A stretch of 58,498 nucleotides of DNA from positions 1 through 58,498 of the forward strand of contig JANWYQ010000006.1 in assembly GCA_025055015.1 (NCBI GenBank). Direction: 5' to 3'. The DNA comes from Caldilineales bacterium (GTDB lineage Bacteria; Chloroflexota; Anaerolineae; JAAEKA01). This document shows, piece by piece, positions 1 through 58,498 of the stretch. The first letter of the stretch is position 1. Each line of letters opens with the position of its first letter. The notes below the pieces were generated by a model, which worked only from the letters and a program-made list of their open reading frames with translations, did not search any database and was not told where the DNA came from. Position numbers and translations under genes: made by a program.

Positions 1-1064
1 CGGTCCCGATGCTGAGTGGCCAGCGCGTCGAAGATCTGCACCAGCGCGGGCACGTCCTTGTCAATGAGCTGGTCCTGCAGGTTGATGGTGTTGGTGCTGA
101 TCACCACCCGACGGCGGTTCTGCACGGCCCACAGGATGGCCGGCAGCAGGTAGGCCAGGCTCTTGCCCGTGCCGGTGCCCGCCTCGATCAGCAGGTGGTC
201 GCCGTGGTTGAAGGCCTCGGCCACCGCGGCCAGCATCTCCACCTGCGGCGGCCGGTGCTCGTAGCCGGGGAAGAGCTGCGCCAGGGGGCCCCCCGGCTCT
301 AGGAAGGCCGCCAGCGCCTCCACGTCCAGCGGCTCCGGCTGCTCCAGCGGCTCCAGGGGCTCGGCGGGCCGCCATCCCAGCGTGGCTGCCGGGTTCAGCA
401 GCGGCAACAGGTCCTCGTCGGCTGCGGCGCGGCGTCGCGAGGGGCTGCTGCGAGCAAGGGCGATGCGCGCAGCGGCTCTCTCCGCAGCCTCGAAGATGGG
501 GCGCAGACTCCAATCGCTCTGGCCGGCCAGACGCACGATCTCCATCAGAGTCGGCAGGGGCAGGCGAGCGGCGACCTCCACCAGCGCCGGCAGCAGCTTG
601 GCCACGCACAGCGCGTCGGGCCCGGCGCGATGCGCCTCCCCCGCCTCGACGCCCAACCGCTTCGCCAGCGCGCCCAGGCTGTAGCTGCGCTCGTTGGGGA
701 GGAGGATGCTGGCCAGCTCGAAGGTGTCTACCGTCGGCTGGGTTAGGTTCAGGCCGGCGCGGCGCAGGAAGCCCAGATCGAAGGCCGCGTTGTGGGCAAC
801 GATCGGGGAGTCGCCGATGAAGCGTCGCACCTGGGGCAGGACCTCAGGAGGGCGCGGCGCTGCGGCCGCCTCGCGGCTGGTGATGCCGGTAAGCTGGGTG
901 ATGTAGGCGGGCAGCGGCCGGCCGGGGTTCACCAGGCTCGACCACCGGTCCAGGACCTCCTCCCCGCGGAACCGCACCAGCCCGATCTCGACAATGGCCT
1001 CGCGATCGGGGTTGAGGCCGGTGGTTTCCAGGTCCAGGGCGACGTAGGTGGTGGGTAGGGTCAC
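1..1064 (-). CDS. dinG: DinG-family ATP-dependent DNA helicase with N-terminal DnaQ-like 3'-5' exonuclease domain (5' part only; gene continues past window start)
   Basis: My reverse-strand translation from GTG at 1064 (GGAGGA upstream) reads MTLPTTYVALDLETTGLNP...VAHNAAFDLGFL (DEDD exonuclease motifs), then ...IEAGTGTGKSLAYLLPAILWAVQNRRRVVISTNTINLQDQL (helicase P-loop). It is absent from the ORF track because it is GTG-initiated and runs off the window. Confidence 0.75.
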   Translation of the reverse strand, partial: MTLPTTYVALDLETTGLNPDREAIVEIGLVRFRGEEVLDRWSSLVNPGRPLPAYITQLTGITSREAAAAPRPPEVLPQVRRFIGDSPIVAHNAAFDLGFLRRAGLNLTQPTVDTFELASILLPNERSYSLGALAKRLGVEAGEAHRAGPDALCVAKLLPALVEVAARLPLPTLMEIVRLAGQSDWSLRPIFEAAERAAARIALARSSPSRRRAAADEDLLPLLNPAATLGWRPAEPLEPLEQPEPLDVEALAAFLEPGGPLAQLFPGYEHRPPQVEMLAAVAEAFNHGDHLLIEAGTGTGKSLAYLLPAILWAVQNRRRVVISTNTINLQDQLIDKDVPALVQIFDALATQHRD

Positions 1065-1369
1065 GGCTTCCTCCGCAGCGGATTATACCCCGTGCGGCCT
1101 GCAGCGCAAACCGATCCCCGGTGGGCGGACTTTGCACGGCGCCCCCCTGATGGGTACACTACCGATGCAAATCCGTCGTTCCGCCGCTGTCTGAGGCCAA
1201 GTCCGGCGCCCGACCCAGACGCAGCCACGAATTTCACGAACTAGCCGGATGAAGCCCTGCACTCCCTCGTCTGAGCGTTCGTGCACTTCGCCGAATTCGT
1301 GGCGTGAGAGCTCCCGGGTTCCCCATGTCCACTCCCTCCCTTGCCTTTCGCTCTCGACGCTCCGACGTG

Positions 1370-2980
1370 ATGGCCACCCACGGCATGGTAGCCACCAGCC
1401 AGCCCTTAGCGGCGGTGGCCGGCCTGCGGATGCTGCTGGCCGGCGGCAACGCGGCCGACGCAGCCGTGGCGGCGGCCGCAGCCCTGGCCGTGGTGGAGCC
1501 CATGTCCACCGGCGTGGGCGGCGACGCGTTCGCCCTTTACTTCGACGCCTCGGCTGCGGCCCAGGACCGCCCGCCCATCACCGCCCTCAACGGCAGCGGC
1601 CGCGCGCCGGCCGACCTCGCCCTGGCGGACCTGCGCCGAGAGGGCCTGGCCGCCATTCCCCTGGACAGCGCGCACAGCGTGACCGTGCCCGGCGCCGTAG
1701 CCGCCTGGGCCGACCTGTTGGCGCGGCACGGCACCATGCCGCTGGCTGAGGTGCTGCAGCCGGCCATCGCCTACGCGCGCGACGGCTTCCCCGTCAGCCC
1801 GGTGATCGCTGCGGCCTGGCAGCGCAGCGAGGAGAAGCTGCGCCGCCATCCCTCCGGCCTGGAGCTGCTGCCCGGCGGCCGCGCGCCCCGAGCCGGCGAG
1901 GTGGTGCGGCTGCCGGAGCTGGCCCGAACGCTGCAGGCCATTGCCGAGGGGGGCGCCAAGGCCTTCTACCGGGGCGACTTGGCCCGGCGCGTGGCCGACT
2001 TCGTGCAGGCCCACGGCGGCCGGCTGACCACGGAAGACCTGGCCAGCCACCGCTCCACCTGGGACGAGCCCATCAGCGTTCCCTACCGGGGGCTGACGGT
2101 GTGGGAGTGCCCGCCCAACGGCCAAGGGCTGGTGGCGCTGCTGGCCCTGGGCATCCTGGAGGGGTTCGACCTGGCCGCGGCGGACGAGGCGGACCGCTGG
2201 CACCTGAGCATCGAGGCGCTGCGGCTGGCCTTCGCCGACGGCCGGCAGTGGGTGGCGGACCCGGCCTTCGTCCCCCTGCCGCTGGAGACCTTGCTTTCTG
2301 CGGACTACTTGGCCGGCCGCCGAGGCCTGATCCACCCGACCCAGGCCAACCCCAACCCGGCTAGCGGCGTGCCTGTGGCGGCGCCCTTCGCCCCGCAGCC
2401 CCTGCCCGCGGCCGACACGGTCTACCTGACCGCAGTGGACGGCCAGGGCAACGCCTGTTCCTTCATCAACAGCCTGTTCCACGGCTTCGGCTCCGGCCTG
2501 GTGGTGCCGGGCACGGGGATCGCGCTGCAGAACCGGGGCGCGCTGTTCAGCCTGGACCCAGGCCACCCTAACCGCCTGGAGCCGGGCAAGCGGCCCTACC
2601 ACACCATCATCCCGGCCATGGTCACCCACGGGCGGACGCTGTGGGCCAGCTACGGCGTCATGGGCGGGTTCATGCAGCCCCAGGGCCACGTGCAGGTGCT
2701 GGTGAACCTGGTGGATCTGGGCCTCTCGCCGCAGGAGGCGCTGGACGCGCCCCGCTTTTGCCTACTGGAGGGGGAGCCGGCGGGCCCGGTGGCGGTGGAG
2801 GCGGACGCAGGCGAGGCGTTGATGGCCGAGCTGGGCCGCCGTGGGCACCAGGTGCTGCCCGTGAACGGGCTGGAGCGGCTGGTGTTCGGCGCGGGCCAGG
2901 TGATCCGCCGCGACCCGGCCACCGGCGTGCTCATCGCCGGCAGCGAGCCCCGGCGGGATGGCTGCGCGGTGGGCTGGTAG
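1370..2980 (+). CDS. ggt: gamma-glutamyltransferase (Ntn-hydrolase, GGT family)
   Basis: ORF 1304..2980 with an in-frame ATG at 1370 giving MATHGMVATSQPLAAVAGLRMLLAGGNAADAAVAAAAALAVVEPMSTGVGGDAF, a typical GGT N-terminus. A conserved Thr-containing autoprocessing region (ADTVYLTAVDGQGN) is present. Confidence 0.9.
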   Translation: MATHGMVATSQPLAAVAGLRMLLAGGNAADAAVAAAAALAVVEPMSTGVGGDAFALYFDASAAAQDRPPITALNGSGRAPADLALADLRREGLAAIPLDSAHSVTVPGAVAAWADLLARHGTMPLAEVLQPAIAYARDGFPVSPVIAAAWQRSEEKLRRHPSGLELLPGGRAPRAGEVVRLPELARTLQAIAEGGAKAFYRGDLARRVADFVQAHGGRLTTEDLASHRSTWDEPISVPYRGLTVWECPPNGQGLVALLALGILEGFDLAAADEADRWHLSIEALRLAFADGRQWVADPAFVPLPLETLLSADYLAGRRGLIHPTQANPNPASGVPVAAPFAPQPLPAADTVYLTAVDGQGNACSFINSLFHGFGSGLVVPGTGIALQNRGALFSLDPGHPNRLEPGKRPYHTIIPAMVTHGRTLWASYGVMGGFMQPQGHVQVLVNLVDLGLSPQEALDAPRFCLLEGEPAGPVAVEADAGEALMAELGRRGHQVLPVNGLERLVFGAGQVIRRDPATGVLIAGSEPRRDGCAVGW

Positions 2981-3025
2981 GGTAGCGCTAGGCGGCGCCC
3001 ATCGAAACGTGCTGGCCCAGCGGAA

Positions 3026-3050
3026 GCCCCGTTCACGGGGCGCCGTTTCC
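3026..3050 (+). terminator. Weak terminator-like hairpin downstream of ggt
   Basis: GCCCCG-ttca-CGGGGC followed by gccgTTTcc. Confidence 0.25.
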
Positions 3051-3160
3051 GGGCCGGGCGACTTCATCGCCTGGCCCGGCAGGGGACGAAGGCCCCCGCC
3101 AGGTGTGATTGTCGGATTGAGAGGCAGGTAAGATCGGTTTCTCGCCACAGGAGGCAGACC

Positions 3161-5131
3161 ATGAAGACCGTTTGGCACGACCTGAAGGGATGGATGGCGA
3201 TCGCAGCAGTGCTGGCCGCCCTGGGCCTGGCCACCGCGGCCTCGGCTAGCACCGTCGGCAAGGTGGGCTACTCCGGCAACCCGGCCACCAACAGCGGCCA
3301 GACGTGCAGCCTGTGCCACAGCGGCGGCAGCGCGCCCACAGCGTCCCTCAGCGGACCTACCAAGGTGCTGCCCGGCTCCACCAACGTCTACCACTTTACC
3401 TTGACCGGCGGGCCGGCAGTGGTCGGCGGCCTGAACGTCTCGGCCACCCAGGGCAGCCTACAGGACGGCTCCGACACGCGGCTGGAAAGCGGCGAGGTGA
3501 CCCACGTGTGGCCCAAGGCCTTCAGCGGCGGCCAAGTCAGCTTCACCTTCACCTGGACCGCGCCGCCTGCGGCCGGCACGGCCACCATGTACGCAGCCGG
3601 CGTCTCCAGCGACGGGGCCAGCAACACCGACGGCGACGGCGTGCACAAAACCTCTCTGCCCATGACGGTGACCAGCAACGTGCAGCCGCCCAGCACCGTC
3701 GCGCTGCAGCAGATCGCCGCAGTCTCCTCGGTCACCGACATTCGCCACGCCGGCGACAGCCGCCTGTTCATCGTGGAGCAGCCGGGCCGCATTCGCATCT
3801 TCAAGCCGGGGGTGGGTTTGCTGTCCACCCCCTTCCTGGACATCACCAGTCGCGTGGACGCCAGCGGCGGCGAGATGGGGCTGCTGGGCCTGGCCTTTCA
3901 CCCCAACTACGCCAGCAACGGCTACTTCTACGTCAACTACACCGTGGGCAGCCCACGGCGCACCCGCATCTCCCGCTTCCAGGTGAGCAGCAACCCCGAC
4001 GTCGCCAACGCTGCCAGCGAGCTGATCCTCATGGAGTTCCGCCAGCCCTACTCCAACCACAACGGCGGCGCGCTGCACTTCGGACCCGACGGCTATCTCT
4101 ACATCGCCAGCGGCGACGGCGGCAGCTCCAACGACCCCGACGAGTACAGCCAGAACAAGTCTAGCCTGCTGGGCAAGCTGCTGCGCATTGACGTGAACAG
4201 CGCCACCGGCGGCCTGCCCGACTGCAGCACCTACGGCGGCAGCAACTACCGCATCCCGCCCGGCAATCCCTTCGCCGACGGCCCCGGCGGCCAGTGCGAC
4301 GAGATCTGGGCCTGGGGCCTGCGCAACCCGTGGCGCATCGCCTTCGACCGGCTCACCGGCGACCTGTGGATCGCCGACGTGGGCCAGTGGGCGTGGGAGG
4401 AGGTGGACTTCCAGCCTGCGGGCAGCGCCGGCGGCCAGAACTACGGCTGGGACTGCTACGAGGGCAACGCAGTCAACCCCAACGACCCCGCGCCCAGCTG
4501 TGCGGGCGCGCCGGCCAGCAGCTTCACCTTCCCCGTGCACGTCTACGACCACTCCGGCGGCAAGTGCTCGGTGACCGGCGGCTACGTCTACCGCGGGCAG
4601 AGCTATGCCCGGCTGCGCGGTCACTACCTCTTTGCGGACTACTGCACCGGCCAGATCTGGACCCTGAGCGGCAACCCCAGCGCGCCCACGCTGACCACCC
4701 TGGCCCTGGCGCCGGGCAGCTCCCTCACCAACCCCCGCACCTTCGGCGAGGACGTGAACGGCGAGCTCTACGTGGCCTCGGGCAGCGCGGTGTTCAAGAT
4801 CGTGGACCCCAACCCTGCGCCGGCCGCGCCCAACGTGTCGGCCGTGCCGGGGCCGGAGAGGACGGTCCGGCTCTCCTGGCCCGACGACCCGGCGGTGTGC
4901 AGCTACGAGGTCTACCGGGGCACGACGCCCTACTTCGACCCGACGTCGTCCGGCGCGCTCCTGCACGTGGTGGGGCAGACCGACCCCACCCAGTACGACG
5001 TGGCCAACGCCACGGGCGACCCCAACGTCAACGCCAGCTACGTGGTGCGAGCGGTGAACTGCAGCGGCCTGTCCGCGACCAACTCCAACCGGACGGGCGA
5101 GTTCGATTTCGCGCTGGTGCCGGGGTCGTAG
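3161..5131 (+). CDS. Secreted PQQ-dependent (soluble glucose/sorbosone-type) sugar dehydrogenase beta-propeller with an N-terminal Cys-rich CxxCH domain and a C-terminal FN3-like domain
   Basis: AGGAGG SD precedes the ATG. A signal peptide is present (MKTVWHDLKGWMAIAAVLAALGLATAASAST). Sugar-dehydrogenase motifs include LLGLAFHPNYASNGYFYVNYT and HNGGALHFGPDGYLYIASGDGG. The N-terminal domain carries QTCSLCHSGG. The C-terminal region has an FN3-like YEVYRGTTPYF. Confidence 0.8.
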   Translation: MKTVWHDLKGWMAIAAVLAALGLATAASASTVGKVGYSGNPATNSGQTCSLCHSGGSAPTASLSGPTKVLPGSTNVYHFTLTGGPAVVGGLNVSATQGSLQDGSDTRLESGEVTHVWPKAFSGGQVSFTFTWTAPPAAGTATMYAAGVSSDGASNTDGDGVHKTSLPMTVTSNVQPPSTVALQQIAAVSSVTDIRHAGDSRLFIVEQPGRIRIFKPGVGLLSTPFLDITSRVDASGGEMGLLGLAFHPNYASNGYFYVNYTVGSPRRTRISRFQVSSNPDVANAASELILMEFRQPYSNHNGGALHFGPDGYLYIASGDGGSSNDPDEYSQNKSSLLGKLLRIDVNSATGGLPDCSTYGGSNYRIPPGNPFADGPGGQCDEIWAWGLRNPWRIAFDRLTGDLWIADVGQWAWEEVDFQPAGSAGGQNYGWDCYEGNAVNPNDPAPSCAGAPASSFTFPVHVYDHSGGKCSVTGGYVYRGQSYARLRGHYLFADYCTGQIWTLSGNPSAPTLTTLALAPGSSLTNPRTFGEDVNGELYVASGSAVFKIVDPNPAPAAPNVSAVPGPERTVRLSWPDDPAVCSYEVYRGTTPYFDPTSSGALLHVVGQTDPTQYDVANATGDPNVNASYVVRAVNCSGLSATNSNRTGEFDFALVPGS

Positions 5132-5177
5132 GCGGGTTCCTCCCCTGGGGAGCCAGGCGCCCCCAGGCGCCGTGCGT

Positions 5178-6551
5178 TCACCGCTTGCCGTTCGCCGACA
5201 CCAGCGCCAGGAAGCGCTCCACGTCGTATAGGGCGGCTTGCGCTGCCGGCGACACCTGCGGCAGCACCAGGTCGAACGCGTGGTCGGTGTAGGGAAACTG
5301 CACCAACACCGCCGGCACACCCGCCTCAACCAGACGCTGGTACAGCCGCTGGACCGAGGGCCCCATGCCGAAGATGTCGGCCGTCCCCTGCAGCAGCAGG
5401 GTGGGCGGACAGTGGGGCCCTGCGCGCTCGATGGGCGAGAGCGCACGGTACAGGTCCGGCCGTTCGTCGGGCGTCCCGCCCATCAGCCAGGCCATGAAGC
5501 CCTGGCTGGCGCCGGTCCCTGCGGCCGGCGGCAACAGCCCGGCCCCTCGCAACAACGCCTCGATCAGGGAGGCGTACAGGGGGATGTGTCTGCGCCGCTG
5601 CAGGCGCTGGCGCAGCGCCTCGCCGTCGGCGTAGATCTCGCGGAGGTCGGTGGGGGGATAGAAGGCCACCACCGCCCGCACCGACGTGTCCGCCGCGCTG
5701 CCGTCCGGCTGCAGCTGGGGGTCGTTGGGGGTGAAGGCCGCCAGCAGCGCCAGGTGGCCGCCGGCCGAGCCGCCCATGAGCACGATGCGCTGGGGGTCCA
5801 CGTCGTAGGTCGCTGCGTGCTGCTTCAGCCAGATCAGCGCCCGCTTGACGTCCTGCACCATGCCGGCGATGTCGCTGGTCGGCGCCAGGGTGTAGTTGAT
5901 GTCCATCACCACGTGGCCCTGGCCGACCAAGCGGCGGAAGAGCGCCCGCGTGCCCATGTCCTTCTCCCCCACCCGCCACGCGCCGCCGTGGACGTAGATC
6001 ACGCCGAGGCCGCTGCGCAGCGCGCCGGCCGGCGGCTGCCACAGGTCGGCCAACAGGGGCTGGTCCACGCCTGGATGCCGGCCGTAGACCACGTTGCGCT
6101 GCACCGACGCCGGGGGATGCGCAAGCAGCAGGGGCGTCCAGCGGCGACGCAGGAACCGGGACCGCTGGGCAGGGGACACGCGCGCCTGCCAGTCGGCGCC
6201 GAAGGCCCGCTCGAAGCCGTCGTGCGGCGCCATGGCTCGCGCCGTGTAGTGGGCAGCTGCGGCTGCGCCGAGCGCAGCGGTCACGGCTATGGATAGATCG
6301 CGGCGCCGCAGGCCCAACAGCGCCAGCAGCCCGCCGGCCAAGGCCGTCAGCGGCGCCGCTGCCGTGGCGATCACCTTGAGCGGCCACAGGACCACCCCCG
6401 ACGTGTGCTGCCTCAAGTCGGTCAGGGTCAGGCCTCCCCACAGCGCTACGCTCACACTGGCTAAGCGGACCAACCCGGACATGGCCATACCCATTTGCGT
6501 CCAAAGGAGGCGGAGCCAGCGCTGGCCAAGCCGATACCGATCATCGGTCAC
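5178..6551 (-). CDS. Membrane-anchored alpha/beta hydrolase (esterase/lipase, HSL/arylacetamide deacetylase-like)
   Basis: HGGAW oxyanion-hole motif and GGSAGGHLALL nucleophile elbow (GxSxG). The N-terminal about 110 aa are hydrophobic (2-3 TM). The start is a GTG lying inside a palindromic repeat (ATCGGTCACCGAT), so the start is uncertain. Confidence 0.75.
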   Translation of the reverse strand: MTDDRYRLGQRWLRLLWTQMGMAMSGLVRLASVSVALWGGLTLTDLRQHTSGVVLWPLKVIATAAAPLTALAGGLLALLGLRRRDLSIAVTAALGAAAAAHYTARAMAPHDGFERAFGADWQARVSPAQRSRFLRRRWTPLLLAHPPASVQRNVVYGRHPGVDQPLLADLWQPPAGALRSGLGVIYVHGGAWRVGEKDMGTRALFRRLVGQGHVVMDINYTLAPTSDIAGMVQDVKRALIWLKQHAATYDVDPQRIVLMGGSAGGHLALLAAFTPNDPQLQPDGSAADTSVRAVVAFYPPTDLREIYADGEALRQRLQRRRHIPLYASLIEALLRGAGLLPPAAGTGASQGFMAWLMGGTPDERPDLYRALSPIERAGPHCPPTLLLQGTADIFGMGPSVQRLYQRLVEAGVPAVLVQFPYTDHAFDLVLPQVSPAAQAALYDVERFLALVSANGKR

Positions 6552-6590
6552 CGATTAACGGGCACGGTTCACCGCTCCCCGGCCCCCGCC
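6530..6590. repeat. TCACCG/GGTnACC-rich short dispersed repeat, copy 1 (contains palindrome ATCGGTCACCGAT)
   Basis: ccgataccgatcATCGGTCACCGATtaacgggcacggttcaccgctcc. It overlaps the GTG start of the hydrolase gene and lies 14 nt after the trkA stop. Confidence 0.5.
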
Positions 6591-7249
6591 GGCGAGAAGA
6601 GCTCGGCCAGCTGCTCCGCGCCCTTAGGGTTGGTCACCGCCAACACCTCGTCCCCTGCCTCGAAGACGGTGACCCCGCGCGGCACGATGATCTCTCCGTG
6701 GCGGATGATGGCCGCGATGACGCACTGTTCGGGGAAGCGCACGTCCTTGATCATCTGCCCCACCACGCGCGCCGTGGGCGGGATCTTCTCCTCCACCAGG
6801 GAGTATTGCCCGCGGCGCAGCTTCAGCAGGGTCATCATGTCGCCCAGGGACATCTCCTCCACGATCAGGCTGGCCATCACGTCCGCCTGGTTGAGGGCGG
6901 CGTCCACGTGGAACTTCTCGTCGAACAGCCACGCCGAGCGCGGGTTGTTGATGCGCGCGATGGTGCGGCCCACGTTGTACAGCCGCCGGGCCATGTAGCA
7001 GATGGCCAAGTTGTTGGCGTCGTTGTCCGTGGTGGCGGCTACCACGTCGGCCTGGCGGATGCCGGCCTGCTCCAGCACCGAGGGCTCCGCCGGCCCTCCC
7101 TCGTAGATCGCCTCCGTGGGCAGCTCGCGGTGGATGCGCTCCAGCACCTCGGGGCGGTTCTCGATCAACCGCACCCGATGGCCTTGGTCGAGCAAGGTAG
7201 CAGCGAGTTGGGTGCCTGTCCGGCCGCCGCCGGCGACGATGACGAACAT
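6569..7249 (-). CDS. trkA: RCK-domain K+ transport regulatory protein (TrkA-N + TrkA-C; KtrA/TrkA-like)
   Basis: MFVIVAGGGRTGTQLAATLLDQGHRVRLIE Rossmann GxGxxG, 226 aa, RCK N+C architecture. Confidence 0.85.
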   Translation of the reverse strand: MFVIVAGGGRTGTQLAATLLDQGHRVRLIENRPEVLERIHRELPTEAIYEGGPAEPSVLEQAGIRQADVVAATTDNDANNLAICYMARRLYNVGRTIARINNPRSAWLFDEKFHVDAALNQADVMASLIVEEMSLGDMMTLLKLRRGQYSLVEEKIPPTARVVGQMIKDVRFPEQCVIAAIIRHGEIIVPRGVTVFEAGDEVLAVTNPKGAEQLAELFSPAGAGER

Positions 7250-7261
7250 GAGCGCCTCCTC

Positions 7262-7945
7262 CTAGGCGAACAGACGCTTGCGCAGCGCCTCGATGCCCTC
7301 GCGGTTGGTGCTGATATGCAGCACGTCGCCCTCCTCGAAGGTCATCTCGCGCGAGGGCAGGCTGGCGCGGCCGGCGCGGGTGAGGGACACCAGGCCGCAC
7401 GGGTTGTCGCCGAGCAGCTCGCCGACGCGACGGCCATTCCAGTGGGACGGGATCACGATCTCGTAGACCTCGATCTCACCGTTGCCCGCCGAGAACACGG
7501 CGTGGATGGCGCCCAGGGAGAGCATCTCCTCGATGCGCTGCGCGCCCCAGCTGCTGGAGCTGATGTTCTGCAGCCCAAAGGCCTCGATGAGCGCCCGGTA
7601 GCGAGGGTCGTAGTTGCGCACCACGATGTGCGGCACGTGGTAGACCACGTGGGCCACGTGCCCCACCACCGCATTGAGCGCGTCGGAGTTGGTCACGGCC
7701 GCCAGGCCGAAGGCGTGCTCGATGTTGCTGCGGTGCATCATGTCCTGGGTCAGCACGTCCCCTTCCAGTAGGCGGCCCCGAAAGTCAGGCGGCAGGTTGT
7801 GGAAGGCCGCATCGTCCCGGTCAATCACGGTCACGTGGTGGCCTTTCTTGAACAGCCGATAGGCCAGCTCTGCGCCGACGCGGCCGCAGCCGACCACGAT
7901 GAACTGCTTAGCGTCTTTGTCCGGCGACGTCGTAGGGTGTTTCAT
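7262..7945 (-). CDS. trkA: RCK-domain K+ transport regulatory protein (second TrkA/KtrA-like paralog)
   Basis: FIVVGCGRVGAELAYRLFKKGHHVTVIDRD Rossmann motif, 227 aa. It sits 12 nt downstream of the previous RCK gene. Confidence 0.85.
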   Translation of the reverse strand: MKHPTTSPDKDAKQFIVVGCGRVGAELAYRLFKKGHHVTVIDRDDAAFHNLPPDFRGRLLEGDVLTQDMMHRSNIEHAFGLAAVTNSDALNAVVGHVAHVVYHVPHIVVRNYDPRYRALIEAFGLQNISSSSWGAQRIEEMLSLGAIHAVFSAGNGEIEVYEIVIPSHWNGRRVGELLGDNPCGLVSLTRAGRASLPSREMTFEEGDVLHISTNREGIEALRKRLFA

Positions 7946-8047
7946 AGGAGGCCTTTACAGAGAGTAGGATCGCGTGGTCACAAGTCCGTGCGCTGAGCTT
8001 TCTGCGTGGGTTGAGCTTGTCGAAGCCCACGCCCGCCTTCGACAGGC

Positions 8048-10039
8048 TCAGGCCGCGGCGGGTTCGGTGCGGTCGTCGAGCTGGTAGGGCACCGTGGTGA
8101 TCACCACGCCGGGCATGGTGCGGAAGGCGAAGCGCAGCGTCCACGCCGTCTGGGTGTGCAGCAGGTTCTCCCACGCATGCCGCGTCACGAACTCCGGCAC
8201 CACCACGGTGATGGTCTCGTTGGGCTGCCGTGCGGCAGCCACCTCGGCGATGTAGTCCATCAGCGGCTCCAGCAGCAGGCGGTAGGGCGAGTCCAGGATC
8301 ACCAGGCGCACCCCTTCGCCCCACAGCTCCCACTTCTGGCGCACCCTCTCCGCCACCTCCGGGTCAATGCACACGTGCACCGCAGTGACGTCGCTGGAGA
8401 GGGTGCGGGCGTAGCGCAGCGCGGCCAAGGTGCCGCGGTGCACGCCGCTGAGGGGCATGATCACCCGATGGCGGTGGGCCCGCGGGGGCGCATCGTAGTT
8501 CTCCAGCGAGAGGCGAGCCGCCAGCTCGGTGTAGTGGCGGTGGATGCGGCGCAGCATCAGCACCAGCAGCGGGATCAGCACCAGCACGATCCACGCGCCC
8601 TCGCTGAACTTCGTCCACGCGAAAATGCCCATGACGATGGCCGTACACACGGCGCCGAAGCCATTGGCCATCATCTTCAGCCGCCAGCGCGGGTCGTAGT
8701 GCAGGGTGGACGCTGGCTGATGGATGACCTCGCCCGGCTTCAGGTGGCCGGTGCGGTACCAGCGCCGGGCCATGCCCACTTGGGAGAGGGTGAAGGAGAG
8801 GAACACGCCGATGGCGTACAGCGGGATCAGGCCGGTGACGCTGGCCCGGAAGACCACGATCAGCAGGGAGGCCACCAGGGTCAAGGCCACAATGCCCCAG
8901 GAGTACACCAGCCGGCTGCCCCGGAACGCCAGCTGCCGCGGCAGGAAGCCGTCAATAGCCAGCAGCGCGCTCAGCCGCGGAAAGCCGTTGAAGGCCGTGT
9001 TGGTGGCCAGGATCAGGATGACCGTCGTGGCGACGATTACCCCCAGGTAGAGGATGCCCTGGTTGCCGTAGACGGTGCGCGCCAGCTGGGAGATCACCGT
9101 CTCCGTCTCGGCCGGCACGGCGCCGATCTGCACCGCCAGGAAGGTGATGCTCAGGAAGATGGACGCCAGGATGACCGCCATCCAGATCAGCGTGATGCCG
9201 GCATTGCGGCTGCGCGGCTCCTTGAAGGCGGTGATGCCGTTGGAGATGGCCTCCACGCCGGTGAGGGCCGTCGTGCCGTTGGCAAAGGCGTGCAGGATCA
9301 GGAAGAGGCTGATGGCCTGCAGCTCGTGCACCTCCATGGCCGGCGGGTTCACCACGTCCCCCAGGCTGCCGGTGATGTGGCGCCACAGGCCAAGGCCCAG
9401 GGTGAGGGCCATCATGAACAGGAAGAAGTAGGTAGGGATGGCAAAGGCCGTGCCCGACTCCCGCACTCCGCGCAGGTTGGCCAGCATCACTAGGCTCAGC
9501 AAGCCCACGGCTAGGGGCACGCGGTAGGGGAAGAGGACTGGGAAGGCGGACACGATCTGGGCGACGCCGGAGGAGATGGACACCGACGCAGTGAGGATGT
9601 AGTCGGTGAGCAGGGCCGCGCCGGCTACCTGCGCCGCCAGCTCTCCCAGGTTGTCGCGGGAGACGATGTAGGCGCCGCCGCCGTTGGGGTAGGCATGGAT
9701 AATCTGCTCGTAGGAGAGCGTGACGATGGCCAGCAGGGCCACGATGGCAATGGAGATGGGGATGGCCAGGCCAAAGGTGGCCACGCCCGCCGCCGCCAAC
9801 ACCACCAGGATCTCCTGGGTGGCATAGGCGTTGGAGGACAGGGCGTCCGAGGCAAACACGGCCAAACCCACCTTCTTGCCGATGGTCTCGTGTTCGGCGT
9901 CGGCGGTGGCAAGAGGCCGCCCCAGCAACCAGGTGCGCCAGGAGCGAGGAGGCTGATACTTGTAGGGCCGTCGCAAGACGGTGGCTTTGCTCTGTTCGTC
10001 GTACAGCATAGATGGCGTGGGTAAGTCGTGTTGGGGCAC
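8048..10039 (-). CDS. APC-superfamily permease (amino acid permease fold, about 12 TM) with about 200-aa C-terminal cytoplasmic domain; possibly a KimA-like K+ transporter given the operonic RCK proteins
   Basis: 663 aa with multiple TM segments typical of APC/amino-acid permeases (GLAVFASDALSSNAYATQEIL...). The hydrophilic C-terminal domain is RIHRHYTELAARLSLENYD.... Confidence 0.75.
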   Translation of the reverse strand: MPQHDLPTPSMLYDEQSKATVLRRPYKYQPPRSWRTWLLGRPLATADAEHETIGKKVGLAVFASDALSSNAYATQEILVVLAAAGVATFGLAIPISIAIVALLAIVTLSYEQIIHAYPNGGGAYIVSRDNLGELAAQVAGAALLTDYILTASVSISSGVAQIVSAFPVLFPYRVPLAVGLLSLVMLANLRGVRESGTAFAIPTYFFLFMMALTLGLGLWRHITGSLGDVVNPPAMEVHELQAISLFLILHAFANGTTALTGVEAISNGITAFKEPRSRNAGITLIWMAVILASIFLSITFLAVQIGAVPAETETVISQLARTVYGNQGILYLGVIVATTVILILATNTAFNGFPRLSALLAIDGFLPRQLAFRGSRLVYSWGIVALTLVASLLIVVFRASVTGLIPLYAIGVFLSFTLSQVGMARRWYRTGHLKPGEVIHQPASTLHYDPRWRLKMMANGFGAVCTAIVMGIFAWTKFSEGAWIVLVLIPLLVLMLRRIHRHYTELAARLSLENYDAPPRAHRHRVIMPLSGVHRGTLAALRYARTLSSDVTAVHVCIDPEVAERVRQKWELWGEGVRLVILDSPYRLLLEPLMDYIAEVAAARQPNETITVVVPEFVTRHAWENLLHTQTAWTLRFAFRTMPGVVITTVPYQLDDRTEPAAA

Positions 10040-10233
10040 GGAGAAGCAGGTGCCAGGGGCTAAGCGGCTCGACCCGGCCGGTCCTAAAGCGGGACTCGAC
10101 TAAAGCTTCGATCTCGGCGACGAAGGGACACGGCTCGACCCGGCGAAAGCGGCAACTCCGGCGGCGAGGCAAGAAGCGTGCACCGGGCCTTCGCTGCGCG
10201 GTATGCTACTCTCATTCCCGGCTTCTGGCAAGT

Positions 10234-11385
10234 CTACCTCGGCCGGCACAGGCCCAGCTCAGCAGCGATGGCCGCAGCGATGGCGTCGGCGGCGTGGGGA
10301 TAAGCCAGGGCGCGCGCAGCCTGCGCCCGCTGCAAGCGCTCCCCTTGGTCCGGCCCCAGCCAGCGGCTGACCACCTCGGCGACCTGGGCCGGCTTCGGTG
10401 CAAAGACGCCGATGCCGTGGTCCACCACGAAGTGCACGTTGCCCGTCTCCTGGCCGGGGATGTAGCCGCTCAGCACCAAGGGCAGGCCCATGGCCATGGC
10501 CTCGGCGATGGTGCCCGGCCCCGCCTTGGTGACCAGGCAGTCGCTGGCGGCCATCCACTGGGCCATGTTGTCCACAAAGCCGGTCACGGCGGTGGGCACG
10601 GGCCAGGCCACGCGGCTGAGCTCGCTTTGCAGCCGTTGGTTGCGACCGCAGATCACCACCAACTGGGCCCGGCGGCCGTCCGCAGCCAGCCGGTGGGCGA
10701 TGGCCTCGGCGATGGCCCGCAGCGGCCCCATGCCCTCGCCGCCGCCGATCACGGTCACGGTGGCCAGGTCCGGCTGCAGCCCCAAGGCGCGGCGCAGCGT
10801 GGTCTGGTCAGGCTGCGGCTGGCCGAACTCCGGGCGGATGGGCAGCCCCAGCACCCGAACCTGCGTCGGCTGTAGGCCGAGGCGCTGCGCTTGGGCCGCC
10901 GTCTCGGCCGTGGGGACGAAGCAACAGCGGACGGCCGGGTGAAACCAGCTGGGATGCACAGAGCCTAGGTCGGTCACCACCGTGAAGAAGGGAAGCGATA
11001 GCCCATGCCGCGCTAGGATGCGCAGCGGTGCCTCCTGCAGCAGGGGGTGCACGCTGAGCACGGCGTCGGGCCGATGGGCTTCCACCACAGCCATGAAGCG
11101 GCGATCGGACCACATCGCAGCGACGCCGATCACCGCGCCCATCACCCTGCGCCGCTCCCCAGCGTGGTATAGCGCGCTGTAGAACCAGGGGGTCCGGTTG
11201 ACCAAGAAAGAGTAGGACTTGGGCACCTGGTTCAGGGGCCAGGGCGCGTGGCCCTGCCAGGCGTCGAGGATCGTGGTCTCAATCTGGTCGCCGTAACGGC
11301 GACGCAGGGCGGCCGCCAGCGCCTGGGCGCTGGCCCGGTGGCCGCCGCCGGTGTCGCTCATCAAGATCAGCAGGCGCAGCGCCAT
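10234..11385 (-). CDS. MGDG-synthase/UgtP-like diacylglycerol glycosyltransferase (GT28 family)
   Basis: N-terminus MALRLLILMSDTGGGHRASAQALAAAL is the hallmark of the MGDG synthase family. 383 aa. Confidence 0.85.
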   Translation of the reverse strand: MALRLLILMSDTGGGHRASAQALAAALRRRYGDQIETTILDAWQGHAPWPLNQVPKSYSFLVNRTPWFYSALYHAGERRRVMGAVIGVAAMWSDRRFMAVVEAHRPDAVLSVHPLLQEAPLRILARHGLSLPFFTVVTDLGSVHPSWFHPAVRCCFVPTAETAAQAQRLGLQPTQVRVLGLPIRPEFGQPQPDQTTLRRALGLQPDLATVTVIGGGEGMGPLRAIAEAIAHRLAADGRRAQLVVICGRNQRLQSELSRVAWPVPTAVTGFVDNMAQWMAASDCLVTKAGPGTIAEAMAMGLPLVLSGYIPGQETGNVHFVVDHGIGVFAPKPAQVAEVVSRWLGPDQGERLQRAQAARALAYPHAADAIAAAIAAELGLCRPR

Positions 11386-11401
11386 AGCTCAGGCCCGACC
11401 C

Positions 11402-12484
11402 TCACATCCAGCCACGGCGGCGGAAGAAGGCCAGCATGGTCAGCGCGATGGTGAGGGAGATGCCCCAGAACATGGGGTAGCCGAACCACCACTTGAGCTC
11501 CGGGAAGTACTCGAAGTTCATGCCGTAGACGCCGGCCAGGAAGGTCAGCGGAATGAAGAGGGTGGAGAAGATGGTGAGCACCTTCATGATCTCGTTCAAG
11601 CGGTTGCTGGTGCCGGAGAGGTAGATGTCCAACATGCCGGCCAACAGGTCGCGGATGCTCTCCACGGCGTCCACGATCTGGATGGTGTGGTCATAGACGT
11701 CCCGCAGGTATACCTTGGTGCTGGACTGGATCAGCTCCGACTCCGAGTGCAACAGGCTGTTGATCACGTCCCGCAGGGGCCAGACGGCTCGGCGCAGGGC
11801 GATCATCTCGCGCTTCAGCCGATAGATGCCTTGCAGGGTCTCCTGGGTGGGATGGCTGACCAGCTCCTCCTCCAGGTCGGCGATGACCTCGCCCACCTGT
11901 TCCAAGATGTGGAAGTAGCCGTCCACCACTGCGTCCAGCAGGGCATAGGCCAGGTAGTCCGGCCCCCCCTTGCGCAGCCGAGGAGCGCCGCTGCGCAGCC
12001 GGGCGCGCACCGGGTTGAACACGTCGCCGGGGTCCTCTTCAAAGGACACCAGGTACTCGCGGCCGAGCACCAGGGCTACTTGCTCCGAGTGGATGTGTCG
12101 CCGCTCTGGGTCGTAGTCCAACATGCGCGCAACGATGAAGAGGTAGGCGCCGTAGTCCTCCATCTTGGGGCGCTGCTGGGTGTTCACCAGGTCCTCCAGC
12201 AGCAGCGGGTGGAGGCTCAGCGCCCGGCCGATCTGTTCAATCAGCTCCACCCGATGCACGCCGTCCAGGTTAAGCCAGGAGACCGTCGGCTCCTCGGGCA
12301 GGGGGAAGGCCTCTGCTGGCTCGGCTAGGGTGCGCTCGCTGAGCTCTCGCTCGTCATACTGGAAGAGAGTGACGGTGATCGGCTGGGTGGTCGGCGCATC
12401 CCCCAGATAGGCCAAGGTGCCGGGCGGCGCGCCCGCCTTCTCAGAGCGTTTACGGATGGGTGACACAAGACGAGTGAACTGCAT
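11402..12484 (-). CDS. corA: CorA-family Mg2+/Co2+ transporter
   Basis: C-terminal YGMNFEYFPELKWWFGYPMFWGISLTIAL with the GMN motif and 2 TM. The ORF extends to 12610, but the upstream 42 codons are Pro/Arg-rich and the CorA-like N-terminus begins at MQFTRLVSPIRK (ATG at 12484). Confidence 0.85.
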   Translation of the reverse strand: MQFTRLVSPIRKRSEKAGAPPGTLAYLGDAPTTQPITVTLFQYDERELSERTLAEPAEAFPLPEEPTVSWLNLDGVHRVELIEQIGRALSLHPLLLEDLVNTQQRPKMEDYGAYLFIVARMLDYDPERRHIHSEQVALVLGREYLVSFEEDPGDVFNPVRARLRSGAPRLRKGGPDYLAYALLDAVVDGYFHILEQVGEVIADLEEELVSHPTQETLQGIYRLKREMIALRRAVWPLRDVINSLLHSESELIQSSTKVYLRDVYDHTIQIVDAVESIRDLLAGMLDIYLSGTSNRLNEIMKVLTIFSTLFIPLTFLAGVYGMNFEYFPELKWWFGYPMFWGISLTIALTMLAFFRRRGWM

Positions 12485-12575
12485 AGCAGGAGGACAGGAG
12501 CGCTGAGGACGGCTCTCATCTCCGGGCGTTCGGCAGGTGGGGCGTGGGACCGGAGCCGCCGCGCCCGGCTGCGGG

Positions 12576-13583
12576 CTAGAAAATGGGCTGGCCGGGGGTG
12601 TCCGGCGCAATCTTCAGGTAGTCCAGGGCAAGCCGGCCGAGGTGTTGGGCCAGGGCCTCAGGGTCGCTGTCGGCCAGGGGCACGTAGCCGCCGGCCATGC
12701 TGCCGTGGCCGCCCGCAATCCCCATCTTGCCCACGATGGCGCGCACGAACTGGCCGGCTCCCCCTTTGCGGTTGCGGGTGCGGGCGGCCAGGTGCAGGTT
12801 GTCGTTGTAGACCCCGATGCACAGCACCCACTGCACGCCCTGCAGCCGCAGCAGCTGGTCGGCGATCTCGGCGGCCAGGTCGGGATAGGGCATGGGGCCG
12901 AGGTAGGAGAAGACGAAGTCGCCGTACACCCGGGCCGCCTGGAAGGCGTTGACCAAGCTCTTGAAGTAGACCGCCGGCACCTGCGCCCGCTCGATCTCAA
13001 TCAGGCCGTCTATGTCCACCAGCGGCTGGAGGTAATAATACGCCGCAACGTCGGCCGGGCCGGCCCCGCGCGCCAGGCCCATGGTGTCGGTCTTGATGCC
13101 GTAGAACAGGGCAGTGGCCAGCGGCGCCGGGGGCTCCAGGTGCACCGACTGCAGGTACTCGGTGAGGATGGTGGAGGTGGAGCCGGCATCCGGCCGCACG
13201 TCGTAGAAGGCGGCAGCGGCTGTTTCCGCTCGCCAGGTGTGGTGGTCCAGGACCACCGCCGGCGTCAGGCCGGCCGGCACAGGGTTGTTGCCGGCGCCCG
13301 GCTGGCTGTCCACCAACGCCACTGCGCCGGCCTGCTTCCAGTCTGCCTTGCCAAGCTGCCGCAGCGGCCGATCCAGGTAGCGCACCAGCGCCTTGTTCTC
13401 CGCCCGGCCGATCAGGCCGCTGTAGAGGATGGCCACCGGCAGGCCGAGGCGCTGCTCCACCAGGTAGCGCAAGGCCACTGCGCTGGCGATAGCGTCGGGG
13501 TCGGGGTCGTTGTGGGGCACCACTGTGACCCGCCCTGCGCCGGCCAAAGCCCGGAGCAATCGCTCAACCTGGTGGGCGCTCAT
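12576..13583 (-). CDS. DHH-family phosphoesterase (NrnA-like oligoribonuclease/pAp phosphatase)
   Basis: VTVVPHNDPDPDAIASAVAL DHH motif I, DHHTW motif, DHHA1-like C-terminus. Start chosen at MSAHQVERLL. Confidence 0.8.
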   Translation of the reverse strand: MSAHQVERLLRALAGAGRVTVVPHNDPDPDAIASAVALRYLVEQRLGLPVAILYSGLIGRAENKALVRYLDRPLRQLGKADWKQAGAVALVDSQPGAGNNPVPAGLTPAVVLDHHTWRAETAAAAFYDVRPDAGSTSTILTEYLQSVHLEPPAPLATALFYGIKTDTMGLARGAGPADVAAYYYLQPLVDIDGLIEIERAQVPAVYFKSLVNAFQAARVYGDFVFSYLGPMPYPDLAAEIADQLLRLQGVQWVLCIGVYNDNLHLAARTRNRKGGAGQFVRAIVGKMGIAGGHGSMAGGYVPLADSDPEALAQHLGRLALDYLKIAPDTPGQPIF

Positions 13584-13703
13584 GGGTGTTTTGTGGCAGC
13601 CGAGGACAAGGTTGGCCCATAGCACGGCCCGCCAATTGGGGGGGCAGCGGTCAGCGCAGGCCTTCCGTCGGGACGCGCGGCCAGCCGGCGTCGCAATCCG
13701 GCA

Positions 13704-15275
13704 TCACGAGGGCTGATCAGCCTGCTCCGGCTCGGCCTCGTCGGCCTTCTTCTTGGGTTTGTCCTCCGGCAGCCGACCGTAGACCGCAGTCAGCTCCAGC
13801 AGGCGGTATTGCAGCTCCTGGCTAAGCGCGCCCGGCCAGTAGCGCCACTGCCAGTTGCCGCTGGCCCGGCTGGGCACGTTCATGCGCGCCCAGCTGCCCA
13901 GCCCGAGCAGGTCCTGGACCGTGGCCACGGCCAGCTTAGCCACCGAGGCCCAGGCCAGCCGGATGAAGTCCCAGGCGATGTCGCTGGGGTCTCGCTTGCC
14001 CAGGTACTTCAGCGCGTACTCCCGCTCGCCGGGCGACGAGGTCTCAGTGAACCACCCGACCACTGTGTCGTTGTCGTGGGTGCCGGGGTAGACGATGCAG
14101 GAGGACGAGAAGTTGTGGGGCAGGTGGATGCTGGACGGGCCTTCCATGAAGCCGAACTGCAGCACCTTCATGCTGGGGAAGCCGAACTGGGCCATCAGCG
14201 CGTCCACGCCGGCGCGCGCCTCGGGGGTGAAGTCGCCCAGGTCCTCCGCGATGATGTCCACCTGGCCCAGCTCTTCGGTTACCACCTGGAACAGGTCGGC
14301 GCCGGGGCCCATCACCCAGCGGCCGTTGATGGCCGTCTCCTCTCCGGCCGGGATCTCCCAGTAGTTGTAGAATCCGCGGAAGTGGTCAATGCGTACGATG
14401 TCCACCAGGTCCAGCGTGGCGCGGAAGCGATCTACCCACCAGCGGTAGCGGTTCTCGGCCATCTCCGCCCAGCGATAGAGCGGGTTGCCCCAGAGCTGGC
14501 CGGTGGCGCTGAAGTAGTCGGGCGGCACGCCGGCCACCACCGTGGGCTGCCCCTCCTCGTCGAAGTAGAAGACCTCCGGGTGGGCCCAGGCGTCGGCGCT
14601 GTCGTAGGCCACGAAGATCGGAATGTCGCCGATGATGCGCACGCCGGCCGCGTTGGCGTAGGCCTTCAGCTCCCGCCACTGGCGGAAGAACTGCCACTGC
14701 AGGTACTTGTGGACCTTGATGGGCTCGGCCAGTTCCCGGCGCCAGAACGCCAGGGCCGCCGGCTGGCGCGTGCGGATGTCCAAGGGCCATGAGCTCCAGG
14801 CAGCGCCGCCGTGGGCGTCCTTCAGCGCCATGAACAGGGCGTAGTCCTCCAGCCAGCCCGCCTTCTCCGCGCAGAAGGCCTCGAACTCCCGGCGCAGCTT
14901 CCCGTCGGCGTGGTCCATGAAGCGGTAGAAGGAGCGCTTAAGCAGCGGAATCTTCCAGTGGATCACCCAGCCGTAGTCCACCCGGTCCTGCGGGAAGGGC
15001 GGGAGGTCGGAGAAATCGCTCCAGCACAAAAGCCCATCGCCGATCAGCTTCTCCGGGTCTATCAGCAGCGGGTTGCCCGCAAAGGCGGAGAAGCACTGGT
15101 ACGGGGAGTCCCCGTAGCCCGTGGGCCCCAGGGGAAGCACCTGCCAAAGGGACTGTCCGGCGCCCTTGAGGAAGTCCACGAACCGATAGGCCGCATCTCC
15201 CAAGTCGCCGATGCCATAGCGGCCGGGGAAGGAGGTCGGATGCAACAAGATGCCAGCCGAGCGGGTGAAAGCCAT
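13704..15275 (-). CDS. malQ: 4-alpha-glucanotransferase (amylomaltase, GH77)
   Basis: MAFTRSAGILLHPTSFPGRYGIGDLGDAAYRFVDFL is the GH77 N-terminus. 523 aa. AGGAAGGA SD lies 6 nt upstream. Confidence 0.9.
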   Translation of the reverse strand: MAFTRSAGILLHPTSFPGRYGIGDLGDAAYRFVDFLKGAGQSLWQVLPLGPTGYGDSPYQCFSAFAGNPLLIDPEKLIGDGLLCWSDFSDLPPFPQDRVDYGWVIHWKIPLLKRSFYRFMDHADGKLRREFEAFCAEKAGWLEDYALFMALKDAHGGAAWSSWPLDIRTRQPAALAFWRRELAEPIKVHKYLQWQFFRQWRELKAYANAAGVRIIGDIPIFVAYDSADAWAHPEVFYFDEEGQPTVVAGVPPDYFSATGQLWGNPLYRWAEMAENRYRWWVDRFRATLDLVDIVRIDHFRGFYNYWEIPAGEETAINGRWVMGPGADLFQVVTEELGQVDIIAEDLGDFTPEARAGVDALMAQFGFPSMKVLQFGFMEGPSSIHLPHNFSSSCIVYPGTHDNDTVVGWFTETSSPGEREYALKYLGKRDPSDIAWDFIRLAWASVAKLAVATVQDLLGLGSWARMNVPSRASGNWQWRYWPGALSQELQYRLLELTAVYGRLPEDKPKKKADEAEPEQADQPS

Positions 15276-15335
15276 AGGGGTCCTTCCTAGACGTGGGGAG
15301 GGGACGGTGGGGCGCTAAACGCCAAGGGCTGCGCG

Positions 15336-15364
15336 ATTATAACACGCGGGCCAGGCAGGGTCAA
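15336..15364 (-). promoter_or_regulatory. Sigma70-type promoter for malQ: TTGACC-17-TGtTATAAT (extended -10)
   Basis: Reverse complement of 15336-15364 reads TTGACCctgcctggcccgcgtgtTATAAT. AT-rich island in a GC-rich background, about 55 nt upstream of the malQ ATG. Confidence 0.55.
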
Positions 15365-15584
15365 CTCACCGCGGCCCGGCCCCAGCAGGCTGAGCGGCGC
15401 CCGGCCGCGCCCCAGCGGCCTTGATGGCTGCAGGAGGAGCGCAGGCGACGCGCCACCTCGCGCAGCGAAGGGGCCCTGGCGCTGCTCCGGTGGGCTTGCC
15501 TGCGGCCCTGCGGGCCCCAGAGCGACCCGTGCTCCCATCGCATCCCTGGTCCCTGCGTTGAGTTCCTGATAAAGTAGGCCATAG

Positions 15585-15613
15585 TTGGCAAAGGGACAAA
15601 ATGGGTGTATCAT
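15585..15613 (+). promoter_or_regulatory. Sigma70-type promoter for cinA-C gene: TTGGCA-17-TATCAT
   Basis: TTGGCAaagggacaaaatgggtgTATCAT, 20 nt upstream of the ATG at 15633 (near-leaderless transcript). Confidence 0.4.
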
Positions 15614-15632
15614 AGCGCGCTGACGAACTTTT

Positions 15633-16193
15633 ATGGACGCTGCGTCTCATCCGTTGCCTGCGCCCTCCGCAGAGCATATCCCGACATCCGGCGGCTCGCT
15701 GAGCCTGGCCGAGCTGGCCGGCCGCGCCGGCGCCCTGCTGCGCGGTCGGCGCCTAACGCTCGCCCTGGCGGAGTCGTGCACCGGGGGCCTGGTCAGCGAC
15801 AGCATCACCGACGTGCCGGGCAGCTCCGACTACTTCCTGGGCGGGGTCGTGGCCTACAGCAACGCGGCCAAGCAGCGGTTGCTGGGCGTGCGCGAGGAGA
15901 CGCTGGCCGCCCACGGCGCGGTCAGCGCTGCCTGCGCCGCCGAGATGGCTCAGGGCGCGCGGCGGGCCTTCGGCGCGCACGTGGCTGTGAGCATTACGGG
16001 CATCGCCGGCCCCGGCGGCGGCACCCCCGCCAAGCCGGTGGGCCTTGCGTTTCTGCACCTGTCGGCGGCCGACGCCGAGATCGGCCGGCAGGTGCTGGGC
16101 ACGGGCGACCGCCGGGCCAACAAGCTGGAGTCGGCCGGCGAAGCCCTGCGCCTGTTGATCGCCTACCTGGAGCGGCGGAGCGCCCTGCCATGA
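15633..16193 (+). CDS. pncC: CinA C-terminal domain protein (nicotinamide-nucleotide amidohydrolase PncC-like)
   Basis: LALAESCTGGLVSDSITDVPGSSDYFLGGVVAYSNAAKQRLLGV is the CinA-C signature. 186 aa. Confidence 0.85.
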   Translation: MDAASHPLPAPSAEHIPTSGGSLSLAELAGRAGALLRGRRLTLALAESCTGGLVSDSITDVPGSSDYFLGGVVAYSNAAKQRLLGVREETLAAHGAVSAACAAEMAQGARRAFGAHVAVSITGIAGPGGGTPAKPVGLAFLHLSAADAEIGRQVLGTGDRRANKLESAGEALRLLIAYLERRSALP

Positions 16194-16456
16194 CCGAGGT
16201 CAGGCTCGACGAGCCGGTGGCGGTGCAGGCCCGGTTCCTGTCCAACGGCCGCGTGCGGCCCACGGCGTTCGTTCGACAGGGGCGCACCTACCGCCTGGCC
16301 GGGCTAGGCCGGCAGTGGACCGAGGAGCGGGACGACGGCGTCTGGCGGTGTTTCCTGGCGCAGACCACCGCCGGCGACACCGTAGAGCTGCGCTGGAACC
16401 AAGCGACCCACCAGTGGCGCCTAGGTCGCGCCTGGTGGCGCAGCGCGGCCGTGTGA
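16190..16456 (+). CDS. Small hypothetical protein (88 aa), start overlaps the cinA stop (ATGA)
   Basis: In-frame ATG at 16190 within track ORF 15605..16456 (whose upstream part is antisense junk). Coding-like composition. It sits between cinA-C and amt with a 4-nt overlap suggesting translational coupling. No recognisable domain. Confidence 0.35.
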   Translation: MTEVRLDEPVAVQARFLSNGRVRPTAFVRQGRTYRLAGLGRQWTEERDDGVWRCFLAQTTAGDTVELRWNQATHQWRLGRAWWRSAAV

Positions 16457-16471
16457 CCAACCTGAGCTCAT

Positions 16472-17893
16472 ATGACGAACGACCTCTTCTGGCCCGTCCT
16501 GGCGGCCAGCCTGGCTTGGCTGGCGCCGGCCGGCTTCACCCTGATGGCTGCAGCGGCAGCTCCGCCGGAGCGCGCCTGGCAGACCGCGCTGGCCGGCCTG
16601 GCCGCGGTCGGGCTGGCGGCCCTGGCCTTCTTCCTGGTCGGCTTCAGCCTGGCCTTCGGCGGCGTCGGCCTGGTCTATCCCGACGTGCCCGGCTTTGGCG
16701 GCCTGGTCTGGGAGTGGTCGGCGCTGGGGCCGGAGTGGGGGCCGACGTGGGGCATGGCGGGGCTGGCCGGCTGGGCGCTGACCGGCCCGGCGGCGACGCC
16801 CGAGGCCTACCTGCTGTTCGTAGCGCACCTGCCCTGGGCGGCCACGGCGACGGCCATCCCGCTGTGGGCGCTGCGCGGTCGCGCGCCGGCCGCCGTTGTC
16901 CTGTTGAGCGGGTTGCTGGTGGGTGGCCTGGCCTATCCGCTGGCCGTCAACTGGCTGTGGGGAGGTGGGTGGCTGGCCAACCTGGGCATCAACTTAAACC
17001 TGGGCCACGGCCTGGTGGACTTTGCCGGCGCCGGCCCTGTCCACCTGGTAGGCGGTGCCGTGGCTTTGGCCGGACTGTTGGCCCTGGCGCCGCGGCGAGC
17101 GCCGCGGCCGGCCGACGAGCCCGCGCCGCTGCCTCCGGCCCACCTGCCCCTGCTGGCGGCGGCCGGCGCCTTTTTCGTCTTGGCCGGCAGCGTCGGCTGG
17201 CACTTTGCCAACCCCTTGCTGCGCTTGGAGAGCCTCTTGCCGACCCGGGGGATGGCCAACGCGCTCTTGGCGGCGACAGGGGGCGTCCTGCTGCCGGCAG
17301 CCTACACCTGGTTCGTGGCCGGCCGGGTGGACCCGCTGATGGCGGCGCGCGGGCTGGCCGCCGGCTCGGTCGCCGGGCTGGCGTTGGGGCCCTTCGTGCC
17401 GCCGTGGGCCGCCCTGCTCACCGGCGCAGCGGCCGGCCTGCTGCTGCCGTTGGTGCACTACCTGGTGACCGAGACCTTGCGGGTGGCCGACGACACCGCC
17501 GTGGTGGCGGTGCACCTGTTGGGCGCGGCAGTGGGCCTGCTGGCCGTGGGGCTGTGGGCGGACGGGTTGGCCGGCGCCGGTTGGAACCAGACGGGCTCAG
17601 CCGGGTATCTGGGCGCAGTGGGCCAGGGGGTCACGGGCCTCTGGCCGGCGGCCGGCTTCACCTCGGACTGGCCGGGCCAGATGCAGGCGCAGGCGGTGGG
17701 GCTGGCGGCGCTCTTCTTGGGGCCCTTCCTGGCGGGCACGGTGGCCCTGGGAGGCGCAGCGCTGGCCGTGCAGGGCGCGCAGGGGCTCGCCCGTCGAGCC
17801 TTGCCAGGCGAGCCGGAGATGGCCGTTGGCCCAGGGGATCTGGGGGCTGCCGTGGCGCTTCCCGTCTCGACCGAGAGCAGCAGCGATGGCTAG
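16472..17893 (+). CDS. amt: Ammonium transporter family protein (Amt/MEP, divergent)
   Basis: About 11 TM. DFAGAGPVHLVGGAVALAGLLALAPRR matches the Amt signature D-F-A-G-G-x-V-H-x-x-G-G-x-x-x-L-x-x-x-x-x-L-G-x-R. 473 aa. Confidence 0.65.
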   Translation: MTNDLFWPVLAASLAWLAPAGFTLMAAAAAPPERAWQTALAGLAAVGLAALAFFLVGFSLAFGGVGLVYPDVPGFGGLVWEWSALGPEWGPTWGMAGLAGWALTGPAATPEAYLLFVAHLPWAATATAIPLWALRGRAPAAVVLLSGLLVGGLAYPLAVNWLWGGGWLANLGINLNLGHGLVDFAGAGPVHLVGGAVALAGLLALAPRRAPRPADEPAPLPPAHLPLLAAAGAFFVLAGSVGWHFANPLLRLESLLPTRGMANALLAATGGVLLPAAYTWFVAGRVDPLMAARGLAAGSVAGLALGPFVPPWAALLTGAAAGLLLPLVHYLVTETLRVADDTAVVAVHLLGAAVGLLAVGLWADGLAGAGWNQTGSAGYLGAVGQGVTGLWPAAGFTSDWPGQMQAQAVGLAALFLGPFLAGTVALGGAALAVQGAQGLARRALPGEPEMAVGPGDLGAAVALPVSTESSSDG

Positions 17894-17923
17894 GGCCCAG
17901 CGCGGGCGAACGACGAGGACGCA

Positions 17924-19135
17924 ATGAGCGTACATCGGCGAGGTTTGGGGCGGCTTCTCCCTCTGGGTCTGTTGATGGCGACGTGGGTGGGTGGCGCCTG
18001 GCTGCTGGCCGGCTGCCAGGTGGTCGTTCAACCGCCCTTCACCGCGGCCTCGGCCACGCCGGCGCCCAGCCCGACGCCGGTGGTCCTCATCGCCACGCCG
18101 ACCCCGTTGCCCCCGCTGCCGGATGCCGACCTGGACGCAGCCGAGCGGCGCATCGTCGAGGTCTATCGCCGGGTGGCGCCGGCAGTGGTCAACATCACCA
18201 CCCAGGTGTTGCGCAGCGACTTCTTCTTTGGCGTCTACCCAGAGGAGGGCAGCGGCTCCGGCTTCGTGTTCGACCAGGCCGGCCACATCGTCACCAACTA
18301 CCACGTGGTGGAGGGCGCGCGGCAGATCGTGGTGAGCTTCGGCGAGGGCGTGGAGATGCCGGCGCAGGTGGTGGGCGTGGACCCGGCCAACGACCTGGCG
18401 GTGTTGCGGGTGGAGGAGCTGCCGGAGGGGGTGCTGCCCGTGCCCCTGGGCGACTCGGACGAGCTCCAGGTGGGCCAGACGGCCATCGCCATCGGCAACC
18501 CCTTCGGCCAGTTCGAGCGCACCCTGACCGTCGGGGTGATCAGCGCGGTCAACCGCACCCTGCGGGTGGACAACGAGCGCGTGCTGCGCGGGGTGATCCA
18601 GACCGACGCGTCCATCAACCGCGGCAACTCCGGCGGGCCGCTGTTGGACAGCCGGGGCCGGCTGATCGGCGTCAACACCGCCATCTACTCGCCCACGGGC
18701 ACCTCGGCGGGCGTGGGCTTCGCCGTTCCGGTGAACAAGGTGAAGCGGGTGGTGCCGGTGCTGATCGAGCGCGGGCGCTTCCCGCACCCCTGGCTGGGCA
18801 TCGAGGGGCTGGGCTACGTGCTCTACCCAGAGCTGGCTGAGGCGCTGGGCCTGCCCACCTCCCAGGGCCTGCTCATCGCCCAGGCCTATCGGGACAGCCC
18901 CGCCGTGCGCGCGGGCATCCGCACTGCCACGCGCGAGGTGATCTACGGCCGGCGCCGGCTGCTGGTGGGCGGCGACGTGTTGGTGGCCATTGACGGCGTG
19001 CCGCTGCGCACCTGGGAGGACCTGGACGCCTACCTCCAGGAGCGCGCCGAGGTGGGTCAGACGGTGACCCTTACCCTCTGGCGGAATGGACGGCAGATCG
19101 AGCTGCCCGTGGTGTTGGGAGAGCAGCCGTCATGA
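17924..19135 (+). CDS. htrA: HtrA/DegP-family trypsin-like serine protease with PDZ domain
   Basis: Catalytic triad contexts HIVTNYHVV, DLAVLRV and GNSGGPLLDSRGRLIGVNTAI. C-terminal PDZ-like region. N-terminal signal/TM. Confidence 0.9.
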   Translation: MSVHRRGLGRLLPLGLLMATWVGGAWLLAGCQVVVQPPFTAASATPAPSPTPVVLIATPTPLPPLPDADLDAAERRIVEVYRRVAPAVVNITTQVLRSDFFFGVYPEEGSGSGFVFDQAGHIVTNYHVVEGARQIVVSFGEGVEMPAQVVGVDPANDLAVLRVEELPEGVLPVPLGDSDELQVGQTAIAIGNPFGQFERTLTVGVISAVNRTLRVDNERVLRGVIQTDASINRGNSGGPLLDSRGRLIGVNTAIYSPTGTSAGVGFAVPVNKVKRVVPVLIERGRFPHPWLGIEGLGYVLYPELAEALGLPTSQGLLIAQAYRDSPAVRAGIRTATREVIYGRRRLLVGGDVLVAIDGVPLRTWEDLDAYLQERAEVGQTVTLTLWRNGRQIELPVVLGEQPS

Positions 19136-19977
19136 CCAGCCTGCCTACCGACCCGCGGCGGGCCGATCTGCCCGCGGCCGACGTCCAGCCGGTGAGCAGC
19201 CCCAGGATCGGGTGGCTGAACCACCGCGCCGTCCTCCGCTGGGCGCTGTTAGCGGCGGCGGCGCTGGCTTTGGCGTGGGTGGTCTTCAAGTACCGCCAGC
19301 CGCTGCTGGCCCTGGCCACGGACCAGGCGACCCTACAAGCCTGGGTGGAGCGCCTAGGACCGTGGGGTCCCCTGGGGCTGGTGGCGATCAGCGCGCTGCA
19401 GGTGGTCTTCGCCTTCGTGCCGGGCCCGGTGATCCAGGTGGTGGGCGGCTACCTGTTCGGCTGGTTCGGCGGCGCGGTCTTCGGCGTGATCGGCATGGTG
19501 TTGGGCGGCGCAATCGCCATGACCCTGTCGCGGCTGTTCGGCCGGCCGCTGGTGCAGCGGATGATCGGCGCGGAGCGGCTGGCGCGCTGGGAGCGGGTGG
19601 CGCGGCTGAACTCGCTGCCCATTTGGTTTGTCCTGATGCTGGGCCCCTTCGGCGACGTGCCGTACTACATCGCCGGGCTGACCTCGCTGCCCGTCTGGAA
19701 GATCGTGGCCGTGGCGGCCTTTGTGCGCGGGCCCTCGGTGATCGTGGCTGCGGCCATCGGCGCCGGCGTCATCCCCCGCAACTCGCCGGTGATCGTTGTG
19801 CTGCTGGCGCTGGCCGTCGCCATTATGCTGCTGGCCGTGCGCTATCAGCGGCAGATCGAAGCCTGGGTGGACCGCCACCTGCTGCAGCGGGTGGTGCCCG
19901 GGGATCCGCCCGCGGCCGGGCACGCCCTAGACCCGGCGCCGGCGGCGGACTCGCCTGAGGCCGCCCGCGATCTGTAA
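19132..19977 (+). CDS. DedA/TVP38/TMEM64-family membrane protein
   Basis: VFAFVPGPVIQVVGGYLFGWFGGAVFGVIGMVLGGAIAMTLSRLFGRPL is the SNARE-associated/TVP38 signature. Overlaps the htrA stop. Confidence 0.85.
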   Translation: MTSLPTDPRRADLPAADVQPVSSPRIGWLNHRAVLRWALLAAAALALAWVVFKYRQPLLALATDQATLQAWVERLGPWGPLGLVAISALQVVFAFVPGPVIQVVGGYLFGWFGGAVFGVIGMVLGGAIAMTLSRLFGRPLVQRMIGAERLARWERVARLNSLPIWFVLMLGPFGDVPYYIAGLTSLPVWKIVAVAAFVRGPSVIVAAAIGAGVIPRNSPVIVVLLALAVAIMLLAVRYQRQIEAWVDRHLLQRVVPGDPPAAGHALDPAPAADSPEAARDL

Positions 19978-20000
19978 CAGCGCAAACGGAGCAAGGCGCC

Positions 20001-20183
20001 TTGACTGCACAGCTTCCCAACGACCTGGAGACGATCCGCCAGCGTGAAAACCGCCTGCTCCTCCGGGTGACGGCCGCCCTGGGCTGTGTCCTGCTCCTCT
20101 GTCTGTTGGCGGCGGCCATCACCGTGGGCTTAGCCCTGATCTGGTCGCTCCAGGGCACCCTTGGGCCAGGCGGCGCCTTCTGA
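20001..20183 (+). CDS. Small hypothetical membrane peptide (60 aa, TTG start)
   Basis: ORF with GGAG 9 nt upstream of TTG. One clear TM helix (AALGCVLLLCLLAAAITVGLALIW). In the 245-bp gap between dedA and the SNF2 gene. Confidence 0.25.
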   Translation: MTAQLPNDLETIRQRENRLLLRVTAALGCVLLLCLLAAAITVGLALIWSLQGTLGPGGAF

Positions 20184-20223
20184 GAGCGCTGATCGAAACC
20201 GTAGAGCGACGAGTCTGCACTGT

Positions 20224-23200
20224 ATGAGTACGGCAACCTCCGTTGGCCCGCTGTTGACCCCTGCCCAGCTGAGCGCTGCCATCAGCCACCTGTACCCGCG
20301 GTATGATGCGGTCACCAAAGGCCGCAGCCTACTCCAGGAGGGCAGCGTGCAGCTGGTGGGGTTCACCGGCCAGCAAGCCAACTACCTGGTCGCGGACGGC
20401 AAGCAGAGCCATCAGGTAAACATCATGGCCGCTTCGGCCGCTCAGGTGATCGTCGCCTGCTCTTGCCGATCCGTCACACCCGGCTGGGCGTGCGCCCACG
20501 TGATGGCGGCCGTGTGGCACCTGGCCGAACACCTGCAACGGCGGTTGGAGGGGGATTGGCGCTATCGCGTGGAGGTGGCCCTGGCCGCCACGCCGCCCTA
20601 CAAGCCGGCCAAGGCCCAGCGGGTCAACCGCGCGGTGGTCTTGGCAGGCCTGCGCATCACCAAGAGCGGGTTAGCCTACACAGGTCAAACCTACCTCTAC
20701 CAGGTGCCGGAGACAGCCTGGCGGAGGGTGAGGGAGATAGCCGACAGCGCCGAGCCGGCGCAGGCCGCCCTGCAGGTGCTGGACGAGGACGCCGCCTGGA
20801 AGCCCCTCCTCCAGCCCTACACGTTCAACACCAAGGTTGAGGTGGTCAACCTCGCCTTCGAGGCCCAGCAGTTCCTCGAGCTTTTGCGGGGCAACGTGCG
20901 GTCCAGCTACGGCTACTACTCCAGCTACCAGCCCATCGAAATCCCCTTCGCCCACCTCTCCCTGATCTTTCGGCTGAACCTGCCGATCTTCTTGATGGAG
21001 CGGGAGCGGCCCACAGCGCGGCTTGAGGTACGGGAGGAGCCGCTGACGCTCCAGGCGGCCCTGGTAGAGGAGGGAGAGACCGAGGTGCTGGAGGCCGGCG
21101 TTCGCCTGGGCGATGAGGTCTTCCGCCTGGACGACCGACGTGTGAAGCTGCTGGTGCAGGAGCAAAAGGCGTGGATCCTGGTCAAGAACGTGCTGGCGCC
21201 GGTGGCCAACGCCAACGCCCTGCAGATGCTGAACCTCTTCCCGCTGCGCATCCCCGCGGCGGAGAGCGAGGAGTTCCGCACCCGCTACTTCCAGCTCCTG
21301 AACCAGCGCATGCCCCTCGTGGGCGATCGGGTGAGGTGGGAGGTGGTGCAGGCCAAGCCGGTGCCGCGGCTCTACCTGACCAAGAACGGGGATGCGCCGC
21401 TGCGGGCCGAGCTGCGCTTCGGCTACGGCGACTACGAGGTGAAGGCTCACCCTCGCCCGCCCCGGGAGGAGAACATCACCTTGCCCGGCCAGTGGGGTGG
21501 GGTGCGAGTCGTGCGCGACACGGACGCCGAGTTTGCGGTCATCAACCTGCTCACCGATGCCCGCTATGGCCTCAAGCGCGCCGGCCCCAGCGAGCCGGGC
21601 GTCTACGAGATTCGCGCCCGCACCCACCCCCTGGACTTCCTGGTGAAGTGCATCCCGGCCCTCACCGAGGCCGGCTTCGAGATCTACGGCGACAAGAACA
21701 TCGCCAAGGTCAATCGCCACCGGCCCACCGTCACCCTGAACATCACCAGCGGCATTGACTGGTTCGACGTGCAGGCGTTGGTCCACTACGGCGACCAAAC
21801 CGTATCGCTGAAGGAGGTCTACAAGGCCCTGCGCCGGGGGGACCGCTACATCAAGTTGGCCGATGGCTCGGTGGGCCAGCTGCCGGAGGAGTGGCTGGAG
21901 CGCTATCGCCACCTCTTCGCCCTGGCCGAGGAAACCGCCGACGGGCTGCGGGTGAAGGACCTGCAGGTTTCGCTGCTGGACGAGCTGCTGGCCGAGGCGG
22001 AGACCCGAAACATCGCGCCGGAGTTCCACGCCAAGCGGGAGCGGCTGAAGGGCTTCGCCGGCATCGCCGAGCAGCCGTTGCCCGCCGGCTTCACAGGCGA
22101 GCTGCGCCCGTACCAGAAGGCGGGCTACGACTGGCTGCACTTCCTGCACGAGTACGGCTTCGGCGGCATCCTGGCCGACGACATGGGGCTGGGCAAGACG
22201 ATACAGGCCCTGGCCTTCCTGCAGTCGCTGAAGGAGCGAGGCCAGCTGCCGCGGCCGGCCCTGCTGGTGGTGCCCAAGAGCCTGCTGGTCAACTGGCAGC
22301 GGGAGGCCGCCCGCTTCGCGCCCGAGCTGCGGGTCCTGGAGTTCATGGGCAACTTCCGCAAGAAGGACTATGCCCGCTTCGACCAGGCCGACCTGGTGAT
22401 CACCACCTACGGCACCATGCTGCGGGACATCGAGTTCCTGCAGGGCTATCGCTTCGCCTACGCGATCCTGGACGAGTCGCAGGCCGTGAAGAACCCCCTG
22501 GCCAAGAGCAGCAAGGCCGTGCGCCTGCTCCAGGCCGACCACCGCCTGTGCCTCACCGGCACGCCGGTGGAGAACAACACCTTCGAGCTCTGGTCGCAGT
22601 TCGCCTTCCTCAACCCAGGCCTGCTGGGCAGCCTGGAGTACTTCAAGGACCACTTCGCCTCGGACATCGAGCGCCGCGACGAGGCGGCCCAGCCCGCCGC
22701 CCAGCTCCTGCGCCGGCTGACCTACCCCTTCATCCTGCGTCGCACCAAGGAGCAGGTGGCGCCGGAGCTGCCCCCGCGCACCGAGCGCGTCATCTACATT
22801 GACCTCGAGCCGGCGCAGCGCAAGCTCTACCATCAGACGCGCGATTACTATCGCGGTCTGCTGCTAGGCCTCCTCGAACAGCAGCAGGAGATCAACGACA
22901 TCCGCTTCAAGATCTTGGAGGGACTGCTGCGCATGCGCCAGGTGTGCATCCACCCGCAGCTGGTAGAGCCGACCTACCATGGGCCCTCGGCCAAGTTCGA
23001 GATCGTGCTGGAGACCCTGGAGACCCTTCAGGCCGAGGGGCACAAGGCGCTGGTCTTCTCCCAGTTCGTGCAGTCGCTGGCCTTGCTGCGCCGGGAGATG
23101 GACGCGCGCCACATGGCCTACGCCTACCTGGACGGCCAAACCCAGAACCGCCAGGCGCAGGTGGACCGCTTCCAGCAGGACCCCACAGTGCCCTTCTTCT

Positions 23201-23493
23201 TGATCAGCCTGAAGGCGGGCGGCCTCGGGCTGAACCTGACCGCAGCGGACTACGTGCTGCACCTGGACCCCTGGTGGAACCCGGCGGTGGAGATGCAGGC
23301 CTCCGACCGCGCCCACCGCATCGGCCAGGAGAAGCCGGTGTTCATCTACAAGTTCATCGCCCGCGACACGGTGGAGGAGAAGATCCTTCAGCTACAAGCC
23401 CGCAAGCGAGAGCTGGTGGAGCAGCTCATCGCCGAGGAGGGCAGCTTCTTCAAGTCCCTGACCAGCGAGGACATCAAGGTGCTCTTCTCGTGA
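20224..23493 (+). CDS. SWIM zinc-finger + SNF2-family helicase (RapA/HepA-like Superfamily 2 ATPase)
   Basis: SWIM CxCxnCxH motif (CSCRSVTPGWACAHVMAAVWH). SNF2 motifs LADDMGLGKTIQALAF, DESQAVKN, LTGTPVEN and helicase-C DPWWNPAVEMQASDRAHRIGQ. Start chosen at MSTATSVGPLL. Confidence 0.9.
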   Translation: MSTATSVGPLLTPAQLSAAISHLYPRYDAVTKGRSLLQEGSVQLVGFTGQQANYLVADGKQSHQVNIMAASAAQVIVACSCRSVTPGWACAHVMAAVWHLAEHLQRRLEGDWRYRVEVALAATPPYKPAKAQRVNRAVVLAGLRITKSGLAYTGQTYLYQVPETAWRRVREIADSAEPAQAALQVLDEDAAWKPLLQPYTFNTKVEVVNLAFEAQQFLELLRGNVRSSYGYYSSYQPIEIPFAHLSLIFRLNLPIFLMERERPTARLEVREEPLTLQAALVEEGETEVLEAGVRLGDEVFRLDDRRVKLLVQEQKAWILVKNVLAPVANANALQMLNLFPLRIPAAESEEFRTRYFQLLNQRMPLVGDRVRWEVVQAKPVPRLYLTKNGDAPLRAELRFGYGDYEVKAHPRPPREENITLPGQWGGVRVVRDTDAEFAVINLLTDARYGLKRAGPSEPGVYEIRARTHPLDFLVKCIPALTEAGFEIYGDKNIAKVNRHRPTVTLNITSGIDWFDVQALVHYGDQTVSLKEVYKALRRGDRYIKLADGSVGQLPEEWLERYRHLFALAEETADGLRVKDLQVSLLDELLAEAETRNIAPEFHAKRERLKGFAGIAEQPLPAGFTGELRPYQKAGYDWLHFLHEYGFGGILADDMGLGKTIQALAFLQSLKERGQLPRPALLVVPKSLLVNWQREAARFAPELRVLEFMGNFRKKDYARFDQADLVITTYGTMLRDIEFLQGYRFAYAILDESQAVKNPLAKSSKAVRLLQADHRLCLTGTPVENNTFELWSQFAFLNPGLLGSLEYFKDHFASDIERRDEAAQPAAQLLRRLTYPFILRRTKEQVAPELPPRTERVIYIDLEPAQRKLYHQTRDYYRGLLLGLLEQQQEINDIRFKILEGLLRMRQVCIHPQLVEPTYHGPSAKFEIVLETLETLQAEGHKALVFSQFVQSLALLRREMDARHMAYAYLDGQTQNRQAQVDRFQQDPTVPFFLISLKAGGLGLNLTAADYVLHLDPWWNPAVEMQASDRAHRIGQEKPVFIYKFIARDTVEEKILQLQARKRELVEQLIAEEGSFFKSLTSEDIKVLFS

Positions 23494-23616
23494 GCGTCTA
23501 GTCTGGATGAAGCCTGACTGATTGTCCTAGCAGCCGAAGCTAGACTGAAGACCGGCGTCGGCTGCTACGTCTCTTGGGCCGCGACGCCAACGACCTATCC
23601 TCACGGAGAGCAAACA

Positions 23617-24087
<471 letters not shown>

Positions 24088-24208
24088 TCAGGCGCGACAG
24101 TCGGCAGCTTTGGAGAGCTGCTAGCTGGCTTGTAAGGATCGCACCATCCTCTCACCGTCAGGCTGCCTTGGCCCCTGGCGGTGAACTTTTTTCGGCGAAA
24201 GCCAAGCT

Positions 24209-25645
24209 ATGCTTCCCGACCCCTCCTCGCCTCCTCCTGCACAGCCGAAAGCCGACCGTTCCCGGGCTCCGTGGCTTCTGGTCGGCCTGCTGGCGGCCCT
24301 AGCCCTGTTCGGCCTGTGCGCCACGGCTGCGCTGACCGCGGCCGCCGTGTGGCTGCGGGGCAACGCCCAGGTCTCGACGCCGGCCGACAGGGCGGTGGAC
24401 ACGGCTGTTACAGCCGAGCCCCCGGCGCCGGCTCCCACCCCGGCCGTTGCCGCAGCCGTTAACCGCATCGTGCTGGTGGATCCGGAGGGCCGGCTGGCCA
24501 CCGTGGCCCCCGACGGCAGCGACCTGCGGACCCTGACGCCCGCCGGCCCCCGCTTCCAGTTCCCGGCCTGGTCCCCCGACGCCGGCCGAGTGGCAGCTAC
24601 CGGCGGCGACGACGAGCGCGGCCTGGTGGTGGTCGTGGCCGACCGGCCCGGCGCCGCGCCGACAACCCTCTACGAGAGCGCGCTGCGCCCTCCCTTTTAC
24701 CTCTACTGGTCGCCTGACGGCCGCCGGATCAGTTTTCTGGCCAACGAGCCCTCGGGCGCCCTGCGGCCCGGCATCGCCCTGCACCTGGTGCCCGCCGACG
24801 GCGGCGCCGAGAGCCGGATTGTGCAGACCGGCCAGCCCTTCTACTGGCAGTGGACGGCGGACAGCAGCCGGCTCTTCATCCATGTGGGCGGCGCAGGCCG
24901 AGACGCTCGCCTGGCCTTCGTGGCGGCCGACGGCCAGGTAGTGCAGGAAGGGTTGGCCATCCCTGGCTTCTTCCAAGCGCCGGGGATCTCGCCCAACGGC
25001 CGCTGGCTCAGCTTCGCCGAGGCCACCGACGCCGGCTCCCAGGTGGTGGCGCTGCGGCCGGCCGATGGCCAGCGGCGCACCGCCCCGCACCGCGGCCTGG
25101 CTGCCATGAGCTGGAGCCCTGCGGCCGACCTGCTGGCCTTCACCAGCCCCACCGCAGACAGCGCCTCCTTCTTCGGGCCCTTGCGCCTGCTGGACGTGGA
25201 GACCGGGTCTGTGGACACCCTGGTCAACGACACGGTGTTCTGCTTCTTCTGGTCGCCGGACGGCCGCGCCATCGCCTACCTGACCCGCGACGACGGCCGT
25301 CGAGGGCCGCAAGTGGGCCGTTCAAAGGATTTCATCAGCGATGCCCAACCGCAGGGCCACCCGCCGATTCGCCTGCGCCTGTCGCTGGTGGACGTTGCGT
25401 CCGGCCAGGTGCGCACCCTGACCACCTTCCAGCCTACCGCCGTGTTCATCACCCAGTTCATCCCCTTCTTCGACCAGTACGCTCTCAGCCATCGGCTGTG
25501 GTCTCCGGCCGGCGACGCGCTGGTGTTGCCCATGGTGGACGACCAAGGACAGGAGGGCATTTACGTGGTGTCGGCCTCCGGGGACGCGGCCGGTGAACGT
25601 CGCCGCGTGGCGGACGGAAGCATGGCCTTCTGGAGCCCGCGCTGA
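24209..25645 (+). CDS. Membrane-anchored TolB-like beta-propeller (PD40/WD40-like repeats) protein
   Basis: N-terminal TM (WLLVGLLAALALFGLCATAAL), then repeated YWSPDGRRISF, SPNGRWLSFAE and FFWSPDGRAIAYL PD40 repeats. Confidence 0.7.
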   Translation: MLPDPSSPPPAQPKADRSRAPWLLVGLLAALALFGLCATAALTAAAVWLRGNAQVSTPADRAVDTAVTAEPPAPAPTPAVAAAVNRIVLVDPEGRLATVAPDGSDLRTLTPAGPRFQFPAWSPDAGRVAATGGDDERGLVVVVADRPGAAPTTLYESALRPPFYLYWSPDGRRISFLANEPSGALRPGIALHLVPADGGAESRIVQTGQPFYWQWTADSSRLFIHVGGAGRDARLAFVAADGQVVQEGLAIPGFFQAPGISPNGRWLSFAEATDAGSQVVALRPADGQRRTAPHRGLAAMSWSPAADLLAFTSPTADSASFFGPLRLLDVETGSVDTLVNDTVFCFFWSPDGRAIAYLTRDDGRRGPQVGRSKDFISDAQPQGHPPIRLRLSLVDVASGQVRTLTTFQPTAVFITQFIPFFDQYALSHRLWSPAGDALVLPMVDDQGQEGIYVVSASGDAAGERRRVADGSMAFWSPR

Positions 25646-25659
25646 GACGGGATCGCTCC

Positions 25660-26766
25660 ATGCTGCTTCGTCGCACCTGGGCCGTGGCGCGCAAGGAGCT
25701 GCGCCACATCGCCCGCAACCGCCTCTCCCTCTTCCTGGTCACCCTGTCGCCGGCGCTGCTGCTCTTCCTGCTGGCCTACGTCTTCGCCTTCAACGTGGAC
25801 ACCGCCGACCTGGCCGTGTGGGACCTGAGCCGCACCTCGGCCAGCCGGCACTTCGTGGCTGCCCTCACCGGCGGGGAACACCTGCGGCTGGCTGCGCAGG
25901 CGACGAGCTACGACGAGATTGACCGCCTGTTGGTGGCCGGCACAGTGGACGCTGCCCTGGTCCTCCCGCCGGACTTCGCCGCGCGGCTGGGCCAGCCCCT
26001 GCAGCTCCAGATCGTGCTGGACGGCAGCAACCCCATCATCGCCAACCAGATCCTGGGGATCATCGGCCGCGCCGCTGCGGCCGCCATCGCCGACCTGCAG
26101 CCGGCGGGCGTCTTGGCGCCGCCCACCTTCGAGGTGCGCAGCCGCGTGTGGTACAACGAGGAATTGAAGAGCCAGGTGAGCATGGTGCCCGGGCTGATGG
26201 GCATCGTGCTCTCCCTGCCCGCCCTGGCCCTCAGCCTCAGCCTGACGCGGGAGAAGGAGCTGGGCACCTTGGAGGGGCTGATGGCGACGCCTCTGGAGGG
26301 CGTGGCCTACCTGTTGGGCAAGACTGCGGCCTACGTGGTCACCGGCTTGGTGGGCCTGTTGGCGAGCTGGCTGGTGGCCGTCGGCTGGTTCCGGGTGCCC
26401 TTTCGGGGCGACCTGGGGTTGCTGGTGTTGCTCACCGCGGCCTACTTCCTGGCCACCTGCGGCGTGAGCCTGTTGATCGCCAGCCGCATCCGCAGCCAGC
26501 AGGCCGCCATGCTCCTGGTGATGCTCATCTTCTTCGTGCCTAGCTTCTTCCTGGCGGGGCTGATTGACCCGATTGACCGCACGTCGCCCACGTCGGTGGC
26601 TCTGGCCATCCCCCTGCCCGCCACCCACTACATCGCCATCGCGCGCGGGCAGTTCCTCAAGGGCATCGGCCTGGAGGTGCTGGGCGCCGCAGCGCTGACC
26701 CTGCTGCTCATGGGCCTGCTGGCCCTGCTGATCAGCACCCTGGCCTTCCGCAAGCGCCTGGCCTAG
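25660..26766 (+). CDS. ABC-2 type transporter permease
   Basis: MLLRRTWAVARKELRHIARNRLSLFLVTLSPALLLFLLAYVF is the ABC-2 N-terminus. 6 TM. Confidence 0.8.
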   Translation: MLLRRTWAVARKELRHIARNRLSLFLVTLSPALLLFLLAYVFAFNVDTADLAVWDLSRTSASRHFVAALTGGEHLRLAAQATSYDEIDRLLVAGTVDAALVLPPDFAARLGQPLQLQIVLDGSNPIIANQILGIIGRAAAAAIADLQPAGVLAPPTFEVRSRVWYNEELKSQVSMVPGLMGIVLSLPALALSLSLTREKELGTLEGLMATPLEGVAYLLGKTAAYVVTGLVGLLASWLVAVGWFRVPFRGDLGLLVLLTAAYFLATCGVSLLIASRIRSQQAAMLLVMLIFFVPSFFLAGLIDPIDRTSPTSVALAIPLPATHYIAIARGQFLKGIGLEVLGAAALTLLLMGLLALLISTLAFRKRLA

Positions 26767-26783
26767 GCGTTCTGGGGGCTCCC

Positions 26784-27908
26784 ATGTTGCTGCGCACCTG
26801 GCAGGTGGTCGTCAAAGAGCTGTTGCATCTGCGCCGGGATCGGGTGCTTACCCTGTTCCTCTTCCTCTTTCCCACCCTGCAGCTGGTGCTGGTGGCGCAG
26901 ACCGCGGGCGCGGCGGTGGGCAACCTCCCCCTGGCCGTTTGGGACCAGGACCACAGCGCGCTCAGCCGCCGCGTGGTGCAGGCCCTGGACAACACCCCGG
27001 AGCTCACCCTCGCCTACCGGCCGGCGTCCATGGCCGAGGTGCGCAGCCTGCTGGACCGCGGCCTGGCCGCTGTGGCCGTGATCATCCCGCCGGGGTTCGC
27101 GGCCGATCTGCTGAACCCCTCCGGCTCGCCAGCGGTTCAGGTGTTGGTGGACGGCTCCAACGTCTCGGCCGGCAGCGCGGCCCTGGCCGCAGCCGAGGGC
27201 GCCGTGGAGGACGCGGTGCGGCGCTACCTGGCGACCGCTGCGGCCCTCCCATACCCTGCGGCAGCGCCGGCGGACCTTCGGCCCCTGGTGCGCTTCAACC
27301 CGGAGCTCAACGGCAAGTTCGTGGCCATCCCCGGCCTGCTGGCGTTTGTGGTGTACCAGGTGGCCATTGTGGTGGCGGCGGTGACCATCGTGCGCGAGCG
27401 GGAGTTGGGCACCCTGGAGCAGCTGGCCGTCTCGCCCGTGCGGGGCGTGGAGATCCTGACAGGCAAGGCCATTCCGGCCATCGGCGTGGCCATGCTCAAC
27501 TTTGCAGTGCTGCTGGCCGTGGTGACCCGGGTGTTCCACATCCCCATGCGCGGCTCGTTGCCCCTGTTGGTCGGCCTCACCGCCCTCTTCGTGACGGCCG
27601 AGGTCGGCGTGGGGCTCATGGTGTCGTCCCTCTCGCGCACGCAGCAACAGGCGGTGTTGCTGGTGTTTCCCCTGGCCATGGTGGACCTAGCCCTCTCCGG
27701 CTACCTGGTGCCGGTGGAGAGCATGCCCGCCGGCCTGCGAGCCCTCTCGCTCTTCTCGCCCCTGCGCCACTACATGCGCATCCTCAAGGACATCATGCTC
27801 AAGGCCGCCGACCTGAGCACCCTGTGGCCGAGCGCGCTGGCCCTGGCAGCCTTGGCGCTGGTCGTCGGCCTGTTGGCGCTGCGCAACGTGGCCCGCAACT
27901 TCGAGTAG
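26784..27908 (+). CDS. ABC-2 type transporter permease (paralog)
   Basis: MLLRTWQVVVKELLHLRRDRVLTLFLFLFPTLQLVLVAQT, paralogous to the previous gene. Confidence 0.8.
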   Translation: MLLRTWQVVVKELLHLRRDRVLTLFLFLFPTLQLVLVAQTAGAAVGNLPLAVWDQDHSALSRRVVQALDNTPELTLAYRPASMAEVRSLLDRGLAAVAVIIPPGFAADLLNPSGSPAVQVLVDGSNVSAGSAALAAAEGAVEDAVRRYLATAAALPYPAAAPADLRPLVRFNPELNGKFVAIPGLLAFVVYQVAIVVAAVTIVRERELGTLEQLAVSPVRGVEILTGKAIPAIGVAMLNFAVLLAVVTRVFHIPMRGSLPLLVGLTALFVTAEVGVGLMVSSLSRTQQQAVLLVFPLAMVDLALSGYLVPVESMPAGLRALSLFSPLRHYMRILKDIMLKAADLSTLWPSALALAALALVVGLLALRNVARNFE

Positions 27909-27913
27909 GCGGC

Positions 27914-28878
27914 ATGGATTCCGATGTCGTCATCCAAGCGGAGCGCTTGACCCGCCGCTTCGGCCCGGTGACAGCCGTGAACGAGCTGAGCCTGGCCGTG
28001 CGCCGCGGGGAGATCTTCGGCCTGGTGGGCCCCGACGGCGCCGGCAAGACCACGGCCATCCGCATGTTGGCCGGGGTGATGGCGCCCACCGGCGGCCGCG
28101 CGGCCGTGGCCGGCTTCGACACCGTGCGCCAGGCCGAGGCGGTCAAGCGCCGCATCGGCTACATGGCTCAGCAGTTCAGCCTCTACGGCGACCTGAGCGT
28201 GCAGGAGAACCTCGACTTCTACGCCGACCTCTTCGGCGTGCGCGGGGCCGAGCGCCGCCAGCGCAGCCAACGGCTGCTGCGCTTCGCCCGCTTGGAGGCC
28301 TTTACTGACCGCCGCGCCGCCGCCCTCTCCGGCGGCATGAAGAAGAAGCTGGCCCTGGCCTGCGCCCTGATCCATCAGCCGGAGGTGCTCTTCCTGGACG
28401 AGCCCACCACCGGCGTGGACCCCGTCAGTCGCCGCGAGTTCTGGGACATCCTGGCCGAGCTCCACGTGGCCGGGGTCACCATCCTAGTAAGCACGCCCTA
28501 CATGGACGAGGCGGAGCGCTGCTCGCGCGTGGGGCTGATGTATGCCGGCCGCCTGTTGGTGTGCGACACGCCGGACGCGCTGCGGGCCTCCATCCCCGGC
28601 CATCTGCTGGCCTTCCGGCCACAGCCGCTGGACGCGGCCGGCGGTCCATCTGGCAGCAGCATCGGCCTGATCCGCCGGGCGGAGACGGTGGCCGTCGGCC
28701 TGCCCGGCGTGCTGGAGGTTCAGGCCTACGGCGACCTGGTGCACGTCTTCGTGGACGACGCCGAGCGCCGCGGGCCGGAGCTGGCCGCCGCGCTGGCCAC
28801 ACACGGCGTCCAGGCGGCCGACCTGCGCCGCGTCCAGCCGCGCATGGAGCAGGCCTTCACCTGGCTGATCCGCCACCT

Positions 28879-28882
<4 letters not shown>
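27914..28882 (+). CDS. ABC transporter ATP-binding protein
   Basis: Walker A GLVGPDGAGKTT, signature LSGGMKKKLALA, Walker B LFLDEPTTGVD. Start at MDSDVVIQAERL within track ORF 26939..28882. Confidence 0.9.
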
Positions 28883-29817
<935 letters not shown>

Positions 29818-29853
29818 CGCTCCCGCAGCGACGATCGGCGGAGTTTGATTTTT

Positions 29854-29880
29854 CACGGCGCCGGCCTCTTTGGCGCCGTG
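29854..29880 (+). other. Perfect 9-bp stem hairpin in the intergenic gap between the ABC ATPase and HlyD genes
   Basis: CACGGCGCC-ggcctcttt-GGCGCCGTG, preceded by TTTTT. Possible intra-operon processing or attenuation signal. Confidence 0.3.
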
Positions 29881-29910
29881 AAGTGCCCGGGTAGCCGGGA
29901 CACTGCACCA

Positions 29911-31275
29911 ATGACGAAAAAAACATCGCTTCTCCTTCCTCTGTTCCTCCTGTTAGTCGCCGGTGGGCTGGCTGCCTGCCGCGCCAACCTGCCCCCTCCG
30001 TTGGCCGACCTGGGGCCGGCAGCCGGCGCCGCGACGGCCGCCGCGCTGCGCGCCACCGGCATGGTCGAGGCGGAGCACGTGACCGTCTCCAGCGAGCTCA
30101 CCGGCCGCGTCGTCCAGCTCCTGGTGGCCGAGGGCGACACTGTCGAGGCCGGCCAGGCGCTGGCCGTGTTGGACGACCGCGTGCTGCGGGCCCAAGCGGT
30201 CCAGGCGGACGCCGCAGTGGCCCGCGCCCAGGCGCAGCTCCAGCTGGTGTTGAGCGGCGCGCGGCCGGAGGAGCTGGCCCACGCCCGCGCGCGCGTGGCT
30301 CACGCCGAGGCAGCGGCCGAGGCTGCGCGGCTGGGCTGGGAAGACGCGCAGCGGCTGCGGGACAACCGCCAGGAGCTGGAGCTAAAGCTCATCGAGGCGG
30401 AGACAGCGGCGGCCGCCGCCCAACACCGCGCCGCCGCCGCCCGGCTGGCCGCCGAGGCCGCCGACCTGGAGCGGGACCTCTGGGGCCGCGTCACCGAGCT
30501 GCTGGCCCAGGGCGTGGAGGTGACCCTGCCCATCGGCGGCACCGTGCGCGTGGACGCGCCCGCCGAGCGCGACCGCGCCAACACCCAGTGGAACCTGGCC
30601 GGCCAGCGGGCCTGGGAGGCGTGGCAGGCCGCCTATGCCGCCGAGGAGGCTGCCCGCGCGGCCCAGACCGCCCTGGCCGACCTGCGCCGCCAGGCCGAAC
30701 GGCCTATCGCCGAGACCGCGGCCGTCCACCAGGCCGAGGCCGCCTATCGCCAGGCCCTGGCCGCCGTGGAGCAGGCGCGGGCTGCCCTCCAGGCTCTGGA
30801 GGAAGGCGCCACTGCCCAGCAGATCGAGCTGGCGCGGCAGGCGTTGGCCCAAGCCCAGGCGGCGCGCGCCGCCCTGGACGTCCCCTTGAGCAAGGCGCGA
30901 GTGACAGCCCCTGCCTCCGGCTTGATCAGCGCGCTGGCCGTGCGCGAGGGGGAGGTCGCCGCTGCCGGCAGGCCCCTTCTGCAGATCGTCCGGCTGGACC
31001 CGGTCACCCTCACCGTGTACGTGCCGGAGGCAGACCTTGGGCGGGTCTGGATCGGCCAGCCCGTGCGGGTCACCGTCAACTCCTTCCCCGGCCGGACCTT
31101 CCGGGGGACTGTGACGGCCATCGCCGATCGGGCCGAGTTCACCCCCAAGAGCGTGCAAAGCGCTCAGGCGCGGCTCAGCACCGTGTTCGCCGTGGAGATC
31201 ACCCTGCCCAACCCCGACGGGGCGCTCAAGCCCGGCATGCCCGCCGATGCCCTGTTCCAGGAGGCCGCGCCATGA
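29911..31275 (+). CDS. HlyD-family membrane fusion (periplasmic adaptor) protein
   Basis: Lipoprotein-like N-terminus (LLVAGGLAAC), long Ala/Gln/Arg coiled-coil, C-terminal beta-barrel (RVWIGQPVRVTVNSFPGRTFRGTVTAIADRAEFTPKSVQSAQ...). Confidence 0.8.
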   Translation: MTKKTSLLLPLFLLLVAGGLAACRANLPPPLADLGPAAGAATAAALRATGMVEAEHVTVSSELTGRVVQLLVAEGDTVEAGQALAVLDDRVLRAQAVQADAAVARAQAQLQLVLSGARPEELAHARARVAHAEAAAEAARLGWEDAQRLRDNRQELELKLIEAETAAAAAQHRAAAARLAAEAADLERDLWGRVTELLAQGVEVTLPIGGTVRVDAPAERDRANTQWNLAGQRAWEAWQAAYAAEEAARAAQTALADLRRQAERPIAETAAVHQAEAAYRQALAAVEQARAALQALEEGATAQQIELARQALAQAQAARAALDVPLSKARVTAPASGLISALAVREGEVAAAGRPLLQIVRLDPVTLTVYVPEADLGRVWIGQPVRVTVNSFPGRTFRGTVTAIADRAEFTPKSVQSAQARLSTVFAVEITLPNPDGALKPGMPADALFQEAAP

Positions 31276-32612
31276 AAAAGCTCCTCGCCGTTGCGCTGAC
31301 CGCGCTGCTGCTGGGTGCCGCGGCCCTGGTGATCGGCCTGCAGGCGGCGCCCCAGGCCACGCAGGCCGCATGGACGGCCTTGGGCTTGCCCCCTGCGCCC
31401 CTGGAGCAGGCCTCGCGGCTGCTGTCGGCCGAGCCCCCGTCTACGCCCCCGCCCGCTGGGATCGTCCTGGCCGCGGGCACCGTGGAGGCGGAGGAGGTGA
31501 CCGTGGCGGCCGAGACGGCGGGGCGTGTGGTGGCCGTGCTGGTCTCCGAGGGAGAGGCGGTGACGGCCGGCCAGCCGCTGGTGCAGCTGGACGATAGCTT
31601 GTTGCGGGCGCGGCTGGTTGAAGCCGACCGGGCGGTGGAAATGGCCCGCGCCAACCTGGCGGTGGTTCAGGCTGAGCCGCAGCCCGCCCACGTGGCAGCC
31701 GCCCGCGCCCAGGTGAGCCAGGCCCAAGCCGCCTTGGCGGGCGCACAGCAGGCCCTGGCCGACGCCCAGGCCGCGCTGGAGAGCCCCTTGGCGCTGGAGG
31801 CCCAGATCAACAGCGCCGCGGCCCGCGTGGCCCTGCTGCGCCGCCAAGTGGAGCAGGCGCGCGCCCAGCAGGCGGCCGCGGCAGTCCTGCGCCAGGCAGC
31901 GGCCCGCGACAGCAGCGACCAGGGCAAGACCCAGGCGGCCATGTACGAGAAGCAGGAGGCAGCCGCGGCCCAGCAGGTTGCCGCCGCCCAGGCTGAGCTG
32001 CAGGGCGCCCAGCGCGCCCTGGCGTACCTGCGCCGGATGCGGGAGGCGCCGCTGGCGCTGGAGGTGCAGGTGCGGGCGGCCGAGCAGGCAGTGGCGGTGG
32101 CCGAGGCGGCTCTGGCAGTCGCCCAGGCCGAGCTGGCGCTGGTGGAGGCCGGCCCGCGGCCTGAGGCGGTGGCAGTGGCCGAGGCGCAGGTGGCCGAGGC
32201 TGAGGCAGCCCGTGGGGTGCTGGAGGCCCAGCTCGCCCAGACTGTCCTCTACAGCCCGCTGGACGGCGTGGTCACCCAGGTGGCGGTGCGCAGCGGCGAG
32301 ATGGCCGCGCCGGCCAGCCCGCTGCTGAAGGTGAGCCGGCTGGACCGGGTCACCGTTACCGCCTACGTGCCCGAGGCGGAGATCGGTCGGGTGCGGGTGG
32401 GCCAGCCGGCGCGCGTGCGCGTGGACGCCCATCCCGGTCGCGCCTTTCTGGGCGCGGTTACCTACATCTCCCCCCGCGCTCAGTTCACCCCGCGCAGCGT
32501 GCAGACCGCCGAGGAGCGGGCCAAGACCGTGTTCGCCGTGCGCATCACCCTGTCCAACCCCGACCAAGCCCTTAAGCCGGGCATGCCTGCCGACGTGGAG
32601 ATCGGCCCGTAG
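31272..32612 (+). CDS. HlyD-family membrane fusion protein (paralog)
   Basis: MKKLLAVALTALLLGAAALVIG..., coiled-coil, RVRVGQPARVRVDAHPGRAFLGAVTYISPRAQFTPRSVQTAEE. Overlaps the previous stop. Confidence 0.8.
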   Translation: MKKLLAVALTALLLGAAALVIGLQAAPQATQAAWTALGLPPAPLEQASRLLSAEPPSTPPPAGIVLAAGTVEAEEVTVAAETAGRVVAVLVSEGEAVTAGQPLVQLDDSLLRARLVEADRAVEMARANLAVVQAEPQPAHVAAARAQVSQAQAALAGAQQALADAQAALESPLALEAQINSAAARVALLRRQVEQARAQQAAAAVLRQAAARDSSDQGKTQAAMYEKQEAAAAQQVAAAQAELQGAQRALAYLRRMREAPLALEVQVRAAEQAVAVAEAALAVAQAELALVEAGPRPEAVAVAEAQVAEAEAARGVLEAQLAQTVLYSPLDGVVTQVAVRSGEMAAPASPLLKVSRLDRVTVTAYVPEAEIGRVRVGQPARVRVDAHPGRAFLGAVTYISPRAQFTPRSVQTAEERAKTVFAVRITLSNPDQALKPGMPADVEIGP

Positions 32613-32673
32613 GGTTTGCGCCTTTCCGGCCCGCCGGTTACAATCGCGCGCTGTGCAGCCCAAAGGACCATCC

Positions 32674-32754
32674 ATGCGGAACCTCAGCCGTGCCTGTCGA
32701 GTCTTAAATAATCGGGAAACAGCGCGGGCCCCCAGCACCTCATCATGGCCGTGA
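32674..32754 (+). CDS. Candidate 26-aa peptide (MRNLSRACRVLNNRETARAPSTSSWP): possible RiPP precursor or leader/uORF of the kinase gene
   Basis: ATG preceded by AAAGGA at 7-nt spacing. Lies in the only sizeable gap (32613-32744) of the locus and overlaps the kinase start by 10 nt. Too short to appear in the ORF track. No homology evidence. Confidence 0.2.
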   Translation: MRNLSRACRVLNNRETARAPSTSSWP

Positions 32755-33626
32755 ACCCCGTGAACGGCGCTTGGGACTTCTCTTTCGCCGTCGGCGGATT
32801 GACCATCGCCCTAGCGTCCGACGACCGCCCCTTGCTCGAGGCCTTGGCCAGGCGGTATGAGCCGTGGCTGGTAGAGGGGCCGTCGCTCTGCCGGGTGCAG
32901 GTTCGCTGCGGGCAGGGGCAGCGCATGCCCAACCGACCCAGCCCTGCAGCCTCCTTCGACCAGGGCCGCGCGTGCCATCTCCGGGCCCCCGGCTACCACG
33001 GCGTGATCGCCGCCGACGGCTGCAGCGGAACCTTGGAGCTGGCCGTCGCCGACGAGGCCGACGCCGACTACTTCCTGCGCGCGGTGCTGGCAGTGTTAGC
33101 CTTCGAGGCAGGCGGCCTGCTGGTGCATGCGGCCGGCTTCCTGCGCCGCGGCCGGGCCGTGCTGTTGACCGGCCGCTCTGGCATCGGCAAGTCCACCTCG
33201 GTGCGGGTGTCGGCCGGCCTGCCCGACACTGTGGCCCTGGGCGACGACCTGATCCTGTTGATGCCGACGGCCGACGGCTGGTGGGCCCACGGCACTCCGT
33301 TCTGGAACCCGGAGGCGCCGGCTGCGCTGCGCATCGGCCAGACCGCCTCAGGGCCGTTGGCGGGCCTCTTTCGGCTGGCCCAGGACCGCCGGGACTGGGT
33401 CCAGCCGCTGAGCGCGGGGCAGCTGGTGGCCGGGCTCATGAGCGACCTGCCCATCGTGCCGCTGGATACGGTCCGCGCGTCCCAGGCCTTTGCGCTGTTG
33501 GCCCGCCTGGCGCGGACGGTGGCGACAGGCCAGCTGCACTTTCGGCCAACGCCTGACTTTTGGAGCGTGCTCGATGAGTTCATCCTTTCCTCTGTCCCTG
33601 TCCAGCCGCATCAGGCGCCGCAGTGA
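32745..33626 (+). CDS. HPr kinase/phosphorylase C-terminal-domain-like P-loop kinase (HprK-related)
   Basis: RAVLLTGRSGIGKSTSV P-loop followed by GLPDTVALGDDLILL matches the HprK C-domain pattern (GxSGxGKS ... hydrophobic-DD). Confidence 0.65.
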   Translation: MAVNPVNGAWDFSFAVGGLTIALASDDRPLLEALARRYEPWLVEGPSLCRVQVRCGQGQRMPNRPSPAASFDQGRACHLRAPGYHGVIAADGCSGTLELAVADEADADYFLRAVLAVLAFEAGGLLVHAAGFLRRGRAVLLTGRSGIGKSTSVRVSAGLPDTVALGDDLILLMPTADGWWAHGTPFWNPEAPAALRIGQTASGPLAGLFRLAQDRRDWVQPLSAGQLVAGLMSDLPIVPLDTVRASQAFALLARLARTVATGQLHFRPTPDFWSVLDEFILSSVPVQPHQAPQ

Positions 33627-33870
33627 TGTCGTCTCGGACGTGGTCGGCGGGGAGGCCGTGTTGGTCTCCCCGAAGCAGGCGCGGGTGCGCATGCTCAACG
33701 AGACGGGCAGCCTCATCTGGCGTCTGGCGGACGGCGCCACGACCCTACAGCAGATGGCCGAGGCCCTTGCTGCCGAGTACGCCGTCACCGTAGAGGACTG
33801 TTCCCCCGATGTCGTCGCCTTCGCCCAAGAGCTCCTGGCGGCCGGCGTTGTGGAGCTGGTGAACGATTGA
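33574..33870 (+). CDS. PqqD-family protein (RiPP recognition element-like peptide chaperone)
   Basis: DVVGGEAVLVSPKQARVRMLNETGSLIWRLADGATTLQQMAEALAAEYAVTVEDCSPDVVAFAQELLAAGVVELV fits the PqqD/RRE profile. The start overlaps the kinase gene by about 50 nt. An alternative GTG start at 33640 is possible. Confidence 0.65.
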   Translation: MSSSFPLSLSSRIRRRSDVVSDVVGGEAVLVSPKQARVRMLNETGSLIWRLADGATTLQQMAEALAAEYAVTVEDCSPDVVAFAQELLAAGVVELVND

Positions 33871-33900
33871 CGAGGCCGGCGCGACGAGAGGATTGACCCT

Positions 33901-36423
33901 ATGCGACGAGAGCGCCGAACCCATCAGGGATGGCTACCAACGGCCGTCCGGTGGACCGCGGCGGCGGTGTTGGCGCTGACCCTGCTCCCCGGCGGGGCGG
34001 CCAACGCTGCGCCGGCCACGACAATGCCGGCCGAGCCGCGCGTCGCTAACGTGGGCTGTCCCTTTGTGGTGGTGCCCTTCTGTCTGAAGCTGATCGTGGC
34101 CGAGGACGGGTTGGTGCGGGTTACAACTGCCGACCTCCAGGGAGCGGGATGGAACGTGCAGACGGTGGACCCGCGCTCCTTCAGCCTGAGCAGCCAGGGC
34201 CGCGCCGTTGCCCTGCGGCTGCAGGACGGCGGCGACGGCCGCTTGGACCCCGGCGATTTCGTGGAGTTCTACGGCCAGCGCTTCCGCGGGACGCAGATGG
34301 ATGAGAAGTACACCGACGACAACGTGTACTGGCTGGCGGCCGGCGGCTCGGCCGGCCCGCGCATGGCCGTGGTGGATGCGACGCCGGGGTCTGCGCCGGA
34401 TGCGCCTGCCAGCTTCTGGACCACCCACCACGCCGAGGAGAACCACCACTGGTTCACCCACAACGTGCTGGGGTGGCCCACGCAGGACACGTGGTGGTGG
34501 ACCAACATGTACGTCTCCGGCCCGCGCTCGGTAACCCCCTGGCAACTGCCCACGGTGCTGCCGGCCCCTGCCTCGGAGGTGTACACCGCGACCCTGCAGA
34601 TCGAGGTGGCCCCGCGGCGCCAGTACGGCGCGCATCGCTTCCAGGTCTTCCTCAACGACGCCGCCGGCCAGCCCCTGCTGGACGACACCTTCTTCGGCCA
34701 TGTCCCGCGCGTGGCCCAGGTGGACTTCCCCGGCAGCCTGCTGCGCAACGGCGAGAACGTCGTCCTGATCCACATCTTCAATCAGCCCTCCGGCAAGACG
34801 GTCGCAGAGGCCGGCGCTGCGGCGGCGATGCGCCCCCCGTGGGTGGACGAGGCGCTGAACGCGCTGCAGGGCGGGCCACCTGAGAAGGCTGCCGACGGCA
34901 CCTTCGAGTGGATGTATGCGAACTACTACACGGTGCGCTACCGCCGGCTCTACCGGGCTGTGAACGACGAGATCGTGTTCTCGGCCGACCAGCCGGGGAC
35001 ACAGATCTTCACGCTGCACGGCTTCACCGACCGCAACGTGCGCGTCTACGACATCACCAACCCCCTGCGGCCGGCGCGGCTCGGCGGGGTCCAGGTGACC
35101 CCAGCCGGCGACGGCACCTTCCGGGCGCGCCTACAGGTGACGGCGGAGGCCGACAGCCGGTATCTGGCCCTCACCGAGGCCAAAGCCAAGCGGCCAAAGC
35201 GGGTTGAGGCGCCGCTGGCCTCTGCCGTTCGCTCTCCCAACAACGGCGCCGACTGGATCATCATCACCCACGCTGACTTCCTGCCTCAGGCTCGGCGGCT
35301 GGCGGCCTATCGGGCGGCCCAGGATGGCTTCCGCACGGCGGTGGTCAACGTGGCCGAGCTGTACGAGCAGTTCAACCACGGCATCTTCCACCCCGAGGCT
35401 ATCCGCCGCTTCGTCGCCTTCGCCGTGCAGGCGTGGCAGCCGCCGGCGCCGCAGTACATCGTGCTCCTGGGCGACGGCAACTGGAACTTCAAGGGCTACG
35501 GCACGGCCACCTATGGCCAGCCCGATCCCAACTGGATCCCGCCCTATCTGGTATGGGAGGACCCGTGGCAAGGAGAGGTACCCAGCGACAACGCTTTCGT
35601 CAACCTGGACGACGACCCCCTGCCCGAGCTAGCCATCGGCCGTCTACCGGCCCGCTCCCTGGCTGAAGCTACCACCTTGGTGGACAAGATCATTGCCTAC
35701 GAGGCCCAGCGGCGCAGCGCGACCCCCTGGCGCCAGCGCATGTTCTACGTCACCGACAACAGCGACAGCTCCGGCGACTATCCCTCCGTGGCCGAGAACG
35801 TCATTCGCACGGCGCTGCCGCCGTATGTCGAGCCCGTGCGCAACTACCTGGGGGTCACCTTCCCCATAGATCAGGTCGCACGGGCCACCGACTTCTTGGT
35901 GGACCAGGTGAACGCCGGCGTTTCTGTGCTGACCTACATGGGTCACGGCTCGGTCAACTGGTGGGCCGTCGAGGGCCTGTGGAACACCAGCTACACCTCG
36001 CGGCTGAGCAACGCCGATCGCCTGCCGCTGGTGGTCACCTTGAACTGCTTGGACGGCTACTTCGTCCACGGCAACCCCGGCCTGCAGTCCGTGGCCGAAG
36101 AGATGTTGCGCCATCCCGGCGGCGGTTCCGTGGCGGCCTGGTCGCCCACCGGCCTAGGCACGACGTACATCGAAAACATCCTGAACATGGGGCTGTTGGA
36201 AGCCTTTTTTCAGCTAGACATTCGACGGATCGGCCCGGCCACCATGCATGCCAAGGCTCATCTCTACAACATCATCGGCGACAGCACGCCGTACGAGACG
36301 GCGCTGCTGCACACCATGACCGTCTTCGGCGACCCTGCGCTCAGGCTCAGCCTGCCCACATGGCGGGTGCGGTTGCCGGTGGCCATGAGGGGCGTCACCC
36401 CACCGAAGGCGACGCAGCCCTAG
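33901..36423 (+). CDS. Secreted peptidase family C25 (gingipain-like clan CD cysteine peptidase) multidomain protein
   Basis: Signal peptide. C-terminal half has DWIIITHADFLPQARRLAAYR, YIVLLGDGNW, catalytic His in LTYMGHGSVNWW and Cys in VVTLNCLDGYF about 35 aa later (C25 His/Cys dyad spacing). Confidence 0.75.
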   Translation: MRRERRTHQGWLPTAVRWTAAAVLALTLLPGGAANAAPATTMPAEPRVANVGCPFVVVPFCLKLIVAEDGLVRVTTADLQGAGWNVQTVDPRSFSLSSQGRAVALRLQDGGDGRLDPGDFVEFYGQRFRGTQMDEKYTDDNVYWLAAGGSAGPRMAVVDATPGSAPDAPASFWTTHHAEENHHWFTHNVLGWPTQDTWWWTNMYVSGPRSVTPWQLPTVLPAPASEVYTATLQIEVAPRRQYGAHRFQVFLNDAAGQPLLDDTFFGHVPRVAQVDFPGSLLRNGENVVLIHIFNQPSGKTVAEAGAAAAMRPPWVDEALNALQGGPPEKAADGTFEWMYANYYTVRYRRLYRAVNDEIVFSADQPGTQIFTLHGFTDRNVRVYDITNPLRPARLGGVQVTPAGDGTFRARLQVTAEADSRYLALTEAKAKRPKRVEAPLASAVRSPNNGADWIIITHADFLPQARRLAAYRAAQDGFRTAVVNVAELYEQFNHGIFHPEAIRRFVAFAVQAWQPPAPQYIVLLGDGNWNFKGYGTATYGQPDPNWIPPYLVWEDPWQGEVPSDNAFVNLDDDPLPELAIGRLPARSLAEATTLVDKIIAYEAQRRSATPWRQRMFYVTDNSDSSGDYPSVAENVIRTALPPYVEPVRNYLGVTFPIDQVARATDFLVDQVNAGVSVLTYMGHGSVNWWAVEGLWNTSYTSRLSNADRLPLVVTLNCLDGYFVHGNPGLQSVAEEMLRHPGGGSVAAWSPTGLGTTYIENILNMGLLEAFFQLDIRRIGPATMHAKAHLYNIIGDSTPYETALLHTMTVFGDPALRLSLPTWRVRLPVAMRGVTPPKATQP

Positions 36424-36500
36424 CGCACGCAGCGCGCCACAGCCCCAGCAGAGCGGCTACGCGCCGCCTGCCCTCAACGGCGACAGAAAGTCCATAGACC

Positions 36501-37631
36501 ATGTCCTTTGTCTTTGTTCCCTCTCGACGCTTGCGATCCCTGAGCGCCGTGGTGGCTGCTTTTTGGCTGGCGGCCGCTGTGGCCATGCCAGCCTTCGCCG
36601 CAACCCAGCCGCCCAACGCCATCACGCTGCTCTACTTCCGCGCCACGCCGCGGCCTGACAGCGTGTATCTCAAGTGGGAGACCGGGGCAGAGGTTGACCA
36701 CGGCGGCTTCCTTCTCTATCGCAGCACCGTGCGCCAGGACCCCAACCGCGGCGTCCGCCTGGCCGACTTCCCCCCGCGCGGGGACGTGGGCGGCGCCGTG
36801 TACGAGTACACCGACACCAGCGTCACCCCAGGCACAACCTACTACTACAGCTTGGTGGCTGTGGACGTGCGCGGCAACGAGGTGACCTACTTCACCGATC
36901 CGCCGGGCGTGACGCCGGGGCAGCCCACCGCCACGCCCACCCCCACCGCCACGCCTGTCCCGACGGCCACGCCCACAGCTACGGCAGTCCCGGCCACGCC
37001 AACGCCGCTGCCCACGGCCACGCCCGTGCCGACGACGGCGGCCGGCGCCTCCGGCAGCGAGGGCCAGGCTCCCACGGCCACGCCTGTGGCGCCGCCGACG
37101 CCCACCAGCCCGGCCCCGGCCGTGCCGCCGCCTCCCGCGCCGACCCCTGTTCCTCCGCCCCCTGCGGCCGGCGTTACCCCTGCGCCGACGCAGCCCGTCG
37201 TCGTTCAGCCCCCTGCGCCTCCCGCAGCCGACACGCCGCCCAGCGCGCCGGCCGCCCCTGCACCCGCGGTGGAGACGCCCACTGAACCTCCGGCGGTGGA
37301 CACCCCTGAGCCGACGCCTGTGGTGCCGCCGGAGAGCGCTTCTCCTTCGCCGCCCGACGCTGCCCCGGCTCAACCGGTCGCTCCTCCTGCCGAGCAGCCC
37401 GGCCAGCCCCAAGCGCTGACCCAGGCCCCCACGCCCACGCCGGCCGCAGTAGCCCAGGTGCCGGCTCGCCAGCCGCGCGCGACCCCACGGCCCGGCGAGG
37501 GCAGCTCGAGCGCGGGTGGGGCGCGCGCCCTGGTGGCGGTGGTGGCGGCCGTGGCCCTGGGGGCGGCTGCCCTGTTGATCGCGCTGATCGTCGTCCTTTG
37601 GCTGCGCACACGGGGCGCTCAGGAGCCATGA
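36501..37631 (+). CDS. Secreted FN3-like domain protein with about 200-aa Pro/Thr/Ala-rich linker and C-terminal hydrophobic anchor
   Basis: Signal peptide. FN3-like fold (LKWETGAEVDHGGFLLYRS...TYYYSLVAVDVRGNEVTYF). PT-rich low-complexity linker. C-terminal ALVAVVAAVALGAAALLIALIVVLWLRTRGAQEP (TM plus basic tail). Confidence 0.7.
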   Translation: MSFVFVPSRRLRSLSAVVAAFWLAAAVAMPAFAATQPPNAITLLYFRATPRPDSVYLKWETGAEVDHGGFLLYRSTVRQDPNRGVRLADFPPRGDVGGAVYEYTDTSVTPGTTYYYSLVAVDVRGNEVTYFTDPPGVTPGQPTATPTPTATPVPTATPTATAVPATPTPLPTATPVPTTAAGASGSEGQAPTATPVAPPTPTSPAPAVPPPPAPTPVPPPPAAGVTPAPTQPVVVQPPAPPAADTPPSAPAAPAPAVETPTEPPAVDTPEPTPVVPPESASPSPPDAAPAQPVAPPAEQPGQPQALTQAPTPTPAAVAQVPARQPRATPRPGEGSSSAGGARALVAVVAAVALGAAALLIALIVVLWLRTRGAQEP

Positions 37632-39850
37632 CCCGGTCCGCTCGCCTCCTGTGGGGGTTGGTCGCGGCGACGGCCGGGCTGGCTGCCCTGATGTTTTTCG
37701 TTCTGCGCCAGCCTCCCAGCGGCGCAACGCAGGCGCCTGAGGCCGCTCTGCCTCTGAAGGTGGTCACGGAGCAAGCCGGGCTGACGGCCATCACGGCCGA
37801 GGACCTGCGGCGAGCCGGCCTGGACCCCGACCAGGTGCCGCCGGAGCAGTGGCAGCTACGCCGCGAGGATCGGGTGGTGCCGCTGTTGCCCCTGGGGCAA
37901 GGCAGGGGCCTGCGGTTGGTGTTCTACGCAACGCCTAGCGACAACCTCTACAGCCCGCAGCAGGTGTACTGGCTCGAGGCGGCGCCCGAGGGAGGAGCGC
38001 GGCCGGAGGTTCGCCCGCTGGACCTGGAGCCGGCCGCGGCTCAGGCCGTGATCACCGGCACGCTGTGGGTGGACTGGCAGCGTCAGTACAACTCCCGGCT
38101 ACCCGAAGACCCCGAGGACGTTCGCCCGCCCCATGCGGCCCGCCCGCTGCCCAACCGCTGGGTTGGGGACGCGCTCTTCGGCGGCCGCGAGCTCAGCCTG
38201 CCCTTCTCGGCGCCCGATCTGGCGCCGGGGCCGGCCCAGCTGCATTTGCGCCTGTGGGCCAACACGGCCTCGCCCGCCTTCAACCCCGACCATCGGGTCA
38301 AGGTGCTGCTCAACGGCCAGGAGGTGGCTGAGGGCGTCCACGACGGCCAGGGCTTCTGGTCCATCGTGGCCGACGTGCCTGCCGGCCTGCTGCAGCCGGG
38401 GGAGAACACCTTGCTGCTGCGCGCGCCGGGGGACACCGGCGCCCGCGTGGAGCAGGACAACCCGGCCTGGATGAAGCTCACCTATCCCCGCGCGCTGACC
38501 GCACAGAACGGCAGCCTCGAGCTGGACTATCGCGGCGGCGGAGTCGCGGTGGCGGGCCTTCCGCCGCGCGAGACGGTGCTGGTGTGGGACGTGACGGAGC
38601 CCGACCGGCCGCTGCACCTGGCCTCCGAGGAGCCGCTGCGGAGCGACGCCCGCGGCCGCTTGGCTTTTGCCTATCCGGCGGAGGCCGGGGGAGAGCAGCG
38701 CCTGGCGGTGGCAGCGGTGTCGGCGCTGTTGCGACCGGCGCTGATCGCCGCCCCACAGCCGGAGAGCCTGGCGAGCCTGCCGGGCGCGGACTACCTGCTG
38801 ATCGGTCCCACCGACCTGCTGGCGGCCGCGCAGCCCCTGCTGGAGCGACGCCAGGCCCAAGGGCTGACGCCGCTGGCCGTCAACGTGGAGGCCGTCTACG
38901 AGCAGTTCGGCGCGGGCCGCCGCGGGCCGGAGGCGATCCGCGCCTTCCTGCGCCATGCGGTGGAGACTTGGGCGCTTCCCCCGCGCTTTGTGGTGCTGGT
39001 CGGCGACGCCAGCTACGATCCCAGGGGCTACACCGGCGAGGCAGCGCGCACTGCAGACCGCGTGCCGACCTGCCTGGTGGACACCTACTTCGTGGGGGAG
39101 ACGGCCAGCGACCACTGCTACGCCGACCTGGACGACGACCTGGCGCCGGAGCTGGCCGTGGGCCGCCTGCCGGCGCGCTCGGCCGACCAAGTGCAGGCCT
39201 TCGCAGCCAAGCTCGTCGCCTACGAGCAGACGCCCGCCGACGCCGACTGGCTGCGTCGCGCCTTACTGGTGGCCGACAAGGAGGCGGAGTTCCTGAATGC
39301 CTCCCAACGCATTGCCGAGGAGGCCTTGCAGCCGGCCGGCTACCAGACCCAGCTGCTGGACCTAGCCGACCCGGCCTACGCCCAGCCGGCCGACGCGCGC
39401 CAGACGCTGCTGGCCGCGCTGGACGCCGGCGTTGGCCTGATCAACTACTCCGGCCACGGCAGCCCGCGCTGGTGGGCCAGTGAGCTGCTGAGCAGCGAGG
39501 ACGCCCTCGGCCTGCGCAACCGCGAGCGCCTTCCCCTCGTCACGGCCATGACTTGCCTCACGGGCTACTTCCACCACCCCACCACCCTCTCCCTGTCGGA
39601 GGCGCTGTTGTGGGCGGAAGGGGGCGCCGCGGCCGCCTTCATGCCCTCCAGCGAGGGGGTGACGGTGGAGCAGCTGCCGGTGGCCCTCAGCTTTTACCAG
39701 CACCTGTTGAGCGGCCGGTACACTACCCTGGGGGAGGCCATCCGAGACACCAAGCGCGACCTGGTGCAGGCCAACGCCACCAACGCCGACATGATCCACA
39801 CCTTCAACCTGCTGGGGGATCCGGCCATGCGGCTGCCCTTTGTGCCGTGA
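37628..39850 (+). CDS. Peptidase family C25 (gingipain-like) multidomain protein, paralog of 33901..36423
   Basis: AGGAG SD, ATG overlapping the upstream stop. N-terminal TM/signal. DYLLIGPTDLL, FVVLVGDASYDP, INYSGHGSPRWW (His) and VTAMTCLTGYF (Cys). Shares a VYWL(A/E)A N-domain motif with the first C25 protein. Confidence 0.75.
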   Translation: MTRSARLLWGLVAATAGLAALMFFVLRQPPSGATQAPEAALPLKVVTEQAGLTAITAEDLRRAGLDPDQVPPEQWQLRREDRVVPLLPLGQGRGLRLVFYATPSDNLYSPQQVYWLEAAPEGGARPEVRPLDLEPAAAQAVITGTLWVDWQRQYNSRLPEDPEDVRPPHAARPLPNRWVGDALFGGRELSLPFSAPDLAPGPAQLHLRLWANTASPAFNPDHRVKVLLNGQEVAEGVHDGQGFWSIVADVPAGLLQPGENTLLLRAPGDTGARVEQDNPAWMKLTYPRALTAQNGSLELDYRGGGVAVAGLPPRETVLVWDVTEPDRPLHLASEEPLRSDARGRLAFAYPAEAGGEQRLAVAAVSALLRPALIAAPQPESLASLPGADYLLIGPTDLLAAAQPLLERRQAQGLTPLAVNVEAVYEQFGAGRRGPEAIRAFLRHAVETWALPPRFVVLVGDASYDPRGYTGEAARTADRVPTCLVDTYFVGETASDHCYADLDDDLAPELAVGRLPARSADQVQAFAAKLVAYEQTPADADWLRRALLVADKEAEFLNASQRIAEEALQPAGYQTQLLDLADPAYAQPADARQTLLAALDAGVGLINYSGHGSPRWWASELLSSEDALGLRNRERLPLVTAMTCLTGYFHHPTTLSLSEALLWAEGGAAAAFMPSSEGVTVEQLPVALSFYQHLLSGRYTTLGEAIRDTKRDLVQANATNADMIHTFNLLGDPAMRLPFVP

Positions 39851-39876
39851 GCGCAGCGTTTGTCCCGCGCGACGGC

Positions 39877-39905
39877 TTGGCAGCATGGCGCGATGTGTAG
39901 ATAAT
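39877..39905 (+). promoter_or_regulatory. Sigma70-type promoter for the BY-kinase/O-antigen ligase genes: TTGGCA-17-GATAAT
   Basis: TTGGCAgcatggcgcgatgtgtaGATAAT in an AT-rich patch, about 35 nt upstream of the ATG at 39941. Confidence 0.4.
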
Positions 39906-39940
39906 GCATCTGTACCTCAGCGGAAAAAGAAGGAACTTTC

Positions 39941-41614
39941 ATGGAGCTGCGAGAATACGTAAACCTGCTGCGCAAGTGGCTGTGGTTGATCCTGGTAACG
40001 ACGGTTTCGGCAGCCATCATCGCTTTCTTCGTCAGCCGTGGCCAGACGCCCATCTACCAGGCCACGGCTACCGTGTTGATCAACCAAGCGCGGTCGCCCG
40101 TTCGGGGCACGGAGTACGCCGACATCCTCACCAGCGAGCGGGTGGCCCGCACCTACGCGGAGCTGCTCAAGGGGTGGCCTGTGCTGGAGGAAGCCGTGCG
40201 CAAGATGGGCTTCACCCAGGAGTTTCGTGAGCTGCAAAAGGCCTACCAGCTCAGCGTCAGCATCACCCCCATCCGCGACACGCAGCTGATCAACCTCCAG
40301 GTGCAGGCCAACGACCCAGCCTTGGCGGCCGAGCTGGCCAACACCCTCCCCGAGGTGTTCAAGGGGGTCAACCAGGCACGGCAGCGGGAGCGCTTCGAGA
40401 CCACCCGCAAGGAGCTGCAGGCGGAGCTGGCTGCGGTGGAGAAGGATATCGTCGCCACCCAGGAGGCGATCGCCCAGCTTTCCGAGTCGCAGTCGGCCGA
40501 GGACAAGGCGCAGGTGAGCCGCCTGCAGAGCGCGCTCAGGCGCTACGAGGCCACCTACAACTCCCTGCTGAACAGCCTGGCCGAGCTGCGGCTCACCGAG
40601 GCGCAGGCCACCGACAACGTGGTCCTGGCCACCCCTGCCCAGCCGCCCAAGAACCCGGTGCGGCCGCGCGTGCTGTTCAACACGCTGTTGGCGGCCATCG
40701 TCGGCGCCATGTTGGCGGTGGGCGTGGCGTTTTTGATCGAGTACCTGGACGACACCGTCAAGACCCCCGACGACGTGCGGGCCGTCAGCGGCCTGCCCAC
40801 CTTGGCCGCTGTGGTGGAGCTTGAGGCGGACACGCCGCAACAGCGCCTGGTGGCTTTGACTGCCCCGCGCTCGCCTGAGGCGGAAGCGTATCGGGTGTTG
40901 CGCACCAACCTGCAGTTCTCGTCGCTGGACAAACCGCTGCGCGCTCTGATGGTCACCAGCGCCGGGCCCGGCGAAGGGAAGAGCACCACGGCCACGAACC
41001 TGGCGGTGGTGTTTGCCCAGGCCGGCTCGCGCGTGCTGCTGGTGGACGCCGACCTGCGCCGGCCCAGCATCCACAGGCTGCTCCAGGTGCCCAACAACAC
41101 GGGTCTCACCACGGCTCTGCTGCAGGTGGGCAACCGGCCGGAGGACTTCGTGCAGGCCACGGCCCAGCAGAACCTCTCGGCCTTGACCACGGGCCCCATC
41201 CCCCCGAACCCGGCCGAGCTGTTGGGTTCGGCCCGCATGCACGACCTGCTCACCCATCTGAAAGAGCGCTACGACCTCGTGGTGGTGGACAGCCCGCCGG
41301 TGTTGGCCGTGGCCGACGCCACCATCCTCTCCAACCAGGCGGACGGGGTGTTGATGGTGGTCAGTGCAGGCGAGACCCGGTTCGAGATGCTGGCGCAGGC
41401 TCTGGAGCGCCTCACGGGCGTGGGGTCCCGGCCGTTGGGCGTGGTGCTGAACAAGCTGACGCCGGACAGCGGCGGCTCGTACTACTACTACTACTACGCC
41501 AGCCAATACCACAGCGGCGATGGGGCCGACGGCGGCGCTGCTCCGCCCTCGGCCGGCAACGGGAAGCTGCGCCGGCTGCGCTCGCCCAAGCCCAGCGGTC
41601 AGGCTACCACCTAG
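39941..41614 (+). CDS. Polysaccharide co-polymerase/tyrosine autokinase (Wzz + CapB/Wzc-like BY-kinase)
   Basis: Wzz-like N-terminus with TM. Walker A VTSAGPGEGKSTTATNLAVVFA. C-terminal tyrosine cluster YYYYYYASQY. Confidence 0.85.
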   Translation: MELREYVNLLRKWLWLILVTTVSAAIIAFFVSRGQTPIYQATATVLINQARSPVRGTEYADILTSERVARTYAELLKGWPVLEEAVRKMGFTQEFRELQKAYQLSVSITPIRDTQLINLQVQANDPALAAELANTLPEVFKGVNQARQRERFETTRKELQAELAAVEKDIVATQEAIAQLSESQSAEDKAQVSRLQSALRRYEATYNSLLNSLAELRLTEAQATDNVVLATPAQPPKNPVRPRVLFNTLLAAIVGAMLAVGVAFLIEYLDDTVKTPDDVRAVSGLPTLAAVVELEADTPQQRLVALTAPRSPEAEAYRVLRTNLQFSSLDKPLRALMVTSAGPGEGKSTTATNLAVVFAQAGSRVLLVDADLRRPSIHRLLQVPNNTGLTTALLQVGNRPEDFVQATAQQNLSALTTGPIPPNPAELLGSARMHDLLTHLKERYDLVVVDSPPVLAVADATILSNQADGVLMVVSAGETRFEMLAQALERLTGVGSRPLGVVLNKLTPDSGGSYYYYYYASQYHSGDGADGGAAPPSAGNGKLRRLRSPKPSGQATT

Positions 41615-41635
41615 GCGGGCCGCCCGGCTGCCTCT

Positions 41636-42913
41636 ATGCTGCGCTCCCTTGGACTTTGGCTAGAGCGGCTGCGGCCCCTGTGGGTTGGAGCCGCTCTGCT
41701 GACTCTGGTGGCGGCCGAGGCGCGCTACGCTCCGGTAGGCATGGCCGCGTTGGCCGTGCTGTGGGCGTGGTCCGGCGTGAGCACTGGGCGATGGCTGGGC
41801 CTCTCGCCCTTGGCCCTTCCCTGGCTGATCTGGCTGGCCATGGTGCCGGTGACGCTGTGGGCGACGGCAGCGCCGGAGCTCACCCGGGAGGCGCTGGCCG
41901 CCCTGGCCGCCCAGGGGATCGCTTTTTGGGCCATGAGCACGTGGACGCGCAACGACCAGCGGATGCAGTGGGCGTGGGGCGGGTTGATGCTGGCTGCCCT
42001 GGCTCTCAGCGGCCTCTCCCTCTTCTGGCTGGAGTGGAGCGGACGGCTCTTCGCCGTGCCTGCTGCCATCCGCAGCTTGGCCGGTGGGCCGGGGCCGCTC
42101 CAGGGCGAGGTAGTGAACAAGAACGTGATGGCCGGCGTGTTGGTGGGGCTGTGGCCGCTGGCCCTGGCGTGGGCGGCGACGCCATGGGAGCGCGGACGGC
42201 TGGGGCGACAGGCGGCCGGGGCGGCGGTGGCAGCCGCCGTGCTGGCGGTGCTGGTGCTTTCCCAGTCGCGCGGGGCTTGGCTGGCGGCGGCGGGCAGCCT
42301 CTTCCTGTTGGCAGCTATGCGCTGGCCCCGGCTCTGGTGGGCGGCGCCCATCGCCCTGGCCGCCGGCCTGGCGCTGTTGGTGCGCGGCGGCGTCGCAGCG
42401 GTGATGCAGAGCGACGCGCTGGGGGGCCTGGACGGCCGGCTGGAGCTCTGGTCCCGAGCCCTCTACGCATTGCAGGACTTCGCCTTCACCGGCATCGGCA
42501 TGGGAGCCTTTCGCCGGGTGATCCCCCTTCTTTACCCCTACTTTGTCTTCGAGCCGACGGCCGACATCAACCACGCCCACAACCTGTGGCTACAGGTCGG
42601 CGTGGACCTGGGGATGCCGGGGCTGGTCGCCTTTCTCAGCATGGGTTTGGCTACGGCGGCGCTGCTGTGGCACGCCTTGGCCCGTGGCCCGGCGGGGGTC
42701 CAGCCGCGGCGGTGGTTTTTGCGCGGGGCGGTGGCCGGCCTGACCGCTGCGCTGATCCACGGCATCCTGGACGTGGTGACGTGGAACACGCGGCCGGCCT
42801 TTCTGGTGTGGGCCGTGTGGGGCGCGGCGGTGGGCATGGCCGCGTGGACGGTGGAACAACAGGCCGTCGCCGGGCTGAGCGACCGCTCGGCGTCAGCAGC
42901 ACAGGAGGCGTAA
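41636..42913 (+). CDS. O-antigen ligase/Wzy_C-family polysaccharide polymerase-ligase membrane protein
   Basis: 10-12 TM. Central periplasmic loop region with AWLAAAGSLFLLAAM...Y...FTGIGMGAF typical of O-antigen ligase family. Confidence 0.7.
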   Translation: MLRSLGLWLERLRPLWVGAALLTLVAAEARYAPVGMAALAVLWAWSGVSTGRWLGLSPLALPWLIWLAMVPVTLWATAAPELTREALAALAAQGIAFWAMSTWTRNDQRMQWAWGGLMLAALALSGLSLFWLEWSGRLFAVPAAIRSLAGGPGPLQGEVVNKNVMAGVLVGLWPLALAWAATPWERGRLGRQAAGAAVAAAVLAVLVLSQSRGAWLAAAGSLFLLAAMRWPRLWWAAPIALAAGLALLVRGGVAAVMQSDALGGLDGRLELWSRALYALQDFAFTGIGMGAFRRVIPLLYPYFVFEPTADINHAHNLWLQVGVDLGMPGLVAFLSMGLATAALLWHALARGPAGVQPRRWFLRGAVAGLTAALIHGILDVVTWNTRPAFLVWAVWGAAVGMAAWTVEQQAVAGLSDRSASAAQEA

Positions 42914-42915
42914 CC

Positions 42916-43269
42916 CTGAACTCAACAGAGATCGCTCACAAGATCGTGGACCTGATGGAGGAGAAGCAGGCGCGGGAGATCGTCCTGCTGGACGTGCGCA
43001 AGGCGCCCGCCGGCGCGCTGGCCGACTACTTCGTCATCTGCACCAGCGACAGCGTCCGCCAGACCGAGGCGATCCTGGAGGCGGTGGCCATCGGCCTGCG
43101 CAAGGAGGGCGTGCTGCCCATGCGCAACCCGGAGGGCAGCGCCGACGCCGGCTGGATCCTGCTGGACTACCTGGACGTGGTGGCCCACGTCTTCGACGCC
43201 CCCACGCGACGCTTCTATCGGCTGGAAGAGCTGTGGAAGGATGCGCAGGTGGTGTTGAAGATGCAGTGA
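42916..43269 (+). CDS. rsfS: Ribosome silencing factor RsfS (Iojap family); start codon uncertain (CTG, or ATG at 42952)
   Basis: LNSTEIAHKIVDLMEEKQAREIVLLDVRKAPAGALADYFVICTSDSVRQTEAILEAV is the RsfS profile. AGGAGG SD at 42904-42909. No ATG/GTG at the expected position, and the track ORF is fused in-frame to the upstream antisense ORF. Confidence 0.65.
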   Translation: MNSTEIAHKIVDLMEEKQAREIVLLDVRKAPAGALADYFVICTSDSVRQTEAILEAVAIGLRKEGVLPMRNPEGSADAGWILLDYLDVVAHVFDAPTRRFYRLEELWKDAQVVLKMQ

Positions 43270-43290
43270 GCGCGCTTGGACCGCAGAGAA

Positions 43291-43331
43291 CGCCGCGGCG
43301 CAGCGCCCACGGTAGACGCTGCGCCGCGGCG
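43291..43331. terminator. Perfect 15-bp GC-rich hairpin between convergent rsfS and ndk (bidirectional terminator candidate, no U-tract)
   Basis: CGCCGCGGCGCAGCG-cccacggtaga-CGCTGCGCCGCGGCG, exact inverted repeat. Confidence 0.4.
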
Positions 43332-43344
43332 GTGGTCGGCGCAC

Positions 43345-43797
43345 TTAGGCCTCGTAGATCCAAGGGTCAATGGCCCGGCGATAGCTGAGCAGCTCGCCCT
43401 CGCTGAACCAGAGGGCCAGCTCCTGCGCCGCCGTCTCCGGTCCATCGGAGCCGTGCACCAGGTTGAAGCCGATGTCCATGGCGAAGTCGGCGCGAATGGT
43501 GCCGGCCGCAGCCTTGGCAGGGGAGGTAGCGCCCATGGTGGCGCGCGTGATCTCGATGGCGTTGTTTCCCTCCAGCGCCATCACCACCACCGGGCCCGAG
43601 GTGATGAACTTGATGAGGCCGGGGAAGAAGGGCTTGCCCTCGTGTACGGCGTAGTGCTGCCGGGCCAGCGCCTCGCTGACCTGCATCATCTTCATGCCGA
43701 CGATGCGCAGCCCGCGGCGCTCCAGTCGGCTGATGATCTCGCCGATCAGCCCGCGCTGCACGGCGTCCGGTTTGATGATCACCAATGTACGTTCCAT
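43345..43797 (-). CDS. ndk: Nucleoside diphosphate kinase
   Basis: [39 protein letters not shown]...NLVHGSD, 150 aa. GAGGAG SD. It is the C-terminal in-frame part of track ORF 43345..45000. Confidence 0.9.
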
Positions 43798-43832
43798 GCT
43801 TTCTCCTCGTGGAAGGGGGAATGGTCTAGGGG

Positions 43833-44873
43833 CTAGCTCAGCCCGTGCGCCCGGCGGACGTGCGCCAGGACGTCGTCCGCGCGGCGCGAGGGCCACGGGC
43901 AGGGGCCCAAGGGATCGCTGATGGCGTCGCTGACCCCGCTGAGCTGGCGTAGGGTGTTCAAGATGCAGTGGGCCAACACTTGGAGGTGGTAGCCGCCCTC
44001 CAGGGTGAACACCAAGCGGCCGTCGCAGGTCTCGTCGGCCAGCGCCATCAGCCGCTCCACCAGGTCGGCGTAGCCGGGGATGGTGAGCTGCATGCCGGCC
44101 AGGGGGTCGTTCCAGTGCGCGTCGAAGCCGGCCGACACCAGGATCAGCTCCGGCCCGAAGCGGCGGGCGATGGGCAGCAGCACCTGGTCGAAGGCCTCGG
44201 CGTAGCCCTCGTCCCCGACGCCGGCCGGGAAGGGCACGTTCACCGTAGCGCCCGCGCCGGGGCCGTGGCCGATCTCCCGCCAGTGGCCGGTGCCCGGGTA
44301 GAAGGGATATTGGTGGGTGTTGAAGACGAGCACGGTGGGGTCGCTGTAGAAGGCGTCCTGGGTGCCGTTGCCGTGGTGCACGTCGAAGTCCACGATCAGC
44401 ACCCGCGCCACGCCGTGCTCCGCCTGGGCGAAGCGCGCTGCCACGGCCACGTTGTTGTACAGGCAGAAGCCCATGCCGCGGTCCGGGGTGGCGTGGTGGC
44501 CGGGCGGCCGCACCAGGGCGAAGCCGTTGCGGGCTCGTCCGGTCAACACGGCGTCTACCACCTGGCACAGGCCGCCGGCCGCCAGCCGCGCCGCCTGCTC
44601 CGAGTCCCGGGCCACGTAGGTGTCGGCGTCCAGGTGGGCCTCCAGCGCCGCCGCGCGCGCCACGTTCTCTAGGTGGCGCCGGGTGTGCACCCGCAGGAGC
44701 TGCTCGTCGCTGGCCGGCAGCGAGGGAACGGCCAACAGGGAGGACAGGATGCCGTCCTCCTCCAGCAGGCGCCAGGCGCCGGCCAGCCGCTGGCGGTTTT
44801 CCGGGTGGCCGTCCAGGTGGTGGCGCAGGTTGAAGGGGTCGTAGCAGTAGGCTGTTGGCAAGGTCGCGGTCAT
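43833..44873 (-). CDS. Histone deacetylase-family amidohydrolase (AcuC/HDAC-like)
   Basis: [34 protein letters not shown] zinc-site motifs. 346 aa. Confidence 0.85.
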
Positions 44874-44951
44874 GGCCCACCTCCGGTGTCGAAGGACAAA
44901 AAGGCTGGAAGGGCCGGCGCCTTCCAGCCTTTTCGCCTGCTGCGCTTCCTC

Positions 44952-47240
<2,289 letters not shown>

Positions 47241-47324
47241 AACGTCTGTGTTTACCTCCCAACAGAGATTGCAGATTACGTCCTGACCTAACGGAGGCGA
47301 CAAGCCCTACGGCCGCAAGGCACT

Positions 47325-47362
47325 AAAAAAGAGCCTCTGCGAGGGACGTTGCAGAAGGCTCT
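47325..47362 (-). terminator. Intrinsic-terminator-like hairpin plus U-tract inside the hppA 5' leader (candidate attenuator or riboswitch expression platform)
   Basis: Minus-strand RNA reads AGAGCCUUCUGC-aacgucccuc-GCAGAGGCUCU-UUUUUU. An upstream AGCCUCUG can alternatively pair with the 3' half (antiterminator-like). Confidence 0.4.
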
Positions 47363-47491
47363 TTGCGGCATCAGAGGCTTGCGCTGGCAGCGGGCGGCTG
47401 GGCGATGCCCTGTACGCCAGGCCTCGGCTGTGCAGACAAGCATCAAGGTGTCGTATCAGAGCGACCCCAGCGGCGCCCTCAGCGATTGCGG

Positions 47492-47520
47492 ATTATAGCG
47501 CAAGCAAATTGAGAAGTCAA
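47492..47520 (-). promoter_or_regulatory. Consensus sigma70 promoter for hppA: TTGACT-17-TATAAT, giving an about 245-nt leader
   Basis: Reverse complement of 47492-47520 reads TTGACTtctcaatttgcttgcgcTATAAT. It is back-to-back with the corA promoter. Confidence 0.55.
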
Positions 47521-47535
47521 ACACAAAGAGCGCAA

Positions 47536-47564
47536 TTGACACACGGTCAGAAAGCAAGCATAAT
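47536..47564 (+). promoter_or_regulatory. Sigma70 promoter for corA (second paralog): TTGACA-17-CATAAT
   Basis: TTGACAcacggtcagaaagcaagCATAAT, 35 nt upstream of the ATG at 47599. Confidence 0.55.
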
Positions 47565-47598
47565 ACGACCAGCGAAGTCCTGCCCCTGCGAGCGAGCC

Positions 47599-48516
47599 AT
47601 GAGCATCACCGCGATCACCCATCAGCGTCTCACGTGGGTCAACATCGTCAACCCCACTCAGGAGGACGTGGCCTATCTGCGCAAGCACTACAACTTCCAC
47701 CCTCTGGACCTGGAGGACGTGTTGAGCCAGAACGAGCGTCCCAAGATAGACGAGTACGACGACTACCTGTTCATCGTGATGCATTTCCCGGTCTTCGACC
47801 CGCAGCGGCAGCTCACGCGCTCCTGTGAGGTGGACTTCTTCATCGGCGCCGGCTATCTGATCACCATTCACGACGGCCAGCTCAAGCCGCTGAACCGGCT
47901 GTTCGAGGCCTGTCACGACGACGGGGTGGCGCGGGCGAAGCACATGGGCCGCGGGGCCGGCCGCCTGCTGTACTCCATCCTCGACAGCATGGTGGACTAC
48001 AACTTCGCCATCCTGCGCAAGGTGGACGCCAAGATCAAGGCCATCGAGGAGAACATGTTCACCGAGGACATGCGCACCATTGTGCAGAGCATCTCCTTGA
48101 TCCGCCGCGACATCATCGCCCTGCGCCGGGTGGTGAAGCCGCAGATCGCCATCGTCAGCAACCTGGAGCGCAAGGACCGCCCCTTTATCCAGGAGGAGCT
48201 GGACGTCTACTTCGGCGACATCGTGGACGGCTTCTCGCGGGCCTGGGACATCCTGGAGGACTACCGGGAGGTGATCGAGGGCCTCAGCGCCACGTCCGAC
48301 TCGGTGACCTCCTACCGCATCAACGACGTGATCCGGGTGTTGACGGTGATCTCCGTGATCATGCTGCCGCTGACGGTGATCACGGGGGTGTACGGCATGA
48401 ACCTGGAGTGGCTGCCGGCGGCCGACACGATCTACGGCTTCTTCATCGTCGTGGGCTTCATGGTGCTGGTGGCAGGGGGAATGCTGTTGTACTTCCGGCT
48501 GCGGGGGTTTATCTGA
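47599..48516 (+). CDS. corA: CorA-family Mg2+/Co2+ transporter (second paralog)
   Basis: YGMNLEWLPAADTIYGFFIVVGFMVLVAGGMLLYF with GMN motif. Start at MSITAITHQRLTWVNI. A consensus promoter lies 28 nt upstream. Confidence 0.85.
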   Translation: MSITAITHQRLTWVNIVNPTQEDVAYLRKHYNFHPLDLEDVLSQNERPKIDEYDDYLFIVMHFPVFDPQRQLTRSCEVDFFIGAGYLITIHDGQLKPLNRLFEACHDDGVARAKHMGRGAGRLLYSILDSMVDYNFAILRKVDAKIKAIEENMFTEDMRTIVQSISLIRRDIIALRRVVKPQIAIVSNLERKDRPFIQEELDVYFGDIVDGFSRAWDILEDYREVIEGLSATSDSVTSYRINDVIRVLTVISVIMLPLTVITGVYGMNLEWLPAADTIYGFFIVVGFMVLVAGGMLLYFRLRGFI

Positions 48517-48602
48517 GCGGGTCTCATGGCTGAGCACGGCACAGGTTACGGTGGGCGCCTGGGGGCGCCTGCTCCGCGACCGATGAGGGCACGCATCCCC
48601 CT

Positions 48603-49760
48603 ATGAGCCCCGCCCGCCACGCCCTTTCCCCGCCGATCCTGGTCGAGGACGCTGCCGGCTTGGCTGCGCTGCTGGAGCAGAGCCGTCGCGCGCTGGCCGT
48701 GGCCGTGGACACCGAGGCCAACAGCCTGTACGCGTACTACCCGCGCGTCTGCCTGATCCAGCTGTCCCTGCCCGGCGCGGATTTCATCGTGGACCCCCTG
48801 GCCGTGGACCCAGCGCCGCTGGCGGACCTGTTCGCCGATCCGGCCCTGCGCAAGATCTTCCACGCCGCCGAGAACGACATCCTAGGGCTGAAGCGCGACT
48901 TCGGCTTTCGCTTCGCCAACCTGTTCGACACGATGTTGGCCGCGCGCATCCTGGGCTGGCGGGAGGTCGGTCTGAGCAGCATCCTGGTCCGACACTTCGG
49001 CGTCAAGCTGGACAAGCGCATGCAGCGCACAGACTGGGGCCAGCGGCCGCTGCGGCCGGAGCAGCTCTCCTACGCCCAGCTCGACACCCACTTCTTGATC
49101 CCCCTGGCGGCGCTGCAGGAGGAGGAGCTGCGCCGCCGCGGGCGTTGGGCGGAGGCCGCCGAGGCCTTTGCCCGGCTGCCCGACCTGGAGGCCGTGCCCA
49201 AGGCCTTCGACGCGGAGAATTTCCGGCGCATCGGCGGCGCTCGTGACCTCACCCCCCGACAGCAGGCAGTGCTGCGAGAGCTCTACATCTTCCGGGAGGA
49301 GGAGGCGCGCCGGCTGGACCGGCCTCCCTTCAAGCTGTTCAGCGAGGCCCTGCTGGTGGCCCTGGCCACCGAGCAGCCCACGACCTTGGAACAGCTTGCC
49401 CGGACTCCAGGGGTGACCGAGCAGGTGCTGCGCCACTGGGGCCAGGGCCTGCTGGCGGCCATCGAGCGGGGCCGCCGGGCATCCCCGCCCAGGCCACCGG
49501 CACGCGAGGGCAACGGCAGCGGCCGGCCCGATCCCCAAACCCAGGCCCGCTACGAGGCCCTCCGCCGGTGGCGCGCCGCGCAGGCCGCCGCCCGCGGGGT
49601 GGACGTGGACGTGGTCCTCACCAACCAAACCCTGATGGCCATCGCCCAAGAGGCCCCCCGCACCGTGGAGGAGCTGGAAGCCCTGCAGCTGCTGGGGCCT
49701 GCCAAGCTGCAGGAGTACGGAGCAGAGATCGTGAGAGCGCTCTGGCCGCAGAGGCTGTAG
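48603..49760 (+). CDS. rnd: Ribonuclease D (DEDDy 3'-5' exonuclease + HRDC)
   Basis: AVAVDTEANSLYAYYPRVCLIQLS (Exo I), HAAENDILGL (Exo II), YAQLDTHFL (Exo III with Tyr). HRDC-like C-terminal region. Confidence 0.85.
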   Translation: MSPARHALSPPILVEDAAGLAALLEQSRRALAVAVDTEANSLYAYYPRVCLIQLSLPGADFIVDPLAVDPAPLADLFADPALRKIFHAAENDILGLKRDFGFRFANLFDTMLAARILGWREVGLSSILVRHFGVKLDKRMQRTDWGQRPLRPEQLSYAQLDTHFLIPLAALQEEELRRRGRWAEAAEAFARLPDLEAVPKAFDAENFRRIGGARDLTPRQQAVLRELYIFREEEARRLDRPPFKLFSEALLVALATEQPTTLEQLARTPGVTEQVLRHWGQGLLAAIERGRRASPPRPPAREGNGSGRPDPQTQARYEALRRWRAAQAAARGVDVDVVLTNQTLMAIAQEAPRTVEELEALQLLGPAKLQEYGAEIVRALWPQRL

Positions 49761-49827
49761 GGGGGCCGCCGCGGCAGGCCCCGCAACCGAGAGCCCCGAA
49801 GGAGGAACGGGGGAGGGGAAGCGCAGG

Positions 49828-52800
49828 CTAGGGGGTCACGGTGATCGTGGCCTGCCGCGCGTCTTTGACATCGTTGCCCTGCGCAACGACGACCAGCGTC
49901 TGCGCGCCGGCTGCTAAGCCGCGCAGCCGTAGGGGCACCAGGGCCACCTCGTTGGCCGGCACGGTGATGCGGTCGGCCGCCAGCTGCGCAGCGATTCCCG
50001 GCGAGGTCTGCCCGGTCAGCGACACCGCCAGGGGCTGCGCGCTGTAGTTGAAGATCTGAACCCCGACGATGGTTTCCTGGCCCACGGCCAGCTGAGAGGT
50101 CGGCAGGTCCAGGCCCAGGAAGAAGGGCTGGAACACCCGCAGGGGCGCCACCGCGCTGCCCAGCCGGCCGCTGCGGTCCACGGCCAGCGCCGTGATGCGC
50201 CAGGTGGTGATGGCGTCCCCCGTGGGGAGGCTCAGCTGCAGGCGGCCGTCCGGACCGGTGATGGCCTGGGGGTTCCAGTAGAGGGTCTGCGGGAAGCGTT
50301 CCCGCACGATGGGCAGCTGCGCCAGCGCATCGGGATCGGCGGGCTCAGGCGAGCGACGCCCAAGGCCAAAGGCCTCCAGGCCGATGACCGGCGCCGGCAG
50401 GGCCGGCTCGACGGCGGCCGCCGGCGCGGGCGGCGTTGGGAGCGGCGTGGCGGTCGGCTGCGGCGTGGGGAGGGACGTGGCCGTCGGCTCGAGGGTCGGC
50501 GCAGGAACGGCCGTGGGGGACGGCGTCTCGCCGGCGGCCGCGTGCGCCAGGGCGCGCTCCGGTGTCGGCTCGGCGGTGGCCTCCGGCTCGGCCGTCTCGG
50601 TGGGCGTCGGGGTTTCCGCCTCCACCGGCAGCGTCGGCGTGATCTCGGCCGCCGCCGTAACGGTGACCCCAGGGGCGGCCGCCATGGCTAGGGTGTCGGT
50701 GACCACGGCCAGCGCCTGGACCTCGGCGGTTTCCTCGACGGCGGCTGCAGCAACGGTCGCCTCAGCCTCCGGCTGGGCGGGCGCCATCACGGCCTCGACC
50801 GGGGCTCCCGGCGTCTCCTCGCCGGCGACCCTCGCCTCCTCTGCGGGCGGCGCAGCCGCCTGGGGGGCCATCTCGGGCGCCTCCTGCGCCGTGCTCTCGG
50901 CCGCCTGCTCGGCGACCATCGGGCTGACGCCGCCGGGGCGCAACGGCGCGGCGCAGCCGGCCAGCAGGCTCCCAGGCAGGCCGCCGGCCACGGGCGCCGT
51001 GACCTGCTCCATCAGGCGACCGCCGGCGCCGCCGACAACGGGCAGCGACAGCGCTAGCAGGACCAGCAGCAGCGCTATTGCCAGCGCCATGGCGCCAACA
51101 GACCGTCGGCCTTCCAGGCGCAGGCCCCAGCCCAACAGCAGCCAGCTGACTACGGCGGCCCCAAAGGCGATCCCCAGAGCCGCCACCCAGGCCGAGGACA
51201 GCTCGCCGCCCTGCCCGGCGGCGTAGGCCAGCAGCCCCAACCCCACGCCGAAGGCCAGGGTCAGCAGCACGGCGTACTGCGCGCGGCCGTCCCCGCGGCG
51301 CCAGGCGTAAGCGCCCAGCGCCGCCAAGGCCAGCAGCCAGAGGCCGCCGCTGACGACCAGCGCCGCCCAGGCTGCCGCCCCCGACAGCCTGCCGAGAAGA
51401 GCGGCCAACCCCGCTCCTACGACGCTGAGGACCAGCAGCGTAGCCAGGCTGCGGGCGGCGGCCCGGCCCAAGAGGCCCTCGCGGCGCAGGCCGGCCAGCA
51501 CGACCAGGCTCAGGGCTGCGGCTGCGGCGATGGACGCCAGGCCAAGGCCGAGGCTAAGGCGGCTAAAGGCTGCCACCCGGGCGCGGTTCACCTGGGACGG
51601 CGTCTCCGTGTCAACCGCCTGCACGGCCAGGGTGTAGGGCTGGCCGGTGTAAGCTGCCCAACTGGCGCGGGCGATCTGCTGCTGCGCCTGCTCGAGGCTG
51701 GACGCGGCCGCCACACCCGCCTCGCGCAGCGCCTCGTCCAACAGGAAGTAGGCGCGCGCGAAGCCGGGCTGGTAGTCCCGCTGGGCAAAGGTCGCCTCGT
51801 TGACCACCGCCAGGCCCAGGGCAGCCTCCACCGGCCGGCCGTCGGCCGCCGATTGCACCTGCGCCGAGAGGATGGCCTCCTCGCCGGGGCGGTACTCGGG
51901 TCGGTCGGTGGCCAGCTCTACCCGCAGCGCCTCCGGCGCATCCACGACGATGACCCGGCTGTCCCGCAGCGCGCGGCTGTCGCTGCCCACCGCGTAGGCG
52001 TTGAGCTCCAGGGTGCCCGCCAGCTCTGGCGTGAGGTCCAGGGCGAAGGTGGCCTTGCCGTCCTGCACCGGGGCCGACTGGGTGAGCACCAGCTGGCCGG
52101 CCTTGATCACGTCCAGGAAGACGGCGCTGGCCGGGCCGGCCGACAGCGCCTCGACGGCTGCAGTGTCGCCCACGGCGTAGATCGCCCGGTCGGTGCGCAG
52201 GAGGAGCACCTCGCGCGCCCGGTCCAGCGGCAGGGTCAGCTCAGCGCGGGCCTCGCGGCCGGCAGCGTCGGCGGCGGTGATGCGCAGGGTGCGGGCGCCG
52301 ACGTCGCCCTGCCGCGGGGTGTAGCGCACCTCGGCGATGCCGGCGGCAGAGGTGACCACGGGCATGGGGGCGGCGTCGCCGATCTGCACCTGCAGCGTGG
52401 CCGCAGTGGGCTGGCCGTCGGGATAGCTGGTGAGGATGAAGAGCAGGTTCTCGACCCCGCTGCGCAGGGTGCCGCCCTCCGGCACGGCGGCGATGAGGAT
52501 GGGCTGGCGGGCCAGGGCCAGCTTCTGCCAGCCGAACTCGCTCTGGCCGAGGCTGTCCACCACCGTCGCCTCTAGGTCCAGGGCCAGGGTGGTCTCCGGC
52601 TCGCCGGGCTGCCGGGCGGCAAAGAACGCAGCCGGCAGCTCGGGCAGCTCTACCCGGAAGGAGAAGCGCCCCGCGGCGTCGGTGCGGCCTGTGACCTCCC
52701 GGCGGACGACCACCGGGTCGGCGGCATCGGCGGCCTCGCGCGGGCGGCTCACCAGCACCCGCAGGGTGACGGCGGCGTCGGCCACCGGCCGGCCGAAGAA

Positions 52801-53877
52801 GTAGGCAGCGTCCACCGTGCCCGCCACAGCCTGGCCGGACAGGTAGAAGGGCTGGTCGGCCCGCACGTCCACGCGGAACGCCGGCAGGTCGGCCTGGCTC
52901 ACTTGCACCGTGCGCTCGGAGACGGTGTCGCCCAGGACGGCCCGCAGCCGGTAGGCGCCCTCCGGGGCGTCGGCGGCCAGCGCAAGGTCCACGGCCGCAA
53001 TGCCGAAGTCGGAGGCTCGCACCTCCTGGCCGAGCAGGGCGGCTCCCTGGGGATCGAAGGCCTCGAAGCGGACGAGCGCATCGGCCGCCGGCCGTTGGTC
53101 TACGGCGCCCAGGGCCAGGGTGCGCAGGTGCACCGTCTCGCCGGGCCGGTAGACCGGGCGGTCGCTGCTGAGCAGGAGGCGGTAGGTGCGGGCCAGGCGG
53201 ATCGGCGCGGTCACCTCGGCGGCACCCAGGTCGCTGTCGGCCTCCACCACCAGCTCAGCGTCCCCCTGCCACTCCTCTGGCACGCGGAACTGCACAGGGA
53301 GGGAGCCAGTGGCGTCGGTGTTGCCGGCGAAGACCGTTCGGGCCAGGCCGGCCTGGCGCAGGCTGACATCTACCCGGGCGTTGGCGAGGGGTTGGCCGCT
53401 GGCGTTGTCGCGCACGGCCACGCGCACGGCCGCGGTGGACCCCGGCGTGAAGGTGCTCTGGCCCAGCACCAGCAGCTCCTGGGCGCCGGCCTGGTAGGGC
53501 AGCCGGGACGCGTTGAGGGTGAGCACCACGAAGAAGAGGGCCATGGCGGGGATGGCGGCCTGGGTCAGCGGACGGAGGAGGCTGCGCAGGCCGAGCTGGA
53601 GGGCCTGCCACCAGCCCGGCTGCGGGCCGCGCGACGCCTGGCGCGCGCGCTCGGCAGCCAGCGCGCTGCGGATGCGCTGTTCCGCTGCGGGCGCCAGCCG
53701 CGTGGTTGCGTAAGCGGCCGCTATCGTGCGCGTCAGGCCGGCCTGCAAGCTTTGCAGCTCGTCCAGAGCGGCGCGGCAGGCCGCACAGCGGGCCAGATGC
53801 GCCTCGACGGACTGCACCTCCGCCGGGCTCAGCTCACCGTCCAGGTAAGCCAGCAGGTGTTCTTCGACGTGGGCCAT
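49828..53877 (-). CDS. Anti-sigma factor (zf-HC2) fused to an alpha-2-macroglobulin-like MG-domain extracytoplasmic protein with internal 6-TM block and Pro/Thr/Glu-rich linker
   Basis: N-terminus MAHVEEHLLAYLDGELSPAEVQSVEAHLARCAACRAAL (HxxxCxxC anti-sigma zinc finger), then TM. Repeated MG-type domains with YRPGETVHLR / EYRPGEEAILSA. Six hydrophobic helices. Acidic PT-rich linker. C-terminal domain with FPQTLYWNP (the A2M FPEtwlW motif). No CGEQ thioester motif was seen. Confidence 0.7.
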   Translation of the reverse strand: MAHVEEHLLAYLDGELSPAEVQSVEAHLARCAACRAALDELQSLQAGLTRTIAAAYATTRLAPAAEQRIRSALAAERARQASRGPQPGWWQALQLGLRSLLRPLTQAAIPAMALFFVVLTLNASRLPYQAGAQELLVLGQSTFTPGSTAAVRVAVRDNASGQPLANARVDVSLRQAGLARTVFAGNTDATGSLPVQFRVPEEWQGDAELVVEADSDLGAAEVTAPIRLARTYRLLLSSDRPVYRPGETVHLRTLALGAVDQRPAADALVRFEAFDPQGAALLGQEVRASDFGIAAVDLALAADAPEGAYRLRAVLGDTVSERTVQVSQADLPAFRVDVRADQPFYLSGQAVAGTVDAAYFFGRPVADAAVTLRVLVSRPREAADAADPVVVRREVTGRTDAAGRFSFRVELPELPAAFFAARQPGEPETTLALDLEATVVDSLGQSEFGWQKLALARQPILIAAVPEGGTLRSGVENLLFILTSYPDGQPTAATLQVQIGDAAPMPVVTSAAGIAEVRYTPRQGDVGARTLRITAADAAGREARAELTLPLDRAREVLLLRTDRAIYAVGDTAAVEALSAGPASAVFLDVIKAGQLVLTQSAPVQDGKATFALDLTPELAGTLELNAYAVGSDSRALRDSRVIVVDAPEALRVELATDRPEYRPGEEAILSAQVQSAADGRPVEAALGLAVVNEATFAQRDYQPGFARAYFLLDEALREAGVAAASSLEQAQQQIARASWAAYTGQPYTLAVQAVDTETPSQVNRARVAAFSRLSLGLGLASIAAAAALSLVVLAGLRREGLLGRAAARSLATLLVLSVVGAGLAALLGRLSGAAAWAALVVSGGLWLLALAALGAYAWRRGDGRAQYAVLLTLAFGVGLGLLAYAAGQGGELSSAWVAALGIAFGAAVVSWLLLGWGLRLEGRRSVGAMALAIALLLVLLALSLPVVGGAGGRLMEQVTAPVAGGLPGSLLAGCAAPLRPGGVSPMVAEQAAESTAQEAPEMAPQAAAPPAEEARVAGEETPGAPVEAVMAPAQPEAEATVAAAAVEETAEVQALAVVTDTLAMAAAPGVTVTAAAEITPTLPVEAETPTPTETAEPEATAEPTPERALAHAAAGETPSPTAVPAPTLEPTATSLPTPQPTATPLPTPPAPAAAVEPALPAPVIGLEAFGLGRRSPEPADPDALAQLPIVRERFPQTLYWNPQAITGPDGRLQLSLPTGDAITTWRITALAVDRSGRLGSAVAPLRVFQPFFLGLDLPTSQLAVGQETIVGVQIFNYSAQPLAVSLTGQTSPGIAAQLAADRITVPANEVALVPLRLRGLAAGAQTLVVVAQGNDVKDARQATITVTP

Positions 53878-53925
53878 GTAGCACGTGAATGGAGGGCGCC
53901 GGACGGTCCATGTCCACCCTTGCGG

Positions 53926-54609
53926 TCAGCTCGCCAAGAGCAGCAGGAGCAGCGTGGGCAAGGAGCGGGCAGGGGCCAGATCGGGCGCTTCCGCCAAAAG
54001 GATCTCCTTGAGCTTCTTGTGGGCGTTGAAGAGGCGCGACTTGACGGTGCCAACGCTGATGTTGAGGGCCTCCGCGATCTCCTCGTAGGAGAGCTCGTGG
54101 CCGTAGCGCAGCAGCACCACCTCGCGGTGGACGTCGCCCAGCCGGTTCACCGCGCGCCAGAGCCGGGCTCGCTCCTCCCCGCGCAGCGCCAGCGTCTCGG
54201 GGTCGGCGTCCACCTGGCCGGTGAGGGCTCCGTCCGACGCCTCGCCCTCCACCTCCAGCCGCTCCAGCTTCTCCTCCATCTCGTCCCAGTCCGCGGAGGG
54301 GAGGGTCTTGCGGCGGAGGCGGGTCTTGCAGCGGTTGACGGTGACGCGGTAGAGCCAGGTCTCGAAGCGGGCGGCGCCCTCGACGTCGTAGCGCTGGAGG
54401 CCGCGCATGACGTCAATGAAGGCCTCCTGGGTGGCTTCCTCGGCGGCGTCGCTGTTGCGCAGGGTCATGAAGGCGATGCGGTACACGTAGTCCTTGTAGC
54501 GCTCGAACAGCGCGTCGAACGCGGCCGACTGGCCGGCTTGATAGCGCCGGATCAACTCGTCGGTGGAGAGGCCGACGGGCTTAGGCTTGCTGCGGGCTGC
54601 GGCTACGTC
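53926..54609 (-). CDS. ECF-subfamily RNA polymerase sigma-70 factor
   Basis: Region 2 (LIRRYQAGQSAAFDALFERYKDYVYRIAF...EATQEAFIDVMRGLQRYD) and region 4 (LSYEEIAEALNISVGTVKSRL). Start set to GTG at 54609. The track ORF extends to 54780, but the extra 57 codons are Pro-rich translation of a CT-rich leader that contains a promoter. Confidence 0.8.
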   Translation of the reverse strand, partial: DVAAARSKPKPVGLSTDELIRRYQAGQSAAFDALFERYKDYVYRIAFMTLRNSDAAEEATQEAFIDVMRGLQRYDVEGAARFETWLYRVTVNRCKTRLRRKTLPSADWDEMEEKLERLEVEGEASDGALTGQVDADPETLALRGEERARLWRAVNRLGDVHREVVLLRYGHELSYEEIAEALNISVGTVKSRLFNAHKKLKEILLAEAPDLAPARSLPTLLLLLLAS

Positions 54610-54682
54610 CGAGGGCACCGGTGCGTACCTCTGTGCCTGGCGATTACATGCGAAAGGAGGGGGATTTGTTCGCGCCGGTGCA

Positions 54683-54711
54683 AGTGTAGCGTTTTGGGAG
54701 GAGGGTGTCAA
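54683..54711 (-). promoter_or_regulatory. Sigma70-type promoter for the ECF sigma/anti-sigma operon: TTGACA-17-TACACT
   Basis: Reverse complement reads TTGACAccctcctcccaaaacgcTACACT, about 70 nt upstream of the GTG at 54609. It is preceded by a polypyrimidine (CT-rich) tract at 54712-54780. Confidence 0.4.
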
Positions 54712-54816
54712 GTGCGGGGTGGGAAGAGGGGAAGGGAAGAAAGATAGGAGAAGAGGGGGCTGCCGGAAGTAAGCGGTCAAGCGGTCTCCCTTGTCGGATC
54801 AAGATTTGCCTCGCAC

Positions 54817-54876
54817 GGTTCACTGTTTACCGTTCACCGGTCACCGATAACTGATCACCGCTCACCGATCGCCGCC
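54817..54876. repeat. TCACCG/GGTnACC-rich short dispersed repeat, copy 2
   Basis: ggttcactgtttaccgttcaccGGTCACCGATaactgatcaccgctcaccgatcgcc. It covers the last codons and stop of the GT1 gene and lies upstream of the ECF sigma leader. Confidence 0.5.
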
Positions 54877-56189
54877 TCAAGCAGCTCCACCATGCGCGCC
54901 ACGCGGTGGTCCCACGTGTTGGCTGCCGCGAAGGCCTGGCGCCGGGCGGCGCGGTCCGGGTCGTCGGCCTCGGCCAGGGCCGCCTCCACGGCGGCGATGA
55001 AGCTCTCGGCGTCGGTCTGGCCGGCCGGACGACCAGGCTCCGGCCACTGCCCTGCGGCGATGTGGACGAGGTCGCCGAACTGAGCCAGCTCCGGCAGCGC
55101 CGTGCCCACCACGGGCTTGCCCACGGCCAGGTACTCGTAGGCCTTGAGGGGGTTGACGTGGCGGGTCTGTTCGGTCAAGCGGTAGGGGATCAGGCCCACG
55201 TCGCAGGCTGCGATCACGGCCGGGGCGTCCTCCGGCGGCACCGGGCCCAGGAAGTGGACGTTGGGCAGGCTGCGCAGCTGCGCCAGCTCTTCAGGGTCCA
55301 GGCCATAGCCCAGGGGGCCCACCAGGGCCACGGTCCAGGCGGGACGGCGGCGAGCGGCCTCGGCCAGCAGGGCCAGGTCCACCTTGGCGTTGATGCCGCC
55401 CACCACGCCCAGGATGGGCGGGGGCAGGTGGGCGAGCAGGGGCGACGGCCGGGCCCCGCGAAAGGCCTCGAAGTCCACCGCGTTGGGCAAGTAGTAGGTG
55501 TGCGGGTTGAGGGGCCGCCGCGCCTCCACCAGGCTTTGGGCGGTGCAGAAGACCAGGTCGGCGCGGGCGGTGAGCCGGCGGTCCAGCTCCCGTTGGCGCT
55601 CCGCCTGGGCGGGCGACAGGTTGGGATAGGCGCTGTACTCGTCCACTACGTGGTAGACCACCAGGCTGGGGCGCAGGCGGTCAATCCACTCCTGCCTGCC
55701 GGGGCGGAAGAGCCAGAGGATCGGTGAACGGTGAGCGGCGCGCGGCGAACAGTGCTCGGCCGTCGGTGACCGATCACCGATCACCGACAACTGATCACTG
55801 GATTGTAGCCAGCGCAGCGCAGATTGGAGGCGACGATGGCGCAGCGCAGCGGTGACGGCGCCGAGCAGGGGCGCGCCGGTGACGGGGGCCAGGGGAGACC
55901 AAGAGAACCGGTAGAGGCCGGGGGCGAGGCTGGTGAGCTTTGGCTGGGTGAGGGGCGGCGCCTGGCCGCGGCGCAGAGCCTGCAGCAGGGGGCGCAGGTA
56001 GGGCTCCTCGCTGACGTAGAGCACCGGCGTCAGCCGCGCCAGCCGCCGCGCGATCTGCGGCTTGTCCTGCCACAGCGCGGTGGGCGGGTCGGGGGTGAAG
56101 AAGAGGATGGGCGGGAGGGAGGTCAAAGGCCGGTCCTCGGACAAGGCTTCTGGGCCGATTGTAGCACGGGGGGAAGCGGGGCACAACAC
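54855..56189 (-). CDS. Glycosyltransferase family 1 (GT-B, GT4-like) protein carrying an in-frame repeat-element insertion
   Basis: C-terminal GT1 domain (ILGVVGGINAKVDLALL...NVHFLGPVPPEDAPAVIAACDVGLIPY...NPLKAYEYLAVGKPVV). The N-domain begins ILFFTPDPP. A 21-aa segment (SSDQLSVIGDRSPTAEHCSPR) is encoded by a copy of the TCACCG repeat. Confidence 0.7.
   Translation of the reverse strand: MLCPASPRATIGPEALSEDRPLTSLPPILFFTPDPPTALWQDKPQIARRLARLTPVLYVSEEPYLRPLLQALRRGQAPPLTQPKLTSLAPGLYRFSWSPLAPVTGAPLLGAVTAALRHRRLQSALRWLQSSDQLSVIGDRSPTAEHCSPRAAHRSPILWLFRPGRQEWIDRLRPSLVVYHVVDEYSAYPNLSPAQAERQRELDRRLTARADLVFCTAQSLVEARRPLNPHTYYLPNAVDFEAFRGARPSPLLAHLPPPILGVVGGINAKVDLALLAEAARRRPAWTVALVGPLGYGLDPEELAQLRSLPNVHFLGPVPPEDAPAVIAACDVGLIPYRLTEQTRHVNPLKAYEYLAVGKPVVGTALPELAQFGDLVHIAAGQWPEPGRPAGQTDAESFIAAVEAALAEADDPDRAARRQAFAAANTWDHRVARMVELLEAAIGER
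55721..55800. repeat. TCACCG/GGTnACC-rich short dispersed repeat, copy 3 (in-frame inside the GT1 CDS)
   Basis: tcggtgaacggtgagcggcgcgcggcgaacagtgctcggccgtcGGTGACCGATcaccgatcaccgacaactgatcactgg. It shares caccgaYaactgatcacYg with copy 2 and cGGTnACCGAT with copies 1-2. Confidence 0.5.
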
Positions 56190-56290
56190 CGGGGACGGTG
56201 ACTTAGGGCGGGGGACGGCCTATCGGCTCAGCGACGAGCAGGTCGCGCTCGTTGGCACAACACCGGGGACGGTGACTTGGGGCGGGGGAC
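56180..56290 (+). repeat. 37-bp direct repeat x2 separated by a 37-bp spacer (1 mismatch between copies)
   Basis: GGCACAACACCGGGGACGGTGACTT(A/G)GGGCGGGGGAC at 56180-56216 and 56254-56290. The spacer contains a small palindrome (GCGACGAGCaggtcGCGCTCGT). It sits in the divergent GT1/SPFH intergenic region. Confidence 0.6.
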
Positions 56291-56345
56291 CCTCGTCGGC
56301 TGCAGGGCTGGGGCGACCGCTGGGCCGCGCGGCGACCATCGGCTT

Positions 56346-56376
56346 TTGGTGGCCCGTGCTGTGCTTGTGATATAAT
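56346..56376 (+). promoter_or_regulatory. Extended -10 promoter (TGaTATAAT) for the SPFH gene
   Basis: ttggtggcccgtgctgtgcttgTGaTATAAT. Predicted 5' UTR about 120 nt. Confidence 0.45.
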
Positions 56377-56499
56377 CTCGCCGAGACAGACGTGGTGCGG
56401 GAGCATTGAACTGCGGGCAGTTGGGTTACAGCGATCTACTGACACATCTGGGCTAGGAAATCGGTTGCAACCTCGGTTGGGGCAGCGGAGGCTACACCT

Positions 56500-57960
56500 A
56501 TGCGCCTTGCGTTGTGGTTGGTCCTGGTGTTCGTTGCAAGCCTTCTGCTTTGGATCTTGATCCCGGACCTGTGGCCGTTGTGGATTGCCCTGGGGCCGAC
56601 GGTGGCCGTGCTTGTACTGGGCTTGAATATCGCATTAGAGCTGAACGGGGGCTACAGGATCCCCTTTTACCTAGCCCTGTTCGTGTGGTTGGGGATTGTC
56701 TCCGCGGCCATGTTCTACGGGCAGGCAGATAGGCTGCTGGCGGCGGGGCTGTTACCCGCCTTCGCCGTCCCCTTGCTCGGCTCCGGGGCTTCTCTGCCGG
56801 CGCGGGTTCTGTCGTCGTTGGTAGGGGGGATTTGGATCGCTGCGCTGGCTACGGGCGCTGTCCTGTTGGGCATGACCCTGTTGGACTATCAGCGCCTGCG
56901 GCCCACCACCGACCAGAAGCGTTTCGGAACCCTCGGTAGAGCCTTTCGCCGGGCGTTGGCGCTGGTGCCGGCGGAATGGGAGCTGCGGGCTGGCAAGCTG
57001 GAGGTGGTGCGGGCGCCTAGATCACCCCACCGGGAGCGCATGGGCCCCGGTGAGCTTCACGTGCAACAGGGGCACCTGGCCATCTTGGAGCGGGACGGTG
57101 TGATCTCGGGGCTCAAGGGAACGGGCATCCATTGGGTGCGCCCCATGGAGCGCATCGCCATGTGTGTTCCGCTGTACCGTCGGTCGGCCCAGGTGAAGCT
57201 GGATGACGTCGCCACCAAGGACGGCGTGACGATCGAGAGCATAGAGCTGACCATCCTCCACGGCCTCACTTTCGAGGGGGGTCAGCGGCCGGTCGAAAAC
57301 GGCGAGTTCCCCTACGACGAGGAGATCATCAAGAAGAAGGTGTGGAACGCCAGCGGCTCCGACTGGAGCGAGGCGGTCGTGGCCATTGCCGGCCGCGAGG
57401 CGCGCAAGCTCCTGCGCAAGCACAGCCTGAAAGAGCTACTGACGATGGACAGGTTGCAGTTAGACGATCTGAAGGCCGAGCTCGCACGGGAGATCAACCA
57501 GGTGACGCAGGAGTACCTGGGCGTCCGCGTGACCGTCACTGGGATCGGGCGGGTGTGCGTGTCCCCCGCAGTGGTCCAGGGCCTGACGGAGCTTGTACTT
57601 TCAGACTTCCAACGGGAGATTGCTTATAACCAGGCCCTGTTGCAAGGAAAAACCATGGAGGAGTTGGCTCACTATCGTCGCAACGCCTTCATGCTCCTGT
57701 ACGGCGCGCTGCACGACGCGGCCGAGGAGCACCCCGACGTGGCCCAGCTGCTGAAGATGGCCTTGCTGGAGCGCCTGGAGCGGGTGGACTGGGCGGACAG
57801 CGCGGGGGAGGGAGGTGGCCGGCGCAACGGGCTAGACAACTTGCTGAAGCTGGTCGCCCTGGACGTGCTTAGGATGTTGCCCGACCGGCCGGAGGAGGAG
57901 GGACGCCGGGAGTCTAGTGACGACCGTTCCCCTCCGACAGCAGGCGCCCAGGGGTCATAG
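56500..57960 (+). CDS. SPFH/Band-7 (stomatin/flotillin-like) domain membrane protein with polytopic N-terminal region
   Basis: 4-5 N-terminal TM, then an SPFH-like core (LHVQQGHLAILERDGVISGLKGTGIHWVRPMERIAMCVPLYRRSAQVKLDDVATKDGVTIESIELTILHGL) and a coiled-coil C-terminus. Confidence 0.55.
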   Translation: MRLALWLVLVFVASLLLWILIPDLWPLWIALGPTVAVLVLGLNIALELNGGYRIPFYLALFVWLGIVSAAMFYGQADRLLAAGLLPAFAVPLLGSGASLPARVLSSLVGGIWIAALATGAVLLGMTLLDYQRLRPTTDQKRFGTLGRAFRRALALVPAEWELRAGKLEVVRAPRSPHRERMGPGELHVQQGHLAILERDGVISGLKGTGIHWVRPMERIAMCVPLYRRSAQVKLDDVATKDGVTIESIELTILHGLTFEGGQRPVENGEFPYDEEIIKKKVWNASGSDWSEAVVAIAGREARKLLRKHSLKELLTMDRLQLDDLKAELAREINQVTQEYLGVRVTVTGIGRVCVSPAVVQGLTELVLSDFQREIAYNQALLQGKTMEELAHYRRNAFMLLYGALHDAAEEHPDVAQLLKMALLERLERVDWADSAGEGGGRRNGLDNLLKLVALDVLRMLPDRPEEEGRRESSDDRSPPTAGAQGS

Positions 57961-58168
57961 CGTAGGCCTGCCGGGCGGCACCGTTGGGGCGGGGAAGGTT
58001 AACCTCGATGCCGAGGCTGGTGGCGGTGGCGGCGAGAGCGGTGAGGAAGCCCTGTTGGAAGGCGTCGCTCTGATCGGGGGCGTAGTGGGCAGCCAACTGG
58101 CGACACGCCAGCTCCACACCACGAAGCACGTTCTCGATGTCCTTGACATGCCAAACCGACTGAGCCAT
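57914..58168 (-). CDS. Small hypothetical protein (84 aa), convergently overlapping the SPFH gene 3' end
   Basis: In-frame ATG (MAQSVWHVKDIENVLRGVELACRQLAAHY...) within track ORF 57914..58273. GGAGTG upstream. A Cheo-type SOS box lies about 160 nt upstream. No recognisable domain. Confidence 0.3.
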   Translation of the reverse strand: MAQSVWHVKDIENVLRGVELACRQLAAHYAPDQSDAFQQGFLTALAATATSLGIEVNLPRPNGAARQAYAMTPGRLLSEGNGRH

Positions 58169-58327
58169 GGTTCGCTGATCACTCCACTTCCAGGGCTGTT
58201 GTGGGGACGTGGCCGATGGACCACGCTGGTCGGGAGCCCTGCGCAGCCAGAGTCGACGAGCTCCCGTCAACACGCATAAGCTGCAAGAAAAGATCGAAAG
58301 GGCGGCGGCGGTAAATGAAATCCGAGC

Positions 58328-58341
58328 AGAACATGTGTTCT
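58328..58341. promoter_or_regulatory. Cheo-box-type LexA/SOS operator candidate (aGAACatgtGTTCt)
   Basis: GAAC-N4-GTTC inverted repeat in an AT-rich region. It overlaps a possible -35 (TTCTAC) followed by ATTATA/TATATC at the window edge. Confidence 0.35.
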
Positions 58342-58498
58342 ACTCACCGCGCTTGCTCGCATTATATCTCTTTCGCGCGAAAATGCAACTTCGCGCCCCC
58401 CGGTATGTTGAGTGGGGTGAACGCTCAAGCGGTCGTCCGCCGAGCCCCTTCTGCGGCAGGGCGCCGTCTTGGTAACCCCCGTTGGGTAGAGCAGATGG

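Follow-up and report, generated by a model that had tools for sequence, protein, structure and literature searches.

The window (the whole 58,498-nt stretch of Caldilineales DNA analysed here) carries, between a block of exporter genes and two genes for C25 peptidases, a gene for a P-loop protein of the ScmC family that overlaps a gene for a PqqD-type RiPP recognition element (RRE) protein. The features on which our analysis draws are as follows, with their positions in the window and their strand.

25660 to 32612, + strand: upstream exporter block (Pfam), composed of the next three entries
25660 to 26766 and 26784 to 27908, + strand: two ABC-2 permeases (Pfam)
~27905 to 28882 and ~28900 to 29817, + strand: two ABC ATPases (Pfam)
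29845 to 31275 and ~31269 to 32612, + strand: two HlyD-type adaptors (Pfam)
32616 to 32644, + strand: promoter-like site (TTGCGC, a 17-nt spacer and TACAAT) in the stretch that separates the HlyD stop from the ScmC start, read from the sequence
32675 to 32755, + strand: 26-aa ORF (MRNLSRACRVLNNRETARAPSTSSWP), judged to be non-conserved as a coding gene
32676 to 32704, no strand assigned: conserved nucleotide motif GCGGAAC-N18-GTCT in the 5' leader
32745 to 33626, + strand: ScmC, putative ScmC-family P-loop phosphotransferase-like protein, 293 aa
33574 to 33870, + strand: PqqD, PqqD-type RRE protein, 98 aa (PF05402)
33901 to 36423, + strand: C25a, secreted C25 (gingipain/PorU-like) cysteine peptidase, 840 aa (PF01364, E = 1.5e-84)
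36501 to 37631, + strand: FN3/TM protein, 376 aa, with a signal peptide, an FN3-like domain, a Pro/Thr-rich stalk and a C-terminal TM anchor
37628 to 39850, + strand: C25b, secreted or anchored C25 peptidase (PF01364, E = 1.4e-84)
39877 to 39905: promoter-like site ahead of the Wzz/BY-kinase gene
39941 to 41614, + strand: Wzz chain-length determinant fused to a BY-kinase-type ATPase (Pfam Wzz, GNVR, AAA_31)
41636 to 42913, + strand: Wzy_C (O-antigen ligase/polymerase family) membrane protein (PF04932), last gene of the conserved block

The operon and its 5' leader

ScmC and PqqD are the first two cistrons of a conserved Caldilineales operon. The unit ScmC-PqqD-C25-FN3/PT-rich/TM protein-C25 is kept in seven syntenic Caldilineales loci down to 54% identity and is followed by (an epimerase gene and) then, usually, the genes for the Wzz/BY-kinase and Wzy_C proteins. 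Specifically, the Wzz/BY-kinase gene also lies downstream in L001, L006, and L007, the Wzy_C gene is present in these three loci and in L034, and genes for RsfS and NDK come after Wzy_C in the window as they do in L006. In all seven syntenic loci PqqD is followed by C25a, with a 4-nt overlap between the two genes in L001 and L034; similarly, C25b begins (ATG at 37628) within the last 4 nt of the FN3 gene, as its counterparts do in L006, L033, and L035. As judged from these gene orders, the truly conserved partners of ScmC and PqqD are the C25-FN3/TM-C25 genes. The preliminary description of this DNA had placed the pair downstream of a duplicated ABC-2 exporter with two HlyD adaptors and upstream of two C25 peptidases; Pfam matches bear this out for the window, but adjacency to the exporter is conserved in six of the seven syntenic loci, where the HlyD C-terminus (KPGMPAD.EI) lies upstream of ScmC, and is lost in L035. 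That the ABC-2/HlyD block is part of the ScmC system is uncertain.

The absence of a lasso cyclase and of a B2 protease, which had also been pointed out, was confirmed by Pfam scans across the 58-kb window. In line with this, we found no Asn-synthase-like, transglutaminase-like, or radical SAM (rSAM) proteins in the window (Pfam on long ORFs with coding-like GC3, local HMMs, and phmmer) and no rSAM protein in the syntenic loci (Pfam and phmmer). An S24-like peptidase, an NTP_transf_5 protein, and a precursor peptide are absent from the window and the syntenic loci, and no HPr or ptsH-like gene is annotated in the window.

The closest solved structure for C25a is that of PorU (6za2), and the His (GHG) and Cys (NC) of the catalytic dyad align with RgpB. 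The FN3-like domain of the FN3/TM protein is modelled by AlphaFold (AF2) as a 7-strand sandwich, and the protein is 31% identical to a small FN3-TM protein encoded directly upstream of ScmC in L004; L031 has an orthologue of that small protein, also upstream of ScmC. When the FN3/TM proteins were aligned, no Ser/Thr proved to be conserved in their cytoplasmic tails, and their tails and N-termini are non-conserved and do not contain a YxxP motif. A word-indexed search of proteins for the FN3 domain by itself gave no match, and an exhaustive search returned 8810 representatives of this domain type, marking it as a very common repeat. Because it is so common, we downgraded its occurrence (as a 'WET' domain) in giant C25 proteins of L013 and L015, which we had considered as a specific link.

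The 5' leader of the operon contains conserved elements of its own. At the promoter-like site, L001, L006, L033, and L034 retain 'GGTTACAAT' (as GGCTACAAT in L033), and the conserved TACAAT box stands between the ABC-2/HlyD unit and the ScmC unit; the site matches the consensus at only 8 of 12 positions and is not flagged by a consensus scan. The 26-aa ORF had been put forward for co-expression with the pair; as a conserved precursor peptide we reject it: its frame is kept only in L033, the closest relative, with 14 of 24 residues shared and a dN/dS of 1.6, the counterpart in L006 has CTG in place of ATG and no stop ahead of ScmC, in L001 and L034 the conserved bases fall in another reading frame, and nothing resembling the ORF is present in L007 and L035. 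What is conserved in this region is a nucleotide motif and not a peptide, i.e. GCGGAAC-N18-GTCT, the spacing of which is identical in the window, L033, L006, L001, and L034. A search for a conserved RNA element in the leader was negative: Rfam gave no match, and RNAalifold returned −2.6 kcal/mol with no useful covariation and no covarying fold.

The ScmC-family enzyme and its PqqD-type partner

Both genes are real and under constraint. Their GC3 values are 0.88 (ScmC) and 0.80 (PqqD), and comparison with five orthologues gave dN/dS values of 0.25–0.41 and 0.10–0.39, respectively, documenting purifying selection. The two genes are also translationally coupled: the PqqD ORF, with its ATG at 33574 and its end at 33870, overlaps the upstream ScmC gene by 53 nt, and the overlap in orthologous loci is 32 nt. 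Thus, the earlier claim of a P-loop kinase-like gene (with GRSGIGKST and LGDD motifs) overlapping a PqqD-like gene by about 50 nt stands. It is equally correct that the second gene encodes a true PqqD/RRE protein, because a profile check gave a match to PF05402 over profile positions 1–67 of 67 with 69.2 bits (E = 4e-19; gathering cutoff 23.4). Among NCBIfam models, the best match of this protein is lasso_PqqD_Bac (46 bits, under the cutoff), and the ScmD model (TIGR04248) gave 32.6 bits, under its cutoff of 100.

The enzyme encoded by the first gene is assigned to the large ScmC family (PF27840). PF27840:ScmC is the precomputed annotation for this enzyme and for all its relatives, and its top NCBIfam match is TIGR04249 (ScmC), with 40.9 bits against an equivalog cutoff of 125. 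At least 6484 clusters at 90% identity match the family profile, and among the family matches listed, all those with a source name are labelled 'hypothetical protein'. The P-loop spans residues G143 to T151 (nt 33171–33197) and the hydrophobic-DD motif residues L165 to D168 (nt 33237–33248); in an alignment with 24 relatives, His128, G143xSGxGK(S/T)T151, and D167-D168 are invariant or nearly so. The AF2 model of the enzyme (pLDDT 93.8) has a PEPCK/HprK fold, and a PEPCK-like P-loop fold, a GxSGxGKS/T loop, and a downstream hydrophobic-DD motif are all present.

The enzyme had been described as an HprK-like kinase. This description holds for fold and motifs but not for the family: by sequence, the enzyme is not a member of the HprK family. 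We found no match to PF07475 (Hpr_kinase_C) or PF02603 (Hpr_kinase_N) at E ≤ 0.1 in Pfam, which returned generic P-loop families only, and the NCBIfam models HprK_rel_A and HprK_rel_B match over just 28–33 residues (E = 0.0014 and 0.0007), in the P-loop only. Searched against the PDB, the ScmC family profile gave mostly P-loop matches to ABC transporters plus a weak match to PEPCK, and no HprK chain was among the best 60 of 272 matches (E ≤ 10). In structural comparisons, the best full-length matches of the model are PEPCKs, with 242 aligned residues compared with 120–142 for HprK. At the P-loop, the enzyme also has a weak NCBIfam match to a FomB-type phosphonate kinase.

Precursor peptides beside relatives and comparison with known systems

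Relatives outside the syntenic group include two sets. In eight loci (L025, L036, L037, L013, L015, L010, L019, and L026), which we refer to as canonical cassettes, ScmC and PqqD are accompanied by an rSAM/SPASM protein, an S24-like peptidase, an NTP_transf_5 protein, and, as upstream of the pair in the window, an ABC/ABC-2 exporter; rSAM proteins were found in these eight loci and in L022. Their precursors are Cys-rich peptides of 53–74 aa with a K-x-Y-x-x-P leader, and Ser is the last residue in 8/8. C25 proteins adjoin the cassettes in L013, L015, and L026. The nearest non-syntenic relatives (L004/5 and L029–L032, all Chloroflexota; 35–47% identity) are without rSAM and have a precursor of 39–46 aa in which the leader is lasso-like and the core has a conserved AG[S/T]P (example from L031 or L004: MENTQDRQVYEQPAVVYEAELEVRAGSPVGIPNPLDLFGEQK). 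Specifically, the ScmC and PqqD proteins of the window are 37% and 47% identical, respectively, to those of L031, where PqqD adjoins an AGSP-type precursor, and the orthologous PqqD proteins of L031 and L032 adjoin a precursor with a YxxP leader. A 156-aa protein of L004 that was considered as an S24-like peptidase proved to be the FN3-TM protein, and the S24-like peptidase HMM was built without it.

Precursor HMMs of the Cys type, the AG[S/T]P type, and the leader only gave no match in the 58-kb window or the seven syntenic loci. The co-occurrence of kinase, PqqD, and small ORF, which had been proposed as a check, is seen in non-syntenic relatives and not in the window or the syntenic loci. 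The RiPP-type logic ascribed to the pair nevertheless holds, because homologous pairs elsewhere adjoin small precursor peptides with lasso-like YxxP leaders; as far as gene neighbourhoods indicate, this supports a peptide-tailoring role, and because these relatives carry precursors the ScmC/PqqD module would work in a RiPP-like manner there.

For the pair itself, three known systems invite comparison. The first is the SynChlorMet (SCM) cassette with its ScmC and ScmD; by precomputed annotation the enzyme is of the same family as ScmC (PF27840), and it is paired in like manner with an adjacent PqqD-family gene. In contrast to SynChlorMet, the window proteins score well under the equivalog cutoffs given above, the rSAM/SPASM enzymes, the S24-like peptidase, and the Cys-rich Ser-terminated precursor are missing, and the partners of the pair are instead two C25 peptidases, an FN3/TM protein, and genes for polysaccharide synthesis. 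The suggestion that the combination is not a described RiPP class is therefore only partly right: because the pair matches the bioinformatically catalogued ScmC/ScmD, it is not wholly undescribed, but its scores lie below the cutoffs and rSAM and precursor are absent. A full-text literature search found no mention of the SynChlorMet/ScmC cassette, and nothing on an HPr kinase with radical SAM and RRE or on C25 with PqqD.

The second comparison is with the lasso HPr-kinase/B1 (PqqD) systems such as those for paeninodin and pseudomycoidin, in which a kinase-like P-loop enzyme is likewise found together with an RRE of the PqqD type, and whose leaders the precursors of the relatives resemble in their YxxP motif. 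The macrolactam ring of lasso peptides is closed by an Asp/Glu at positions 7–9; because the first acidic residue of the AG[S/T]P cores is at position 12 in L030–L032 and at position 7 only in L004, such a ring-closing residue is not conserved in them. Unlike the lasso systems, the window has no lasso cyclase, B2 protease, or lasso-type precursor, and its enzyme matches the HprK-related NCBIfam models across the P-loop only (E ~ 1e-3). HPr-kinase homologues of lasso clusters phosphorylate the C-terminal Ser of the precursor, after which a nucleotidyltransferase adds a hexose, and this sequence of Ser phosphorylation and glycosylation has a parallel in the Cys-type precursors, which end in Ser and co-occur with NTP_transf_5 (PMC8498205).

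The third system is HprK/P and PEP carboxykinase, to which the sequence identity of the enzyme is 11–17%. Unlike HprK/P, the enzyme has no Pfam HprK match, no HprK N-terminal domain, and no HPr or catabolite-control context, and its N-terminal half is PEPCK-like and not HprK-like.

Proposed function and candidate substrates of the pair

We tentatively propose that ScmC and PqqD form a cytoplasmic two-protein module, i.e. a PqqD-guided Ser/Thr phosphotransferase, with a substrate encoded elsewhere or within the operon, and we consider this quite possible. Specifically, PqqD would bind an extended leader-like segment of the substrate, of the YxxP type, and present the substrate to ScmC, which, as a predicted PEPCK/HprK-fold P-loop phosphotransferase, would use ATP to phosphorylate a Ser/Thr hydroxyl. 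The case for kinase activity, and hence for phosphotransfer as the probable chemistry, is one of fold and motifs; because Ser at the terminus and the AG[S/T]P core are conserved among precursors, a hydroxyl acceptor on a peptide, presumably Ser/Thr, is indicated. The most likely substrate would be a peptide of the AG[S/T]P type, of the kind found beside the nearest relatives, with its gene at another place in the genome, and less likely an exported protein of the operon that is modified before secretion; the secreted C25 peptidases may then act on the product outside the cell. Several observations weigh against the proposal: the precursor HMMs give no match in the window or the syntenic loci, the enzyme scores below the ScmC equivalog cutoff, no Ser/Thr is conserved in the FN3/TM tails, and, with ScmC and PqqD cytoplasmic but the C25 peptidases and the FN3 domain extracytoplasmic, direct cooperation would need an export step. 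ScmC is a very large family for which, as far as the literature was searched, there are no reports of experimental characterisation, and a PqqD-guided Ser/Thr phosphotransferase is a concrete, predicted function for it, to which four observations point: the PEPCK/HprK fold, the Ser at the C-terminus of 8/8 Cys-type precursors, the AG[S/T]P core of the Chloroflexota precursors, and the resemblance to lasso kinases.

In the window, the pair is detached from radical SAM and from a nearby precursor and is built into a PorU-like C25/polysaccharide operon. We also considered, as a long shot, that the Caldilineales operon is a hitherto unrecognised cell-surface maturation system in which the RiPP-derived RRE-kinase pair would mark a peptide or protein substrate and, after export, two PorU-like C25 transpeptidases would process it or, alternatively, join it either to the FN3/PT-rich anchor or to polysaccharide made by Wzz/Wzy_C, as a Chloroflexota counterpart of T9SS sortase anchoring. 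In a milder version of this long shot, ScmC alone could define a minimal new RiPP class of phosphorylated AG[S/T]P peptides in Chloroflexota. C25a and C25b resemble PorU in their partial matches to T9SS_sortase models (254.7 and 198.2 bits), in the conserved catalytic His/Cys, and in that Wzz and Wzy_C genes adjoin them; A-LPS synthesis genes are needed for PorU-mediated anchoring. They are unlike PorU in that these scores are under the cutoff of 420, the host is a member of the Chloroflexota, no other T9SS component was seen in the window, and no CTD-type cargo was identified. If this link is functional, RiPP-type recognition would be connected with cell-surface assembly in Chloroflexota; if it is not, we would still have here a clear example of a tailoring pair with a precursor presumably encoded in trans.

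The alternative that survives best, although we regard it as unlikely, is that ScmC and PqqD act before export on the FN3/PT-rich/TM protein or a C25 proenzyme of their own operon, which would then be a system for the maturation and anchoring of surface proteins; by analogy with the T9SS sortase, the PorU-like C25s would cleave the anchored protein or transfer it onto Wzz/Wzy_C polysaccharide. The tight operon with its 4-nt overlaps at PqqD/C25a and FN3/C25b, the missing cis precursor in 7/7 loci, the closeness of C25a to PorU with its dyad kept, the Wzz and Wzy_C genes that follow in most loci, and the C25 proteins beside three canonical cassettes are consistent with this alternative, as are the orthologous FN3-TM proteins directly upstream of ScmC in L004 and L031. 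However, these two loci also encode a separate precursor peptide, and the FN3 protein is therefore no stand-in for a precursor; moreover, the tails and N-termini of the FN3/TM proteins are not conserved and have no YxxP motif, and FN3 domains of this type are so common that their presence in the giant C25 proteins carries little weight. The known ligands of PqqD-type recognition proteins are, to our knowledge, the leaders of small precursors and not exported proteins with signal peptides.

It is more doubtful still that ScmC is an NTPase of the P-loop type with a role other than phosphorylation of a peptide or protein. It would then serve as an ATP-dependent chaperone or gatekeeper, or adenylylate or phosphorylate an acceptor that is not a peptide, for instance a sugar or a lipid-linked intermediate in the pathway of the neighbouring polysaccharide genes, with PqqD as an adaptor only. 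The full-length structural matches to PEPCKs, which are small-molecule kinases, the weak FomB-type match, and the polysaccharide genes in the operon would fit such an activity, but ScmC pairs with PqqD and ribosomal precursors in many phyla, most ScmC loci are without polysaccharide genes, and the conservation of the terminal Ser and of AG[S/T]P argues for a hydroxyl of the peptide as the acceptor.

Very improbable, and already disfavoured by the selection data, is that the pair is an evolutionary remnant of a ScmC/PqqD/rSAM or ScmC/PqqD/precursor cassette that has lost its substrate and contributes little. The joint absence of precursor, rSAM, S24-like peptidase, and NTP_transf_5 from the window and the syntenic loci would be expected of a remnant, but both genes are intact in at least seven diverged genomes (dS up to ~1.1) with dN/dS of 0.1–0.4, their catalytic motifs are invariant, and the head-of-operon position and the gene overlap are conserved. 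Finally, the HprK-like P-loop and DD motifs and the lasso B1-type best match of PqqD might be read as signs of a housekeeping HprK/P, acting in carbon catabolite control, or of a lasso-peptide cluster that is incomplete. Either reading has next to no probability and is already refuted for the window by the family scans; the Pfam and PDB results for the enzyme speak against it, as does the lack of lasso C and B2 genes in the 58 kb, of a lasso-type precursor, and of a conserved ring-closing residue in related cores.

ScmC and PqqD at the head of a C25 operon

Coding frames in the window, a contig of a Caldilineales bacterium MAG (Chloroflexota) with a GC content of ~70%, were chosen by GC3 and then scanned with Pfam and NCBIfam, giving the following arrangement, in which Wzy_C is followed by RsfS and then NDK genes.

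Genes surrounding the ScmC/PqqD pair
24209-25645, +, PD40-repeat protein
25660-27908, +, two ABC-2 permeases
~27905-29817, +, two ABC ATPases
29845-32612, +, two HlyD adaptors
32613-32744, gap of 132 nt
32745-33626, +, P-loop protein (ScmC)
33574-33870, +, PqqD (PF05402)
33901-36423, +, C25 peptidase a (C25a)
36501-37631, +, 376-aa protein, no Pfam match
37628-39850, +, C25 peptidase b (C25b)
39941-41614, +, Wzz/BY-kinase
41636-42913, +, Wzy_C protein

The ABC-2/HlyD genes upstream and the two C25 peptidases downstream are present as the preliminary description had claimed, and the absence of a lasso cyclase and B2 protease that it reported extends across all 58 kb, where the scans of coding frames detected neither of these nor a radical SAM enzyme. 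The sequence of the P-loop protein is that of NCBI "hypothetical protein NZ528_00470", with G143RSGIGKST151 (P-loop) and L165GDD168 at the positions claimed. PqqD starts at ATG 33574, overlapping the upstream gene by 53 nt (about 50 nt had been estimated; 32 nt in orthologues), and the proposed HMM check placed it clearly in the RRE-type family PF05402 (69 bits in the Pfam scan). Against five orthologues, both genes are under purifying selection (dN/dS 0.10-0.41). The pair is genuine, conserved and selected.

The enzyme had been described as an HprK C-domain-like kinase. Pfam contains no HprK family match to it, and NCBIfam HprK_rel_A and HprK_rel_B match the P-loop region alone (E~1e-3). The top NCBIfam match is ScmC (TIGR04249; 40.9 bits vs a cutoff of 125), and precomputed protein-database annotation assigns Pfam PF27840 "ScmC" to the window enzyme and every relative. 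An alignment-based AlphaFold2 model was confident (pLDDT 93.8), and a sequence-only PDB search returned mostly P-loop matches and one weak PEPCK match. Because of these results, "HprK-like" is right for fold and motifs (His128, P-loop, DD), but the enzyme is a ScmC-family protein and not a member of the HprK family. A profile built from 24 relatives matched at least 6484 clusters (90% identity) among 8000 candidates scored; among the matches listed, the only source name was "hypothetical protein".

ScmC/PqqD is a module known through bioinformatic cataloguing, and the suggestion that the combination is not a described RiPP class is only partly right: what is new here is ScmC/PqqD without radical SAM enzymes or a nearby precursor, heading a C25/FN3/polysaccharide operon. 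The earlier account was correct on anatomy and RiPP-like logic, and incorrect on family, candidate precursor and degree of novelty.

Precursors beside homologous pairs

The RiPP-like logic is borne out by small precursors adjoining homologous ScmC/PqqD pairs elsewhere. The canonical cassette, found in Acidobacteria and several other phyla (loci L025, L036, L037; variants L010, L013, L015, L019, L022, L026), has the order NTP_transf_5, ABC ATPase, ABC-2 permease, small ORF, S24/S26-like peptidase, ScmC, PqqD, radical SAM/SPASM. Its small ORFs form one precursor family, in which a K-x-Y-x-x-P leader precedes a core containing Cys. In a Planctomycetota MAG, one ORF (L016:9530-10819) matches both the S24/S26-like peptidase and ScmC, an apparent fusion. 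The closest non-syntenic members of the Chloroflexota ScmC clade that includes the window enzyme and is marked by a GTPFWN motif (L003-5, L028-L032; identity 35-47%) lack radical SAM, S24-like peptidase and NTP_transf_5 genes. These loci encode a second precursor family of 39-46 aa, whose genes closely follow ScmC and PqqD or, in L004, lie a few kb off.

Precursors in loci with ScmC relatives
L025:9263-9445, Cys-containing
L036:8317-8487, Cys-containing
L037:8232-8393, Cys-containing
L026:8501-8704, Cys-containing
L013:9367-9558, Cys-containing
L015:10528-10701, Cys-containing
L010:11587-11772, Cys-containing
L019:~9260-9487, Cys-containing
L031:6921-7049, AG[S/T]P, MENTQDRQVYEQPAVVYEAELEVRAGSPVGIPNPLDLFGEQK
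L032:1624-1752, AG[S/T]P
L030:1488-1628, AG[S/T]P
L029:~810-947, AG[S/T]P (AGTP variant)
L004:9822-9941, AG[S/T]P, MNEEPKKEYLKPEISHELDLETKAGSPLGDPIIDPLLDS

All eight Cys-containing precursors end in Ser (RKNS, GAGS, AQGS, KINS, ICFS, GTPS, QKRS, RKSS) and co-occur with NTP_transf_5. In lasso clusters, the C-terminal Ser of the precursor is phosphorylated by an HPr-kinase homologue, after which a nucleotidyltransferase adds a hexose (PMC8498205). Canonical ScmC cassettes have the equivalent set, in which the precursor ends in Ser and is accompanied by a nucleotidyltransferase and a kinase-like enzyme; C-terminal Ser phosphorylation is therefore the obvious hypothesis for canonical ScmC, and NTP_transf_5 suggests, by analogy, subsequent glycosylation as in some lasso peptides. 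The AG[S/T]P-type precursors have a lasso-like YxxP leader, and their conserved core start retains a hydroxyl residue. Radical SAM enzyme, cyclase and protease are all absent from the Chloroflexota-type loci where these peptides adjoin ScmC(/PqqD). We consider the peptides a candidate minimal RiPP family.

The region upstream of ScmC

The gene-neighbourhood comparison proposed earlier finds kinase-like enzyme, PqqD and precursor together in relatives, but no conserved small ORF in the syntenic Caldilineales loci; HMMs of the Cys type, the AG[S/T]P type and the leader alone detected no precursor there or in the window. The 26-aa ORF (32675-32755) previously put forward as candidate precursor is retained in L033 alone (ScmC 86% identical), with 14/24 residues the same and a dN/dS of 1.6; for the same genome pair the values are 0.25 (ScmC) and 0.10 (PqqD). 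In L006, CTG replaces its ATG and the frame continues into ScmC; L001 and L034 have the conserved bases GCGGAAC-N18-GTCT in another reading frame; and L007 and L035 contain no counterpart. On these grounds we rejected the ORF as a conserved precursor.

GCGGAAC-N18-GTCT (32676-32704, in the 5' leader) has fixed spacing in the window, L033, L006, L001 and L034, and a box, GGTTACAAT (GGCTACAAT in L033), is conserved upstream of it. Because the frames differ or are lost across L006, L001, L034, L007 and L035, the conservation before ScmC is, judged from these sequences, that of a nucleotide motif, preceded by a likewise conserved TACAAT box, and not of a peptide. Rfam yielded no match to the motif and no fold was supported for it; it may be a regulator binding site. 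The TACAAT box and L035, in which HlyD is replaced by a Hexapep gene transcribed divergently, argue that the ABC-2/HlyD genes form a transcription unit of their own. The block nevertheless adjoins ScmC in 6/7 loci, and ABC-2 exporters also occur in canonical cassettes, so these genes may function in export.

Substrate and the C25/polysaccharide operon

Established for ScmC/PqqD are families, fold, motifs, selection, synteny and precursors beside homologous pairs. In the mechanism we propose, PqqD would bind the YxxP-type leader of a substrate and ScmC would phosphorylate a Ser/Thr in that substrate, with ATP as the donor. Because the window and L031 PqqD proteins are 47% identical and an AG[S/T]P-type peptide occurs in all clade relatives with enough sequence available, we favor a trans-encoded peptide of this type as the candidate substrate in the window genome.

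Alternatively, ScmC/PqqD may now serve the exported proteins of its own operon. The order ScmC-PqqD-C25-~365-aa protein-C25 is common to seven loci (L001, L006, L007-9, L033, L034, L035; ScmC identity 54-86%), usually followed by epimerase, Wzz/BY-kinase and Wzy_C. This operon is tight, which speaks for such a role; 4-nt overlaps join PqqD to C25a in L001 and L034 and the ~365-aa gene to C25b in the window, L006, L033 and L035. The 376-aa protein combines a signal peptide and an FN3-like domain with a stalk rich in Pro/Thr, a conserved stretch R-x-P-R-x-T-P-R-P, a TM helix and a short, basic tail. An FN3-TM partner also recurs beside ScmC, as L031 and L004 encode directly upstream of it small proteins (40% identical to each other) with a signal or lipobox, one FN3-like domain and a C-terminal TM. 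However, the C25 and FN3 domains lie on the opposite cellular side, the cytoplasm-exposed segments contain no conserved motif, and L031 and L004 hold both the FN3-TM protein and a precursor.

Within the 376-aa protein, the FN3-like domain (36615-36920), not detected by the local Pfam copy, is modeled as a 7-strand sandwich and is 31% identical to the L004 protein. Its repeat family is very large: at E<=1e-3 it has 8810 representatives, most of which come from multi-repeat proteins of 1000-6000 aa. C25 proteins also flank ScmC cassettes in L013, L015 and L026, a hint at a real functional link, for which the FN3 repeat they share is too common to serve as evidence.

Among solved structures, PorU (6za2) is closest to C25a, which retains the His/Cys dyad of gingipains. 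Across 33901-42913, the two C25 peptidases, both PorU-like and with their catalytic dyads intact, stand beside Wzz/BY-kinase and Wzy_C, a gene set reminiscent of T9SS sortase and A-LPS anchoring but without any T9SS. The 90 nt ahead of the Wzz/BY-kinase gene contain a promoter-like site (TTGGCA-17-GATAAT, 10/12; 39877-39905), from which the polysaccharide genes could also be transcribed independently.

Elsewhere, the window contains two CorA-type Mg2+ transporter genes (11402-12610, -; 47509-48516, +) and, directly downstream of an ECF sigma factor gene (53926-54780, -), a gene (49828-53877, -) for a 1349-aa protein in which an N-terminal zf-HC2 anti-sigma motif is fused to alpha-2-macroglobulin domains (MG2, bait region, A2M), an unusual anti-sigma architecture.

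Follow-up and report, generated by a model that had tools for sequence, protein, structure and literature searches.

An ECF sigma factor paired with a predicted anti-sigma factor that carries a membrane-threaded A2M/C3-type macroglobulin core in a Caldilineales genome

Introduction

The extracytoplasmic domains of ECF anti-sigma factors are very diverse. In the RsiV/SigV system, the anti-sigma factor RsiV directly binds the attacking enzyme, lysozyme. On the cytoplasmic side, zinc has a structural role in most ZAS domains, which do not serve as redox sensors; RslA is reportedly redox sensitive. [quoted passage not shown] MagD of P. aeruginosa, a type II A2M encoded in such an operon, has no thioester, yet acts via bait cleavage; it is a soluble periplasmic protein held by MagB and acts at the inner membrane with membrane partners (PMC5764988).

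The window, the whole stretch of DNA analysed here (58,498 nucleotides), comes from a Caldilineales bacterium (Chloroflexota) and contains a two-gene module, in which an ECF sigma factor gene is followed by a gene for an anti-sigma factor with an A2M-like ectodomain. A literature search returned no published description of an anti-sigma/membrane-threaded macroglobulin design, and no anti-sigma factor with an MG1-MG7 ectodomain of ~1200 aa that re-enters the membrane by six helices. The design is apparently both widespread and undescribed.

Results

The sigma factor gene and its promoters

54683..54711, minus strand: candidate sigma-70-like promoter TTGACA-17-TACACT, upstream of the sigma gene (consensus scan)
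54642..54673, minus strand: ECF-type promoter GCGAACAAATCCCCCTCCTTTCGCATGTAATC (-35 GAAC, -10 GCATGTAA), presumed autoregulatory (motif conservation)
53926..54618, minus strand: ECF (group 4) sigma factor gene, 230 aa (Pfam, NCBIfam; start from homologue alignment)

The product of the upstream ORF was matched by the Pfam models Sigma70_r2 (62.2 bits) and r4_2 (56.5 bits) and by NCBIfam TIGR02937 (117.6 bits, cutoff 42.9); Sigma70_ECF was also matched. Region 3 of sigma-70 gave no match with the Pfam and NCBIfam profiles, and no NCBIfam equivalog model for a named ECF subgroup reached its cutoff. By its profile matches the protein is an ECF (group 4) sigma-70 factor with regions 2 and 4 only, in agreement with the original prediction. 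The maximal ORF extends to 54780. The start is most likely the GTG at 54618, since it lines up with 'MPSDVA' in the closest homologues and is preceded by an AGAGG Shine-Dalgarno sequence 9 nt upstream. The start at 54711 proposed originally was rejected; this position belongs to the -35 hexamer of the sigma-70-like promoter.

In the consensus scan, one sigma-70-like site was obtained against 0.1 expected in shuffled sequences. A second, two-block motif, GAAC-N16-GCATGTAA, precedes the sigma gene with comparable spacing in 24 of the 26 related sigma-linked loci. When this ECF-type motif was used as a PWM, scores >20 bits were found at only 30 of 2.04 million positions, of which the window contains just one, the site described here (30.0 bits). 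Its position and conservation suggest a promoter that is presumably autoregulatory.

Few PWM matches lay elsewhere than upstream of a sigma gene. Two immediately preceded sigma-less split A2M genes, at L028, which shares its MAG with the sensor locus L013, and at L004, which shares its MAG with P0094. Four others precede genes for lipoproteins that follow the anti-sigma gene (DUF4349 in L014, L021 and L025; a vWA lipoprotein in L012). The motif was found upstream of an A2M effector at only 2 of 50 sigma-less loci, and it is absent upstream of the A2M paralogue in a third MAG holding both copies (L017, L056).

The anti-sigma gene and its N-terminal domain

53578..53877, minus strand: cytoplasmic class I anti-sigma domain, residues 1-100 (Pfam zf-HC2, ZAS motif)
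53506..53568, minus strand: TM1, residues 104-124 (hydropathy)

The anti-sigma/A2M ORF (49828-53877, minus strand, 1349 aa) lies 48 nt downstream of the sigma gene in the same orientation, and no terminator was found in the gap, as the proposed pairing of the two genes would have it. Its GC3 (0.91) is that of the neighbouring genes, which comprise the sigma factor, a glycosyltransferase and an RNase D-like gene. Neither a site-2 protease, a TED gene nor a second A2M was found within the window; at the locus there was no pbpC (PBP1c) neighbour, and around it there were no mag-like genes or mag operon. The ORF encodes a single uninterrupted protein, collinear with >100 homologues; with P0002 (68% identity) collinearity extends along 100% of the length, as with many others, which rules out two genes split by a frameshift or stop. 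The order along the protein is zf-HC2, TM1, MG1-MG6a, two helices, six TM helices, tether and MG6b-MG7.

Pfam zf-HC2 (PF13490) matched residues 3-35 with 41.5 bits (cutoff 22.2; 1.4e-10). The ZAS motif H27-x3-C31-x2-C34 is intact, and >=90% of the family members keep H-x3-C-x2-C. The NCBIfam RsrA, ChrR and anti-sigma-E models matched below their cutoffs; RsrA was the best partial match, and RsrA and ChrR remained far under cutoff (25.5 vs 62.5 bits). Against solved structures, the family profile matched M. tuberculosis RslA (3hug_B, 1.7e-4) and DdvA (8rlz_A). These matches indicate that the domain is a class I anti-sigma domain of the ZAS subgroup, predicted to bind the sigma factor. TM1 was found in nearly all family members. 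The zf-HC2 domain and TM helix expected from the first reading are thus upheld by Pfam and hydropathy, and the overall architecture with its sigma/anti-sigma assignment is hardly in doubt.

An MG1-MG7 core without thioester domain

51796..53481, minus strand: extracytoplasmic MG1-MG5 and the N-terminal half of MG6, residues 133-694 (Pfam, AF2, Foldseek)
49831..50304, minus strand: C-terminal half of MG6 and MG7, residues 1192-1349 (Pfam A2M, structure-profile alignment, AF2)

Four Pfam models of the A2M family were matched above cutoff: MG2 in two stretches (84.5 vs 32.8 bits), MG3 at residues 331-413 (23.3 vs 23.1 bits), A2M_BRD at residues 560-697 (51.1 vs 22.7 bits) and A2M at residues 1198-1287 (59.1 vs 21 bits; 4e-16). 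The motifs quoted in the original prediction are all present, with YRPGE at 243 and 662, FPQTLYW at 1195 and the zinc motif. A profile search against solved structures gave human A2M first (8e-46), followed by A2ML1, CD109 and C3/C4/C5, with ECAM at only 4e-17. In the AF2 model (pLDDT 80.9), MG1-MG6a form a confident array of beta-sandwiches, mostly at pLDDT >90. Foldseek with this model placed CD109 at the top (6.5e-28), with C5, A2ML1, C3 and ECAM next, and the best 50 matches were all members of the thioester-protein family. Generic Ig or CARDB domains are ruled out by the structure-profile and fold matches. As judged from profiles and the model, the ectodomain is the A2M/C3-type MG1-MG7 core of the A2M/thioester-containing protein superfamily, so that the suggestion of A2M-type MG domains proved right.

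The C-terminal region, taken originally as a single domain, is MG6b together with MG7. It begins with R-x-FPQTLYW, aligns, starting just past the bait or ANA insertion, with human A2M from 'VRKYFPETWIW' and with C3 alpha' chain residues 10-184, is confident in AF2 and stops exactly at the MG7 boundary. In accordance with what had been predicted, TED and CUB had no Pfam match and the C-x-E-Q thioester motif is absent throughout the 1349-aa protein; the receptor domain had no Pfam match either. In the alignment with P0053, a relative that bears TED, residue 1349 falls at position 1166, and the C-terminal 550 aa of full-length relatives are missing from the window protein.

A membrane block and tether within MG6

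51661..51762, minus strand: two helices after MG6a, residues 706-739, at the start of the bait-region-equivalent insert (AF2 secondary structure)
50983..51606, minus strand: six-helix membrane block, residues 758-965, at the bait site
50950..50967, minus strand: lipobox-like LLAG-C975-A, at the membrane-proximal start of the tether (conservation)
50305..50952, minus strand: disordered acidic P/T/A/E-rich tether, residues 976-1191, bait-equivalent (pLDDT, composition)

The six TM helices and acidic linker of the original prediction are present; their place is inside MG6, at the insertion site of the bait (A2M) or anaphylatoxin (C3), and not between the MG array and the last domain. Hydropathy showed one TM segment at ~104-124 and six at ~775-950. 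The loops TM2-3, TM4-5 and TM6-7 each carry 3 K/R and the remaining two none. Hydropathy, AF2 and the positive-inside rule support the predicted topology of 1+6 TM helices, in which the two MG regions lie outside, as had been proposed.

Nearly all anti-sigma-fused members have the Cys equivalent to C975 (consensus GWL[TA]GC[AGS][AP]); sigma-less members lack it. L-A-G-C975 fits the lipobox [LVI][ASTVI][GAS]C, which in lipoproteins comes straight after the h-region of the signal peptide, but lies ~25 residues past TM7 with charged residues intervening.

Beyond it, pLDDT is <50 across residues 973-1194. The tether (~215 aa) consists to 70% of P, T, S, A and E with a net charge of -24; the linker taken as 985-1200 has 25% A, 18% P, 13% E and 12% T, with a net charge of -25. 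Across the family the tether length is hypervariable (45-332 aa). The bait region in MG6 thus appears, from alignment and model, to be replaced by two helices, six TM helices and the disordered tether, with the tether as a putative bait. Acidic P/T-rich linkers may also be glycosylated and protease-resistant rather than bait-like, which counts against a protease-sensing role. A long stretch of sequence also separates the tether from TM1 and the anti-sigma domain, which counts against release of sigma by tether cleavage.

Family and TED-bearing sister forms

The family numbers at least 530 loci, mostly from Chloroflexota, across species-representative genomes, and the relatives of the window protein are all from metagenome-assembled genomes. 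In Chloroflexota, a co-oriented sigma gene was found upstream in 26 of 26 anti-sigma-fused loci (gap <=244 nt in 24), while none of the Chloroflexota-type loci without the N-terminal extension had one; this distribution and the missing intergenic terminator both support the sigma linkage. At least 22 loci and >100 protein clusters (40-70% identity) share the conserved TED-less architecture. In other members, the same anti-sigma head precedes a full-length A2M that includes TED, a receptor domain and 'MPSGCFEQTSSA', with GCFEQ intact, and in a distance tree these TED-bearing fused forms are sister to the TED-less ones. Since the sister forms retain TED and GCFEQ, the window protein is a derived truncation ending at MG7. 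The device is not unique to the window genome; it is part of a large family whose sister members keep the thioester.

Discussion

Proposed mechanism and alternatives

The main reading, to which we give an even chance, is that an A2M-type anti-sigma factor senses protease or envelope damage and frees an autoregulated sigma factor. The anti-sigma domain would keep the sigma factor at the membrane. Extracellular proteases, or comparable envelope damage, would hit the exposed tether or MG ectodomain and destabilise it, and the anti-sigma factor would then be removed, most plausibly via regulated intramembrane proteolysis. The released sigma factor would transcribe its own operon and envelope-defence genes, which in related genomes may include a sigma-less, TED-bearing A2M paralogue. 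If so, the window-type protein would be the sensor copy of a sensor/effector A2M pair. That the input is protease or damage falls slightly short of evens as a claim; it is suggested by the sister forms with a thioester domain, by a tether that is disordered and hypervariable in length like bait regions, and by the precedent of MagD. The proposed regulon is favoured by the conserved promoter motif and by its matches ahead of two sigma-less A2M genes and four lipoprotein genes; the small share of sigma-less loci with such a match (2 of 50) and the absence of a site-2 protease, a TED gene and a second A2M from the window count against it. Without TED and thioester, the classical spring-loaded conformational change of A2M is not expected, which counts against this reading.

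The same loss, which removes the protease-trapping machinery, favours a generic envelope-stress or ligand-binding anti-sigma factor for which proteases are not the specific signal. The MG array would then be a bulky scaffold or a binding module, e.g. for cell-wall or polysaccharide components, and its occupancy or integrity would gate ordinary site-1/site-2 proteolysis, as with RsiW and RseA. The diversity of ECF anti-sigma ectodomains is compatible with this, as are the flanking glycosyltransferase gene and a candidate regulon that in relatives includes envelope lipoproteins (DUF4349, vWA) and not A2Ms alone. Against it stand the conserved bait-site insertion and hypervariable tether, the joining of the same head to an intact thioester domain in sister forms, and the sigma promoter motif on two effector-type A2M genes. 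We regard this explanation as fairly unlikely.

Alternatively, the signal could be cytoplasmic, with the ZAS motif (HxxxCxxC) sensing thiol oxidation as in RsrA/RslA to free the sigma factor, and the ectodomain a merely fused, membrane-anchored part of independent function. The intact motif, the RsrA partial match and the profile match to RslA (3hug_B) are in line with this. The zinc of most ZAS domains is structural, however, the RsrA/ChrR scores are far below cutoff, and the strict co-inheritance of the head with a 1200-aa ectodomain across many species points to the ectodomain as the input, making a redox switch improbable. Finally, decay of a truncated A2M gene, or an assembly artefact fusing two genes, could be read from the missing C-terminal 550 aa, and is effectively refuted by the end at a domain boundary, the conserved TED-less form, the neighbour-like GC3 and the uninterrupted, collinear ORF.

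Comparison with known systems

Like RsiW/SigW, RseA/SigE and RslA/SigL (ZAS class I), the window protein has an N-terminal cytoplasmic HxxxCxxC domain, a TM helix and an extracytoplasmic domain, and as in RsiW/SigW-type systems its gene directly follows that of the ECF sigma factor, with a presumably autoregulated ECF-type promoter. Unlike in RsiW, RseA and RslA, the ectodomain is a ~1200-aa A2M/C3-type MG1-MG7 core with six further membrane helices. With RsiV/SigV it would share the concept, by functional analogy only, of an ectodomain that serves as receptor of a hostile enzyme outside the cell, and of a sigma factor that activates resistance; the RsiV fold is unrelated, its ligand is different and it has no multi-pass insertion.

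The type I A2Ms (E. coli ECAM/YfhM, Salmonella SaA2M) share the MG array and fold (Foldseek 5a42 5.1e-25, 4u48 2.1e-22) and are likewise membrane-anchored on the extracytoplasmic face. Unlike them, the window protein is without CxEQ, TED, CUB, MG10, an N-terminal lipoprotein signal and a PBP1c partner, and has six TM helices and a tether in place of the bait. Its sequence resembles metazoan A2M, CD109 and C3 more than ECAM. The thioester motif is missing from both MagD and the window protein, but the latter is 7-TM, ends after MG7, is fused to an anti-sigma domain and has no mag operon, which places it outside type II.

Complement C3/C4/C5 and CD109 share the MG1-MG7 core, and FP[EQ]T(L/W)(Y/L)W marks the re-entry into MG6 in the window protein as in complement and A2M proteins. 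In C3, MG6 is interrupted at the same point, by an ANA domain and processing site instead of six TM helices and a tether, and CD109, the best fold match, is itself membrane-tethered. Unlike C3/C4/C5 and CD109, the window protein is prokaryotic, without TED or any known convertase-like processing, and the inserted part is a membrane bundle, not a soluble domain.

Results

The window protein is a single gene combining an anti-sigma domain with an A2M core

The minus-strand ORF 49828..53877 encodes 1349 amino acids, and NCBI carries the identical protein as 'MG2 domain-containing protein [Caldilineales bacterium]'. GC3 of the gene is 0.91, similar to that of the neighbouring genes. Homologues are collinear over the full length (e.g. 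P0002, 68% identity, 100% coverage), which excludes a frameshift or two-gene artefact and leaves the ORF as one gene. The protein was searched against Pfam-A, and the following matches were above the curated cutoffs.

Pfam-A domains of the window protein
Residues 3-35, zf-HC2, E 1.4e-10
Residues 234-314, MG2 (best of two stretches), E 6.9e-24
Residues 331-413, MG3, E 8.1e-05
Residues 560-697, A2M_BRD, E 2.3e-13
Residues 1198-1287, A2M, E 4e-16

The zf-HC2 anti-sigma domain of the original prediction was thus recovered, as were its motifs H27-x3-C31-x2-C34, YRPGE at 243 and 662, and FPQTLYW at 1195. The proposed loss of thioester, CUB and TED is also borne out: TED, CUB and the receptor-binding domain were not detected in the Pfam-A scan, and C-x-E-Q is absent from the entire protein. 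The gene upstream, predicted to encode an ECF sigma factor, matches Sigma70_r2 and r4_2, with a TIGR02937 score of 117.6 bits against a cutoff of 42.9.

The membrane block occupies the bait position of an A2M fold

All PDB sequences were queried with a family profile of 33 members. The best matches were human A2M (8e-46), A2ML1, CD109, C3, C4, C5 and insect TEP1, with E. coli ECAM/YfhM far weaker (4e-17). In these alignments the C-terminal block pairs with human A2M from '...VRKYFPETWIW' and with residues 10-184 of the C3 alpha' chain. In A2M and C3, this is where the chain returns to MG6, past the bait region and the anaphylatoxin domain, respectively. An AlphaFold2 model of residues 150-1349 (106-sequence alignment; mean pLDDT 80.9, pTM 0.65) gave the following segments.

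Segments of the AlphaFold2 model
Residues 150-694, beta-sandwich array, confident
Residues 706-739, two helices
Residues 758-965, six long helices
Residues 973-1194, disordered stretch, pLDDT <50
Residues 1198-1348, two beta domains, confident

The best 50 Foldseek matches in the PDB were exclusively members of the thioester-protein family (CD109 at 6.5e-28, then C5, A2ML1, C3, ECAM at 5.1e-25, SaA2M and TEP1, among others); together with the profile matches, this upholds the MG assignment. Hydropathy analysis predicted one TM helix at about 104-124, followed by six in the range of about 775-950. The loops TM2-3, TM4-5 and TM6-7 contain three K/R each and the other two loops none; the predicted 7-TM topology, with both MG regions outside and the anti-sigma domain inside, agrees with the positive-inside rule. 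Residues 985-1200 are rich in A, P, E and T and have a net charge of -25. The layout is anti-sigma domain, TM1, MG1-MG5, the first half of MG6 (MG6a), two helices, six TM helices, tether, the second half of MG6 (MG6b), MG7 and stop. The six TM helices and acidic linker anticipated earlier are present; their placement before a single last domain did not hold. The profile alignment and the AlphaFold2 layout indicate instead that the six-TM block and the tether replace the bait of MG6.

Within the tether-coding region, a 30-bp unit occurs in two copies (86% match) at window positions 50430-50489 and encodes a PTAT(S/P)LPTP(Q/P) repeat, which fits a tether whose length evolves rapidly.

The six-helix membrane block is an orphan: Pfam has no family for it, and a separate confident model of residues 700-985 (pLDDT 84.2, pTM 0.73) found no match in the PDB with Foldseek (best E 0.54). 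A phmmer search of residues 760-975 against 1.84 billion representatives retrieved 15 proteins, all long A2M-like proteins or fragments, and no stand-alone homologue of the block. No catalytic-type residues are conserved in it; W859, G928 and a basic cytoplasmic loop are invariant. Conservation peculiar to anti-sigma-fused members was considered as a hint of coupling and rejected, as the conserved W859/D863 cytoplasmic loop is also found in sigma-less forms (members with neither anti-sigma head nor sigma gene), a comparison that is weak because its 'full-length' group consists of 2 sequences.

A nearly invariant Cys (C975), some 25 residues beyond TM7 where the tether begins, is shared by all anti-sigma-fused members and missing from sigma-less members. 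Its surroundings (window 50950-50967, minus strand) resemble a lipobox, with L-A-G-C in the window protein and the consensus GWL[TA]GC[AGS][AP]. From this motif, C975 could be a lipidation or cleavage site that yields a C3-like two-chain molecule; the hydrophobic region before it is non-contiguous, which counts against a standard signal peptidase II site. Alternatively, C975 could serve as an intermolecular disulfide or dimerisation cysteine, or as an interfacial residue.

Architecture classes and origin of the putative sensor form

A word-indexed search retrieved 233 relatives of the window protein. Among the best 120, zf-HC2, MG2, A2M_BRD and A2M occur together in 113, and essentially all have the 1+6 TM pattern. 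Relatives carry source names such as 'anti-sigma factor RsiW', 'zf-HC2 domain-containing protein' and 'alpha-2-macroglobulin family protein', and these database names are automatic. The family is widespread and known from metagenomes only: a scan of one genome per species gave at least 530 loci, mostly in Anaerolineae, Caldilineales, Ardenticatenales and Thermoflexus, with some in Planctomycetota, Acidobacteriota and WOR-3.

Architecture classes from the ORF and phmmer survey of 84 loci
Class i (window type), anti-sigma head, sigma gene directly upstream, six TM, no TED; about 22 loci
Class ii, head and sigma gene as in class i, plus fused TED and receptor domain, 'MPSGCFEQTSSA'; loci L003, L011 and proteins P0043-P0053
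Class iii, sigma-less, full-length (~1615-1720 aa), six TM helices, CFEQ; 18 loci
Class iv, sigma-less, split into an MG-6TM-MG7 gene and then a TED and receptor gene; 15-18 loci
Class v, no TM insertion; Acidobacteriota and others

Every one of the 26 Chloroflexota loci with an anti-sigma head is preceded by an ECF sigma gene in the same orientation, 24 of them at a gap between -46 and 244 nt; the sigma-less classes of the 84-locus survey never have one.

Split A2Ms (L004, L018, L020, L024, L027, L028, L031-L035, L038, L039, L042, L044, L056 and L080) consist of an MG-6TM-MG7 gene of ~1140-1190 aa, a gap of 19-52 nt and a TED and receptor gene of ~470 aa. The second gene starts just past the thioester motif position (TED profile position 47 in L028), and CxEQ is present in neither gene of these loci.

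Anti-sigma-fused A2Ms with TED and CFEQ are also found in Planctomycetota. Three loci of this phylum (L075, L079 and L082) encode ZAS-fused A2Ms with just two TM helices at the bait site; TED and CFEQ are fused in L075 and L079, and the TED part is on separate downstream ORFs in L082. The distance tree sets these three apart as their own clade, so the anti-sigma fusion may be independent or ancient. Two further loci, L081 and L068, encode full-length six-TM A2Ms that are linked to a sigma gene and have N-terminal regions other than ZAS: an anti-sigma-like helical head without HxxxCxxC in L081 and several additional TM helices in L068. In both, the sigma gene overlaps the start of the A2M gene.

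The final residue of the window protein aligns with residue 1166 of the class ii protein P0053, beyond which P0053 continues into TED (1213-1498) and A2M_recep (1613-1700). In a neighbour-joining tree of the MG1-MG6a core (74 sequences), tentative because it has no bootstrap, the Chloroflexota anti-sigma forms fall in one clade nested among sigma-less six-TM A2Ms, with the TED-bearing anti-sigma forms sister to all TED-less forms. Taken with the P0053 alignment, this nesting indicates that the window protein is a derived form, in which an A2M with a thioester and a linked sigma gene has been truncated to its sensor part.

The Chloroflexota profile is much closer to metazoan A2M, A2ML1, CD109 and C3-C5 (about 1e-45 to 1e-39) than to ECAM (4e-17). 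The direction of A2M transfer between animals and bacteria is debated, and this closeness bears on it.

A conserved promoter motif upstream of the sigma gene and its candidate regulon

Promoter elements upstream of the sigma gene
54673..54642, minus strand, ECF-type two-block motif
54711..54683, minus strand, sigma-70-like promoter candidate TTGACA-17-TACACT, just upstream of the ECF-type motif

GTG 54618 is the most likely start of the sigma gene (230 aa), judging from its alignment with 'MPSDVA...' of the nearest homologues and from AGAGG 9 nt upstream. This start is favoured over that of the original prediction, which coincides with the -35 hexamer of the sigma-70-like promoter. No terminator-like site was found in the 48-nt gap between the sigma gene and the anti-sigma ATG.

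The two-block motif, GAAC[ACT]WWW-N-(C/T)GCATGTAA, is present upstream of the sigma gene in 24/26 related loci; its adjacency to the sigma-70-like candidate suggests dual basal and induced promoters. Scores of a PWM built from the sigma-upstream sites rose above 20 bits at just 30 positions out of 2.04 million. Two non-sigma sites (GAAC..GCATGTAA / GCGTGTAA) lie directly upstream of sigma-less split A2M genes, at L028:5796-5827 and L004:5923-5954. L028 is in the same MAG as the sensor locus L013, and L004, which encodes P0114, is in the same MAG as the sensor P0094. The motif at a split A2M together with a sigma-linked sensor in one genome suggests a sensor/effector circuit. A general enrichment of the promoter before sigma-less A2M genes was weak and was set aside: 3/50 loci exceeded the background 99th percentile, and among these 50 sigma-less loci the motif is convincing in just 2. 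It is absent in a third MAG with both copies (L017 and L056).

Four other non-sigma sites lie upstream of lipoprotein genes located after the anti-sigma gene.

Lipoprotein genes with the motif upstream
L014:9659, L021:9555 and L025:10945, DUF4349 lipoprotein with C-terminal TM (Pfam-confirmed for L021; L014 and L025 assigned through sequence similarity)
L012:11184, vWF_A/VWA lipoprotein

By virtue of these sites, the DUF4349 and vWA lipoproteins are candidate regulon members.

A classical ECF-type motif, GGAAC-N17-CGTCTAA, is found upstream of sigma-less A2M genes in L031, L033 and L058, which may be controlled by a different ECF sigma factor.

No further copy of the promoter motif was found in a PWM scan of the 58-kb contig, and the window contains no TED gene, second A2M or site-2 protease. 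It does encode an HtrA-like Trypsin_2+PDZ protease (17924-19135, plus strand) and two CorA-type Mg2+ transporter paralogues (11402-12610, minus strand; 47509-48516, plus strand). Two gingipain-family (Peptidase_C25) genes (33901-36423 and 37598-39850, both plus strand; each about 1.5e-84) adjoin a Wzz/tyrosine-kinase-like gene (39941-41614) and an O-antigen-ligase-like gene (41636-42913).

Discussion

Pairs of ECF sigma and anti-sigma factors rank among the principal means of transmembrane signalling in bacteria, yet for most ECF groups no input is known. The present analysis establishes a sigma/anti-sigma pair, its topology, an A2M core, a bait-site insertion with a disordered tether, and a conserved ECF-type promoter motif. 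In the mechanism that we propose, the anti-sigma domain would sequester sigma until the exposed tether or ectodomain is cut or destabilised by extracellular proteases or similar envelope damage. The anti-sigma remnant would then be cleared, probably via regulated intramembrane proteolysis, the route by which RsiW and RseA are cleared. Freed sigma would induce its own operon and envelope-defence genes, which in at least two related genomes would include effector A2Ms. Sensing of proteases finds support in MagD, a thioester-less A2M that still works by bait cleavage at the inner membrane (PMC5764988). Against it count the missing TED, which leaves no spring-loaded conformational change, and the tether, which may be glycosylated and protease-resistant.

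A bolder reading, which we consider improbable, is that the A2M core has become a bacterial protease-activated receptor. Here the six-helix bundle, possibly packed against TM1, would pass the signal of an extracellular cut in the bait-equivalent tether on to the anti-sigma domain in the cytoplasm; the relay would be a conformational change or exposure of TM1 to a site-2 protease. Sigma so freed would induce effector A2Ms, and C975 may add a two-chain, lipid-anchored assembly similar to the beta and alpha chains of C3. If true, hundreds of species of Chloroflexota and Planctomycetota would possess a sensing arm, ancestral in style, of a prokaryotic defence system resembling complement/A2M.

For an entire group of ECFs in Chloroflexota and Planctomycetota, the family offers a hypothesis that can be tested: their sensor would be homologous to the protease traps and complement proteins of animals. 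Should the promoter link between sensor and effector hold generally, it would amount to a simple inducible anti-protease immune circuit in bacteria. The bait region threaded through the membrane is an unreported A2M architecture, found in versions that bear a thioester, are split or are truncated. It is relevant to how A2M is retained at the surface of monoderm-like bacteria and to the evolution of the A2M/C3 scaffold.

Our literature search found no paper linking anti-sigma factors with A2M and no description of a membrane-threaded bait region; neither the main text of the ECF reclassification paper nor the anti-sigma coevolution paper mentions A2M or MG2. Both the sensor domain for ECF signalling and the A2M architecture are rated as new. 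The window protein departs from type I bacterial A2Ms in having no thioester, TED, lipoprotein signal or PBP1c partner, and from type II A2Ms, whose genes are part of the mag operon. Its MG core places it in the A2M/TEP superfamily, and the module has all testable features of class I (ZAS) anti-sigma/ECF sigma systems.
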